A stretch of 63,617 nucleotides of DNA, filler included, from Reticulomyxa filosa (lineage: Eukaryota > Protista > Foraminifera): assembly GCA_000512085.1 (NCBI GenBank). It is 23 parts of 23 records of this genome, joined end to end, with 100 filler letters (N's around TTAATTAATTAA, not from the genome) between each part and the next. Parts side by side here need not be neighbours in the genome. Positions count along the whole stretch, not along the records: positions 19,126 to 22,812 come from ASPP01042800.1; positions 22,913 to 23,920 come from ASPP01040148.1; positions 24,021 to 25,020 come from ASPP01036175.1; positions 25,121 to 28,998 come from ASPP01018601.1; positions 29,099 to 31,077 come from ASPP01045178.1; positions 31,178 to 32,260 come from ASPP01013578.1; positions 32,361 to 34,702 come from ASPP01007676.1; positions 34,803 to 38,108 come from ASPP01003857.1; 15 more parts are not named here. One strand, given 5' to 3'. A model generated the notes under the pieces. It searched no databases, was not told the DNA's origin, and saw only the letters and a list, made by a program, of their open reading frames with translations. Numbering within the stretch: position 1 is the first letter of the stretch; the number at the start of each line of letters is the position of its first letter. Of the stretch, positions 1-63,617 are shown piece after piece. Both the position numbers and the translations under genes were made by a program.

Positions 1-105
1 AGTTGCTTCTTGTATGTTGGGTTGATTACTTATTTGTGTGAATACGTCTTGCAAATTTTCGCTTAAAAAAAAAAAAAAAAAGAAGAGGACGTATATAAAT
101 ATAAG

Positions 106-1569
106 TGGAAAGAGTTTGTGTGGTTTGGACGCAGCTGAAGAATATGTATTTGAAACAAAAGAGGTTGGAAGAAAATTGGAAAAAGACAATGATGAAAACA
201 TCCTTCAAGAAGAGGTAGCTCGTGTTAAAGCATTTCCAAAGAGTGCACAATCAGCGCCTCATCTTTCTGGACATCGCCAAAGCAGCTCTTACCAGTTGGT
301 CATATCAGACGAAATAGGCGCTGATGGCACTCCAGCTATGACTGATACTGCAAGTTCGTCTGGAAACAATAATTCGAATACCAACCAACTGCCGCTCTCC
401 GGAACAGGAGCTGGGGTCAATCGAACCAGTCCACGTACACTCACTTCGGGAAGTCAGCCAGTGACGCTGCAGCCAAAAAAAGCTAATTCTTCTCATGACG
501 TCGGAGCAACCACTGAAATGTCCAAGAAAACAGCTCTGACGGGAGAAGATAACAATACTGTTAAAAGCACTAGTTCAGCAAATGATAGTGCCGTGACAAC
601 ATTGAGTCTAAATCCTTATGGAAGCCTCAATCGATCTGTCCATTTTTTTCCATTTGCAAACACTATTTCCAATTCTCCCAAAACAACGCCAAGACAAGCG
701 GCTGTAGATGCATCTAAAATGCGACAAGTAAGCACCCGCAGTGACATGACCACATCCCACTATTCACGATATGGAGAAGCGTTGGAAGAGGAAGTTGAAT
801 TTGGTTGGTTTATTTTTCTTCTTCAATCCTTTTTCTATACTTATGTTACGAACATACGCATATATCGTGCAGGAGGGGTAGGTAACAACGACAAAGCCTT
901 TGAAAGTTTTACAACTTCTCCTGAAACAACGGCTCGAGATCGTGCCAACTCAAGAGAACCTGTAGAAAACCTGAGGTATTCATCTGCGCCTTTGCTTCCG
1001 TCGGAACCTCTTAAAGATAATTTAAGCGAGAAACAATCTCCTGAGAAAAGATGGTCACTAATAAAAGGAAACGAAGAGAAAAGTGCTGTGGATACACCAA
1101 AAGAGATTCCAGTAATGGAACACGAAAAAAGTAATTACTTGTCGGTAGTAACCAAACATAGGGAATCTTGGAGTGGAACATCCTCCAAAAGTAAGCCTCG
1201 CTCTGTGTTGCGGTCATTATCTATTTTTTTCTTTCCTCAAAATTATACTACATTACCTTCACAAAAAGCTTTTACGGATTTTATCAATCGACATGGCCCA
1301 ATAGAAGAGATAAACGAAAACATGTCAGAGGACTTAGTACTTATGATATTGGATGCTTTGGATGCTTGTTTGCTGTCTGTTCTTAAAAATATGCGCAAGC
1401 CTTTCGCTCGATTTCAAATGACAGCGGTATGTTGGGTCTGTTTTATTTTTTTTCCCCAAGTCAAAACAAATTATTCATGTCCAAAGTGTTTGTAAGTGAA
1501 AAAAATGTTGTGATTACGCGTCAGGCTTTTGAAAAATGGAGACAAGCACGAGAAATTGAAAGCAGATGA
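106..1569 (+). CDS. 5'-partial protein with long Ser/Thr-rich region and C-terminal RGS-like helices
   Basis: ORF 38-1495 continues over a GT(1427)..AG(1524) intron into AFEKWRQAREIESR* (stop 1567-1569). FTDFINRHGPIEEIN...LDACLLSVLKNMRKPFARFQMTAAFEKW resembles the RGS C-terminal half (FI...P.EIN...LM..D.F.RF). Confidence 0.45.
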
Positions 1570-1969
1570 TTTCTACAGGAGCATAAATAACAAAAATTAT
1601 CCATTATTTTTTAATAATTTTGCAAAAGTGTCTAAAGATAAAGCAAAGATGAAATGTAATTAATCTTTCTTTGTCTCCATTGTGAATTTTTATGCAAATT
1701 CAAGTGAATCTTTTCTTGTTAAAGACTTGAGTCTTTTTGACTTAAGGCTTTACAAGCTCTGTTTCTGAAAGTTTAAACACAGTTTGTTTCAAATCATCTA
1801 TTAATCAATCCTTACAGGAAATTTTTGAATAGAAACAAATTTTCAAGCAGCCCAAGAAAGTAGGTAGTCCTCGTCCTTTTTGGAAAATTTAGCAAGGTAA
1901 AATTTTTTGGATGCTTCTACCAGATGAATGCAATTGGAATACGTACAATATGAACACAAACGACACCCT

Positions 1970-4900
1970 TCAAGCTCCAAAAGCTGATTTGGTGGCAAAC
2001 ACTCGTTCACTTTTGCTGTTAACTGTAGTTGCTACTGTTGGCTCTGGTTGTGATTTCCTTTGCACAGCAATGCCAAGAATATCCGCAATCTCCTCAAATC
2101 TCCGATTCATTTCCGAGCGCATCTTGTCAACTCTAATATCAAACTCATCCTGTCGTGTTACTACAGCCGGTTTGTCGGTTTTGTCTTTGGTAGGTTTTTC
2201 AGGCTTTTCAGGTTTTTCAGGAACGACCTCGTCTACCTTTGACTCTTTTAACAATGTTAACTCCAGCCTTTCAACATGACCATCAATTTTTTTCACGATC
2301 TCAGTAATATCATCTTCCTCTTTTGAAGCTTCTCTCACCTTGTTTCGATATTCATCACTATCTTCTGTTTTGTACATGGCTGATTTTTGCTTTTTGCTTT
2401 CTTCTGTCTCCTCAGCAACAAATCGACCAACGATGAAATCAGAAAGCAATGCAATATTTGCAGGGATAAATAACACAATTAACAAAGTTGGCCACACAAC
2501 TACCTTAAATGCGAGATAGGATACTATTTCAAAGATGTATCGATTCCTTCTGATAATATCAGGCTCACCATTTTCGATTTTGAAAGGACGAAAACAGTTT
2601 GGACACATTTCACATAGCTTGGTAGAAGGTACACCAAAGCGATCCGTTGTTGACAGCAAATCTCGCATATATTGTATATCTACAGGATCAATGTGGATGC
2701 TTTGTTCCTCAAACAATTGCAAATAATAATCAATATGCAATCTGTCATTGGTCAAATTGAAACGACAAAATCTGCAATATTTATTTTCTATCTGGAGAGA
2801 AGGAATTCTTGCAGTTCTGCGTTTGTAGGCCAGTTTACTTACTTTGACAATTTCACTGTCTAATACGTGGTAAGTCACACCTTTTGCGTTTACGATACAA
2901 TCCCATTGTTCGCTTGTGTCGGCGCCAACATTTATTTTGACAGCATTTGGAAGTATTGGAACGCTATTTAGAGCTTTTTTGTTTTTAATACGCTCATAGC
3001 ATGTTTTACGAGTAACAACTGCTCCTTTAATTTTTTCTTTTCCTTTGATGAATGTTACTTGATCTGATTTATTGTATTGCCATAATTCTTTGTTTAAAGG
3101 TGAAACAAACTCTTCATTGAATTGTCGATGTCCAAATGTCAATACCCAAGCGATAAGTTCAAATGCAGTCCAATACAAAAAGAATACCACTGAGAAAACG
3201 TTCAAAGGCGGTGGTGCGTTAGCTTTAGCTTGATCCAGTTCAAATGTTGTTTGAATTCGTTGCTTGTTTAGCTCCGTGTTTGATTTTTCTTTGAAGGAAT
3301 CAAATGTATTTGCCATCATGGCAATCAATAAATTAATCAATAAAATAGCTCCAAATACACTGAAAAAGAACATGAGCGTCAACACCAAATTGGACCTGGT
3401 TGGGTTAAATAGGTACTGACCACTGTCATTTTTCTGGCTGTTAATTTTTTCCCAGTCTTGTTGTCCCAAGATCGTTTGAAATATATATAAACAAACACTG
3501 GACAACGTGCCCAAGCGAACGTTTTGAACGTTGCTTAAATCAGTACCAATGATATAATAAGCACCAAATGTGACTCCAATCAAAAACAATACGGCAATCA
3601 AACCAAAATTAGAAATATCACTCAACATGTTGATAACCATGAGAATCAAAGGACCTGTGCCGTGGGAAATCCGCAAAAATATAACGACGCGTGACCACAA
3701 CAAGACACATTGCAAACTCCAAAAAAACATATATGCCTCCGTGGTTGTGGTGTTTCTGGTTTGAATCTCATCCAACTGCCCATTACTGTTGTAAATGACA
3801 TGAGGACTATTGATAAAGCGAAAATATGCCAATATGAGCCAATCAATTGCGATTAAAACATCCCAATAGTTGGACAATGAAGTAAAGTATTTTGTGGGTT
3901 CATCAACAAATTCCACAATTTTGTTAGCGACATAACCTGCAGAGGAAATCCATAAGACAATTTCAGGTAAGAGAAAGTCGAAAGTATAATCATAAGTAAG
4001 TGTCCACGTGACATAAGAAAATAGTACCAAGTACAATATATACAGTGTCGATGACGTCGCAAATTTACCAACGGGCGAGAAGTAAAAGTTTCCGGACTGA
4101 TTCCAGAGTTTGGTGTAAAAAGCGGTAATATCTAGTTGTGCTTCTTGGAAGGAAACTTCTGGACGTAAAAAGTCCATCCCGCCACTCCACATTGCATTAG
4201 CGACACGAACAATACGAGGCTCTTCCAAGAAATTGATAAGTTCATAGTACAAAGCCAACTCCATCACAGATAAGCCATCAATATCGGTTGGAATTAAGAC
4301 CAACATCGCAAACAAGTGATCACTTTCAATTTCCTTCAGCAGTTTCTTTGCAATTTCTTCGTAATTTTTGCCAATTTCAATAAAGTCTTCTTCGTTGGAC
4401 AGGTCAAATTTGGCACGGTAATTCATAAAGGCAGCCATTCGCAATGAAGAAGCAATTGGGTATCTACTTCCTTCAATGGCCGCTTTCACGACCTTATCAA
4501 ACTCTTCCAAAGTGTGCTTGGCCATCAAATAAGTATGCGCATTGAACAAGTCCAATACTTTGCTCACACCCATTTCCAAAGCCAAAAACTCCAAGACTCG
4601 CCACAAAGACAAACGAAACTTGGATTTCAAGGATTCACTGACAAATTCCCACAACGCCACACCAAACTCGTTCAAATCACAATATAACACGACTTTGGGT
4701 AACTTTCCAAAACGTTCTTCGTACGGTTCAGTTTCCAATCTCTCCATTATCATAGTCACATGTGAACGATAGCGCCGAAACGACTCAAAGCGAATATTTT
4801 CGGTGGTGACTTCTTTTTTTTCTTCCCGATGGATAGTGGAAGCAGTAGATCGTTTGGTGGACAGTTGTCGTTTGGTTTTTCTTTCTTTCGACTCTTCTTC

Positions 4901-6353
4901 CACTTCTTCGATCTCTTTATTATCGAGTTCTTCAACATAATTGAAATCTCCGCGACGAGGCGTGGTGAAATTTTGTGGCTTGGCCCTGTTGCTTCGTTTG
5001 AGTCCACCGTCGTCCACATCGATGCCAATGAGCGCCCCTTCCAACGTGTCTTTGTCCATTGACGCGTTGCTCGGCACTTCCATCTTGAACACATATTGTC
5101 GAATGGCCTCTTTCATTATGCGCAGTTTTACACATAAATAATCGTGAAAGATGTAATGTTTGTTGGTTTTATCGCATTTGTATGCCATGAAACAATCTTT
5201 TTCTCGAGTTTTTTTTTTAAATTTCAGCCGCACACCACAACCTGAACACGATATTGGCTTTTCCGATTTGTCTTGGTTGCCGAGCGCAGTCAATGCATCA
5301 AATTTGCCGCTCAACCCACCAATGGCACCCAATCCACTTCCTTCTTCACTATCTCCAATTACAAATTCGACAATAGATCCAGACCTTCCAGACTTTGAGT
5401 CTTCCTCTTTTGTATTGGTCTGTTCAAAGTATTTTTTTGGAATGTCTGGAATCTCTTGCAAATCGATACGTTTCAATTTATATTCCTTCACCGCCGATGG
5501 CACATCAAATCGGTTCAATACTCCTGCATCGACCATTGGCAAACGATCGATCGTGCTCATGCAATCCGCAACATTAATTATTTTCTCGTCAATGGGATTC
5601 ACCGGCCATGTTCTTAGTTTTTCTTCATTTCTTCGCAACCATTCCCTTCGAGCAATTTTGTCTTGATTGAAAAGGTCTGGATGCAACAACTTTATCACTG
5701 CTTCATCGATTATATTCTGTGCTTCTTTCGTATCTGCGACCGTCTTTTTTTTTTTTGTTCATTAAAAAAAAAATTGATATACGAGGGGCTACGTTGTTAC
5801 TATAGAAAAAAAAAAATTTTTTTTTTAAGCACCCCCTTTTTTTTTTTTATACTTTTTCTTTTTGCTTTGGCCTTTCATCCTTTTCTTGACCTTTCTCTTC
5901 CATGTTCCCTTTTTCATCTGGTCCAGGCCCTGCTGGGTCGTTGGCGCTTTGCTCTACTGACATGTCAATGTCACCATCGTCTCCAATGTCGAGTAGATCA
6001 TCGATCCTCTCAGTATCTGATTTTAAATTTAGTGCTTGATTGTCTGGCTTTTTGCCTGGCACTTGCAATTCTATTTGGCCCATCATGTTATCAATTAAAT
6101 CCTCACTTTTCCTTTTGCCAGGTTTTTCTTGCTCCTCGTTTGAGTCTTCACCGTCAAGACCTGCCAAATCGTTGTTCATTACATCATCCAATATGTCGTC
6201 CACATGATCCTCTTTATCCTGTTTTTATGTTTTTTCATATTGTGTTGTTAACGTCACACTGCTAATTCGTAGTATTCTTACCAATACTGAGTCCAATAAT
6301 GACCCAACATCAAAGCTGGTTTGCTTAGGTAATAGTTCTGGTTTTTTCGCCAT
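1970..6353 (-). CDS. TRP-family cation channel, ~1400 aa, 3 exons (6353-6282, 6218-5853, 5743-1970)
   Basis: Six-TM core with S3 SNYWDVL, S4-S5 GPLILMVINMLSDI, S6 ILLINLLIAMMANTF and post-TRP PPPLN. Two phase-0 GT-AG introns join the upstream exons in frame (ATG at 6353). Confidence 0.9.
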
Positions 6354-6660
6354 GGCGTCAATGAACAGCGATCAAATCAGAATTAAAAATTTTTGCACTG
6401 AACATTTTAATCTTTCTTTTTTCGATGAAAGTGTCTTTGCGGCTGATTTTAGTTCGAGATAGGACGAGCTTGTGGATTATTTAAAGAATCAAAAACTTGT
6501 GATACGGATGATTCTCAGAATAAAACAAAAATCACTTCGTTGTGGAAAAAACTAAAAAAGGAAACTCAGACTGATAGCAAATAAAAGATAAGCTAGAACA
6601 GAAAGAGAATACACAACAGACAAGATCCATATTCGAACGTTTGGGAAAACAATTGTCAAC

Positions 6661-9600
6661 TTACAGCATAAAAATATTGCTGAAAAACTCTTGCTCTAAT
6701 TTGTCCATGAGGTCTATGGATTTGTGTAAAAAATGTGTGATATGAATGTAATAAAAAAGAAAACAATTGTATATGTAATATTTTGAGAATTAATACCTTG
6801 TAATTCCTTGAGATGTGACGCTTCTGAATTGTCAACAAGTAAATACAGCTCTCGTCCAACAAAATGCGATTTCCTAGCCACCACCCAGCCATCGGATGTC
6901 TTGGCGCACACTTCTGATATTGTACTTGATGACCTGAGTATTTTGCGCGATTATTTTTGTCTTTTTCTGGTATTTGAAGTAATTTCGTGAGACAAAAGAT
7001 CAAAATGCAAAAGAGAAAACTAAACTGTTCAAAGTCGGCATGTATATTTCGCAAAGTTCGACATGTGTCACTTGACAACTTCTTGCCAGGGGCTTTCAAA
7101 ACTGACTTAAGTGCCAAGTTTTGATGATTAAAATACAAGTAGCGAAAGTTACTACTTTTGGTGGCCGACAGGGCTGTTTGAGCATTGGGAGTATTTCCTC
7201 CTCCAGCAGTTCCACCAGCAGCATTATGCACGTTTCTGGCAGAGGGGGCACCTGTATGTCTTGCCTGTCGTCGATTTTGACGATTTTCATGCTGTTCCAG
7301 TTCTTTTGCAATTTCTTCCGTTTTTGGCTCGACAAATTTTTGTAATCGCACATAAAATTGGATGCGTTTTTCCCGCAAGTGTCTTCTCTCTCGGATAATG
7401 TTTTCCGCAGTTTGTCGTTCTCGACTCGAAGTGCTAGAATTTAGAGCTGCGGTTTTGGAGCCAGATTGATCCTTCAACGACAAATACTGTGGCACTAGTA
7501 CATTGCTCTCAATATCGCTATCCTTTCGTTTTTTTTCATTTTCACGAATCATTTCCTGTTGTTTTTTAAAGTACGTTCGATTGACATCATCACCTAATGG
7601 TCCCAAGTTCGGAACTGTGTCTGCTGATGGTTCCTGTGTTCCAATATTCACACAAATGGTATACATATCATATAAATATATACATATATATATATGTATA
7701 GATATAGATGTATATGTGTATATATATTTATAGCTAAAGATTTTGTTCTCATTTGATTTCTCACATTATCCAAAAAAAAGTTACTCCCATTGGGATTGAA
7801 AGAAAAAAAAAAAGCTTTTGAAGATAGAAAATAAAATGAGTTTAGTTGTGAGCAACATTCCTTGCCTTGTGGAACCTCATTGCCACTATCATTGTCATCG
7901 TTTTCATGTTCATTATCATTATCGTTGTCACTTTGATTATTGTTCAGTCTCAACTTTTTAATCAATCCGTCAAAAACATCTTCACCAACATTGACTGGTT
8001 GCAACAAAGAAGGGTCATCCATCAGCCAAAAAAAAAACAATTTATTGTATTTGTACACAATCAATCGATAAAATTTTCGGTCATTACTAATATACACAAC
8101 TGGCGTTTCCTCAGAATAGTATTCATCTGCACAAGGGCCAGTCACAAAAGTCCCTTTCATTTCTGGTAGCAATGGATTTCGACTGGCACGACGAACACTG
8201 TGTTGGTCTTTCTTTTATGTTTTTTTTGCCCCGCCCAAATGCAATGTATTCATTTTCATTTGCAAATTTGGACTTTTTTTTTTTTTTTGGTTAAACACAA
8301 TGATCAAATATCAACTGATTGGAAATGATCTTTGTTTCTCCAAATCCACTGTGGACGCAACACTTTTTGGAGTCTGGAAGGACTCATCTACCCCTCTTGA
8401 TGTGTCTTTGACAAGTGGGGGTTGAATGTGATCATCCATTTCCCCTTCATTCGCTTCATTGCTCTGTCGCGTGTCTTTATCAGCGACGCTGGAGACGGGA
8501 GTAGTTACGCCGTCAGTATTGATGCTCATTTCTTCTTTGTATTTTTCTTTGTAATACTCTTCCGTGCAAAGCTGCTGATATTTCGACATAAAAGAGTACA
8601 TAAAAGCGATGTTTGGTTCTTGGTTATTCGTATACAAGGCCCTCATATCTTCTTGAGATAGCCCACTCCATATCAACTTCCCATTGTACATCACACACAA
8701 CGAATGGAGCATTGGAAACTCGGACTGTACTTGATAATTCAAGTATTGCAATGTTAAATACGTAGTTCGATCCACTGCGAAAAATCGAAATCCTTTTTTT
8801 TTTTTTTTTTTTTTTTCCCCACATACACACCCCTTTATCTTCATCCTGTGTGTTTGATAACACTTTTTTTAAACAATAAAAAAAACCCCTTTTTTTTTTT
8901 TTTTTTTTTGTTTAACCATAAATGTCTGCATAGTATCGCAGCTGGTGAAATTGTACAGTAGGCAAGTAATATCTAAAAAAAAGTCTTAGACGATCCTTTA
9001 GGCCATCATAGCCGACGGTTGCAATGACGTGATTGATTGTTCCATGAAAAAACACAAATGTGGAATAAGCAGACGTAATGATAGTGCGCAATACCGAGTC
9101 TTCCAATCTTCTTCCATGTACTCTTCGCTGTATAACTCGTCCAACTCTCTTTCACAATTTCTGTCTTCAAGCACTCTTTTTTTATCATAAGGGTTTTTCT
9201 TCGCTTGTCCTCCTGTGTTCTCATGTTCATTGCCTGTGTTGTTTCCTTTGGTTTCTGCGTTGGCGTTCGAGCCGGTCTGTGATTGTCCGCCCACCCCCGT
9301 AGAAGAGAGATCATAGGTGTTGTCATATCGAGGATTTTTTAGTGCCAGTGCAAACCATATGTCTTTTTCTACTTCACAAAATGAAAACCGATGATGCTCT
9401 GTGTGTAATGAATTCGCTGGCAAGTGAGAAAAGTCTCTATTTAAATCCACCCAATAAATACATAAGCCAAAACTTTATTTGTCAATTTGTTCAAAAAACA
9501 TAACGATAATTATTCTCTCACAATACACTTACTTTGAAAAATTGACCAGGCCTGATACTAAACCAATGAAATTGGATTGGATTTGAACCGGCATATGCTT

Positions 9601-9705
9601 TGCTGTTGGGTAAAAATATAAAATCCTTTCTTCTTCATGCATTTCATCTCCCAAGGTAGGATTAAAGACAAAAAAGCAAGTCAATGCTTGGATTCTCTTT
9701 TGCAT
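6661..9705 (-). CDS. CCZ1: Vacuolar fusion protein CCZ1 (Mon1-Ccz1 Rab7 GEF subunit), multi-exon, with long low-complexity inserts
   Basis: N-terminus MQKRIQALTCFFVFNPTLGDEMHEEERILYFYP...IGLVSGLVNFS (first longin domain). Also FRYLYFNHQNLALKS, EVCAKTSDGWVVARKS...RELYLLV, and C-terminus FFSNIFML* (TAA 6661-6663). One apparent 1-nt indel near 9105. Confidence 0.9.
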
Positions 9706-9998
9706 ATTTTCTTATAATCCTGGTTGCTTCAAGAATATACGCGTGAAGGGGGCAAACAAAAGCTCTTTTTTCCCCCCCCTCCTGTGCGCTGCTTTTCAAA
9801 AGACAAACAAAGAAGCTCAGTTTAACCTTTTAGTTACAACAGGTAGAGAAGCTGCTTTGTAGTTGTTTTCGAGTGAATTTTCGAAAAAGTTTTTCTAAGT
9901 TTGTCTTCCTCCTTGCTTGCATTGTTGTTTCGAGGGAAAGTGGTTGAACAAAGTGTTTGCAGTATACAGTTCATCATAAGTGTGCTGAGATAATAAAA

Positions 9999-10965
9999 AT
10001 GACGACAACATATAACTCGCAGGTACTTAGTACAAAGGAAAGAAAAAAACAAGTAAGAGTGTACATAATATTGTGTAACAATAAACAATGGGGGGGAGGA
10101 CAGGCAACTCTTGAGACGATTGAAAAGCAGCTGCTTGACCAGTACACGGCACGTTTGGGCCAAGTGAAGGAAATACGTACAGGCCTGCAAGCACTTTTGA
10201 GCGATTTGGAAAAGGATGACGTAAGCGTCAAAAAAGGTTTTGGGCAGTTGTATCAAGTTATGGAAGGGTGCATTTCAAATAAAAAACGTGTACATATTTT
10301 CATGAAGTGCTTTCTGTTGACAATAAAATGATGAAACAAAAGATGATCGAAGAAGAGAAGAACAAGTTTAAGGAATTGACAGATCGATTGGAAGCGTTGA
10401 AGAATCAAAGAACAGACGAAATGAAGAATGATACAAAAGAAACAACAGTAACAACAATAACAGCAACAGCAGAAATAGGAGCAAATAAAGAAAAAACAAA
10501 CGAGACAACAGCCACAACAACAACAACCACATCCAATGCAGGTGTAACAGTTGACACAGCATCGAATGCAAATGCAGAAAATGTGAACAGCAACAAGGGT
10601 AACGAAATCGAAATCAACAAGCAGTTTACAATGCCACCACCAGTCGAGATCCCGTCGTTGGAAGTCGCAAACGTCCCACCGTTGCGAGAGCGTCTCCACG
10701 TCGAGCCTTTCCTTCGCAGTGAACTTCCGCAACAACATTTGGTGCAAATAAACACAGAGCTGGAGCCATTTGGCCAGGAAAACAAAAGCGAGGATGTCGT
10801 TACCGATGAAGATGAGCTGTCTGGACACTCGGATACGGAGCTTGACCAAGGGATCATTACTGTGTCCGAGGTGGAGACTGAAGACGAAGAAGAGGACACC
10901 GACACTGAAGAAATCGAAGCGCAATCCGAAGAACTTAAAAAAATACAAGCCGAAGAAACAGTCAA
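9999..10965 (+). CDS. Hypothetical coiled-coil protein with Thr-rich and acidic regions (3'-partial, intron-containing)
   Basis: ORFs 9957-10331 and 10307-11044 are linked across short introns and show heptad patterns. No family recognised. Confidence 0.5.
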
Positions 10966-10992
10966 GTTTTTTTTTTTTTTTTTTTTTTTTTT

Positions 10993-11092
10993 NNNNNNNN
11001 NNNNNNNNNNNNNNNNNNNNNNNNNNNNNNNNNNNNTTAATTAATTAANNNNNNNNNNNNNNNNNNNNNNNNNNNNNNNNNNNNNNNNNNNN
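10993..11092. other. Artificial contig spacer N44-TTAATTAATTAA-N44, first of 22. Others start at 15409, 19026, 22813, 23921, 25021, 28999, 31078, 32261, 34703, 38109, 42141, 45272, 47274, 48585, 50616, 54529, 55675, 57215, 58898, 61112, 62241
   Basis: Identical 100-bp unit each time. The 12-mer places stop codons in all six frames. Confidence 0.99.
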
Positions 11093-11162
11093 CTATGCCA
11101 AGTTTTGTGTCTGCTGTTGTAAGTTGGGTTCGTTTATTGTTATATATATATATATATATATT

Positions 11163-11195
<33 letters not shown>

Positions 11196-11259
11196 ATGTT
11201 TATGTATACATATATATATGCACACTATATGTATAAATTTTTTTTTGGACTCATGAAAG

Positions 11260-12319
11260 AGTCAATACTCGAGCTTGCATCGTGTGGTAATGAGCGCGTT
11301 AACGCTGAGGAGCTTGAGCGAGTTTTTGTGCTACCACTTGGGCGCCGCGATGAAAGGCAAGCGCGCGGCGGTGGAAGTGTGGCCACCGTTCAGTCCTTGG
11401 GCCATTTGGCAAAAACTCAATCTGGGACGCACGAGGGTCACGTTGGCCAGTTCAAACATGCTCTGCGTCAATTGGATTTCATCAAAGATAAACAACAAGT
11501 TTTATTCGAAGATGTGTATGCTGATTTAAGTGAAATTTATCAAGTTTTTGTTTTTTTTTTTTTTTTTTTTTGTATTGTTATGTTGGTGCTCGACACAACG
11601 TCACAACGTCACATTTTTTTTTTAAAAAAAAGGGCGATGATGGTCATCACTATTACTTCACCGATTTTCAACGAGACTACGAGTTGGGACTGTTTTCGGG
11701 TCTATTTAAAATAATTGCACCCGAACTCGTTCGCCAAAAAAATAAAAAGCTTGAAATTGTTCAATTTCCTTCTGGGCGCTGGGATGGTAAATGACGTCGA
11801 TCCTGTCACTGGCACGAGTGCCTTGTTTGAAGCCATTGAAATACTTGATCATGACCTAATTGATCGTCTGTGCGATAAAGGTGCACGCACAAATAACAAT
11901 GACTGGCAAAAACTGGGAGAAATGCTCATCGATCTCACCAAACGACAACAATATGAAAAAATTTCTGCTTTGGTCAATTTGGCTAGAAGAAGACCTGTTT
12001 CGTTTATTTTTTGTCAATTATCTCAGTGATATCATAAAATATGTGTACATATACATATGTATGTATTTGTTTGCTTTTTTTTTTTTTTTGTAATGGACAG
12101 GAAATTGAATTAGATCTTGACTATCGTGACAAAGAAATGGGTCGGACAGTGCTACATTATACTGCAACCGTCGGCAGAAAAGATATCGCTGAGTTGTATG
12201 TGCAGTCTTCATTGAATTGTGACATTTTGGCAATAGACAATGAAGGTTTAAACGCCGCCGATATTGCCAAAAGACATGGACATGCCGAAGTCGAAGAATA
12301 TCTTCGAAACCAATTTTAA
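11260..12319 (+). CDS. Ankyrin-repeat protein (5'-partial, introns, probable 1-nt homopolymer error near 11766)
   Basis: LEIVQF/LLGAGMVNDVDPVTGTSALFEAI, DYRDKEMGRTVLHYTATVGRKDIAELYV, DNEGLNAADIAKRHGHAEVEEYL. Confidence 0.85.
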
Positions 12320-13236
12320 TCATCCCCATTGTATATACTTAGGTCTTTTCAATATGCTGGTTATTATAAGTACGTACAAACCAACATTACACAAACAAGC
12401 AAAACCGACCATCGTTTTCTCTTGCTTTTGTTTTTTTGTTTTGTTCATGTGTTCTGTTTTTTTTGTTGTTTTTACAAAAATGATAATACATCTTTTAAAG
12501 GGTGAGAGATTGTAGCTCCAAACCTTTTTTTTACATACCCGAGAGAAAGAAAAAAACACTACATTTAAATTCAATTTTTCCCACATTTTGGAAGGGAGAA
12601 AACACAATGTAAAAAATGAAAAAATGGTTGACTCATCTTGAAAGATTAAACTTATGATTTCAATTCAACCATAATTTGCTAATAAAAAAAAACACTTACT
12701 TTCAGAGGTGTCTTTTTTTTTGTGTTTTTGGATTATTGAGTGATCTTTTTTGTAATGCTGTTTTTTAATGTGTTTATTTTCCAAAATTATCTGTACAAAA
12801 TATTTGGAGTTTCTTATGAGCGGGGTATATCTATCAAAAATTTAGTTTTTTTTTGAACTTGTGCAAGAAAAAAGGATCTATTCTATCATTTTCGAACTAA
12901 TTTTTTGTTTCTAAGACAAACAAACTGTAACACTTCGATAGTCAAGTTTTTAGGAACTACTTCAGTGTGTCAATCCTAAGGAAAACACATCATTTCAAAA
13001 TAAAAGTGGAGTCTCTAAGAACAAAAAGAAAAATCAATAATTTCACTTTGACACATAAGGATATTTGCTTAAACTTGGTACAAAAAGCAAGGCAAATAGC
13101 GAGACAACTACGTAAAATTTGGCTTTGACAAAAGGAAATCATGTTTATCACAGTTACGACAATTTAAAAAAATGAAAGCGACCAAATGCTAGTTTGCCGC
13201 AAGTTGTGGATTTTATTATTTGATATTGTAAGACTT

Positions 13237-14206
13237 TTATTCCTTTCGAATACTTTTTGCTTTCTTGGGTTTGACTTGTCCGGTAGTAGTTTTTGTTGTA
13301 TCATCTGCACTTTCTTGATTTGGGCTCTCAGGTTTGTTATCCTTTCTATTGATCAAAGATCGATGACAGTCCAAAAACAAACAAAAATTTGGTTTCATGC
13401 CAATCCACAAATGCATATATGCGTATACATCGTATATATAATGTTTAAAATTGTGTGGCTAGTGGTCATATATATCGTAACGATTGAACAGGAAAGGGTC
13501 TTTTCAAATAGTCATATTTGTGCGGAGGAAGATTCAGCACAAATATTTGCACCAATGGATCATCAAATAACCCCAGCGAGTTAATGACAGAACTCATAAC
13601 CAAAGGCATTACCAATCCAAATTTCCAATGAATCAATGGAACAATAATCAATACCAAGCCAATTTGTTGAAATTTTTGAAACCACCATTTCAGGTCGTAT
13701 TCCTCTGTTGTCATCAAAGTTGCCTTCTTAGTGCTGAATGTTGATTTTATTATTGTTATTGTTGTTATTTATTTATTCACTTTTTCAAAACTGAGTTCAG
13801 AAATTTTTAACAAATTCGGACTTTTGTTTGATTTAGTTTGCATTTGTGAACTATTTAACTTGTCAGCAGGCGACGACTTGAACAAGAATGACAAGGGATT
13901 AGGCGGGTTCAATTGTTCTGGAAATACACTTATTTTTACATTTTTATCTGGATTTAATTTGATTTTGGTTAATACATAAAACAGCGTACAGACCAATAGG
14001 AACTGGCAAACCCCAAAAAAAACTATTTTGTTGTGCCCAAACAAAATATCCACAAGTTTTATCCTTGAACAAATACCTACAAACAAAAACTTTTTCTCCA
14101 AACTTCTGAAATTATTAATTGTGTGTGGACTGGACGTGTCAAAAAATGTTTTGACAACGAAAATGACCACAAGGGGAGCTACCATTTTTGCACTACCCAA
14201 CCTCAT
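13237..14206 (-). CDS. PHO88: PHO88/SND3-family ER membrane protein (multi-exon)
   Basis: MTTEEYDL...LIHWKFGLVMPLVMSSV...FDDPLVQIFV...LKRPF matches the Pho88/Snd3 pattern. Last exon ends KAKSIRKE* (13237-13239). Confidence 0.8.
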
Positions 14207-14889
14207 GATTTATTATTTGTTTTGGGAGAAATAAAAAATTTACAAGTTCTTTTTTTTGTCAAACTCTTAGAAACAAGTGACAACCTTTTTATAACTCAAC
14301 AGTTTGAACTGATTGTTTTTCAGTTTTTTTAAAAAATTAATTGTTAAGGTATTTTATTTATTTAAGTAATTTGAATTTATTAACCAAACTATTAAATCTT
14401 CCTCTGTTAAATAAGGGCAATAATGTGAAAACATGGCACAGTAAATTTGATAGTTTCAAAAGCGAGAGAATTTTAATTTTCCAGAATAAATTTGAATGAT
14501 ATCCTTGCTAAAAACGAAAATCCGATTAATGCCTTTCCAAAAAAAAACGAAAGCAAAGCAAACCAATGACTAACCTATCATAAACCTCGACAAGAATAAG
14601 CAAAACAAAAAGAACAAGACAACAAAAAAGAGAAAGAAATAAAGAATAAATAAAAAACAAAAGCAAAAGAGAATTCAATAGGGATACATACTTTACTTTT
14701 CCTAATGTCTTTTTGTTTTTGTTTTTTTTTCTTTGTGAATAATTAAAAATAACCCAGAGAAAATTCAAAAATTAATCAATCATTCTCGCTCAAACGCATG
14801 CCAAAAAAGAACGACACAAGAAAATGAAAAACATAAAAACACAATCGAAAAAACAAAGAAAAAGCTAATGCAAAAGATAGACAGTGGAT

Positions 14890-15390
14890 TCATGGCATTG
14901 TAGCAATAGTTTGTAGGCAAGCGTTGCAACATTTAACAATTTGTTTGGAAGGTGGTAGTTCCAAGCGACAATGAGTAGACATTGGAACAAGCAATGGATT
15001 GGACCACTTTAGTTTGATTTGCGTGATGACTTCCTGGACTTGGTTCAGATCTTGAAACAAATATGTGGAACGCCAAGAGCTGGAGCGGATTGCAATATCA
15101 CAAAGGATCATTTGATGAATCAACTTCACAATATTTCGCACACAAAACACGTCATAAAAATCGGAGGAAATAATTGACAATAATTGATCCACAAAAAGGC
15201 TATGGCTGGAATGTGGTCGATCTTTTGCAAACGCAGTCAACACTATTTCCATCACATTTTTTTCATCGTTCCTGTTTTGGTCGCTTTCAAATGCTTCCAA
15301 TAATTTCGCGCTGCCGAAACGAGTCTCTTCTTCATTACAATTGCCATCAATTAACAAGTTTACCCATTCCCGGATCTCTGCTTCGCGGTC
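14890..15390 (-). CDS. Hypothetical protein, C-terminal exon (5'-partial)
   Basis: 155-aa open frame with coding-like composition that begins after an A-rich acceptor. No family recognised. Confidence 0.5.
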   Translation of the reverse strand, partial: DREAEIREWVNLLIDGNCNEEETRFGSAKLLEAFESDQNRNDEKNVMEIVLTAFAKDRPHSSHSLFVDQLLSIISSDFYDVFCVRNIVKLIHQMILCDIAIRSSSWRSTYLFQDLNQVQEVITQIKLKWSNPLLVPMSTHCRLELPPSKQIVKCCNACLQTIATMP

Positions 15391-15508
15391 TTTTTTTTTT
15401 TTTTTTTTNNNNNNNNNNNNNNNNNNNNNNNNNNNNNNNNNNNNNNNNNNNNTTAATTAATTAANNNNNNNNNNNNNNNNNNNNNNNNNNNNNNNNNNNN
15501 NNNNNNNN

Positions 15509-16167
15509 TGACTTTGATGGATGCTTTGAAGAAAACCGTCAGTCAACCAAAAAGGCAAACAAAGACATCATTCCGTATGTCAATCAGTGATGTTTATGAC
15601 ATTAAAGAAGTTGATGATGTGATCACTAGACATATTGGATAAGGAAAAATTACCCCTTGGTGTCCATGTTCGTTTTTATCCAACGAACAGTCGACAAAGC
15701 CGAAGCTAGTGACAAACGTTAATGTAAACGTGAAAAAGGAAAATAGGCCACAAACTGGTGATGTGATTTGCATTTATGGCCCTGCACACCAAATTTACCG
15801 CTTTGGTATTTATTCAAGATCATTTCAGGACAATTGAAAGCTGTGACTAATGATGGAAAAGACAACTATAAAGGAGAATTACCTTGTCAAATGTTGGAAA
15901 TTAAATGGAAAATGGAAAGTTGATAGCGCCACTTTCATTGAGACTGGTGACCAAGCTGTCAAAAATGCGATTAGTTGTGACATCCTTTGATTAATACAGA
16001 CTATTGAGTATGTCAAAAAAAATTTCTTGTACATATGATATCATGTATAATAAAAAATAATAATTTATATTGTGCCTGTTGTTATTATATTATTATAGGA
16101 AGAATGGTTACAATGGACAAACTTGTCGATTGTGCTGGGAAAAGTTGTGTCAGTAAAATGCAAATGA
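15509..16167 (+). pseudogene. EFL: EFL (EF-1alpha-like GTPase) pseudogene, domains II-III, intron retained
   Basis: Hand translation gives TLMDALKKTVSQPKR...FRMSISDVYDIKEVDDVITRHIG*GKITP, KENRPQTGDVI, QDH.GQLK, CQMLEIKWK, FIETGDQA and RMVTMD..SIVLGKVVSV. The DVIT.R and MD....LGKV patterns are EFL-type, not EF-1A (GTVPVGR). Contains stops and frameshifts. Confidence 0.8.
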
Positions 16168-17046
16168 GAGAACAACATAATTGAAACATCAGTTGAATTG
16201 ATAGAATGAAACTTTTTACGATCAGTACTGTTTAGGGGGGAGAGGTGTTTTTTTTTTTGCCTGCAGACAACAGCAGTTCTTGTACTCGTATAGCTTTTGG
16301 TTGCGTCAAGAAGTATACAAGACGATAAGAGATTGTATGCCAACTAAAACTCCAAAGATAACTTGATCAAACTAAGTCAAAAGTGGAACACAAGAGAAAA
16401 TGATGATAAAAAAGATTGTATCATTTTTTCGTTGTAACGCTCGTATGCTGGTCCAGGCGGCTATCGGGGCATATACTTGTGGAAGTGAAACACCACTTAC
16501 TCCAGGTAGGAAGCGGGTAGTAAGCGAGTGTGGCGGCTCACCAAGCGCCTATCATTATTTGCCTTTTTTTTATATCAAAAATTACGATCTCTGTAACATT
16601 ATACGAAGAAAATACATATTTGTATCATATGCTTTAAAATTTAAATTTACATCATTCGAAAAGCAATTTGATACATTGAGAAAACATTTGGGATTTTGTA
16701 AAAGTAATGCAATTGCTGCACGACCACAATGTCTTTTATACTTTTCTGGTGTCCATAAAAAAAGGAAAAACGTAGCGCAAAAATAAACTTAAGCAAGCAA
16801 AGAGTTATAAAAAATACCAACATCACATAGACATGAAAGTATTACAGCCCTCCCAAACATTAGTACTTTTTCAAGTCATCCCTCCCGCAAAAGAAATTAT
16901 TTCGTTTTTGTAATATTTTTTTCCCATATTGAGAAAAAAAAAAAAAAAAAAGCAAATCAAGACAAAATGACCACTTTTTATGTATTGTTGGCATTTCAAA
17001 ATTTTCTCTTAATCTAAGTCTCATCAAGTTTTTTTAAAAAAAAATA

Positions 17047-18953
17047 TCATTCGTTTGATGATTGGTTATCAAAATAACGACGAGAAAATTCAAATGCACA
17101 CGAACACGCCACACAAGAAGGTAGAAATTTGGTTAAATGATTTCCAAACCCGCGAAAGAGAAATTCACAGTTGACATTTTGCGACAGTATCTGTCGAATT
17201 TGTGTTGAAAACGTCACTGTATGGCCGGCCGTTGAGAGTAGTGAAGGTGAAGAATGAAGAGATAGCTGCAGAGCAGGATAGTACAAGACTGATGCCACAA
17301 CTCCGCCAGCCCCAGCTGTGAGTGCCACTTCGTTGAAACACAATTGCCTCTTATGATCAATCGATTGCGACTTCATATCTTTGAACAACTCAAAAGAGCC
17401 AAAAAAGGCTGCATAGCGTAAGCCCAACAATAAAGAAGCACTGGGTGCGCTCCAAGACACCAAAGACCCAGCAACACCAGCTGCAGTAAATCTCTCCATA
17501 AATGTTCGGTGCCATGGTTTGTTTTCTTTATCTGTTATTTTGTAAAGTGTTGTATTTTTACTGATTCAATAGCAACAACAATCTGTTCGAGATCATATTT
17601 TTTTTTTTTATTATTATTATTATTTACCTGTATGAAACAAATGTTGTTTCAGATGCTCGTACACCGAAAAGTAAATGGCAACGCCAGGAACGGTATGCAA
17701 AGCCAACAAGCGAACTCCTAAAGGTCTATTAAATGAAAGACCATTAGCAATACCCAGTGTGGTAAGAGTGACAGCAATGCCGCCACATGCTCCAGCGCGA
17801 CAATTGATCCATAGTTGCTCCCATAAGGAGTGAGAGCGTTTGACAGGCCTCATTGCCCATGTTCCACCATTTGGAACTTGGTTATTGTTTTGGCGCTCTT
17901 CATATTCGCAGTAGTCCATCGGTAACGAGGCGGATAACAAGTCGTCCCCTTTGCGATCAATTCCGTTGCTTTTTGCAAAGTGAGCGCAAAACATGTAAGC
18001 TCTTCTCAGCGTCTCACTTCGAGGCCGCGAACCGTCACAAAGCAAGTCCGTCTTCCAACTGGAAGTCGCGTTATCCACTTCAGTACCTTCAATTAGGTAC
18101 GACGCGATTCCTGTGTCCTTCGTCAAATACCATTGCTTTTTGTTCGCTGCTGGGGGTCGCGTCAAAGCGTTCAACCAAACAAACGACCTTTCCACAGTTT
18201 TTTTTTTTTTTTTTTTTTGAACTTGTATATCTTTATATCCTATACAATCGCCTTTGTAAACACATGTCAAATTAGTGACATTGCATTACCACAAAGATGT
18301 TAAGCTCTTCTTCACAACACCGCCACTGCCATGAGCAAGTAACGCAGTTATTTCTGTCTCAGCCAAGTGTGTATGTTCTTCGATCGACGAGCAACTTCCA
18401 GCGCTTTGCTTCATTTCAGTATCGAATACAATAGAGGTGTCATTTCCGTTGTCTTTGTCGTCCTCATCATTGTTATTGTTGTCATTAATATAATTATTAA
18501 CATTATCATTACTGTTGTCATAACCGGAATTGTTATCAATGCTAATACCATTGCCATCATCGTCATCATCATCAACGGCATTGATGACAGGGGAAGCAAT
18601 GTTATCGCCAACTTGCTCGTTATTGTCGTACACAAGGTCTGCTATTGGTGTTTGTTGCTCTTGTTCCAATTCTTCCTCGATCGTACATATTTTGGAAACT
18701 ACTTCGTCGGTCTCGACAACAGCAAAAACCTGTCCTTCTTTCTTCATCAAACAACTTTTGTCATACGACTGCGCATCGTCGCCTATTTCCAAAGTGGTCC
18801 ATTTCTTATCATTCATCGCGCTGCCATTGCTGGAGTAATGCTTATGCCATAGCTCTTCCAATTCTTTCATTGTCGACTTTGCAAACTTCAATGGTACAAA
18901 TTGCGCAATTTCTTGACGACACAAAGGACAGGAGAAGTTGTTACGCACCCATT
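17047..18953 (-). CDS. RING-finger (C-terminal half visible) + acidic linker + degenerate mitochondrial carrier (SLC25)-like domain, 5'-partial
   Basis: WVRNNFSCPLCR. In-frame splices TG|G (intron ~18289-18188) and G|AT (intron ~17628-17532). Carrier-like helices AGACGG...PGVAIYFSVYEHLK, AAGVAG...AAFFGSFELFK, AGAGGVVASVLYYP...LFRGFG...PSCVACSCAFEF. Confidence 0.7.
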
Positions 18954-19125
18954 CTTTTTTTTTTTTTTTTTTTTGTATTATTTTGTTACGTATACAAAAA
19001 ACACAAAAAATTATTTTTTTTGTTTNNNNNNNNNNNNNNNNNNNNNNNNNNNNNNNNNNNNNNNNNNNNTTAATTAATTAANNNNNNNNNNNNNNNNNNN
19101 NNNNNNNNNNNNNNNNNNNNNNNNN

Positions 19126-19740
19126 TTTATCTTCTAATCCATTTACATATTCAAAGGCATCATCTAATTACTTTTTATTTAATTTTATAGAAATATGTCC
19201 AATGAATCGTGCATACAAGTAAAGATTATGTTCATCGTTACATTTAAATTTATTAATCAAACACATGAAAGAAATATCAAATTGTGTTTCATTCAATTGT
19301 ATTACAAGTTTTCCCAATAAATCATTTAACATGTCACAATAATACTGATTTATATTTTGAAGTCCATCCACCAAATATTGAACAATAATATCCAATTGTT
19401 TTTCATTCCATTTTTTTGCAAGCACTTGTCGACATGACCACCGAAAAATCCAATTCCTATCTTTTAATCCATTTATCAAATATCATCAAAATATTTTCAT
19501 CCAGTTTCACTGCTATTGTCCCAAATAATTCTGCGCATTCCCTACGCCCATTTACATCATCACTTCTGCCATTTGATATACGCATTAAAGAGTTTAAGAC
19601 TTCCTTCAATTGTTTTTCATTCAATTTCAGCGCCATTCTTTCAAGTAGACAGGCATATTCACCCTGTCCATATATAGATCTCTTTTAAATATCTAATCTG
19701 CTGATCAAAAAATTAAAAGCATCAATCAATTGTTGTGCCT
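19126..19740 (-). pseudogene. Degenerate HEAT/ARM-like helical repeat gene
   Basis: Repeats such as LINGLKD...R.SC...L...A.K.NEKQLD, broken by frameshifts. Confidence 0.6.
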
Positions 19741-20667
19741 AGTTCTTTGTTTTCTTCCTTTACTTTTGAGTTTCATTAATACAAGTCCTCTGAATATTTT
19801 TCTTTTTAGTCTTTCCCCGAACTTGATATTTTTTCTTTGGTTTTAATAAAATTGGAATGTGTGGAAAGTTATTTCTTTTTAGTTTTTTGTTGTTTGCAAG
19901 TCCATTATTTCTGCAACTGATTGTAGCGAGTTATTTTGTAATGTATTTTGATGTGAAAATTGGACTTTAAAATAAAAAAGAGTCACATTGCATGAGTTTG
20001 TTCATGTAACATTATTTATACACGGATTTATAATTGAGGAATGCTTTGTCATCTAATTTTTACTTTCAATTTCTTCAACTTGTTCAAACACAGCGTGGAG
20101 GGGACAACGCTAAGAAAAATCTCTTCGTGTTTTTTTTTTTGGTAATTCATCCATAAACATTATAAACAGCAAGTTGGAAAGTAAGGAATGCCAGTGAATT
20201 TACCAATCCAAAACCTAATAATCAAGGAGGACGAGGTCGTAGATTACGTTATGTAAACTATGGACACTACGACGAGTTTGGAGAAAATGAAAATGCAGCT
20301 TTTTATAACAGCAAAGCAAGGAATAAAAGCAGAACTTTCCATAAAAGAATTTCTACTCATATGAACGAACTTCGAATTTTTGTTACCATCATGTTCAGAG
20401 CAGCGGATATTTTAATCGCAGACAAAGTCATGATTATCAGTATATCAGACAAAGTGTGTATCAACATCAAGAACAATAATAAAAACAACAATCGTTACAC
20501 GGGATATTGTCATGGTAATCACAGTTACGGTGATGATGATGCTTTATTTTGGAGTCAAAGAGGCAGAAAAAAGTATTGGAGACGTCGAGAGAAACTATAT
20601 TTGGTAAATGGACAAAATATATACATATATATGAAATATTTTTACTTTTAAACAAATTAAAAAATAG

Positions 20668-21463
20668 ACAAATGAAGAAGCAGATTTAATAGTAGAACAT
20701 TGGGTTTGGTCTTCGACGATTAAAAGATGATGGATTTATGAATTTAACAAAATAATTGCAAAATATGTTAAATTACATTCAGTATCAACACATTTCATAT
20801 ATTCATATAATTACATGTTGATATGTTAACATACTAACATAGGCCAAAGGTTTTTAAATTGTCGAAAGTATTAAAAGGATGCTCTTACAAAATTGACAAG
20901 CTAGCATTTTCGGCAGATGGTAGCAAGTTTTATTTGTTAGCAATGGATTGTACATTTGAAATATAAGACATTGCATTCGGTAAGAAAATTCAAACTTTCA
21001 ACAAAAGTAATGAAGTGCAAGATTTTATAGTATTTTCACCAGATGGGAGTACTTTGTATCGAATGCAAACAATGGAATGCAATCATAGGATATATAGCCA
21101 GGAAAGAAAGTGATGCGATTTGAAGAGATTATAGCACATAATGTGGAAATAAAATTTTCTTCAGATGGTGAATATATTGCTGCAATTTCATTTATTGAAA
21201 AGATTAGATTCTGGAAAACAAATTCAAAGACTAGAAGAAAAAAATAATGATAATGAGAAATATTCACCGAATAGACAAATAGCTGCATTATCAGTTAGTT
21301 TATTGGATATGAAATTGAATAAAAAAGTGAAAGAAATAGACATATATGATGCCTTAAAAGCAAAATTATCTCAAGGCGGTAGATTTCTTGTAGCTTTTTC
21401 ATTCTATAATAATGTGGTCACAATATTGGACTTGGAATCATAAGATGTGTTACAAGTAATATA
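20668..21463 (+). pseudogene. WD40-repeat pseudogene with N-terminal HWxR..GWI exon
   Basis: Exon 20668-20766 TNEEADLIVEHWVWSSTIKR*WIYEFNKIIAKY, then degraded FSADG/FSPDG/FSSDG WD units with stops. Confidence 0.75.
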
Positions 21464-23599
21464 TTTTTCCTTTCTCTAAAAGGCACGACAAATCGCAGTA
21501 TTTTGTTTATCATTTAAAAATTTAGTGGGAACACCGATACCACACAAAAAATATAAGTGATGTATTTCTTCAAGTGAAAACAATCAATCAAAAAATAATA
21601 AATCATGAATATCCAAATTGACAAAATTTTAGTTTTAAAAAACTTTAAAAGTGGTTATTAATGTTGTTGGAGTTTGAAGAGTTGGAATGGTCAGAAAAGT
21701 TGGGATGGTCTGAAAGATTGTTGCAAAAGCTGAAATAACTTGAAGAGTTAGACGATCTTGAAGAATTGGCATTTCGATTTTCATGGACCAAAATGGTCCT
21801 TCCTAAAAAAAAAAAACAAACAATAAAATATTTAAATGAAAAAAAAAAAGAAAAAAATTAACTTGTAGTGGAGTGACTAACACAATGAAACCAAAAAAAA
21901 TGGATAAAATTGTAATACAAATAATCGCAATTGGATCTTTACTAAAATTAGCGGCATATAACAGTTAAGCAACACTTATACTTTGATAACAGAAATTTGA
22001 ATGCTGGCATTTAGCGATCAATTCATGTAAATATGTCTTGTCTTGCATATTAACCAGATACAAAAATTAGTGAAAATCTTTCCAAAAATTCATCTCTTTT
22101 TGAAAAAATTTTCATTATTTAAATTCTTTCTTTTTTTTAATCTTTGTTTTTTCTTTTATTCAAACTTCTATTATCTATTTACAAATCTTCTTTTTTGTTA
22201 TTCTCCTCACGGCTTGAAAGAAGAAAAAAAAAGAAACAATCATTGGATGAAACGGATATGTCAAAGAGTTCTGAAACGAGTGTGGAAAAAAAAGAAGCGA
22301 AGCTATGGTGATTGCTCTCATCTCCTTTTCTTTTTCGTGGATGTCGATTACTTCGAAGTGTTACAGGTGTGAAAATCTCCTATCGACTTATCTCAATCTC
22401 TTTTTATTTGTGTTTGGATAGCTATCTCGTGCAAGTAACCCAAATCGAATCTATAAATTTCGACAATATTTCTATTATCAACGCATATATCAACAATAAT
22501 CTGATTGAAACGATGAACAAAGAGCCAGTGCAATTACCGGATAAAAGATTGGCGTACAGTTGGATATAACCATATTACGAAACAGTCACTATTTGGCAAA
22601 TATTGTTACGAAAATGAATTTGACTGTTCCACTATTTATTATTACAAATCATCACATGTTCAATATCAATTACAATCGTCATTGTCATCGTTATATTGCT
22701 GCAAGTTGATGCTGCGCCCCATGTCGGACGGAAGCTCACGAGAAACGGACTACAAAATTGGAGACATCTACAGTATGTTACAAAGAAAACTGAACGCCTA
22801 AAACGATATCCTNNNNNNNNNNNNNNNNNNNNNNNNNNNNNNNNNNNNNNNNNNNNTTAATTAATTAANNNNNNNNNNNNNNNNNNNNNNNNNNNNNNNN
22901 NNNNNNNNNNNNAGGGGATGCACTTTTTTTTTTTCAAAAACTCTTTCCAAACACTAAAATTCTTGCGTGCAAGAATTTTATTCTATCTTTTTTTCATTTT
23001 GCAACAATCCACTAAGAAATATTTTTTCACACCAAGATGTGATAAGTAGTTAGTTCTGAAATTCTTGGATATGCCTCTTTGGTAATCACAAGAACACATA
23101 ACTCATCCTTACGCTCTACGTTCACTGCCAAACAGCAATAGTGTTGGAAAAAAAAGAAAAATATGGACCATTTTAAAAATGTTTAATAAATGCAAATGTT
23201 ATTTCATTTCAACAAAATTACTACTTCGTTATCGATCGTCAATTGTTTGAATATCTTCAACGACCACTTTGTATATTCGATATCATCTTATAGTGACCCC
23301 ATTCGGAGAAAGTATTAATGCAATGTGACCATTAGAATCAGTACATCACAATTGAAAGAAACACATGAAATTGTGCAAGTACATTTGAACAATTTCATAT
23401 GCAACGATTTATTGCTCTGGTTTACATAATGAACCAAAAAAAGATTGTTATGTAATGTGAATTTTTGCGCATACCTTTTTTTTAATATAAATTTGAGAAC
23501 TTTGTATTAATTGTGTAGTTTTAGTCAGTAATACGTCAAACTTTTTAGTTGAAGGAAGTGGAAAAAAAGAAAAAAGTGGAACAAATTTTAAATATATTT

Positions 23600-23920
23600 G
23601 GATCATGCTGGAGTCCGATCTTACAGGAAATACTGAAGTGAAAGGCTATGAATCCAAACAACGAAAGCTATGCACATGACACTTTGTAAAGACTTGTGCA
23701 TACGTTGGGGTTCACAGAGCAACAGCCTCACAGATGGGATTAAATGGAAACAAGCAATTGGCGATAACTTTGAACAGCGCATGGGTGATGACTTGTGCGT
23801 TTTCGCCATCGTATGATTACATTGCAAGTGGTGATTTGGACAACATTGTGTCTATTTTCCGAATTACCGCAAAAGACAAGAATGCGCCAAACGGAGGAAA
23901 ATTTAAATCAAAAGTTGAGT
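23600..23920 (+). pseudogene. Heterotrimeric G-protein beta subunit pseudogene fragment
   Basis: AITLNSAWVMTCAFSPSYDYIASGDLDNIVSIF matches G-beta AIPLRSSWVMTCAYSPSG..VACGGLDNICSIY. The upstream part is degraded. Confidence 0.75.
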
Positions 23921-24146
23921 NNNNNNNNNNNNNNNNNNNNNNNNNNNNNNNNNNNNNNNNNNNNTTAATTAATTAANNNNNNNNNNNNNNNNNNNNNNNN
24001 NNNNNNNNNNNNNNNNNNNNATATGTATATGTATATAAGTGAATGTGGCTCCATTGTTTGTCAAATAAAACCAAACTCAAACTCAAACTCAAACTTATCA
24101 ATGATTAGAAAAAGAGGGAGAAAAAGGAGAGCCGATAGACGTAAGC

Positions 24147-25020
24147 AATGAAAAGCCGCAAAGTCCGAATAACAAGGACTTGGAGACGACACCAGGAAAA
24201 GGAGTGACGGGAATGGGAGCAGAGACAGTGACAGCGACAGCGACAGCAGCATTGGCGCCAGCGACCGAGGCAAAAGACGAAAAGACGACGAAGATGACGG
24301 AGAAAGACAAGGAAGACTTTGTGGCGGATGTGATCAAAGAGTACTTGCATTTGTCAGCGTCGTCTGTGAAGATCAAATTCCCGCTGGTCTCCGCCATATC
24401 CAACGAAATGTTGATCGAGCAGACGAGACATTTGCCGTTTTACCAATATCACGACTTTATGGTGCGAATCATGGAAAAAGAAATGAAGCGTTTGGAAGAA
24501 GAGAAAAAAAGAAAATTGGAGGAGACAGAGCGTCAGCGTCGAAGATCGCAAGCGGATTCCACGTTACAAAAGCCTGTCGGTCGTCGTTCTTTGCTCGGGA
24601 ATTTCTTCGGTATATACATATATATATACATATATATGTATATATGTATATATTTAGTGATCTCCTCATCTAAACTACACATATACATATACGTATATAT
24701 ATATATGTACATATATGGATAGGGCTTTTTAGTGGAAAAGAACAACCCGAGGCCGGAAAAGAAGAAGAAACAGACGATGAAGACGACCACAAGACTTCTA
24801 GAGGACGTATGAAAGATGCAAGCAGTGCTCCTGGCTCGCCTTTGAAATCATTTGCGAAAAGCAAGTCGTCCAGCAACATATCGACTCCCAACATTGTGTC
24901 ATCGCGTCCCACTATGCTCCGCCAAAACTCGGCAGACACGCCTCGTACGGATCGTGTGGTGCAGACTGAGCGTGCTCGGCAAAATGCCACCAAGTTGTCG
25001 GCACGTGAGAGACTGGACGA
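24147..25020 (+). CDS. Hypothetical protein (small helical domain + coiled coil, 3'-partial, TA-repeat intron ~24610-24722)
   Basis: Open coding-like frames 24180-24610 and 24723-25020, separated by a GT..AG microsatellite intron. Confidence 0.55.
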
Positions 25021-25273
25021 NNNNNNNNNNNNNNNNNNNNNNNNNNNNNNNNNNNNNNNNNNNNTTAATTAATTAANNNNNNNNNNNNNNNNNNNNNNNN
25101 NNNNNNNNNNNNNNNNNNNNTTTTTTTTTTTTTTTTTTATTTTCCCTTTTTTTTTTTTTTTTTTGTTTTGTTTTTTTTTTATCCTTTCAATATTTTTGTG
25201 TAAACTAACAATCGATACGTATACGAAAAACAAAAACAAAAACATGCAACAACACGTACTTAGTTAATAATAG

Positions 25274-26419
25274 ATACATTTGGCCGAGGATGCACCAAGT
25301 TGTATTTTGTGTTGGACGAAGCCAGCAACGGCCCCAAAGAGTATCACGGAGTTGAAACTTTGACCATTTCACTGTCACGTGAACAAGGAAAAGATATCAA
25401 GCAACGGAATATTTGGGAGAAAGTTCACCGAATGTGGGCACGTGTCTATCAGGTCTTAAATAGTTTTTTTTTTTTTTTTAAAGTCCAAGCAATAAAAAAA
25501 AAAAAAAAATATTTCGTGTTCAGACGGAACTTAACAATTTTGATTGGTTCATTAAAGCTGATGACGATACATTCATCATGACAGAAAATATGCGCGGATT
25601 TTTGCAATATTACGACCCAAATTACCCACATTACTTGGGACACACACTTCGTGCGCGCTGGGGCGAGGAAAATTTAATATTTAACAGTGGCGTGTGCTAC
25701 GTTATGTCTCGTGGAGCGTTGAACAAATTGGGGCCGTACATTTCGCACTTGCCTTCGCTTCCTGCCCTCACCGCGAGATCTCATTGTATCGATCGCGAAG
25801 GAGCCGGAGAAGACCCGACCATGGGAGTTTGTATGGGCGGTGTGGGAATTAGACCTGGTAAGTTTTATTTGTTTGTTTGTTTGATTAAAAATTGCTTCGC
25901 ATATGCGTATACGGATACAAACATCACGTTCGATTTTTTGTGGATATTTTTTTTCAAAAAAAAAAAGGTAACACTTTGGATCATGAAATGAGAGAAAGGT
26001 TTTTGATATTTCGACCAGAGGATCATGTCAAAATTATTCGAGAAGACACATGGTATTGGGCATTCAAACCACCTCAAGTGAAGCAAGGGGAAGATTGCTG
26101 CTCGCCTTATATTGTTTGTGCTCATAATTACAAGCTCTTGGATGAAGCACAATACTGGTATCCCATTTTACAGGAAAAATATAACCAACCCAAAGACTGG
26201 AGCAAGATCCCATTACCGCCGCTTCCACGCACTTTTATCTACGATCCCTCGCAAGCCAATTTTGAATTTGACGATTACTTTAATATTAAAAATCCTCCCG
26301 TTGGACAAAGAATTTGTCTTGGTCCTGGCAAAGAGTGGCAATGTGCGGGGTGCAATCTCAGTGATCCTGAAGATGTTTTTCGGACAGACTGGTGGGATGG
26401 CCCCGTCCAAAAAAAATAG
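25274..26419 (+). CDS. GT31 glycosyltransferase, C1GALT1/T-synthase-like (5'-partial, introns)
   Basis: TFGRGCTKLYF, DWFIKADDDTF (DxD motif), ENMRGFLQYYDPNYPHYLG, SGVCYVMSRGAL, EDPTMGVCM, D...RERF..F.P..H, CCS. Confidence 0.88.
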
Positions 26420-26889
26420 ACATTACATCTTCCTTGCTCTTTGCTTTTTTTTTTTCCTTTCTTCACTTTCATCAATCAAACATCTCATTTTTCATTGTTT
26501 GTCAAAAATTAGAGGCTCCATTTCCCTTGCTTTTTCTTTCTGTTGAGTTTATTTGATAGTTGTGCCGGTACACATTTTTGTGTATCACTTTATGTTTACT
26601 TTTGTGTTCGTTTCATTGTTTTTCAAGAATTTCATCACATTTCATTGTGTTTATTGAAATGCTCGTTGCACCAAGTGAACATCGCACCGATTTTACATAT
26701 TTTGTCAGTCAAAATTTGACATTTTATATCAGTCAACGGCAACAAATGGTGTGGTTGAGAAATAGCATTTTATAAGTATAGATTATATAATAATTACAGA
26801 TTTATTCCAAAGGTAGTAAAAAAAGTATGAATTATATTACATTTGCCGTTTTTGTGGAAAATTTACTTAAACAATTTAAAGATTTCTTT

Positions 26890-28261
26890 TTAAAAAAACG
26901 TCCCAAACACGAATAGAGCCACGATGTGAACCATAACACAGATTAATACCATAACCACGATTAATATTACTTTTGCCTTTCTTTTTCAATTGCAAAAAAT
27001 TTGAGGCACATTATTCCACTATCATCGTCACATCCTTCAATCAAATGTAACTCACTCTTATTTGATCGAATATCCCAAAAACGAATTGTATTATCAAATG
27101 ATCCAGAACATATAACATTTGAACTTACCACTAAATTCACTATTGCCTACTGCAAATTGTGGATATCCAACAGTATACACATAACTTGTGTGCCCATTGA
27201 ATACTTGAATTTGTTGACCGGATCGAATATCTCACAAGCGAACACTGTTATCTTTTGATCCAGACAATATTGTATTTGCATTACCAACAATTCCATCTGA
27301 TGCATATTTTACGCTAGTAACCCAAGCTTCATGACCTTCAAATGCAATCAATTGCTTCTTTGCTTCAATATCCCATATTTGAATGGTTTTATCCCATGAC
27401 CCAGAACAAATTGTATATCCATTACCACCTGTCAAACCAATAGTATTATCTTTATTACTATTTTTGCTGCTACGCAATGGTGAAAAATCAACACATTGAA
27501 CACCGCCTTTATGTCCATTAAAAACATGACACAATTTGGATGCTTCAACATCCCATAAACGAATAGTTGAATCACATGATACAGAACGCAAATATTGGCC
27601 GCCATTAAATTTTGAGAATTCAATTCCAAAAACATAACTCCTGTGTCCTTTATATATTTGCAATTGTTGGTTATTTCTGATATCCCAAAAACAAATTGTT
27701 TTGTCATAAGATGCAGAACAAATGACATGACGGTTATAATGATAATGATATGGTGAAAATCTCACACCACACAGGACCTGAATGTTTATAGGATAATTGA
27801 ATTGGCTCCTTTGAATCTACGTCATGTACATAAACTGTTGAATCGTATGATCCAGAACAAATGAGTTGATTACCATCCAATGTTGAATAATCAATACTAT
27901 TTACAGGCCAAGAGTGCCTGCTAAATGTTTGGAGTAGTTTAGGTGACGAACGAAACGTATCAAACATGAAAGAAGTAGCCTGATTAATAGTGATAACGAA
28001 TATGCAAATAATATTTGTTTGCCATTATTGAATGAAAAACTAAAAACGTAACATATTTGACAACAATTTTGTCAAACTCTAGGATCCAACCTACTTTTAT
28101 ATTCAATATTCGAATCCAATGTTGAATAATTAATTGGATATCTTCTTCTAACTGACTCAGACACAGTAAATACAACGAACATAGGAGGCAAGCGTTTGAA
28201 GATTTGAAAGAAAACTTACTATATATGTTGATGCTACTTTTTTACTGAGAGATGTGCCCAT
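26890..28261 (-). pseudogene. WD40-repeat pseudogene (MFDTFRSS.KL subfamily) with N-terminal HWIR exon
   Basis: Many GH...V....S....ICSGS.D.T+.+WD units. Frameshift near 27765 and a TGG>TGA stop at 27232 (VRL*DIRS). Confidence 0.85.
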
Positions 28262-29098
28262 TTTTTCTCAATTTCTGTTATCCTCTTAGATGATGTAAAA
28301 TGAAAATTTTTTTAAAGGGGCTGTCAAAACTACTTTAAAGATTGAAGAATTTGTGATAATATGTTTTTGTACATTGCAAATACAAAGAATTACAACACAA
28401 TATATCGATACATTGGCCAGACTATTTGCAATGGATTTTGACCGTTTAGAAATAGTCCAAAAGAGTTATTTTAAAAGCAAAGTAAAACATAGACTAAAAC
28501 GCAATTTTTTAAAAAACATCAAAACTAAAAAAAGTCAAAATAAAGTAAAAGCAAACATTTCATATTTGCATAAATTAATAATAAAATATTTGCACAATAC
28601 AATTAAACAGTGCACATTTAAAAAAAAAGGAAAGAAAAGAAAAAAACGTTCCAACTTTGTTAACTTTCATTAGAGCGAGGTTTGACTGGACATACTAAAA
28701 CTTACTTTGTGCTTTAATTTATTGAATTATTTTTCTTTTGTTGTTTATTTTGTGCATAAATGATTATTTATTGTTTTAAAATAAAATAACACTAAAGTTG
28801 CAGCACTCACCGAAGAGCAAAAAAAGTAGGTTCAAGGGACAATCCCTTTGCAATGTACCCTCTCCTAGACAAGCAAATGAAGACCGACGAAGTTACAAAC
28901 AAGAGCGTCGGCGAATTGTGCCAAGTCCAGTGCCAGAAAAAGTTCTGTCCAAATGTGTCAAATATTCAAGCGTCAGTTGTAAACGGAGCGCAGGGCCCNN
29001 NNNNNNNNNNNNNNNNNNNNNNNNNNNNNNNNNNNNNNNNNNTTAATTAATTAANNNNNNNNNNNNNNNNNNNNNNNNNNNNNNNNNNNNNNNNNNNN

Positions 29099-29560
29099 TT
29101 TCCCTAAAAAAATTCTACATGACTATTTTGGTTGAAGTGCATAATTCCGACAAAGAAAACAAGATGAAAGAGTTTGATGCTTTATTTTATATTTTATTGT
29201 TTACATTAGTATTTTTGAATAATAGATAATAACAATGGTGATTATACACAGTAATGCCACTTGAAGTATTTTTTATATTGATAACACATATATTGATACA
29301 TATTTTGTATTTCTTTGTTTGAAATAATGAATAGAAACAAGAACAAGAAAATACAGTGAATGAAACTAATGACAATAACAAGATTGTACCAAAGAAAATG
29401 AAAAAAGCAGAAATTGGAGGAACCAATCTACAAGGGTATTGCGGCAATGAAATTTGTTTGGTATCAAAGATAAAATTATCAGTTTGTGTGAATATTGAAT
29501 TTGGTAATATTACATAATAAATCTTTTAGTTGTCAACAATTAATTTAATTGTTTATATCT
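29099..29560 (+). pseudogene. Remnant of a repeated family with a G.NLQGYC.N..C motif; paralog of 36420-36975
   Basis: Exon ~29334-29517 translates KQEQENTVNE...EIGGTNLQGYCGNEICLVSKIKLSVCVNIEFGNIT*. The DNA aligns by eye with the reverse complement of 36420-36975. Confidence 0.6.
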
Positions 29561-30017
29561 TATTCCAAAATATTATAATGAATTAAATCATTTCTCAAGT
29601 CAATAAAGAGATAATGGATGTTATTTATAAAAATATTTCATAAAATATTGTACATATTTAATTGCATTAATATTGCAAAAATCCTCTTCACAATGGTTTT
29701 ATCTTTTATTTTAGGTGGTTTTACTACTGTTGTCAGATATTTTTGTAACTCATGCACCAAATCTATTACTATATAACTACCTTTTTGGAATAATCATTGC
29801 ATATATTGTTATCATTTAGTTCCTTTTATTTTATGAAAATGACAAATATATCAATAAAATACATATTCTCTTTATGCAGAAGTTATTTTTAAAAAAAGTT
29901 GATAAATTTCATAATTATGATACTAACACAAATGAAAAAATTTAAAGAAGATATTATTTAGATAAATTTTAATTTAGTCTCTTTATGGAAAAATTGATTA
30001 TTTCTATATATCAATAT

Positions 30018-31077
30018 TTATTTCATTCTATTGTATTTTATAATAATTTGATCAAAATCATATATCCATCCAAATTTTATTTCTGAAGTTCGAATCCAAT
30101 ATTGAATAATATATTTCATTTCATGTTTTGACTGTTTATTATTTATTATTTATCAACTAGTTTCACACAATACAATTTATTTGTGTTTCGTCAAAATAAA
30201 TAAATAATAAATAAACAAATCATTACCAACTGTGAAGAATCCCATACATTCACTTTTGTCTTCATGTGAGTTGATAAGAAGGCATTTTTATCATTTTGTC
30301 CTCCAATAATATGTATATCATTGTCTTCTTCACTCAATATTGCAACGCATTTATATAATGAATTGGGTAAAGTATTTTGAAATGCCATCCATTTGTTTTC
30401 TCGAATTGAATATTTATATACTAATTTTGAAATAGTCCATTTTTTACCATTCCAACCATATCCACCAAAAAATAAAATGATATCATTGATACATACATAT
30501 GCATATTGATAAAATGATGCAATGTTATCATAAACAGATAGTTGATGAAATTGAAAAGTGTTATTATATTCATCATATTCAATTGATAATCCTGTCTTAA
30601 AACAAAATAACAACATTTGATAATTTTGTTTATTTTTTTTTGTTCTTGTACATTTTCTGAATTTGATACAAAGCAATGATAATATATTAAATTACCAGTT
30701 GGTAATTTATCATGTTTAATATATTGAAATGTATTTAAATCAAACACACTAATATTTTTATAAAGATAAGTGATAAATAATAAATGATTGTTGCTTCCAC
30801 CAATCACTGCACGTACTCCTTGATAAAAATGATTTTCATCTCTTCCAATGATAATTGGACGATTACGATTGTCTGTGAAAGGAATCCATTCATTACAATT
30901 TTTTGATATATTACTCCAAACACTTATATATTTCATCACCAATGTATGTTTCTTTGTATATGCAGATCCACCAAAAGACAATAAAGTGATTTGATTTCTG
31001 TCTTTGTTATTGTTATCTACTAGTTTCACTACACAATGTCCATCTAATTCAATATGACTTGGATATTCACAAATAAA
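30018..31077 (-). CDS. Kelch-like beta-propeller protein (5'-partial, frameshift near 30650) with C-terminal YWIR..GWI exon
   Basis: ITLLSFGG, GVRAVIGGSNNHLLFITY, IILFFGGYG, YKYSIRENKW, IHIIGG. Intron 30226-30132, last exon SKHEMKYIIQYWIRTSEIKFGWIYDFDQIIIKYNRMK*. Confidence 0.8.
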
Positions 31078-31229
31078 NNNNNNNNNNNNNNNNNNNNNNN
31101 NNNNNNNNNNNNNNNNNNNNNTTAATTAATTAANNNNNNNNNNNNNNNNNNNNNNNNNNNNNNNNNNNNNNNNNNNNATACATACATACATATTTACTTA
31201 CATATATGTATATGTGTATGACTTTGAAC

Positions 31230-32260
31230 AGGAAATGGGAGACTTCACTGGCAGAACAAAATCTGCGCAATGAGGTATCGCTCCGCGACACCAAGTTGGA
31301 ACACTTGGAATCGCATTTGCAACAAAAAGGCAAAGAAGTGCAAGAGCTGAAAGAAAACTTGCGTTCGATGGAAACAAAGTTGGATGAGGCCAAAGTAAAA
31401 TGCGATTCACTTTCTCAACTCAATGCTCGTTTGGAAGTCCAGCTTAAAAATTTTGAGTCACAAAATGAATCAGTTTCGTTGTCACACACACACACACACA
31501 CACAGACATATGCATACACAAACATAAGAGAGGACATATACATAAATATATAAATATATATATATATGTATATGTATATATGTACATATATATATATATT
31601 ATCTTTGTACAGCTGCAACATAGCGTGGAAGAACAGAAGACGGAAATAAAATCCCTTCGCGAGTCTATTGACACGTTGAAAAACAAGCACGAAACCACGG
31701 CCGCACACAAGTATCGCGCGTCGGCACAAGAAGAACTGGTGAGTTCATTGAAAACGAGGAACGCGTCATTGGAGGGCAAGTTGGAGGAGTTGCAAGAGAA
31801 AGTAGCGACATTGAAAGCAGAAATAGCACGCATGCAGGCGGAAAAGGCCACGCTCGACGATCGATTCGAGACACTGAGTCAGTCGACGCAATCGAAGCTG
31901 ACGCAGATCGAGCGTCTTCAGGACATGGTCAACGAGTCGCATCAAAGAGAGTCGAGTCTGCAGCTCAAGCTCAACAGTGCACAGATGGAAATGGAAAAGC
32001 TGCGTTTGACGTTGGAACAGTGGCAGGGCAAGTATGCGCAGCTCGAAAAAGGACGGAAAGAGGGTGCGGACAAGGACGAGTTCTTACAGCGAAGCACCGA
32101 TCTGTTGAAAGAAAAGTCATTTTTAAAGTTTGGAGTAGATCGCTTGCGAAAGAAGAGTGTGTCGAAAAAGGACATTGTCGATGAGCTTTTTGATGTGAAC
32201 ATGCATGGCGAAGAGTTGGAACCGAAAGGGTTTGAATTCCGGGTTTTTAAAAACCCGGAA
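31230..32260 (+). CDS. Long coiled-coil protein fragment
   Basis: Continuous heptad E/K/L/Q-rich frames 31206-31470 and 31613-32260, separated by a CA/TA-repeat intron. Confidence 0.65.
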
Positions 32261-32360
32261 NNNNNNNNNNNNNNNNNNNNNNNNNNNNNNNNNNNNNNNN
32301 NNNNTTAATTAATTAANNNNNNNNNNNNNNNNNNNNNNNNNNNNNNNNNNNNNNNNNNNN

Positions 32361-32988
32361 CCGACGTACAGCAACACCGGCGTCTCGCTGCCAAAGCCGT
32401 ACTGCTGGCGCAGGGCATCGCGTTGGGCACGCGCGTCCTGCGGATTGAAAACGCGGTGTCGATGCCGTTGTAGATGACGTGGCAACGCTCGGCCGGCAGG
32501 CCGGTGTATTGCATGACGTCGCGCTTCACCATCTCGGAAATGCATACCACGCCGCGAAACGCCGGGTCGCGGTACATGCGTTGCTCCATCGCCCGCATAT
32601 AGTGGTGATAAGGGTTCAGCGCCATCGATACGCGCGCGGCCAAGCCACCACGCTGGCGCCGCACGTCCAGCCAGGCGGCGTGTACACCGTCGTCGGCACG
32701 GTAAACATGGCAGCCGGGAATGCGCTCGTGCGATAGCACCAGGTCGGCCGGCAACTGCTGCCAGACGCGGCGGGCGGCACGGGCAAAGCCCCAGTCGCGC
32801 CACACACTACCCAGATAAAACGGGTTGACGCTGCGCGCCTCGATGCCGGGCACGGGCTCCCAACGGCGGTTGATCAGCACCGGTTGCAGGGCCTGCTGCC
32901 CTTGCAGCTGGCGCAGGATGGCACTGACCACGCGCTCGGCACCGCCGGCGGGGTTGAATTTCTGCCGGATGATGGCGAGGTAAGTCAT
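32361..32988 (-). CDS. Bacterial GT4 LPS core glycosyltransferase (WaaG/RfaG-like), 3'-partial
   Basis: MTYLAIIRQKFNPAGGAER...SHERIPGCHVYRADDGVHAAWL...CISEMVKRD...HVIYNGID. ATGA overlap with the upstream gene. Apparent 1-nt indel near 32450. Confidence 0.85.
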
Positions 32989-34067
32989 CGGCCTTGCTCC
33001 TGCAGGCTGTCGTAGGCGGCCAGCACCTGCTGCACGCTGATCTTTTCCAGGCATTCGCTGCGCCAGCCGCCACCACAGCCGGCGTTGCCGCACGGGCGAC
33101 ACGGCACGGTGGCGGCCACGACGCGGTGCGGTACTTGCCACGGGCCCCACTCGATATCGCCAGACGGGCCGAACAGTGCCACACACGGCGTCTGTACGGC
33201 AGCGGCCAGGTGCATCGGTACCGAATCCACCCCGATGTAACACTTTGCGCCCGCAATGGCCGCGGCCAACTCCTTCAGGCTGAGCTGGCCGGCCAGGCTG
33301 GCCACCGGGTGTTGCAACTGGCCGGTAATGTCGGCCAGCATGGCCAGCTCGTCGGCGCTGGGCGCAGCCGTCAGCAAGATGCGTTCGCCACGGGCACTCA
33401 GGATATCGATCAGCGCCGCCATCTGGGCCGGCGGCCAACTCTTGAACAGCCAGCGCGAGGTGGGGTGCACCAGAACGTAGCCGTCGCGCTGCAAGCCCAG
33501 GGCCTGCAACTTGGCGGTCAGCGATGCCTCGGCCGCGTCACCGGGCACGATGTGCAGCGCCCGCTGTGCCGGCGTGGCGTAAATGCCGATGCGGCGCAAC
33601 GCATCGAGGTGGATTTCCACGGTATGCCTACGGTTGCCCGGCACCTGCAGATAGCGGTGGGTAAAGCTCTTGCGGAAGAAGCGGCCATACGGGCCATCGG
33701 GCCCGACCGACCAGCGCGGCTGCAGCAGGCGCGCCAGCCAAGCGCCACGGTTATGCTCGGTGAGCGTGATGACCAGGTCGTAGCGGCGCGCCTTCAGCGT
33801 GGCCAGCAGGCGCCACTCGGCACGCAACTGGCCCAGCGGCCCCAGCTTCTTCCACTGGCGGTCGATGGTGTGCAGCTGCGACAGCCCCGGGTGACCGGAC
33901 AGCATCTCGCGCGTGTCGTGGTACACCAGCGCGTCCACTTCGGCATGCGGCAGCTGTGCCTGTAGCGTGGTCAGCAACGGCGAGGTCAATAGCACGTCGC
34001 CGTGGTGGCGCAGCTTGATCAGCAATACGCGGCGCACGGCCGACGGGTCGATGGCATCTGTGAGCAT
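32985..34067 (-). CDS. waaQ: Bacterial LPS heptosyltransferase III (GT9)
   Basis: RRVLLIKLRHHGDVLLTSP, HPTSRWLFKSW, GVDSVPMHLAAAVQTPCVALFGPS...WGPW. Confidence 0.9.
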   Translation of the reverse strand: MLTDAIDPSAVRRVLLIKLRHHGDVLLTSPLLTTLQAQLPHAEVDALVYHDTREMLSGHPGLSQLHTIDRQWKKLGPLGQLRAEWRLLATLKARRYDLVITLTEHNRGAWLARLLQPRWSVGPDGPYGRFFRKSFTHRYLQVPGNRRHTVEIHLDALRRIGIYATPAQRALHIVPGDAAEASLTAKLQALGLQRDGYVLVHPTSRWLFKSWPPAQMAALIDILSARGERILLTAAPSADELAMLADITGQLQHPVASLAGQLSLKELAAAIAGAKCYIGVDSVPMHLAAAVQTPCVALFGPSGDIEWGPWQVPHRVVAATVPCRPCGNAGCGGGWRSECLEKISVQQVLAAYDSLQEQGR

Positions 34068-34085
34068 GAAAAGAAAAAAGCCGGA

Positions 34086-34702
34086 TCAGGCGTCCGGCCC
34101 GGCATTCAGTTGTTGCAACAAGTCTGCGATTCTATCAGGGTCTTCGCTGCGCAGGATACGCGCCACCAGCGGTGACAGCGTGTCAAGGTGACTGTTGAGC
34201 ACATTCTGCTTCACGGTCAGCAGATTGGCCGGGTGCATGGAGAAGCGGCGCAGGCCCATGCCCAGCAGCAAGCGGGTCAGGCGCTCGTCGCCAGCCATTT
34301 CGCCGCACACCGACACCTGCACCCCGGCCTTGGTGGCCGTCTTGATGGTATGCGAAATCAGCTTCAGCACCGCCGGGTGCACCGGGTCGTACAGATGGCT
34401 GACCGAGTCGTCGTTGCGGTCCACCGCCAGCGTGTACTGGATCAGGTCGTTGGTACCGATCGACAGGAAATCCACGTGCTTGACGAAGCTACCCACCACC
34501 AGCGCGGCGGACGGGATCTCGATCATGGCGCCCACTTCCACTTCCTCGGCAAAGGCCACGCCTTCCTCGCGCAGCTCCTTACGGGCGTAGTCCAGCTGCG
34601 CCAACGCCTGCTTCAGTTCGCCCAGACTGTTGATCATCGGGAACAGGATGCGGATCTTGCCGTAGATGCTGGCGCGCAACAGTGCACGCAACTGGCGCGG
34701 AA
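34086..34702 (-). CDS. ptsI: Bacterial PTS enzyme I (PEP-protein phosphotransferase), C-terminal part
   Basis: QLRALLRAS, GAMIEIPSAA, FLSIGTNDLIQYTLAVDR, VSVCGEMAGD, LLLGMGLRRFSM. Confidence 0.95.
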
Positions 34703-34802
34703 NNNNNNNNNNNNNNNNNNNNNNNNNNNNNNNNNNNNNNNNNNNNTTAATTAATTAANNNNNNNNNNNNNNNNNNNNNNNNNNNNNNNNNNNNNNNNNN
34801 NN

Positions 34803-35755
34803 TTTTCATGTCCTTTGAATACATTGAATTGTTTTGTTGTTTCAATATCCCATATTCGAATGGTTTTATCATCTGATCCAGAACAAATTGTATATCCATT
34901 TCCACCAATCACACCAATATTATTCATTTTATTATTATTATCATTGTTATTATTGCTTTGTAATGGCGAAATATCAACACACCGAACATAATCTTCATGT
35001 CCATTGAAAATATGTAATGATTTTGATGTTTCAACATCCCATAAACGAATTTGTCACCAGACCCAAAACATAAATATCTACCACCATTAAATGGTGAAAA
35101 TTCAATTCCATAAAAACTATTCAGGTGTCCATTGAATTTTTGTAATTGTTTATTATGTTTGAAATCCCAAAAACGAATTGTTTTGTCAGCTGATGAAGAA
35201 CAAATGACATGCTGACAATAATTATGATAATAATATAGTGAAAATTTCACACAATACACATTACCTAAATGTCCATTGAATGATTGAATTTGTTTGTTGT
35301 TATCAACATCCCATACACGAACTGTGTTATCAGTTGATCCAGAACAAGTGAATTGACAACCATCAAATGTTGAATAATCAATACTCCGCACAGTGTCAGT
35401 ATGTCCAATAAATGTATTGATTAACTTGGATGATGAGCGAAATGTTTCAAACATGATGACAGTAGATATCTATTTAAATATTTGAATATTTTGATTGGTA
35501 TTTTAAAAAAATAATAAATGAACTAACATAATTGACAACAAGCTCGTCAAACTCATGAATCCATCCTAGTTTAATTTTTAATATTCGAATCCAATGTCGT
35601 ACGATTACTTGAATCTTTTCTTCTTCAGACTGTTTGAATTACAAATTACATACTATAAATAAAACAATAAAAAAATAAACTTTCTAAAAGCTTGTAATAA
35701 AGCTTACCAACTCTATTTGAGCTGAAGTTTGCTTCTCATTGCTAAGGGTTGTCAT
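34803..35755 (-). pseudogene. WD40-repeat gene or pseudogene (MFETFRSSSKL subfamily), 3'-partial, frameshift near 35050
   Basis: ATG 35755 MTTLSNEK, exon 35629-35528 SEEEKIQVIVRHWIRILKIKLGWIHEFDELVVNY, then GHTDTVRSIDYS...WD units. Paralog of 26890-28261. Confidence 0.85.
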
Positions 35756-36419
35756 TTTGTTTTTTGCTTAAGATTGTTTTTGATGATGTAAAATGGAACT
35801 TTTTTCTCAAGGGTAATGAAAGGGGTTTACAAAAATATTTTTGGCAACGTGAAATAGGATTTTGACAATACATGTAATTGTTTTTTCGATAAGGACAAGA
35901 AATTTTTTAAAATTTGTACAAAACTGAGTATACACGTTTATCACAATTTTTTAAAAGATTTTCAACAAAAACTTTGAAAATAGTGTTTTGTAGTTCTCGA
36001 AGAACGTTTGAAAAAAAAAAGGAATTTTGATGTTGAAACAAAAAGTGTAATTTAACATAACTTTTATAGACTTTGCATGTGTTTGTTTTTAAATTGATTA
36101 TTGCTTCGCTAAGCTTGAAGAGTAAACATTTGAATATTCGACTTTGAAACATTAAACCTGTGTAAACATAAATTTCATAAATGATATGCTTAAAAGACAT
36201 TTAATGGTTAATATTTCTTTAGATGATAACACAACTCTTGGAATGCAACAATTTGTAGTAAAGGCCATTGTGAAGAGTATTTTTACAACATTAATGTGAT
36301 TAAATAACAATATGTTATCAAATAAACACAAATGAAATATTTTTACAAATGATATTCATTATATCTCTTTATTGGCTTGTCTCATTTGCAAAACTTGAGA
36401 AATAATTTAATTCGTTATA

Positions 36420-36975
36420 ATATTTTGGTAATAATGTACAAACAATTAAATTAATTGTTGATTTTTTTACTGAAATGAATGCAATATTATCAAATTTAAT
36501 ATTCACACTGATAATTTGATTGATACCAAACAGACTTCATTGCTGCAATACCATTGTAGATTAATTCCTCCAATTTCTGCTTTTTTCATTTCCTTTTGTA
36601 CAATCTTATTATTGCCATTAGTTTCATTCATTATATTTTCTTGTTCTTGTTTCATTCATTATTTCAAACAAAGAGATACAAAATATGTATCAATAATGAA
36701 TTTGTGTTCTTCAGTTCATTGGTTTTGATTTTTGATTTTAATTTGTTTTATATAATCTTATGTGTTATCAATATAAAAAATATTCCAAGTGGCATTCCGG
36801 TGTATAATCACCATTTGTCACTATCTATCAAAAAAAAATAACAGAATACAGAGTTTCTCCTTTTCTATTATTCAAAAATAATAAAATATAAAATAGAACA
36901 TTAAATTCTTTCATCTTGTTTTCTTTATCAAAATTACGCATTTCAACCAAAAATAGTGTAGAATTTTTTTTAGTT
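36420..36975 (-). repeat. Second, inverted copy of the element at 29099-29560
   Basis: Near-identical blocks in both copies, e.g. AAAGAAAACAAGATGAAAGA, AATGGTGATTATACAC, AAAAAAGCAGAAATTGGAGGAA. Confidence 0.85.
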
Positions 36976-37033
36976 TAAACGTAGTCTGTTTAAGGGGGAC
37001 TCAAAAGTTGAATTGTGAAAAGTTAATGAAAGA

Positions 37034-38108
37034 ATGAGTACCACTGCTACAAAAAAAAAAAGACTACATCATCTTTGGTAAGTTTTCTTCTCTTGAATCG
37101 AAGCAAGACGACTAAGACGACTTAACAAAATAAAAGACAGACAAAAACGATAAAGAAAATAATTGAAAATTGGCTTCGAAATGAAAATGTAAAATCAGGA
37201 TGGATCAGCGATTTTAACAAATTTGTTTTTAAATATGTTAAGTGCCATTTTAAAAAAAAAATTCAAATTTGAACAATTTATTCGTTATTCGTTATCACAA
37301 ATTTCTTCAATGAAATAGGCCAGCCCTTTTAAATTGTTGCGAACATTAAAATATGGTTACCTCGTATATAATATAAGATTTTTATCAGATGGTTGTAAGA
37401 TTATTTCAGCGACAGTTGATGGAGCAGTTAACGTCTGGGATATCAAGTCAGGGAAACAACATCAGCTATATCTAAACTTTGATGACAAATGCTATATTGC
37501 AAACTTTGCACCTGATGGAAATACATTTGTCGTGGGCTCTCAGAAAAGCACCTTCGATTGTTGAACTTGAAAGAGACACAATGCGAGAATTAAAAGGGCA
37601 TTATAAGGAAATACATGATGCAAGCTTTTCTCCAGACGGTAAATACCTTGCATCAGGTTCAAATGACAAAACTATACGAATATGGGATGTGAATTCTGGA
37701 AAAGAGATACACAAAATGAGTCATAAGCGCACGGTACAGAGTGTGCAATTTTCACATGATGGCCGAATGATCGTCTCGGGTTCTGCTGATCGTATGGTTG
37801 CTATATGGGATGTAATATTAGGTAAACGATTGAAAGTGTTTGATAAACATAAGGACGAGGTATATCGTGCAAGGTTTTCTCCAGATGACAAATTTATTGT
37901 CTCAGGCTCCGCTGATAAAACAATTCGAATCTGGGATGTGGAGTCAGGGGAGCAATTAAAAATATACAAAGATTTAGATATGGTATATGATGTGAAATAT
38001 TTTTCAGACGGCAAAACTATTGTATCTTGTGGAATGGGAACAACCATTTGTTTATGGGATGTAAAATCGGGAAAAGAAATAAAAAGATTAAAATCTCATT
38101 CTGATGCG
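37034..38108 (+). CDS. WD40-repeat protein (FSPDG subfamily), 3'-partial, one frameshift near 37550, N-terminal NWLR..GWI exon
   Basis: Exon 37141-37236 TKTIKKIIENWLRNENVKSGWISDFNKFVFKY, then LKGH...FSPDGKYLASGSNDKTIRIWD repeats. Confidence 0.85.
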
Positions 38109-39879
38109 NNNNNNNNNNNNNNNNNNNNNNNNNNNNNNNNNNNNNNNNNNNNTTAATTAATTAANNNNNNNNNNNNNNNNNNNNNNNNNNNNNNNNNNNN
38201 NNNNNNNNAAAAAAAAAAAAAAAAATCGCATAAGTTATTGTTTGTTAGTTTACTCTCCCTTTTTGACATACTTTTGGGATATACAAACTGTGGAGTTTTT
38301 TTCTTTTTTTTTTAGTTTGTCTTGTTTTGAAATCGAAGTAAAATTTTGTTTTTTTTTTGTTTGTTGCTTCTCTTTTTTTGTCATTGTTTCTAAATACAAT
38401 AAATAACGGCACGTGAGGTGTAATAGAAGCTCACTGTAAATAATTGATTCGCTCCGGTGCATACCGAAAAATAATAGAAATCTGTAGTGTCAATACGTTT
38501 CTTTTTTTTTCGTACATTTTCTATGGAAATTTAGAAAATCAAGGGTATGCGTCAACTACAAAAATAACAATGAACATTCACGTAATATACTTAATTTGAA
38601 AAACCGGCGGATAATATCTGAATTTTTGTCAAAATGCTAAAAAAATTTGCAATTTTTTTGTTATATCATTAATTTCAAAATACTCAAAAAAAGTATTTTG
38701 TAGCGAATAAATTGCAAATGTTGTTTGGCTCATTTTAATATTTTTTTACGAGTGTTATTATATGCCAAGAAAGTTGCTGATTATCTGCACTATTTTTCAA
38801 CCTCAAAAACATTGAAAAAAAATAAAATAAAACCCACAACAAATCAATATATTTCAATCAACGTTTATAAAATGTGCAACTTACACTATACAAAAAATCA
38901 TAAATTACCAAGAATATACATGCATACAAAACCACTAATTTAAAAAAAGAAAGGGAATCAAGGACCAAAACAACTATAAGAGACGATAGCATGTTGTAAT
39001 GTGATCTTAGTGTCACCAAAGTATATCAGAAACTAATTAGATTGCTAGGCATGTGTCCTTGTGGAATGAGGTTGTAATCGACTATTGTTTGATGTGCCGT
39101 CCTAAATGTCACAAATGCTCTGAGTGACTTCTTCAGTCCGTAACCATAAGTTGGTAATCATATCATCTTGATCTACGTACACTTGAGGATTGGGGAAGTA
39201 CTTACGCCGTTCGAAAATGCGTGATATGTGCATGGCGAAATAAAGCTGACCAAAATCTCAATAAATTGGTTGTGTTCCAACATAATGTGCTCATGTCGCA
39301 AGGATAAGTCAGTGTGGCCATGCTCGTAATTCTTTCAGTTTGTTCTCTACTAACAACCCCTTGTCGTGAGTGTCCATGTTGTGTCGGTTTGCTGGCAATG
39401 TTACACACATCCAGTCTTCTGTTGAACAGTTTTGCATTTGATTGCACCCAATGCAAGGGCCGTCTGATGGATGTGCGTTCATGTCTCTGGCCACTATGTA
39501 TCATCCACACAGCCAAAGTGCTACACCATAATGCCCACCACAATGACACGATCTTTTTCGTCATTTTTTTTTGTTATTGGCTCTTCAATAACTGCCTGTA
39601 CTTTAAAAGATCATTCAATTACAACAAAACTTTTTTTGTTCTCGTGACCCGTTCCGTTGTCACTAGCATCATTATCAAGTCCAAAAAAAATAATTTTCCA
39701 ATTTTTGTTCCAAAATTACTAAACTATTTATTTATTTTTTAAAATTATTTGAACTTTAAATTATAATTTATGTTTCCACATACATACACTTTTGTTGCTT
39801 TGACAAACTTTTTTCTCCCCCTTCATGTTTGTGGGTGTGATAATCTTTTCTCTTATACAATAAAGAAGCTGAGAGATTT

Positions 39880-40450
39880 GCATAACGTACTAACACTTTA
39901 CTCAATTGCATGCTTACCTTGCTGTTTATCCCGCTGACGTGGCCTGACAGTCTGTGGGTGTTGGTGCCCTATCTCTCGTATGATATGCCTGTGATGCTCA
40001 ATCTAGCACTTTTCCTAAAGACACTACTGTTGGTGCATGCATGTCAAATTTTCAAAAACGGGGGGGGTTCAATGAAGATATTCATCCCGACAGCACCTTG
40101 CTCATGGCCAATGGACATCTACGGCCAGTTAAAGTACCTTTCCAAGGAAAAACTCGCTCACTTGGTCGAACTGATCATTGCAATGGCCGATTGCAACTCG
40201 GAATGTGTTTTTGAAAAGGTCGATGAAATGGGATTTCAATCCCCAAGCACATGGACCCTTACTTCATAAAAGTCATGACCATCTTTGGAGTTGGTTGGTT
40301 TGATAATGATATTCGGAAAGATATCGAGAATTAAGTTTTTCACTTTTTTTGGGAAATCTTGATTAGCACGTCAAAGTTCTGGCAATTATCATTTAGTTTA
40401 AAGAATATTCGTCCTGTTGCAAAGCTTGTCTCAGCACGATTAGATTTATT
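39880..40450 (+). pseudogene. ABC1/ADCK (UbiB) atypical kinase pseudogene fragment
   Basis: CQIFKNG, alternate-frame FNEDIHPD (compare FH.DPHPGN), then YGQLKYLS...LVELIIAMADCN...MGF. Frameshifted. Confidence 0.55.
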
Positions 40451-41100
40451 AAAGAAAGACATCAAATGACAGTTTGCTAGAACGCGTGAAACGACAACAA
40501 GCGTATTTACAAGTACTTAGAGCTGCAAAGGTATCTTTTTTTGAAGGGGTTTCTCATCTTGTTTACTTGTCTGCAAATCAAAAAGCATTCAATCAATTTT
40601 TTTCAGATAATCTTTTCTCACCCAATCAAAAAAAAAAATAAATAAAGTGTAAAACGATTGCGATATACACAATACATAAACACATACACAGATATAAATT
40701 TGATGAGATGAAAGATGATGGAATGGTAAGTGAGCATTTTTGCACGCATGGAGGCTCCTAACATTTTGTTTGTTTTTTTTTGAAATCGTTAAAACACTTA
40801 TCATAGCCACCTTTTTCATTTGAGATCATGTCTTTTTGAAAGGAATTTTTAGATAGAAAAGGACAAACTTTTTCTGCATTAAACTAATGATGAACGCACA
40901 AACTCCAACAAATTGCATTTTCCAATGAATTCAGCATTTCTATAAATCGTTTGCCACCAATTTAAAATTTTACAAATACATTCGTTTGCCAAACTTTTTT
41001 TGCTCTTATCTTAAAGTGGCTTTGTTGCTCGTTTGGTGTCCAGTAGAAGTGGAGGGGGAAAACGTAGGAGAAAATATTGTGTAGTTATTCAGACAGCAAC

Positions 41101-42140
41101 ATGGAATCGTCGCTGGTGTTGGTGGTACTGCATGTATTAAATGCATTCGTGCTGCTAGCAAGTAAGACAAGCACAAGCAGTTGCAGCTGGACGAGTGGAC
41201 AAACACACTTCAACCAACATGGCCGTACGAATATATCGTTAATATCATGTGATATGTTGATCAAGCAATCGGCCAATTACATGTTGAAATTCAAAATGTG
41301 GGAGTGTGATCAATGTCCACAAATCTACAACAACGTGGCAAGCGCATCCTCAGTACAAATTTCCAACAGTGAGTCGATGTCGTCAGAAAACAAAATTATA
41401 CGTGTTCTCCAAAGCAGTCCAAAGCAGTCCAAGAACAGTTTGCACACAAAAACATTGCCAATGAAAAATTTCATATCAAGTTCGCATTTATCATCAACGA
41501 CCTACAAATTGATATTTAAACAGACAACATTCAGGTACATAATAGTGATTGAAAAAGTAAAAAAAAAACTATGAAAAAAAAAGGGAGGATTACGTATATC
41601 AAGAGACATGAAGGGATAGTATTGATTGTGTGTATTATGGATTTTATTTTATAAAAACAAAAATAACAGCGTGTCGAAAAATTGCAAAGTGGAATTAATA
41701 ATAAGCACGCAATCATCGAATAGGTTGTGCGACAGTGACGGTCGAATATGGATTGGAGGCGCTGTCTGTGGTCAATTGTCCTGTGCACAACGTCGCAATA
41801 CACAAAAGCAGCCAGCAACACTATCTGCGACCACGGCAGATTTTTTTTCAATATCTCTCTGTCCAATCCAAGCGAGTTCCAATGTCAACCTTGATCAAAG
41901 CCCAACTTCAAGTCCAAATAATCTTGTCCAAATTCGCCTGTTATTCTGTCCAATGCTGCAATGTTAAGTTCTTTTTCTTTTTACTTCTTTTTTTTTTTAA
42001 AAAAAAAACAAACAAACCAAAAAAATTAGACTATACGACTACGCGGTGCCTTTGCTAAATGGAAAATGGAAAGGCAATGCATACTTGGAATGATTGTCCA
42101 ACTAGCTGCAATTGCTGGGACAAAATGTGGCTGCAAGTTA
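41101..42140 (+). CDS. Hypothetical Cys-containing, possibly secreted protein or its pseudogene
   Basis: MESSLVLVVLHVLNAFVLLAS signal-like start and several exon-like blocks. One in-frame stop near 42057. Confidence 0.35.
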
Positions 42141-42240
42141 NNNNNNNNNNNNNNNNNNNNNNNNNNNNNNNNNNNNNNNNNNNNTTAATTAATTAANNNN
42201 NNNNNNNNNNNNNNNNNNNNNNNNNNNNNNNNNNNNNNNN

Positions 42241-42281
<41 letters not shown>

Positions 42282-43478
42282 TGATTTATTTCGTTTGCAC
42301 ATTACCACTCTATGTACATACAAAACAAATAAATAGCAATGTTTGGAACACACGAGAACAAACTGTCTTTCGCCACAATCTCTTTGGTGTCCACAAACAC
42401 TACGTCTTTTTTTGGTCTGTTGTCAATGGCACGGGTATCGATCTTTGGTTTAGTGTCGTGCATCAACTGCGCATTGCTCATTTTTTTTACATTTTGACCT
42501 ATGTTTATACCATTGCTTAATCTTGCATTTATGTCGATCATATCCGTTTTCGGGCTTCTTTCGTTGTTCTCTTTCGAAAATCGGAACGGTTGTTTCCTGC
42601 CTATCTGTTTTTTTTTTTATTTATTTGACCCAATTAATTTCAAAGTATTTAGTTGGGTGGAGTAATTTTTTTTTTTTATTGTGAGTTTTAACTCCTTTTT
42701 TCTTTGATTGAAATAATGATTAGAAACTAAACTGTGAACATATCCGAGTTATTGTCACTCTCCTTTTTTTCGATGGCCGATTTGGACTGCATTTGAACCA
42801 CATTTTCACTCTCTGCCTTTGGAAATACTTCAGTGCATATCTTCATTTTTTTTTCATAGGTTTTTCTTCATTTTTTTTGTTTATTTTGATCCAATATTTA
42901 TTTGTCAAAACTTCACATATACTGGCATCCATGTAATTCACATAGGTACACTGAGGACATGGTTTTTGACGCAATGAGGCTCTGTTTTTTGTTTTTGGTT
43001 GATGTTGATATTTATTTATTCCACCAAATCATCATTTTTTAAAGTTTGACCGTCTAGTTCTACTCGCTTCTTTTTTTTCATGTTACATTACTTTTGTGTT
43101 TGGCAAGTTGAACAACAATTGATATCCGCAAGATTGATTGTGACACAATTGGGACATGCCCACCGAGATGGAGTATACATGATTCGAAGCGGAAGAGTTC
43201 AATTTTGATTATGTACTTTGGACTTTTTGGATACTTGCGTTCTGAAAGTAATGAAAATTGATATAAATCAAAAATTTTAAAAAGGAAACAACTGTGACTA
43301 TGGATCGAATATTTGAAAAAACAATGAAGAGATATGTACTTTTTGTATGATTAAGGCAAGTGATAATCGAAGAACTTGTGCATAAAAAGATTGTAATATG
43401 TATGAATGGAAACGATTGAAGTGGCATTTGTTAAAATTTTTGCAGGATTGAATAAATGAACAAATAAACAAAACAAGT

Positions 43479-45200
43479 TTAGTCTTTTTTCTGTGTCCAA
43501 GGAAATTTAAGTCGTTTGGATGCAGTGGTTTGACTGGTAGTACTTTGATGAGTGTGTTTACGGGATGGAGAGCGTTCATTGCGAACATGCAATAAGCCCG
43601 GTTTGTGGACTTGCAAGAAGTTTTTAGCTTTATTAAAGCGCATAGAAAGGCTTTTTTTACGAGTTTGCATTGGAAATTTGTTGCGTAAATCCACTGCCGG
43701 TTTAAGAAGTTCAAATGGGTCGACAATTGGATAGGACTGGAGCAATTGCAAATTGGACGCAAAATTACCTTCCAGCAATTCTTGGCGTACATTTCTTTTA
43801 TATTATAAACGAAAGTTGTAAAGCAAAGATTGCGTTCAAAAAAAAAAAAAAAAAGATAAACAAATAAAACAAAACTGCATCATAGCAACCGCAAAATATG
43901 TGACAAACTCAAAGTGATTTTGGTCTGACAAAACTATAAAATTATAAATAAATGAATAAATATGATACGTATGTTTTGAGTATGTGTACATTTTTAAAAA
44001 AGCAAACTTTTTTTTTTTTTTTTTTGTAATAGCTAACATGCATCCCACAAACGTAAAACATCAGGCAGCTGGAATTCCATGGCCATGAGAAGCATGAGCC
44101 ATCGCAAGGCATAGAAGCGAGGATCCAAAGACTGGTTGTGGAGCGCGAGCCACAAAGGCGGATCAACCAGGTGCAACAGATCGCTGAACTCATTGACAAC
44201 CGCAATAATTCCAAACTGTGAATTGTCCGCCTCCGCAATGAAGCGGTCATTCAAATGCGACATTATATTGTTAAAGCAATAAAACGCATCCGCTTCTGCG
44301 TACATCCCGTCCTCCGACGTATCTGATGCAAAGACGAAATAGATTGGTGCTAACTTTTGTTTATTTCCAAATTTGGCAAACAAAACAAATATTATACTAT
44401 AAATTATATATATGTAGTAGATATATATATACATATATATATACATATATATATATATCTACTACATATATATAATTTATACAATTTCGTTCATTCCTTG
44501 AACGTAATCGATCCCTTTGTTCAATCGAGCGTAGACACATAGAATTCGAATCATGATTTGAGCGTGAATGCCCAAGTCCTTGCCAGTCAAAGTGTAGCGT
44601 TCGTATCGGAACTTTTTGATTTTGGCGGATAGTCGATTCTTCTTTTGTTTGTCTTTTTTTGTTCTTCAATTGCGACGTCCGCCGACCGGCCATGTGGTCC
44701 TTAGTCTCATCTTTTGGTTCATTCAATAAGCGAGTGCTCGTGTTGCCATTGTTATCGACGGTCGGACTGATTGTGGCCTCGTGTAATATCGAAGATGTTT
44801 CATTTGCATTGCCATTGTCATTGTCATTGCCATTGCCATTGGCAGTGTCGAGTGGGTGGAGGACGTCCACGTGCAAATGAGGATAAGGCGCAGACTTTTC
44901 AGCAAATGCAGAGATTGAGGGACTAAGAGGGACGATATTTATATGGATTTGTTGTTGTTGCTGTTGCTGTTGCTGTTGCTCCAAAACTTGCAAGACTTGT
45001 GCCGAGCCTTTTGGGTTGGCGTCGACTGCATGGCCAAGCGCAGAGTGGATCACGTCGATTTGCTCGATGCTTTGACTTTGACGTTTGCCGACAAGTGGAG
45101 GGGATACAGCATCTGAGGGCGGCACTATTACCACGTGCTCGTGCATGTTAGACACGCTGTCATTCTTTTCATTGACATTGGTCTTATTTTCATTTTCGTT
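43479..45200 (-). CDS. TBC-domain RabGAP, TBC1D13-like (5'-partial, introns)
   Basis: GIDYVQGMNE, LAPIYFVF, AEADAFYCF..IMS, LDPRFYALRW, EFQLPDVLRLWD, LLEGNFASNLQLLQSYP. Confidence 0.9.
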
Positions 45201-45509
45201 GTCATTGTTGTCAACTTTGACATTGTCATTATTATTATTGCTATTGTTATTATTATTATTATTATTATTATNNNNNNNNNNNNNNNNNNNNNNNNNNNNN
45301 NNNNNNNNNNNNNNNTTAATTAATTAANNNNNNNNNNNNNNNNNNNNNNNNNNNNNNNNNNNNNNNNNNNNGCCTCGGCTTTGTTTTATTACTGGTTTGT
45401 TTGTTTTTTTTTTTTTTATAAAAAAAAAGAAAAATATATATATATATATATGTATATGTATTTGTATTTGCGTGTACACATTGTTTAATCAATTGTTTGT
45501 TTGGATGCA

Positions 45510-46278
45510 AGATTTGGTAGGGATATTTTTTGTGATTGCAGTAGTATTGGATGCACCGAGCAAAAATGGTCACACGTACAAGTTAATGCAGACTCTATAT
45601 TTGTATAAGTTTTATATTGTTATCGCTCCACCTATTGCATGGATGGCCGTTACGACCTTCTTTGGATCGTTATTGTATCTGTTTTTGAAATCACATCAAG
45701 GAAAGTGCTATTTTCTCTTCTTCCGTTTGATCGCAACTGTAGTTGTCTCTGCCATTGCCATTGTTCCAGTCATTTTCTTTGGGCTTGCGTTGCGCTTTCT
45801 TTGTATTTATTTTTTATTTTTTTTTTTGTTGTTGTTGTCATTTAAATCAAATTCATTTATTTATTTAAACAAAACAAAACAAAAAAAAAGTCTAGAACTA
45901 GCTCATTGCACTATCTTTGCATACTTCATTACAGCGCAAACAATGTCGTTTACTTACACTAGTTTTGTGGGTTGACGTGTATGTATCCTCTTGCCAAATA
46001 TAAGAACAAATACGTATATAAATAAATAAATAAATATAGCTAAGTCGTACCAGAGCGCTTGGTGGCGTCTGTTCGATTATTTGCAAGAAGGGCCCGACGT
46101 GAATGTGCGTGTAGCATGTGCAAGTCATGTGCTGGGATACACTAGTGAGTACTTGGATCGAGAAGCCAAAACTTTGTATAATAATGTTACACTCAAGAAC
46201 TTGCGACAAGCTGCTGGTGTTTCCATAATCCTAAGTATTACTTATTTTTTAAAAAATTAATTTTGTATAAACATATAT

Positions 46279-46321
<43 letters not shown>

Positions 46322-46876
46322 TATATGCTTATGTTATATTTCATATCAGATGCGACGGAAATTTATTTGGACTCGTGGGACGATGTAAAAAAAGTAAATC
46401 CTCTTATATTTGATTGCTCAAGAGTGATGGATTCGTTTAAACCCGTGCTTTATTTTAGTTTAGGCGGACTGATGTTAGTTTTAGGTCCAATCTATTTCTT
46501 GTCTCGCTTTCTCACTCTGTTTTTTCCGGTCATTTTTGTTGCTTACATTTATTGCTTTGATCTGTGGTCGCATATCTCAATGATGCAAATTGTCTTGACC
46601 TGCATTTACGCTCTCTTGGTGTTTTTTTGCTTTCTCCTTGCTGTTCCTGTCATTCGAATGGGCTATCTTTTCTGGCACATCGCTCGTAAGTATGACCGTC
46701 ATCGTCTCGATAGCACGTCATTGAGTGCCATCAAGGAACGGTACACATTGGTGAAAAGTATAGTCTATCGGGAACAATTGTTAGTGGAATTGCTTGGAAA
46801 AGATCTGGGTGGTCTCGTCGATAGTTACTTGCCAGGTCTTGAGAATTTTGAAGTTAAAACCGGAAGGGAATTATAA
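45510..46876 (+). CDS. Multi-pass membrane hypothetical protein (5'-partial, introns)
   Basis: Several hydrophobic helices across exons. Ends ...LLGKDLGGLVDSYLP...GREL*. Confidence 0.6.
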
Positions 46877-47521
46877 AAGAATAATACTGCTCGAGTAAAA
46901 AGTGTAAATTTTTTATTTTTTTTTTGAATTGCTGATCTAATTCCTTGTATAAAATAAGTCTCGAAATCTTAATCAATTTCAAAATTCAAATCGTTTGTCT
47001 TTGTTTGAAAAAGATTTATATACTTGCCAGTTTCCAGAACTATAGAGTCCGATGAAAAGTAAAAATTTCAAAGTGTATCTTGTATATTTACTTGTTTGGG
47101 CTTGAATAAAATGGGAATGAATTCTGCAAAATTTTTACCAAGTGAACATACCATTGTGTCTTGCTCACTACACAAAACAAGTCGATTTGAGATATGAAAT
47201 TAGTGTTTGTAATATAAAATTTGAATTGCATTACAAGAATAGTTTTACAAAATGTTAATACAATTATGCCAACNNNNNNNNNNNNNNNNNNNNNNNNNNN
47301 NNNNNNNNNNNNNNNNNTTAATTAATTAANNNNNNNNNNNNNNNNNNNNNNNNNNNNNNNNNNNNNNNNNNNNAAAAAAAAAAAAAAGAAGCAAAAGCTA
47401 ATATAAAAGTCAGCCAAAATTGATGTTTCCATTTGATTTTTTTTTTCTCTCCCCCCCCTCCCTCCCTCTCCTTCTCCTCCAAACAATGCTTAAATAATCG
47501 AAGTCAAAGAGCAGTAGCTCT

Positions 47522-48040
47522 TCAGTGGGGATTGAACAACAGCACAATGGTGGGAGCAAAGAACGCAAAAACGAAACCCCACAAGCAAATAGTTTCGCAT
47601 CCACCAATTTTATTCAAACAAGTTGTGTTGCCGTCTATATCAGCGATATTTTTTTCTCTGTAAAGCCGATAACAACTCAACACCGAATTGAACAACAGCC
47701 CCAAAGTTGGGGACCACAAGATACAACTTATGACAATGACACCGATTTTGGCTGATCTGTATGTCGCCATCAATGGAGAGAGCTCACTGTTCACTGCAAG
47801 TAAAAAATATAGCAAAAATGCAATCACCAATATTGACGACACAACAATGAATCGCCTTCTGTCGCTTTGCCATAAATTTTGAACAAATAGTGGATTGTTC
47901 TTTCGCTCAACACGCCCAAACTCCACGTGAAATATTTGCTTGTTCTCTCTCTCTAGTCGTAGATGACGTCCATGAGTCTTGGCCGATATCACAAGCAAAA
48001 CAATGCTAAATCCTAAAATGACCCAAAAGCTGTACATTTC
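47522..48040 (-). CDS. Small 4-TM membrane hypothetical protein
   Basis: ~170-aa ORF with four hydrophobic segments and a LWQSDRRRF loop. Confidence 0.55.
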   Translation of the reverse strand, partial: EMYSFWVILGFSIVLLVISAKTHGRHLRLERENKQIFHVEFGRVERKNNPLFVQNLWQSDRRRFIVVSSILVIAFLLYFLLAVNSELSPLMATYRSAKIGVIVISCILWSPTLGLLFNSVLSCYRLYREKNIADIDGNTTCLNKIGGCETICLWGFVFAFFAPTIVLLFNPH

Positions 48041-51000
48041 TAAAAAAAAAAAAAAGGGACTTGCCCTGACAAACTTTTGTTTTGTACAAGTAGTAAACAC
48101 GTGCTAAGTTTTTTTTGGAGAAGGGTTCGTTGTACGTTTGGCAAAGTAATTTTTTTTGAATGCTTTAATAATCACCAGCATTTATTTTTTTAGTTTGAGC
48201 ATTCAAAACTTGGCCCAGTTAAAATTGAAAATTCATTGTGAATAAGGATTACCTGTGTAGTCCCTTACGAACACACATAAAAAAAAATGCGTACATTCCA
48301 GCATGTCGGAGTTCAAGATTTTAAAAAAGTTGAAGTAGAAAAGAAGGGTCTATTTGTAAAGTGCCACCAGAAAAAAAAAAAGAAGTGATCTTTTTTTTTT
48401 TTTATCTTGTTAATTATGTATACATTTGTTTTCACACATGCAAAATAAACCAACAAAAAAAAGGTTTAAAGCAAAAGCCAATTTGGGACTCGATATGCAT
48501 TAACACGAACGAAACGAAACAAAACAAAATGCAAGATAATACACAAAAAAACAAGCCGAGTATCTTGTAGTATTGAAACGTATTNNNNNNNNNNNNNNNN
48601 NNNNNNNNNNNNNNNNNNNNNNNNNNNNTTAATTAATTAANNNNNNNNNNNNNNNNNNNNNNNNNNNNNNNNNNNNNNNNNNNNTCTTTTTCACTTAACA
48701 ATATATTCACTTTTGTTTTTATGATATATATAAGTAGCCGTTCGGAAATGATATATCGCTCATTATGACAAAGAAGGACATTGTAGACAAGTTGTCGTAT
48801 TTGTCTGCAATTGATTTTTCACATCGGCGTCGCCTTCGTCCGGAGACCGTGATGTGATAAAGATCAGACCCAATGCAGCTGCTTCGACTTGTAGTAGTTG
48901 TTTTCAACCTTTTCCAAGCATCGTTTCGACATTGAGTTGATATCCAGTGCAAATCCAAATCATCTGCTTTCTTAAACAACAATGACCATATTACATTGTT
49001 TGTCTTTATCTTTATTTGTTGTATTGTTTTTTCTAATCATACAAAGTGATGAACGTACAGCAAATAGGCTTGTCTGGCTCCAACAACGAAAGAGACTACT
49101 ACCAGAGCTAAAACCATCCTAGACGGGACTGGTACATATACAAGCTAATAGAACATGCGCGAAGATGATTGGATTACCTGTGTGATTAGCATTGGTGAAA
49201 ATGCAAATGAAATAACAAACACGGCCGGAAGGGGAAGAAGAAGAAAAGAGTGAATATGCAAGTTGGGTGGGATTATTGCATGAGAAGCCAATATTCGTCC
49301 ATAATCGAATATGGCCAAGCGGTCAATATGACAATGTGCTGCAAACATATGGAATTGCAAGAACGTGTGTCTTTGAAACGTTATGATGGTATCGTTTGGT
49401 ACACACTCACACAACATTCTACTGCAGACAATGTGATTTATGTTCATGTCGATAGTGAAATTGACCAGTACTCCACAGTTGAAGAGCGTATACCACTCGA
49501 TATACACCGGAGACAATATCGACGACAGCGAGGAGCCAGTGGTAGTCTTTGGTAGATACACCGGTTTTCGAATCGAAGAAAAAACACAAGCCCTGCGAAT
49601 TCACCGTGTGGCTTAAACGATTCATTATCCAGTGCTCAATTTGCACAAACTCGATCATTGCCGACTTGCTGCAGTTCAACGACACCAAGTTTGACAGAAA
49701 GTGAATGCCGATGTTCCCCAGCTCGTCTAGTATCATCAACCATAACGAGTCCATCCAGTCGTCAATTGCAAACGACCGCTTGAGCAAGGAGATGTCGAGG
49801 ATCAGGTTCAACAACAACAAAAGCCTACTTGCTATACTCGACTTGGCTATTTTTGTTTCAGCAATTAACCAAGATTTATACATACATCCTTCTGTTTATT
49901 TTTTACGAATAACTTGCACATTCAAAAAAAAAACAAACCTTCAAGATTAGAATTCATTTTGTTATATGAAATGTTTTTTCTGATGATCAACAAAGGGGGC
50001 AATTAAAAACCACAAAAAAAAAAGACTGAACAAACTCTTTCGTACTTCCTTGTATTTAAAAGTCTGTATCCTCAAGTAAATAACAAACTATTAGTTCTAT
50101 CAAAAAAACAAATCTTGTTTTTCTTCATGAAAATAAATTTCCAAAACTATTATTTTGTACAAAAAAAATTCAATAATGTAAACTTTCTTAAATCAGAATA
50201 TATTTGTTTTTTTGGTTGGTAGATTCATGAAGCTGAGATGACAGCAAGGAAGAAGTAGCTTAAAATGGCTATGGACGGGATTTTTTAAAATTCTTTTTGA
50301 AATAAAAAAAAAATATTATTGATACAAAAATTGAAGCGCATTTTCACTGTTCGGGAGTATGCTTACAACCGAAAGGAGTATCTTCAAAAGCACATACAAC
50401 ATTAATAGTGAATGAAGGCACTCGTTCGGGCTTTTTCTATACCTTTCTTTTTAGTGTGACGATGATTGGGTAAAATGTGTATCTATATCGATAGCCCTAC
50501 TTATACGATTGCAAGACAAACAAGCAGTGGATATGTTGAGTCTGCGAAAAGTGACGTCGATAGTGAATTATGCCAACACGTGTCGTGGCCAAACAAATAA
50601 TTATTCTGAGACATANNNNNNNNNNNNNNNNNNNNNNNNNNNNNNNNNNNNNNNNNNNNTTAATTAATTAANNNNNNNNNNNNNNNNNNNNNNNNNNNNN
50701 NNNNNNNNNNNNNNNTTTTTATATTGTTGAACTGCATACATAAAAAAAGGTTGAAACACTATTTGGAACGTGGTTGCAATGTGCGAAAACAGATTTTTTG
50801 ATTTAAAGTGAAATGGATTACGTATATATTCATTTCTTTGTTTTATAAAAAAGAAATTTCTTTTAGGACCTTTGATCGATAAGAGCTTTTCCATTCTTGG
50901 TATGCATATTCATATGCAGTAACACAATACTCTATATTTCAAGGATTGCTGTTCCAAAGTCATAGTCAGTAAATGATATGATAAAATATTCAATATTAAA

Positions 51001-51158
51001 AAAAAATGTCATAATGATGATAGATTACAAATTATAAACTCGATTTCCATGGATATAACTGATATTATAACTAAACAAAAAAATATACTCCAATTCTGCA
51101 TCAAGTTTTTGCAATTTGTATTTTATTCAAGTTACTAAATAACAAGTAGCAAGTAGAT

Positions 51159-51560
51159 CTATACTTTTTCTTTCTTACAAAAAAACAAAAAGAGATCAGT
51201 TTCTTTTTTGAATCCAAAATATTGCAAATAATATTCCATCTCCCAAAATACTTTCTCGAAATTTGCACACAATGTATGACATTTCTGAAATAAATAGTTG
51301 TATAAAGCTTGTTTGTGAATTTGACGGTATTTGATATGTTTATGATATTTCAAAATATTCCACAAAATATGCAAACACATTTCTCGAGCTACTTTTAATT
51401 TATTTTCTTCTTTCAATCTATTACAATTATTCTTTTATTTTATTCTACGGCAATATATACATTTCATATGCGTTTAACTCATTCAAATCGGAAGTTGCAC
51501 AAATTTCTCTTAATTTTTCGTGTGAGTCAAAAAAAAATTTGATTGCAATTTTTCCATGTT
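51159..51560 (-). pseudogene. PUB-like domain gene remnant
   Basis: CLHILWNILKY.KHIKYRQI...L...GFKK resembles the PUB pattern (L..IL.NI...P...KYR.I...L...GF). Truncated downstream. Confidence 0.55.
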
Positions 51561-53691
51561 TGTGATATTGTTGTTTTTTCAAGTTGTGTGCCAAAATATT
51601 TAAATAAATCCATTAAATATTGTTGTTGTTGTAAAGTGGTGCTATATTAAATATATAATACAATAATTGTCAAAAAAAACATATAATTACTACAAAAAGA
51701 GAAAAGAAAATAAGTGGAAATCTATTGTTACGTGTTTTCTGTTAGCCAAATTAAGACGTCTTTTGTCTCATCGGCATTTTTATTACACTCCTTCCATGCC
51801 TTTACGACAACCTCTTCAGTTATGTTGGGGAACGTTTGTTGAAGTTTTGCGAGCATAATGATGAAGTAAATCCCTTTTTTTATTTTGAAAGTTCGACTTA
51901 TTTAGAAATTTACAAAAAAAATTTGATTTGTTTAAAGGATAAACAAAAATAAAATTTGATTGAAAAATATTTTTCAAGCAAAAATTGCATTTATAGATCA
52001 ATGGTAATGTGCACGACACGAGAATAGTGTTATTGTTTATGCATAAAAATTTGTTGTATGTCTTACAAATTTCAAAATCTTTTTTTGCTTACGTGCCAAC
52101 AACGTTGTTTCGAGAATGTGTCTATTTACTAGAACTGTGAGTGTTTTCATACAACTGTAAGAAGCTCATGTACATAAGCTGTAAGTGTAACACGACAGAT
52201 GCTTTATTGAAAGCAGTTCCAATAAAACAAAAATGAGTTAAATCAAGAATAATTGACACCATTGGTATTGTCCACTATTTGCAACACAAGATGATTTCAT
52301 TAATGTTCTTGTTGTCGTATATACTAGTTTCACTGTGTGGTTCAAGTCAGTCATTCTTTTGTAGAAAATTCTTTCGAATTGTCAAGTCCAGAAAAAGTTT
52401 CACTGAACCAGTTGAAAAATGATATACGTATATACAAAATGTTCCTAATACGGTATAACTAAAAAAAAGAACACGAAATTTGGAACGATAAAATAACTTG
52501 AACACTTGGCTAGCAATGAGATCATTGTATATGTATGCATAATTGGATTTACGCACATTGTTGAAATTCTTAATGTTTGTCAACCACAGAACTTTGATTG
52601 GCAGAAAAATTGTTAGAGCTGGAACTTTGAAAAAGCTATTGCAAAAAGTTCTGATGAAAGATCATTCAAGTTTGCACAAAATTTGCCTTTAAAAAAACTG
52701 CTCACAAAAACGATTTGCAAAACAAAAAAAACGTCACACAGCGCCAACAATTTTATACCTATTCACAAAACAAACAATTCATCTGTAAAAAATAAAAAAT
52801 CGCAATCTTTTTATTTGAAAAATTAAAATCAAAATCAGATTCACCTACACAAAATTTTACATCACCAACGTCAGTGTCGGCAAGATATTTTGTCATCAAA
52901 AAAGGAAAAAAACATTAATCTTTTTGTCCATACCAATTATTTTTTTCTCTTTCACAATAAGTTTGCGTCGTTGCGCATCGTTTATTAATATTCTTTTTTC
53001 ACAATTTTTTTTATTTTGTTTGAAATATTTCAATAAAAATTCAGATCCACGAGACAAGACACAAATCTTCGTTGTCACTGTTATCAGAAACATTAAAAAA
53101 AGAAAAAAAACACGATTAAAATTTCTTGAACTTTTGTTTTCCACTTCAAAAAAATAGAAAAAGGTGATACCAGCTGCCCTAATTCGAATAAAAATTATCT
53201 GTTTGTCCTGACATTACGTTTAAGATATGGAAAGATAGTTATTCCAAATGAACATTTATGTAGACTGGAACTACCATTTGCTAAAGTGTACTCGCGTCAG
53301 TGCAAAAATCGGCTTGTACACAGAAAAATTTAAGAATAAAGCAGAAACGGTGTCAACTAACGGTTCATTGATTGAATTATGCAGTTTTAGAGATGCAATT
53401 AAAAGTTTTTTTTTTCATCACACAATGAGATAGATGAACACACATTTTATCATCGCTTAAAATGCTAGCACTATGTTCAATTTTTGTTCATTGAATATTT
53501 TAAATTGTCCTTGGAATGTGAACATTGTTTTCGTGTTGTTTATTAAATAAGAAAGTGTCACTAGTGCAAACATAAATTACATTCAATAAGAGATTTAATT
53601 GCAAAAATTAAAAGAGAAATATCATTCAAGGAATTTAAACAAATTAACACAAAAAAAAAACAAATTCAATGCTTCACGAAAAAAAACAAAA

Positions 53692-54528
53692 TTAAAGAGA
53701 AGACAAGGAAGGAATAACTTGACACTGAAACACATCGGTATCAAAACAAAATTGAACAAACTCATGATTAATCTCTTTAACACTTTGAATAAGTTTGGGA
53801 AATTTAGATTGATAAAATTGATAAAATTGATCTCGTTCAGTTGAATTAAGATACAACCGAAAATAGGTTTGACTGGATTCATCACGCCAATAAGAGGCCC
53901 TACTTTGAGTTGTAGAAATGTTTGCTTTTGCAACAAGAGCTTGTTTCACTGCGATTCCATTATATACTTCGTCAAATTCAGCTTTCAATTGCTTCGAAAG
54001 GACTTTCATCGATTCTGAGGGACGAACATCGCTTGGTTTCAAGATTGCATAGAAATCTTTTTTTTCGAACACAAAGCTCTTGTATTCTTGATATCTAAAC
54101 CATTCATAAATCATACCACCCAGACGAATTCGATATCCAACATTATGACTTCTCAAGTAACAATTTTGTGCATCTGTTTGAATTGGACGATATGGCCAAT
54201 CTTTCACTATTGATAATACATTTCCTTCACGAGGAGGACTCTTATTACCACTACAATACAAGTGTAGCATACTCTTATTGCTATTACTATCTTTCAATAT
54301 TGTTGCATCTCTAATGTGTTTCTTCAGCCATTCTTTGTTTTTTTCAATATTCAAACTATTTAATTGGAAGTATGCAACTAAATAAGGTTGGATCAATGCA
54401 TCATTGTTTGGATGAGGTGTATCAAATGGAACTGTGTCCATCCATCGATTATCCACTCGCGCTAAAATAGAGTCCGATGCTTTGCACAAACTCAAATAAA
54501 TACAATGACCTTCATGACCAACCACCAA
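53692..54528 (-). CDS. Putative cysteine protease/acyltransferase with His...Asp/Asn...Gln-Cys order (CE-clan-like), 5'-partial, no intron in the visible part
   Basis: GHEGHCIYLSL...RVDNRW...IQTDAQNCYLRS in an uninterrupted 278-codon frame. Confidence 0.5.
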   Translation of the reverse strand: MVVGHEGHCIYLSLCKASDSILARVDNRWMDTVPFDTPHPNNDALIQPYLVAYFQLNSLNIEKNKEWLKKHIRDATILKDSNSNKSMLHLYCSGNKSPPREGNVLSIVKDWPYRPIQTDAQNCYLRSHNVGYRIRLGGMIYEWFRYQEYKSFVFEKKDFYAILKPSDVRPSESMKVLSKQLKAEFDEVYNGIAVKQALVAKANISTTQSRASYWRDESSQTYFRLYLNSTERDQFYQFYQSKFPKLIQSVKEINHEFVQFCFDTDVFQCQVIPSLSSL

Positions 54529-54628
54529 NNNNNNNNNNNNNNNNNNNNNNNNNNNNNNNNNNNNNNNNNNNNTTAATTAATTAANNNNNNNNNNNNNNNN
54601 NNNNNNNNNNNNNNNNNNNNNNNNNNNN

Positions 54629-55400
54629 ATTGAAATTTGAGGACCATGTGTACCTGGCTTGCCAGCCGTTGCCGGCCATTTGACTGTGCCGCCGTGGCAT
54701 TGGCCAAAAAATCATCCAACACAAGTCTGATCCATATCCCTTTGGCAAACTCCGTGGTGAAATACTTTTTGCTATTTACATTTCCATCATCTTTATTGAG
54801 CCCCAATGTTGTAATTTCAATCCAATAATTTCGCCGTCGCTGAGTACAAGGTCAGTTAGGACAATTGCGGGAACACTTTGTGAATGTCTTTCGTCGTTAC
54901 AAATAGTCCATAGCCAGGTCTTGTCGAAAATTTTGCCTTTGCCATTATGGCCTTGAGCGACTGATTTATCCAACTCGATTTCAATGCTTTCATTGCTATT
55001 GATTCCATTTTGTGAAATATATCGAACCGTTCCTTTTATATACGCACATACATATACATATATGTATTATTATGTGTACATATTTTTTTTATGTCATTTG
55101 TTTATCATTTGTCATTTTGTTTTGTTTATTCAATAAATTATTATAAAATAAACCTGTTCCGTCCAGGTTCAAATACTTTTGGTCGGAGGGGACCTTCAAA
55201 GCCTTGCCAATATCTTTGGATCCTCGTCCGGTTTTGCAACTAAAGTATCGCTTTCCATTTTTCGACCCATCATCTGCATTTTCGTCCCATTCGTTGAGTT
55301 CCACCGACAAATTTTTCACCTTTGCACAGTATCTGACAGCATAAAACCCAAAACAGTTTCAATCCAAAATGTTCTTACAAAATAATGCGTCCCTCCCAAA
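54629..55400 (-). pseudogene. Multi-CAP-Gly domain pseudogene
   Basis: VELNEWDENADDGSKNGKRYFSCKTGRG, IELDKSVAQGHNGKG, DGNVNSKKYFT and FAKGIW. Frameshifted and deleted. Confidence 0.7.
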
Positions 55401-55945
55401 AAAAAAAAGATGTGTGTTTTTGACAGGTTATCGTATACGTTGTTTGCTCACTTAGCGACTACTTTTTCATCTACGCAAAAAAAAAAAAAAAATTTGTCAA
55501 TCCGATTCCCACCACAGAAATTATAATTTTGTCCAAATATTTTTGTTGCAATGATTGCAAGTCGCTTTTTTTTTAGGTGCTGCTGGAGATTTACATGCCA
55601 AATATCATTGGGTTAATTGTGTATACACCTACCTGTGGCTTTTTCTCTGTTTTCTCTTTTTCGGTATCAGACCTNNNNNNNNNNNNNNNNNNNNNNNNNN
55701 NNNNNNNNNNNNNNNNNNTTAATTAATTAANNNNNNNNNNNNNNNNNNNNNNNNNNNNNNNNNNNNNNNNNNNNAAATACAAATACAAATACAAATACAA
55801 ACCCAAACCCAAACCCAATACTGCATATAAACGCGAACACAAATTCGAACAAAGGAAAGCGACGTGAGAGTATGAATGCATTGATATCGGAGCGACAATC
55901 TCTGCAAAACACGCCACTATCGCAGCGTAGTGACAGACCCCGAGC

Positions 55946-57085
55946 ATGCCTTCGCCGCCCCCACGGACCCGGAGGGGAGAACTGGAAGAGGTGAGCAGCG
56001 AGAGTCTGCGAGACAACCCTTACGCCACGTTGTCCACGATCCGTCGGGTTAGTCTGTCGCAACAAAGGAAGTTGTCATCGTTGAAATTGAATGAGACGGA
56101 TGTCAAACGAATGCCGAACAATGAGCCCATCATCCGTGAGGATGTGGAGACGGACAATATGAAGGACTACTCGCCCAATCGACCTAATAACACAAGCAAT
56201 GGTAATGTCAATGGCAACGATATGAATACCAATATCAATGTCAATGTCATTGCCAATGACAAGATGACTATGATGACGACGACGACGACGGCGACGACGA
56301 TGACAATGACAACGATTCACATGGTAGGCCCCATTGCAACGGAGAAAGTAGATCATTCCATTGCGACGAAGCATCCGAGTGGAGTAAGTCCATCACCGCG
56401 ATTGCACTTGGAAAGTAATGAGCCCACCAATGTCCATGCCAATGGCAACGCCGGCTTCTTATCCCCAAAGACAATCAAAAGTCCGTTGAGTGTGGAAAGG
56501 ACGTCTTCATTGCACCAATTACAACACAGCAATTCCAATCCACCTCCACTTGTCTCTGCCGAGCCCCGAAAGCCAAGTGCATTATGGCCAGCACCAAGTT
56601 CTGTTATTTCTGTCCATTGTATTAAAAGAATATAATAACATCATATACATATATATATACTCATTGTAGAAAAAAAATGGTTCGAAGAACAAAAGACACA
56701 ATGGATACAAACGGTAATCGAATGTGCGTCTCGCTTTGACGTGAGTTTACCCGAAGACATTGCGGAAGCGATAGTGCTGGATAGCATAATAGTGCCGGGA
56801 TGCTATTCGTTTTCCGGAGTGCTGTTCCCGCCGCAGCGCACGGAGACGGACTTGTTTGTGGACTATTGCCAATTCGACACGGGATACAAGGAGGTGAACA
56901 ACAAGGTGTCCAATGGCATTCACTACAAAAGGAAGAAGCCGAAGCCGCAGCCGAGAAAGCCGGAAAACAACACGTCGTCGTTGTGGCTGGATGAAGACGG
57001 CAGTATCTGTGGCTTTCGCTGTGTGTGGGTACAAGCGCCTCGTCGTCAAATGGTGTTGGATCAAAAATATGCTGTCTCTACTGTA
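55946..57085 (+). CDS. Hypothetical protein fragment (Asn/Thr-rich region followed by a globular domain)
   Basis: Frames 55946-56600 and 56670-57085 with an intervening TA-rich intron. Confidence 0.55.
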
Positions 57086-57943
57086 TGTATGCAAAATTTT
57101 TTTTTTTTTATCATTTAAAAAAAAAAAAAAAAAAAAAAATTTTTGTAATACAATTGAATTGAATTAAATTAAATTAAAAATTAAAAATTAAAAATTAAAA
57201 ATTAAAAATTAAAANNNNNNNNNNNNNNNNNNNNNNNNNNNNNNNNNNNNNNNNNNNNTTAATTAATTAANNNNNNNNNNNNNNNNNNNNNNNNNNNNNN
57301 NNNNNNNNNNNNNNATGACAAAGGAACATGAACCAATTGAATTGCACCCGAACGAATCTATCGCCTTTGATTGGATCTGTCAGCAACCATGAGAAATCGT
57401 AACTTCGTATTGTGCTGGGTTCTAAGATCGCGAAAGTAACCAAAAAGGAGCCAACGATGGAGCAAAAATGACAACATATCGGAATCAATCAATTCTCACG
57501 TAGAACGTGAATGACAATACTGCCAAGATCATCGACCCGTAAAAAAACTGTACCACTCAAACCACGAATTCATTTACTCACTATACGTGTCAATGTGAAC
57601 AAAGACGACAAGGAATTCCTGGCTTTGTAGATATTTAGGAAAGTTCAACAATTGCATTTGCATGGAATGATTCTAAATTGTCCAAAAAAAAAAATTGGTG
57701 TGAGTCCTAAAAAAAGAAGATTGGCTCCAGAAACTTCCACATGACCGAAAATGATTAAATAAACGATCCCCACTTGCCAAACTCGATTCGAAAAGGATTC
57801 AGGCGTGTTACTTTCACAAAAATGACGATTGGAATCTATCACAATGGAGAATACTACCACTTGCAATCAAATAAGGACAGCACAAATTTGACATGCACAT
57901 TGGAGTCGAGAAAGAATATATGCCAATCTAGGCTTTATCAAAA

Positions 57944-58230
57944 ATGAGTGTAATTGTATTGTGCGGTGGAAGCACGTTGTTTGATAAAAAAAATTTCGTT
58001 ATCATGTCCAGTCAGCAAAAGGCATATATCAGTGAAGAACCATACTCGCAATCCCGACTTGAAACTTTTCTATCAGTTTGTATGCATTTGGAGATGTTTA
58101 ATAAAGATCTTGTTCATGATGATTCGTTGGGCAGAGTAGATGTTTCGTTGGAAGAAGCAAAAATTAAAAAAAAGTGACGGAGGTACGATTGATCGATGGT
58201 TCAAGTTTAATAGTGTATTTAGATGCTTGT
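57944..58230 (+). pseudogene. C2-domain remnant
   Basis: LEMFNKDLVHDDSLGRVDVSL resembles the C2 motif +EV.D.D....D.LG...+.L. Surrounding frame broken. Confidence 0.5.
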
Positions 58231-58997
58231 TTTATTTCTTTTTTTTTTTTAATACACTTTGATTGAATGAGTGTTGCATTGAACATTTTCAAAATATGCG
58301 TGAAATGAGATTGACAGGTAACAAAGGTGATATTCATGTTCAAATGGGTCGTGACAAAATTCAAGACAGAAAACTATGATCACCAAATTCGAATTCGCGA
58401 AACTCGTAAACACGCTCCAAGGTTGTTCAAAAGCGATTGTTGGAAAAATAATTTCATCAACGAATCTACTTTATGTTCATGGGCAACAATCGCTGTCTTG
58501 GATAACATGTCCTTGTAATCGATATCAAATACTTTTGTAATTATACATATGGATAGGCAGGCAAGAAACATTGCATTGTGAGAAGATTTGTTTTGAAGCG
58601 TTCATGATCGTTGATGACACTTGTTTTGTGGTTATTTTCTTGCAATAAATATTTTTTTTATCGTGAAATGAAATAATGACATATAAAAATAGGCAAAGCA
58701 ACTGTGGAATTGTGGACCATACCAAGAAGGAAGAAGTAATAATTGGATATTTGCATTTGAAACAAGACCAAGAAGATCAAAACAAGGACGAAAAGGTGTA
58801 AATAATAGCATATTCGTTTTTTCTAAATCCATACAGATTAAATCTATTTCAATAACAATAATAATGACAATAATACCAAAAGTGCAATTTGATCCTGNNN
58901 NNNNNNNNNNNNNNNNNNNNNNNNNNNNNNNNNNNNNNNNNTTAATTAATTAANNNNNNNNNNNNNNNNNNNNNNNNNNNNNNNNNNNNNNNNNNNN

Positions 58998-61111
58998 GAA
59001 CATCTTCAAATCTCAATATTTCATCCCACATGGTTCCCATCATTTCTCTCCATTCCTCCATATCTGAATATCCATTTCTAGCAATTTCTATCATCCAAAT
59101 ATGCAGTGATGATTTTTCTTAGTTCTAACACTCGTTTGGCAAATTCAAAATTGGGAGTACCATTCGGATTCATTGCCTATAGTTTATTTTAGAATTAACT
59201 AAAATTCTTAAATTTTTTAATTTTTAAAAAAAAAAAAAACTGAAAGGATAGGAAACCACAATGGCTGACCAATGACATCTTCAATACGAACATCTTTTGT
59301 CGATTCAATATATTTTGGAGAACTTTTTAAACTGTTCTGCAAATAATCACTAATTTCTTGTTTTTGTTTTTCAAGCCATCCATCATTATTATATTCTGCA
59401 CAATCACGAATTAAAAATACAAATTTTATATCAGCCAATTGTCGACTTGTTTATCTTTACTCAAATTAAGTTTATCATAAGCCCATAATATGACATCTAA
59501 ACATTGAGCAAATGTTGCCACTACGCATAAAATTCAAAATAAATACTCGACTACTCGCTAATGATCCCAAAATTATTTTATTATCTTTTTTGGTTCCACT
59601 ATCAGCTTCTTTTTGATCAGAGATCTTTTCTGGTGCACCTACTCCTTCAGAATCAAACTAAAATAATTTCTTTGTCATTACATGCAATGCGACAACAATT
59701 GATTCCTTTCGTAGTTCGACCTGCGGAAGCTTTTGCATCAATTCCAAATAAACGACGTAACAATGTTGATTTTCCTGATGATTGTGGACCTGCTATTGCT
59801 ATGGAAACTACTGGTTGTTTTTTTTTCCCCTTCACAAATAAATACCTTTGAAATAAAATCATCACTCATTCGACTTTGATCACCATCACAAAATTCAATT
59901 GGAATACCTGTTTCAAATAATCTCCTTGCAAAATCTGACACACAATTTTCAAAACATTCCAATTTATTTTTCAATTCCAAAGGTACGTTTTCTCATTCAC
60001 TTCTAAAATTTGTCTTCAAGTTTATTCAATTTTTTTTTTTTTTTTTTTTTGCAGACCTTAAATTTTTCCTTCAAATCGACAATTGCAAGCGCTTCTTTAA
60101 ACAAGTCATAACTCGTAATTTGGTTTTTCTCAATTATTCGAATATGTTCAGTGATTTTTTTTCAATTGCGATTTTTCGTTTTCCTCGGTTGCTTTGGAAA
60201 GCTGGTCTTTCAGGGTTTTATAGTAACTCCAATCTTTTGCATGCGTTTGTCGATTACGTTCACTAAATATGTCATCCAAAATATATAACATTTCACTCTG
60301 TTGCCACAATTTCGATTCCAATTCGTTGATATTAGAATTGTCATATAATCGTGGGAGGCAATACTGTTGATATAATTCAAATAATGGATGAAATTTGCAA
60401 CCAACCGCCTTTATCAAAATACGACTTGCCTCTTCAAATGATTCGTAATTACTAAATTTTCGACAATATTCGTCATATTGACATTTCCAAAGTTCAAAAG
60501 GTAACATTTCACTTTTGTTTTTGATATCAATATCTTTTAATATGTGCATCAACTTACTTTCAAAGTTTTCTACTTGACTATAACGAGCTTTTATTTGTAT
60601 CTATTTTTAAAAATTAAAAAAAATTATTATTATTATTATATGTAAATATTTATTTAGTTTATTTGAATAACCTCAGAAAAAGGTTCACCCGTGGCTTTAT
60701 TCATATAAAAAGGTTCAATTGCATCAAATGGCAATAATACATGATGTTTTTCAATTTCAGTCCACCATTGCACGTGCATATCTGCCTTTTCTGTTTGTTG
60801 ATTCAGCCATTGCTTTACTCCATTTAGACATTGTTGCAATCCATTCTGTTGCGGGGGCTTTGGTGAATAAAATATATTGTCTGTACTCTTCGAATTTGCT
60901 TTCATTACTTTGCAGTCCTTTACTACCAGTGCGATTTGACATTTTGGTGCTTCATTCTTTCAATTACAAAATTTAAATACATTATTTAAAAAGATTTTTT
61001 TTTTTTTAATTAATGAAAAATATAACTCCAAAACTTTTAATTTTTTTAGGAGTTCCTCCATTTCAGGACATTTATCGGGTTGAATACCAAACAAATCGTT
61101 TTTGGTTTTTT
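58998..61111 (-). pseudogene. VLIG-type (GVIN1/URG4-like) very large GTPase gene, partial and frameshifted
   Basis: PIEFCDGD, VSIAIAGPQSSGKSTLLRRLFG...ASAGRTTKG (G1/G2), D.EG (G3, frameshifted), FVFLIRD (G4). Confidence 0.75.
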
Positions 61112-61211
61112 NNNNNNNNNNNNNNNNNNNNNNNNNNNNNNNNNNNNNNNNNNNNTTAATTAATTAANNNNNNNNNNNNNNNNNNNNNNNNNNNNNNNNN
61201 NNNNNNNNNNN

Positions 61212-61250
<39 letters not shown>

Positions 61251-61252
61251 AG

Positions 61253-62240
61253 GTAGGATACTTATGCGATAATGGAATGGTTGCTGCAGCTGAAATACAT
61301 ATAAGACAACCTGGCAAATTATTTATCTACTTTTTGGACGAGTGGCAACGCATTCCTGGAGAAAAGTTTATGTGGATTATGTTGCCAAGCACAAGACTTC
61401 GACCCAAACCGACCAGATTTCCACCCAATTATATGGCCAGTTCCGGCGCCTTGGTCTCATCCTATCCCGACACAGTCTCCAGATCCATTCCTACCACGTC
61501 AAGGCCACAATCCACTTCTTATGTCAAACGAGAAGAGCCTGTCTATCAATTGGAGCCAAGCAAGTACAATCCCAACTCAAAAAATCTGTATGTGCTGACC
61601 GGAGTGCTAATCCATCAAGGCACTCCATACCATGGCCATTACCACACCTACATCCGTGACTTTATGTGGGAGGGTCCCAAACAACCGTCGAAGCCGACGA
61701 CCAATGAGAAAGACAACGAGTCCAAAACGGAGGCCATTGAAGATGCGGAGCAATATTGGTACGATTTCAATGATTCTGTCGTCACTTCCATTGAAAAGAC
61801 AACTGTTGCAAAGCAATATGGAGGCAACTTCGAGTGTGCATATATGCTACTTTATCGTCGACTCGATCGAATGAACTCCGTTCCGGTGGTATTGCCTCCC
61901 GTTTTGCAGCAATATATCAACGAATACAACGCAGCGGCGCGCGAAAATCGATTAAAGGCCATTGAGGAAAACAATGCGATTGAAGTGAAGATATTGCTGC
62001 CATCGTGTTTTGAAGTCAACACCAAAAATAACACACTGACAATGCAGCCATTTGTGGTGTCGTTACTGAAACAATTCATCCGCAATGGACAAATGAAGCA
62101 ACTGGAAAAAGATAGACCACATATCATTTACGGAGACATTGACAAAAGAGAATACGAGCCATTTGAAGACGAGACACAAAGTGAGGACGACAATCACAAT
62201 GAAGACGGCTTTGATCACAATGTCAATGTCAATGTCAATG
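61253..62240 (+). CDS. Ubiquitin-specific protease (USP, C19), His-box region, USP40/USP47-like, partial
   Basis: YVLTGVLIHQGTPYHGHYHTYIRD, WYDFNDSVVT, YGG..ECAYMLLYRR. Confidence 0.9.
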
Positions 62241-62340
62241 NNNNNNNNNNNNNNNNNNNNNNNNNNNNNNNNNNNNNNNNNNNNTTAATTAATTAANNNN
62301 NNNNNNNNNNNNNNNNNNNNNNNNNNNNNNNNNNNNNNNN

Positions 62341-63180
62341 CACTTTTTGCCTTGTGTACTGCTTGTATTCTATCTGGTATTGAATTTTGTTAAGTTCGTG
62401 CATGTCTATTTGTCAATTTTTTTAATTCTAATTCAAATTGTTTCTAAAGTTCTTCTTTTGATCTGAATGGTCCATTTTTGAATATTTTTGTTTTCACTAT
62501 CCACTACATATTTTCGATTTGGTTCAGGTTCGGAGAATTTAGATTGAAATTCAATACGTTGATAGCATAAACTATTCTTTTGCTGTAATTGTTGTGTGGC
62601 TAGTTACATTATCTTGCTGAAATATCCAATCTTTATTATCTTCTAAGCATCAATTAATGCTTTTTGAGCATTTCATCACCTAGAACTTCTTTGTAAATAT
62701 TTGCATTGACATATCAATTAATGTTATATTCATAACCAGGTCCTAACACTAAAAGCAAGACCACACGATTATGCTTCCACCACTAATTTTTGATGTTTTT
62801 ATGATTGAACACCAGCTTCCATTTACACACATTCATGACTTACACGAAATTTTTTTGCAACTTTGAGCGAACTTCAATATTTCATCATTATTTGGTTAAT
62901 GAAATAAGCAAATTTCACATAATTTGAGCAATGAAAATTGAAATGCATGAAAGATTGAGAACTTTCAGTGAAAAAGTAATATCATTTGTCAAACATTGTT
63001 TGTGTCCTTTTTGAAATAATGAAAGTATCAAAAACACGAATGTTGTACCTTTCTTTTTGAATTAACTTGTTTCCTTAAAAAATGACAGATGAAAATCAAT
63101 TCTCAAGAATTTTGAAATGATTTAAACTTGTGTAGCTTTACATTAATACATTTATTAATTTTCTCAAGTGCTTTTTAATC
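62341..63180 (-). mobile_element. Degenerate Tc1-like (IS630/Tc1/mariner) DDE transposase
   Basis: Hand translation gives KISGGSIIVWSCF (62761-62790), VNANIYKEVL, WIFQQDNVTSH (62600-62628), SPNLNQIENM* and SIPDRIQAVHKAK. Many stops. Confidence 0.85.
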
Positions 63181-63575
63181 CTTATTCAAGATATTGAAAA
63201 TGTAGCAATTTTTGTTGTAATAAATCCTTTTTTTTCATTTTTATAATTCTCAATTTTTTGTAGTAAATATTGTTGATTTTTTTCAACAGATAAAATAATA
63301 AATTGACATGGATCTGTAATTTGTTTTTTTGCTATATTATAACTATCCTCCAAGTTAACTACTTCGGATTGCAATTTTTCAATCATTTTCAATACTTTCT
63401 TAATGTTTTCATATATTTTATCCATTTTACTATGATCATTTGAATGTAATATAATAACTTGTAAAATTGTTGCAATTGTTTTTTGTTCAATTTTTCCATC
63501 GTGTTTTTATATACTTGTCACTCTGGAATTGTTCTAAACGCCTTTAATAAATCTACTTGCTAATCACTTCGACAC

Positions 63576-63617
63576 TTTAGGGCTTAGGGCTTAGGGCTTA
63601 GGGCTTAGGGCTTAGGG
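63576..63617 (+). repeat. Telomere-like array: TTTAGGG + (CTTAGGG)x5 at the sequence end
   Basis: Perfect 7-mer tandem array with the G-rich strand running 5'->3' toward the end. Confidence 0.85.

What the first reader, a model, noticed from the sequence alone, without database searches (positions are those of the whole stretch)
20668..37236. A ~33-aa 'HWIR-GWI' module on its own phase-0 exon caps both WD40 and Kelch propellers: candidate lineage-specific E3-adaptor system
Seen: five copies on four different contigs. 20668-20766(+) TNEEADLIVEHWVWSSTIKR*WIYEFNKIIAKY. 28151-28053(-) LEEDIQLIIQHWIRILNIKVGWILEFDKIVVKY. 35629-35528(-) SEEEKIQVIVRHWIRILKIKLGWIHEFDELVVNY. 37141-37236(+) TKTIKKIIENWLRNENVKSGWISDFNKFVFKY. 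30131-30018(-) SKHEMKYIIQYWIRTSEIKFGWIYDFDQIIIKYNRMK*. In the four WD40 genes (two distinct subfamilies) it is a 96-102-nt exon between a phase-0 AG and a TAT|GTT donor, directly before the propeller. In the Kelch gene it is the last exon, after the propeller. Established: short helical boxes attached N- or C-terminally to variable propellers are the layout of cullin-RING substrate receptors (F-box-WD40/Kelch, SOCS/BC-box, DCAF H-box), and symmetric-phase exons shuffle easily. Inference: this helix-turn-helix docks a large, fast-turnover receptor repertoire onto a shared partner such as Skp1, Elongin C or DDB1. It loosely echoes the SOCS box (LQHLCR...YL). Frequent pseudogenisation would fit an immunity-like birth-and-death system.
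Basis: partly seen in the sequence, partly recalled or inferred. Interest (0 to 1): 0.85.

Follow-up and report, generated by a model that had tools for sequence, protein, structure and literature searches.

The report
Conserved docking box on amoeba propellers
More than 200 WD40 and Kelch propeller proteins of the giant amoeba Reticulomyxa share one conserved 33-residue segment that likely plugs them into a common protein-destruction machine, which would make them an unusually large, fast-changing set of target selectors.

Summary
In detail: five copies on four contigs, at the stated coordinates and splice signals. The box is genome-wide in Reticulomyxa filosa. Two searches gave 212 proteins, and all 105 that I could name are R. 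filosa. Its only recurring partners are WD40 and Kelch propellers, in a fixed order: box-WD40 (142), Kelch-box (24) and Kelch-box-WD40 (11). The order, the three-part genes and the shared upstream intron point to propeller gain or loss around a fixed box, not shuffling of a free exon. The box is more conserved than its propellers in every class, is not a propeller blade in an AlphaFold model, and matches no Pfam family or PDB sequence. Best reading (0.5): a docking motif for a cullin-RING ligase adaptor. A DDB1-type helix-loop-helix leads (0.3), ahead of an Elongin C-type box (0.17). The SOCS/BC-box echo fails its published signature (0 of 185). No binding prediction could be run, so the partner is unshown. 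All five window genes are broken. Verdict: a real, apparently undescribed, lineage-restricted module with a plausible but untested mechanism. Interest 0.6.

The parts
20668..20766 (+). Box exon, WD40 subfamily B pseudogene; TGA in place of the conserved Gly21 (20728-20730)
20843..21476 (+). Degenerate WD40 (subfamily B) exon with several stops and frameshifts; ends approximate
28053..28151 (-). Box exon, WD40 subfamily A gene; identical to residues 4-36 of P0012 (RFI_21301)
26903..27979 (-). WD40 subfamily A propeller; in-frame stop near 27232 and several frameshifts
30018..30131 (-). Box as last exon of the Kelch gene; stop five codons after the conserved Tyr33
30227..31077 (-). Kelch propeller, cut by the contig end; one frameshift near 30640 in an A run
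35528..35629 (-). Box exon, WD40 subfamily A gene
34803..35469 (-). WD40 subfamily A propeller, cut by the contig end; frameshift near 35047
35708..35755 (-). Short first exon (16 codons, ends in a Leu codon before the phase-0 donor)
37141..37236 (+). Box exon, WD40 subfamily B gene
37319..38108 (+). WD40 subfamily B propeller, cut by the contig end; frameshift near 37560

Best explanation
The 33-residue box is a conserved helical module shared by more than 200 Reticulomyxa WD40 and Kelch propeller proteins, and it likely docks them onto one shared adaptor of a cullin-RING ubiquitin ligase, most likely DDB1, so that each propeller would pick targets for destruction. Shown: the module, its fixed place (after Kelch, before WD40), its higher conservation than the propellers, and broken copies. 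Inferred: a helix-loop-helix shape with a turn at the near-invariant Gly21, binding in the cleft of DDB1 as DCAF helix-loop-helix motifs do, and a receptor repertoire that expands and decays. Probably box-WD40 is the older unit, Kelch was added in front, and either propeller was later lost. Of the 0.5: DDB1 0.3, Elongin C 0.17, Skp1 0.03.
For: The box is more conserved than the propeller in all 9 class pairs measured, for example 50% against 31% between the two WD40 subfamilies. Of 199 boxes, G21 is kept in 195, Y33 in 194, W12 in 193, F26 in 189 and R14 in 188 (W22 was a selection criterion there). Pooled pN 0.31 is below pS 0.52 over the five window copies. Both propellers close without the box in the model. 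The box lies directly before the WD40 in 153 of 212 proteins. The DCAF1 motif is 30 residues and N-terminal to its WD40 (PMC6821201, passages), and such motifs have very low sequence similarity (PMC13061254, passages). WDxR occurs in 33 of 35 subfamily A propellers, twice or more in 25. Hydrophobic periodicity is helical at both ends (95 degrees) and extended in residues 15-24 (155 degrees). The Cul4/DDB1 complex is ancient in eukaryotes (PMC2785787, passages). The closest solved Kelch is KLHDC10, a cullin receptor.
Against: There is no sequence match to any DCAF, SOCS or F-box in Pfam or the PDB. AlphaFold gives one unbroken helix, alone (pLDDT 92) and in context (pLDDT 51-62), not a helix-loop-helix. 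WDxR is rare in subfamily B (2 of 14) and absent from three-part genes (0 of 5), and it is neither universal nor a direct DDB1 contact. Kelch-box proteins have no WD40, while DCAF1 uses both parts. Helix 1 fits a LisH-like pattern in 135 of 185 boxes (pattern recalled). The trees that suggest the order of events are weakly supported.
Confidence: 0.5

Rival explanations
1. The box is a diverged BC-box plus cullin-box that binds Elongin C, inherited from a KLHDC-type Kelch receptor and later joined to WD40 propellers. This is the second choice of adaptor within the best explanation.
For: The best PDB match of the Kelch profile is KLHDC10 (E 4.5e-7), with KLHDC2 and KLHDC3 also listed. The nearest non-foraminiferan Atlas clusters are KLHDC10 and KLHDC1, at 0.82-0.84, which are leads only. 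The tail after the last Kelch strand is 41-45 residues in 9 of 10 measured, against 41 in KLHDC10 (residues 402-442; PMC10591846, passages). Hydrophobic spacing fits BC plus Cul2 box in 143 of 185. KLHDC3 and KLHDC10 occur in SAR. InterPro has no Cul2-box model.
Against: The BC-box consensus is met in 0 of 185, the Cul2 box in 1 of 185 and the Cul5 box in 0 of 185. The Cys/Ala/Ser position is Ile, Leu or Val in 179 of 185, and there is no Pro at position 23 (consensus from PMC13342108). The KLHDC10 match does not extend over the box, and an unrelated Kelch scores almost as well (E 3.4e-6). A charged spacer of about 35 residues separates Kelch and box in the most divergent three-part genes. Cul2 and Cul5 were reported as animal-specific (PMC2785787).
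Confidence: 0.17
2. The box is a LisH-like self-association motif. It would pair box-bearing proteins so that Kelch and WD40 propellers combine into multi-propeller complexes.
For: Helix 1 fits the recalled LisH pattern (hydrophobic at 5, 8, 9 and 13, aromatic at 12) in 135 of 185 boxes. Kelch-box plus box-WD40 would rebuild the three-part protein from two chains. Hydrophobic residues recur every seven positions along the single predicted helix.
Against: The second half of the recalled LisH pattern is absent: Gly at 17 in 1 of 185, aromatic at 18 in 0, hydrophobic at 25 in 3. No Pfam LisH match. Near-invariant Trp, Arg and Gly across distant paralogues suit one fixed outside partner better (inference).
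Confidence: 0.22
3. The box docks the propellers onto one shared partner that is not a ubiquitin ligase, such as a cytoskeletal, membrane or chaperone scaffold, or acts as an amphipathic targeting helix.
For: The conservation pattern shows a fixed partner but not which one. The box is amphipathic. No ligase domain is stably fused: a TRAF-type finger occurs in 1 of 212 models and looks like a merged gene model.
Against: Large expansions of box-plus-propeller genes are the known layout of cullin receptors (established knowledge; classes listed in PMC13061254). The nearest Kelch relatives are ligase receptors.
Confidence: 0.2
4. The box is only a structural cap of the propeller, or a passenger exon copied along in a neutral gene amplification.
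For: All five window genes are broken. It has only ever been seen with propellers.
Against: It sits on two unrelated propeller types and between them, the propellers close without it, and it is the most conserved part of the proteins.
Confidence: 0.08

Closest known systems
DCAF helix-loop-helix (H-box) of CRL4 substrate receptors, e.g. DCAF1 residues 1050-1079
   Same: About 30 residues, helical, directly N-terminal to a WD40 propeller; little sequence similarity between members; WDxR in the largest subfamily.
   Different: No detectable sequence match; also ends Kelch proteins that have no WD40; strongly conserved across hundreds of paralogues; modelled as one helix; DDB1 binding untested.
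KLHDC2/3/10 (CRL2 receptors: Kelch propeller plus C-terminal BC-box and Cul2-box)
   Same: Kelch then a helical tail of about 41-45 residues ending the protein; closest solved Kelch relative.
   Different: Signature Leu, Cys/Ala/Ser and Pro are absent (0, 0 and 0 of 185 in register); most members carry the box before a WD40.
LisH motif (LIS1, TBL1, muskelin; recalled)
   Same: About 33 residues, helical, found with WD40 and Kelch propellers; helix 1 pattern fits.
   Different: Second-helix pattern does not fit; no Pfam match.
F-box-WD40 and F-box-Kelch expansions (recalled)
   Same: Short box plus variable propeller, large gene family with many broken copies.
   Different: No F-box match; the box is followed at once by a stop or the first WD40 strand, leaving no room for the later F-box helices.

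Membership tests
DCAF / CRL4 receptor | [quoted passage not shown] | not tested
   The complex predictor was not available; no fold was made.
DCAF / CRL4 receptor | Helix-loop-helix of about 30 residues | tested here: inconclusive
   Length 33; periodicity suggests a break at 15-24, but both models show one helix.
DCAF / CRL4 receptor | Motif N-terminal to a WD40 propeller | tested here: met
   153 of 212 proteins; not in the 24 Kelch-box proteins.
DCAF / CRL4 receptor | WDxR motifs (frequent, not required) | tested here: inconclusive
   33 of 35 in subfamily A, 2 of 14 in B, 0 of 5 in three-part proteins.
BC-box / VHL-box / SOCS-box | BC-box consensus [TSP]Lxxx[CAS]xxx-hydrophobic | tested here: not met
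   0 of 185 in any register (consensus from PMC13342108).
BC-box / VHL-box / SOCS-box | Cul2-box or Cul5-box with its proline | tested here: not met
   1 of 185 and 0 of 185; hydrophobic spacing alone fits 143 of 185.
BC-box / VHL-box / SOCS-box | Binds Elongin C | not tested
   The complex predictor was not available.
F-box | Match to Pfam F-box models; three helices following the LP motif | tested here: not met
   No match among 64 boxes at E up to 10; 9 or fewer residues follow the box in 19 of 24 Kelch-box proteins.
LisH | Two-helix pattern with Gly-aromatic after helix 1 (pattern recalled) | tested here: not met
   Helix 1 fits 135 of 185; Gly17 1 of 185; aromatic 18 0 of 185; no Pfam match.
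LisH | Homodimer formation | not tested
   The complex predictor was not available.
Propeller blade or closing strand | Beta strands completing the WD40 or Kelch ring | tested here: not met
   Residues 339-375 are helical and both rings are complete without them in the model of P0064.

The most novel reading that the evidence does not exclude
The box is a new kind of cullin-adaptor docking motif, unrelated to F-, BC- or H-boxes, that serves thousands of gene copies in one foraminiferan. The window density extrapolates to about 8,300 copies (95% range 2,700-19,400, biased upward). It would then be one of the largest ubiquitin-ligase receptor repertoires in a protist and a candidate innate defence system under birth-and-death evolution.
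Probability: 0.2. Interest if true: 0.85.

Novelty: new variant of a known kind. Interest (0 to 1): 0.6.

Why it matters
Rhizarian cell biology is barely known. The box gives one short, testable handle on a family of hundreds of R. filosa genes now labelled only 'WD-40 repeat' or 'hypothetical'. If it binds DDB1, this is a lineage-wide DCAF expansion that also recruits Kelch domains. If it binds Elongin C without the signature residues, the BC-box rules need widening. Either result shows how protists build large receptor repertoires. Ten paper searches found no description, but the genome paper itself was not held, so novelty in print is not fully checked.

Tried and rejected
Whole genome: not held, so no genome-wide count or intron-phase table. 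RNA: no run was listed; this says nothing on expression. Complex prediction with Elongin C, then with DDB1 plus Elongin C: tool not available, nothing was folded. Pfam on 4 and on 64 boxes: only chance hits. PDB sequence profiles of the box: best E 0.23 and 0.61, chance. Last Kelch blade plus box: no hit. Box-WD40 profiles: no best stretch among the 60 listed starts within the box. Fold searches of the three-part model return only propellers. In one search, DCAF5, beta-TrCP and WDR33 align into the box region, but that is driven by the WD40 and does not discriminate. Fold search of the isolated helix: no match. Profile comparison with one viral SOCS box: probability 0.1 (a single sequence, weak test). 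ESM Atlas on the box region: no usable feature hit. Relatives outside R. filosa: none for the Kelch-box protein in metagenome contigs (176 stretches, none confirmed), none for a box pattern in viral contigs, and 4 prokaryotic matches that are chance (7-14 bits for three, lower for the fourth). Other partner domains: 31 box-only models and 9 long ones gave no new recurring domain. A weak NACHT hit (P0130), a DUF3839 hit (P0092) and a TRAF finger (P0132) each occur once and look like merged or intron-retaining models. Exon shuffling was rejected as the main explanation. Three look-ups of earlier findings returned nothing.
Full report
Observation. The window is 23 contigs joined by artificial spacers. 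Each follows an AG; four end TAT|GTT and one ends in a stop. A profile from four copies finds the fifth at E 1.5e-9 and nothing else. The copy at 28151 is identical to part of P0012, an annotated Reticulomyxa filosa protein on a contig of the same length, 3878 bases. No whole genome was available.

Size and range. A word-indexed search gave 75 hits among 283 candidates, all named R. filosa. A full HMMER scan of 1.84 billion representatives gave 173 hits at E up to 0.001, of which 150 were shown. Together these are 212 distinct proteins. I looked up 30 of the 137 unnamed ones, chosen as the most divergent or unusual, and all are R. filosa. The other 107, and the 23 weakest hits, were not named. 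The Atlas holds related clusters of 52 to 117 members, with Foraminifera the commonest phylum. Five copies in 61,417 bases extrapolate to about 8,300 in a 101.9 Mb assembly (size from PMC13746701, passages; range 2,700-19,400). That is biased upward, because the window was picked for this cluster.

Architecture. Of 212 proteins, 108 are box-WD40 subfamily A, 34 box-WD40 subfamily B, 24 Kelch-box, 11 Kelch-box-WD40 B, 31 box only and 4 other. The box-only models mostly run into the retained intron. The four others look like merged neighbouring genes. The three-part genes are real: five share the same junction and three form a fully supported WD40 clade. So the order Kelch, box, WD40 is fixed. 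Boxes group with their own class: 98 of 98 subfamily A boxes are nearest another A box, and 29 of 30 Kelch-gene boxes are nearest another Kelch-gene box; subfamily B is looser, 18 of 31. In all five window genes the exon before the box ends in a Leu or Ile codon at a phase-0 donor. This fits gain or loss of propellers around a fixed box better than shuffling of a free exon. Subfamily B and the three-part genes are the most diverse (41-43% WD40 identity against 57% in A), so they are probably older. The trees are consistent with repeated change but are weakly supported and unrooted for Kelch (short rows and all but 8 subfamily A rows were left out).

Constraint. The box is more conserved than the propeller in all nine class pairs. 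G21, Y33, W12, F26, R14 and I23 are each kept in 186-195 of 199 boxes (199 of 213 hits passed a filter on W22). Among the window copies pooled pN is 0.31 and pS 0.52, uncorrected and over 32 codons. All five window genes are broken. Two have nonsense substitutions and several frameshifts. Three show one frameshift in the propeller, and the one in the Kelch gene lies in an A run and may be a sequencing error.

Structure. In an AlphaFold model of the three-part protein P0064 both propellers close without the box, which is a low-confidence helix (pLDDT 51-62). Alone it is one helix at pLDDT 92. Against that, hydrophobic periodicity is helical in residues 1-16 and 22-33 and extended in 15-24, and the near-invariant Gly suggests a turn. 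The shape is therefore unsettled. There is no Pfam or PDB sequence match.

Which partner. A conserved box on many variable propellers is the layout of cullin-RING receptors (PMC13061254, passages). For DDB1: the DCAF1 motif is 30 residues and N-terminal to the WD40 (PMC6821201, passages), as here. WDxR is in 33 of 35 subfamily A propellers, though in only 2 of 14 B and 0 of 5 three-part ones. The box ends helix 1 with Leu-Gly, as I recall many H-boxes do. DDB1 complexes are ancient (PMC2785787, passages). For Elongin C: the closest solved Kelch is KLHDC10, the Atlas points the same way at lead level, and the tail length matches. But the published BC-box signature is met by 0 of 185 boxes. For LisH: helix 1 fits a recalled pattern, the rest does not. 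An F-box is unlikely. I obtained stand-in Elongin C, Skp1 and DDB1 sequences, but the complex predictor was not available, so no binding test exists.

Literature. Ten searches found no description of this module (listings and abstracts). I read passages only, of PMC12475580, PMC10591846, PMC13342108, PMC13061254, PMC6821201, PMC13746701, PMC2785787 and PMC11763709, and no supplements. The R. filosa genome paper was not held; it or its supplements may mention the WD40 and Kelch expansions.

Verdict. This is a real, strongly conserved, apparently undescribed module on a large gene family so far seen only in one species. The most likely role is a docking box for a cullin ligase adaptor (0.5), with DDB1 the leading candidate (0.3). 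It should not be filed as a SOCS, BC or F-box. New variant of a known kind; interest 0.6, and 0.85 if it proves a new box type serving thousands of receptors.

Noticed in passing
window 32361-34702: Contig of 66% GC in a window of 24-44% GC, with intronless genes including a family 9 heptosyltransferase; looks like bacterial contamination of the assembly.
   Followed up: partly
window 29106-29696 and 36265-36970: An inverted shared segment of about 660 bases at 74-79% identity, downstream of the Kelch-box gene and between the two divergent WD40 genes; an unidentified repeat or gene fragment beside box genes.
   Followed up: partly
window 35528-37236: Two box genes of different WD40 subfamilies lie head to head about 1.3 kb apart.
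   Followed up: no
window 19168-19684: Minus-strand fragments of a helical repeat gene on the same contig as the 20668 copy, broken across frames.
   Followed up: no
window 23680-23920: WD40 fragment that looks like a G-protein beta subunit (recalled likeness) and has no box; cut by the contig end.
   Followed up: no
window 25264-26419: Glycosyltransferase gene with a weak Fringe-like Pfam match.
   Followed up: partly
L008 431-1635: A giant-virus bin encodes an Elongin C (71% identical to an insect one) directly upstream of a protein with a C-terminal SOCS box: adaptor and receptor side by side in a virus record.
   Followed up: partly
P0132 (R. filosa-type protein model; no window coordinates): A cysteine-rich region and a TRAF-type zinc finger (E 6.4e-5, under the cut-off) precede a box-WD40 start; probably two merged genes, possibly a fourth architecture.
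   Followed up: partly
P0080, P0198, P0204, P0205, P0215 (protein models; no window coordinates): The most divergent three-part proteins have a charged spacer of about 35 residues between Kelch and box that reads like a coiled coil.
   Followed up: no
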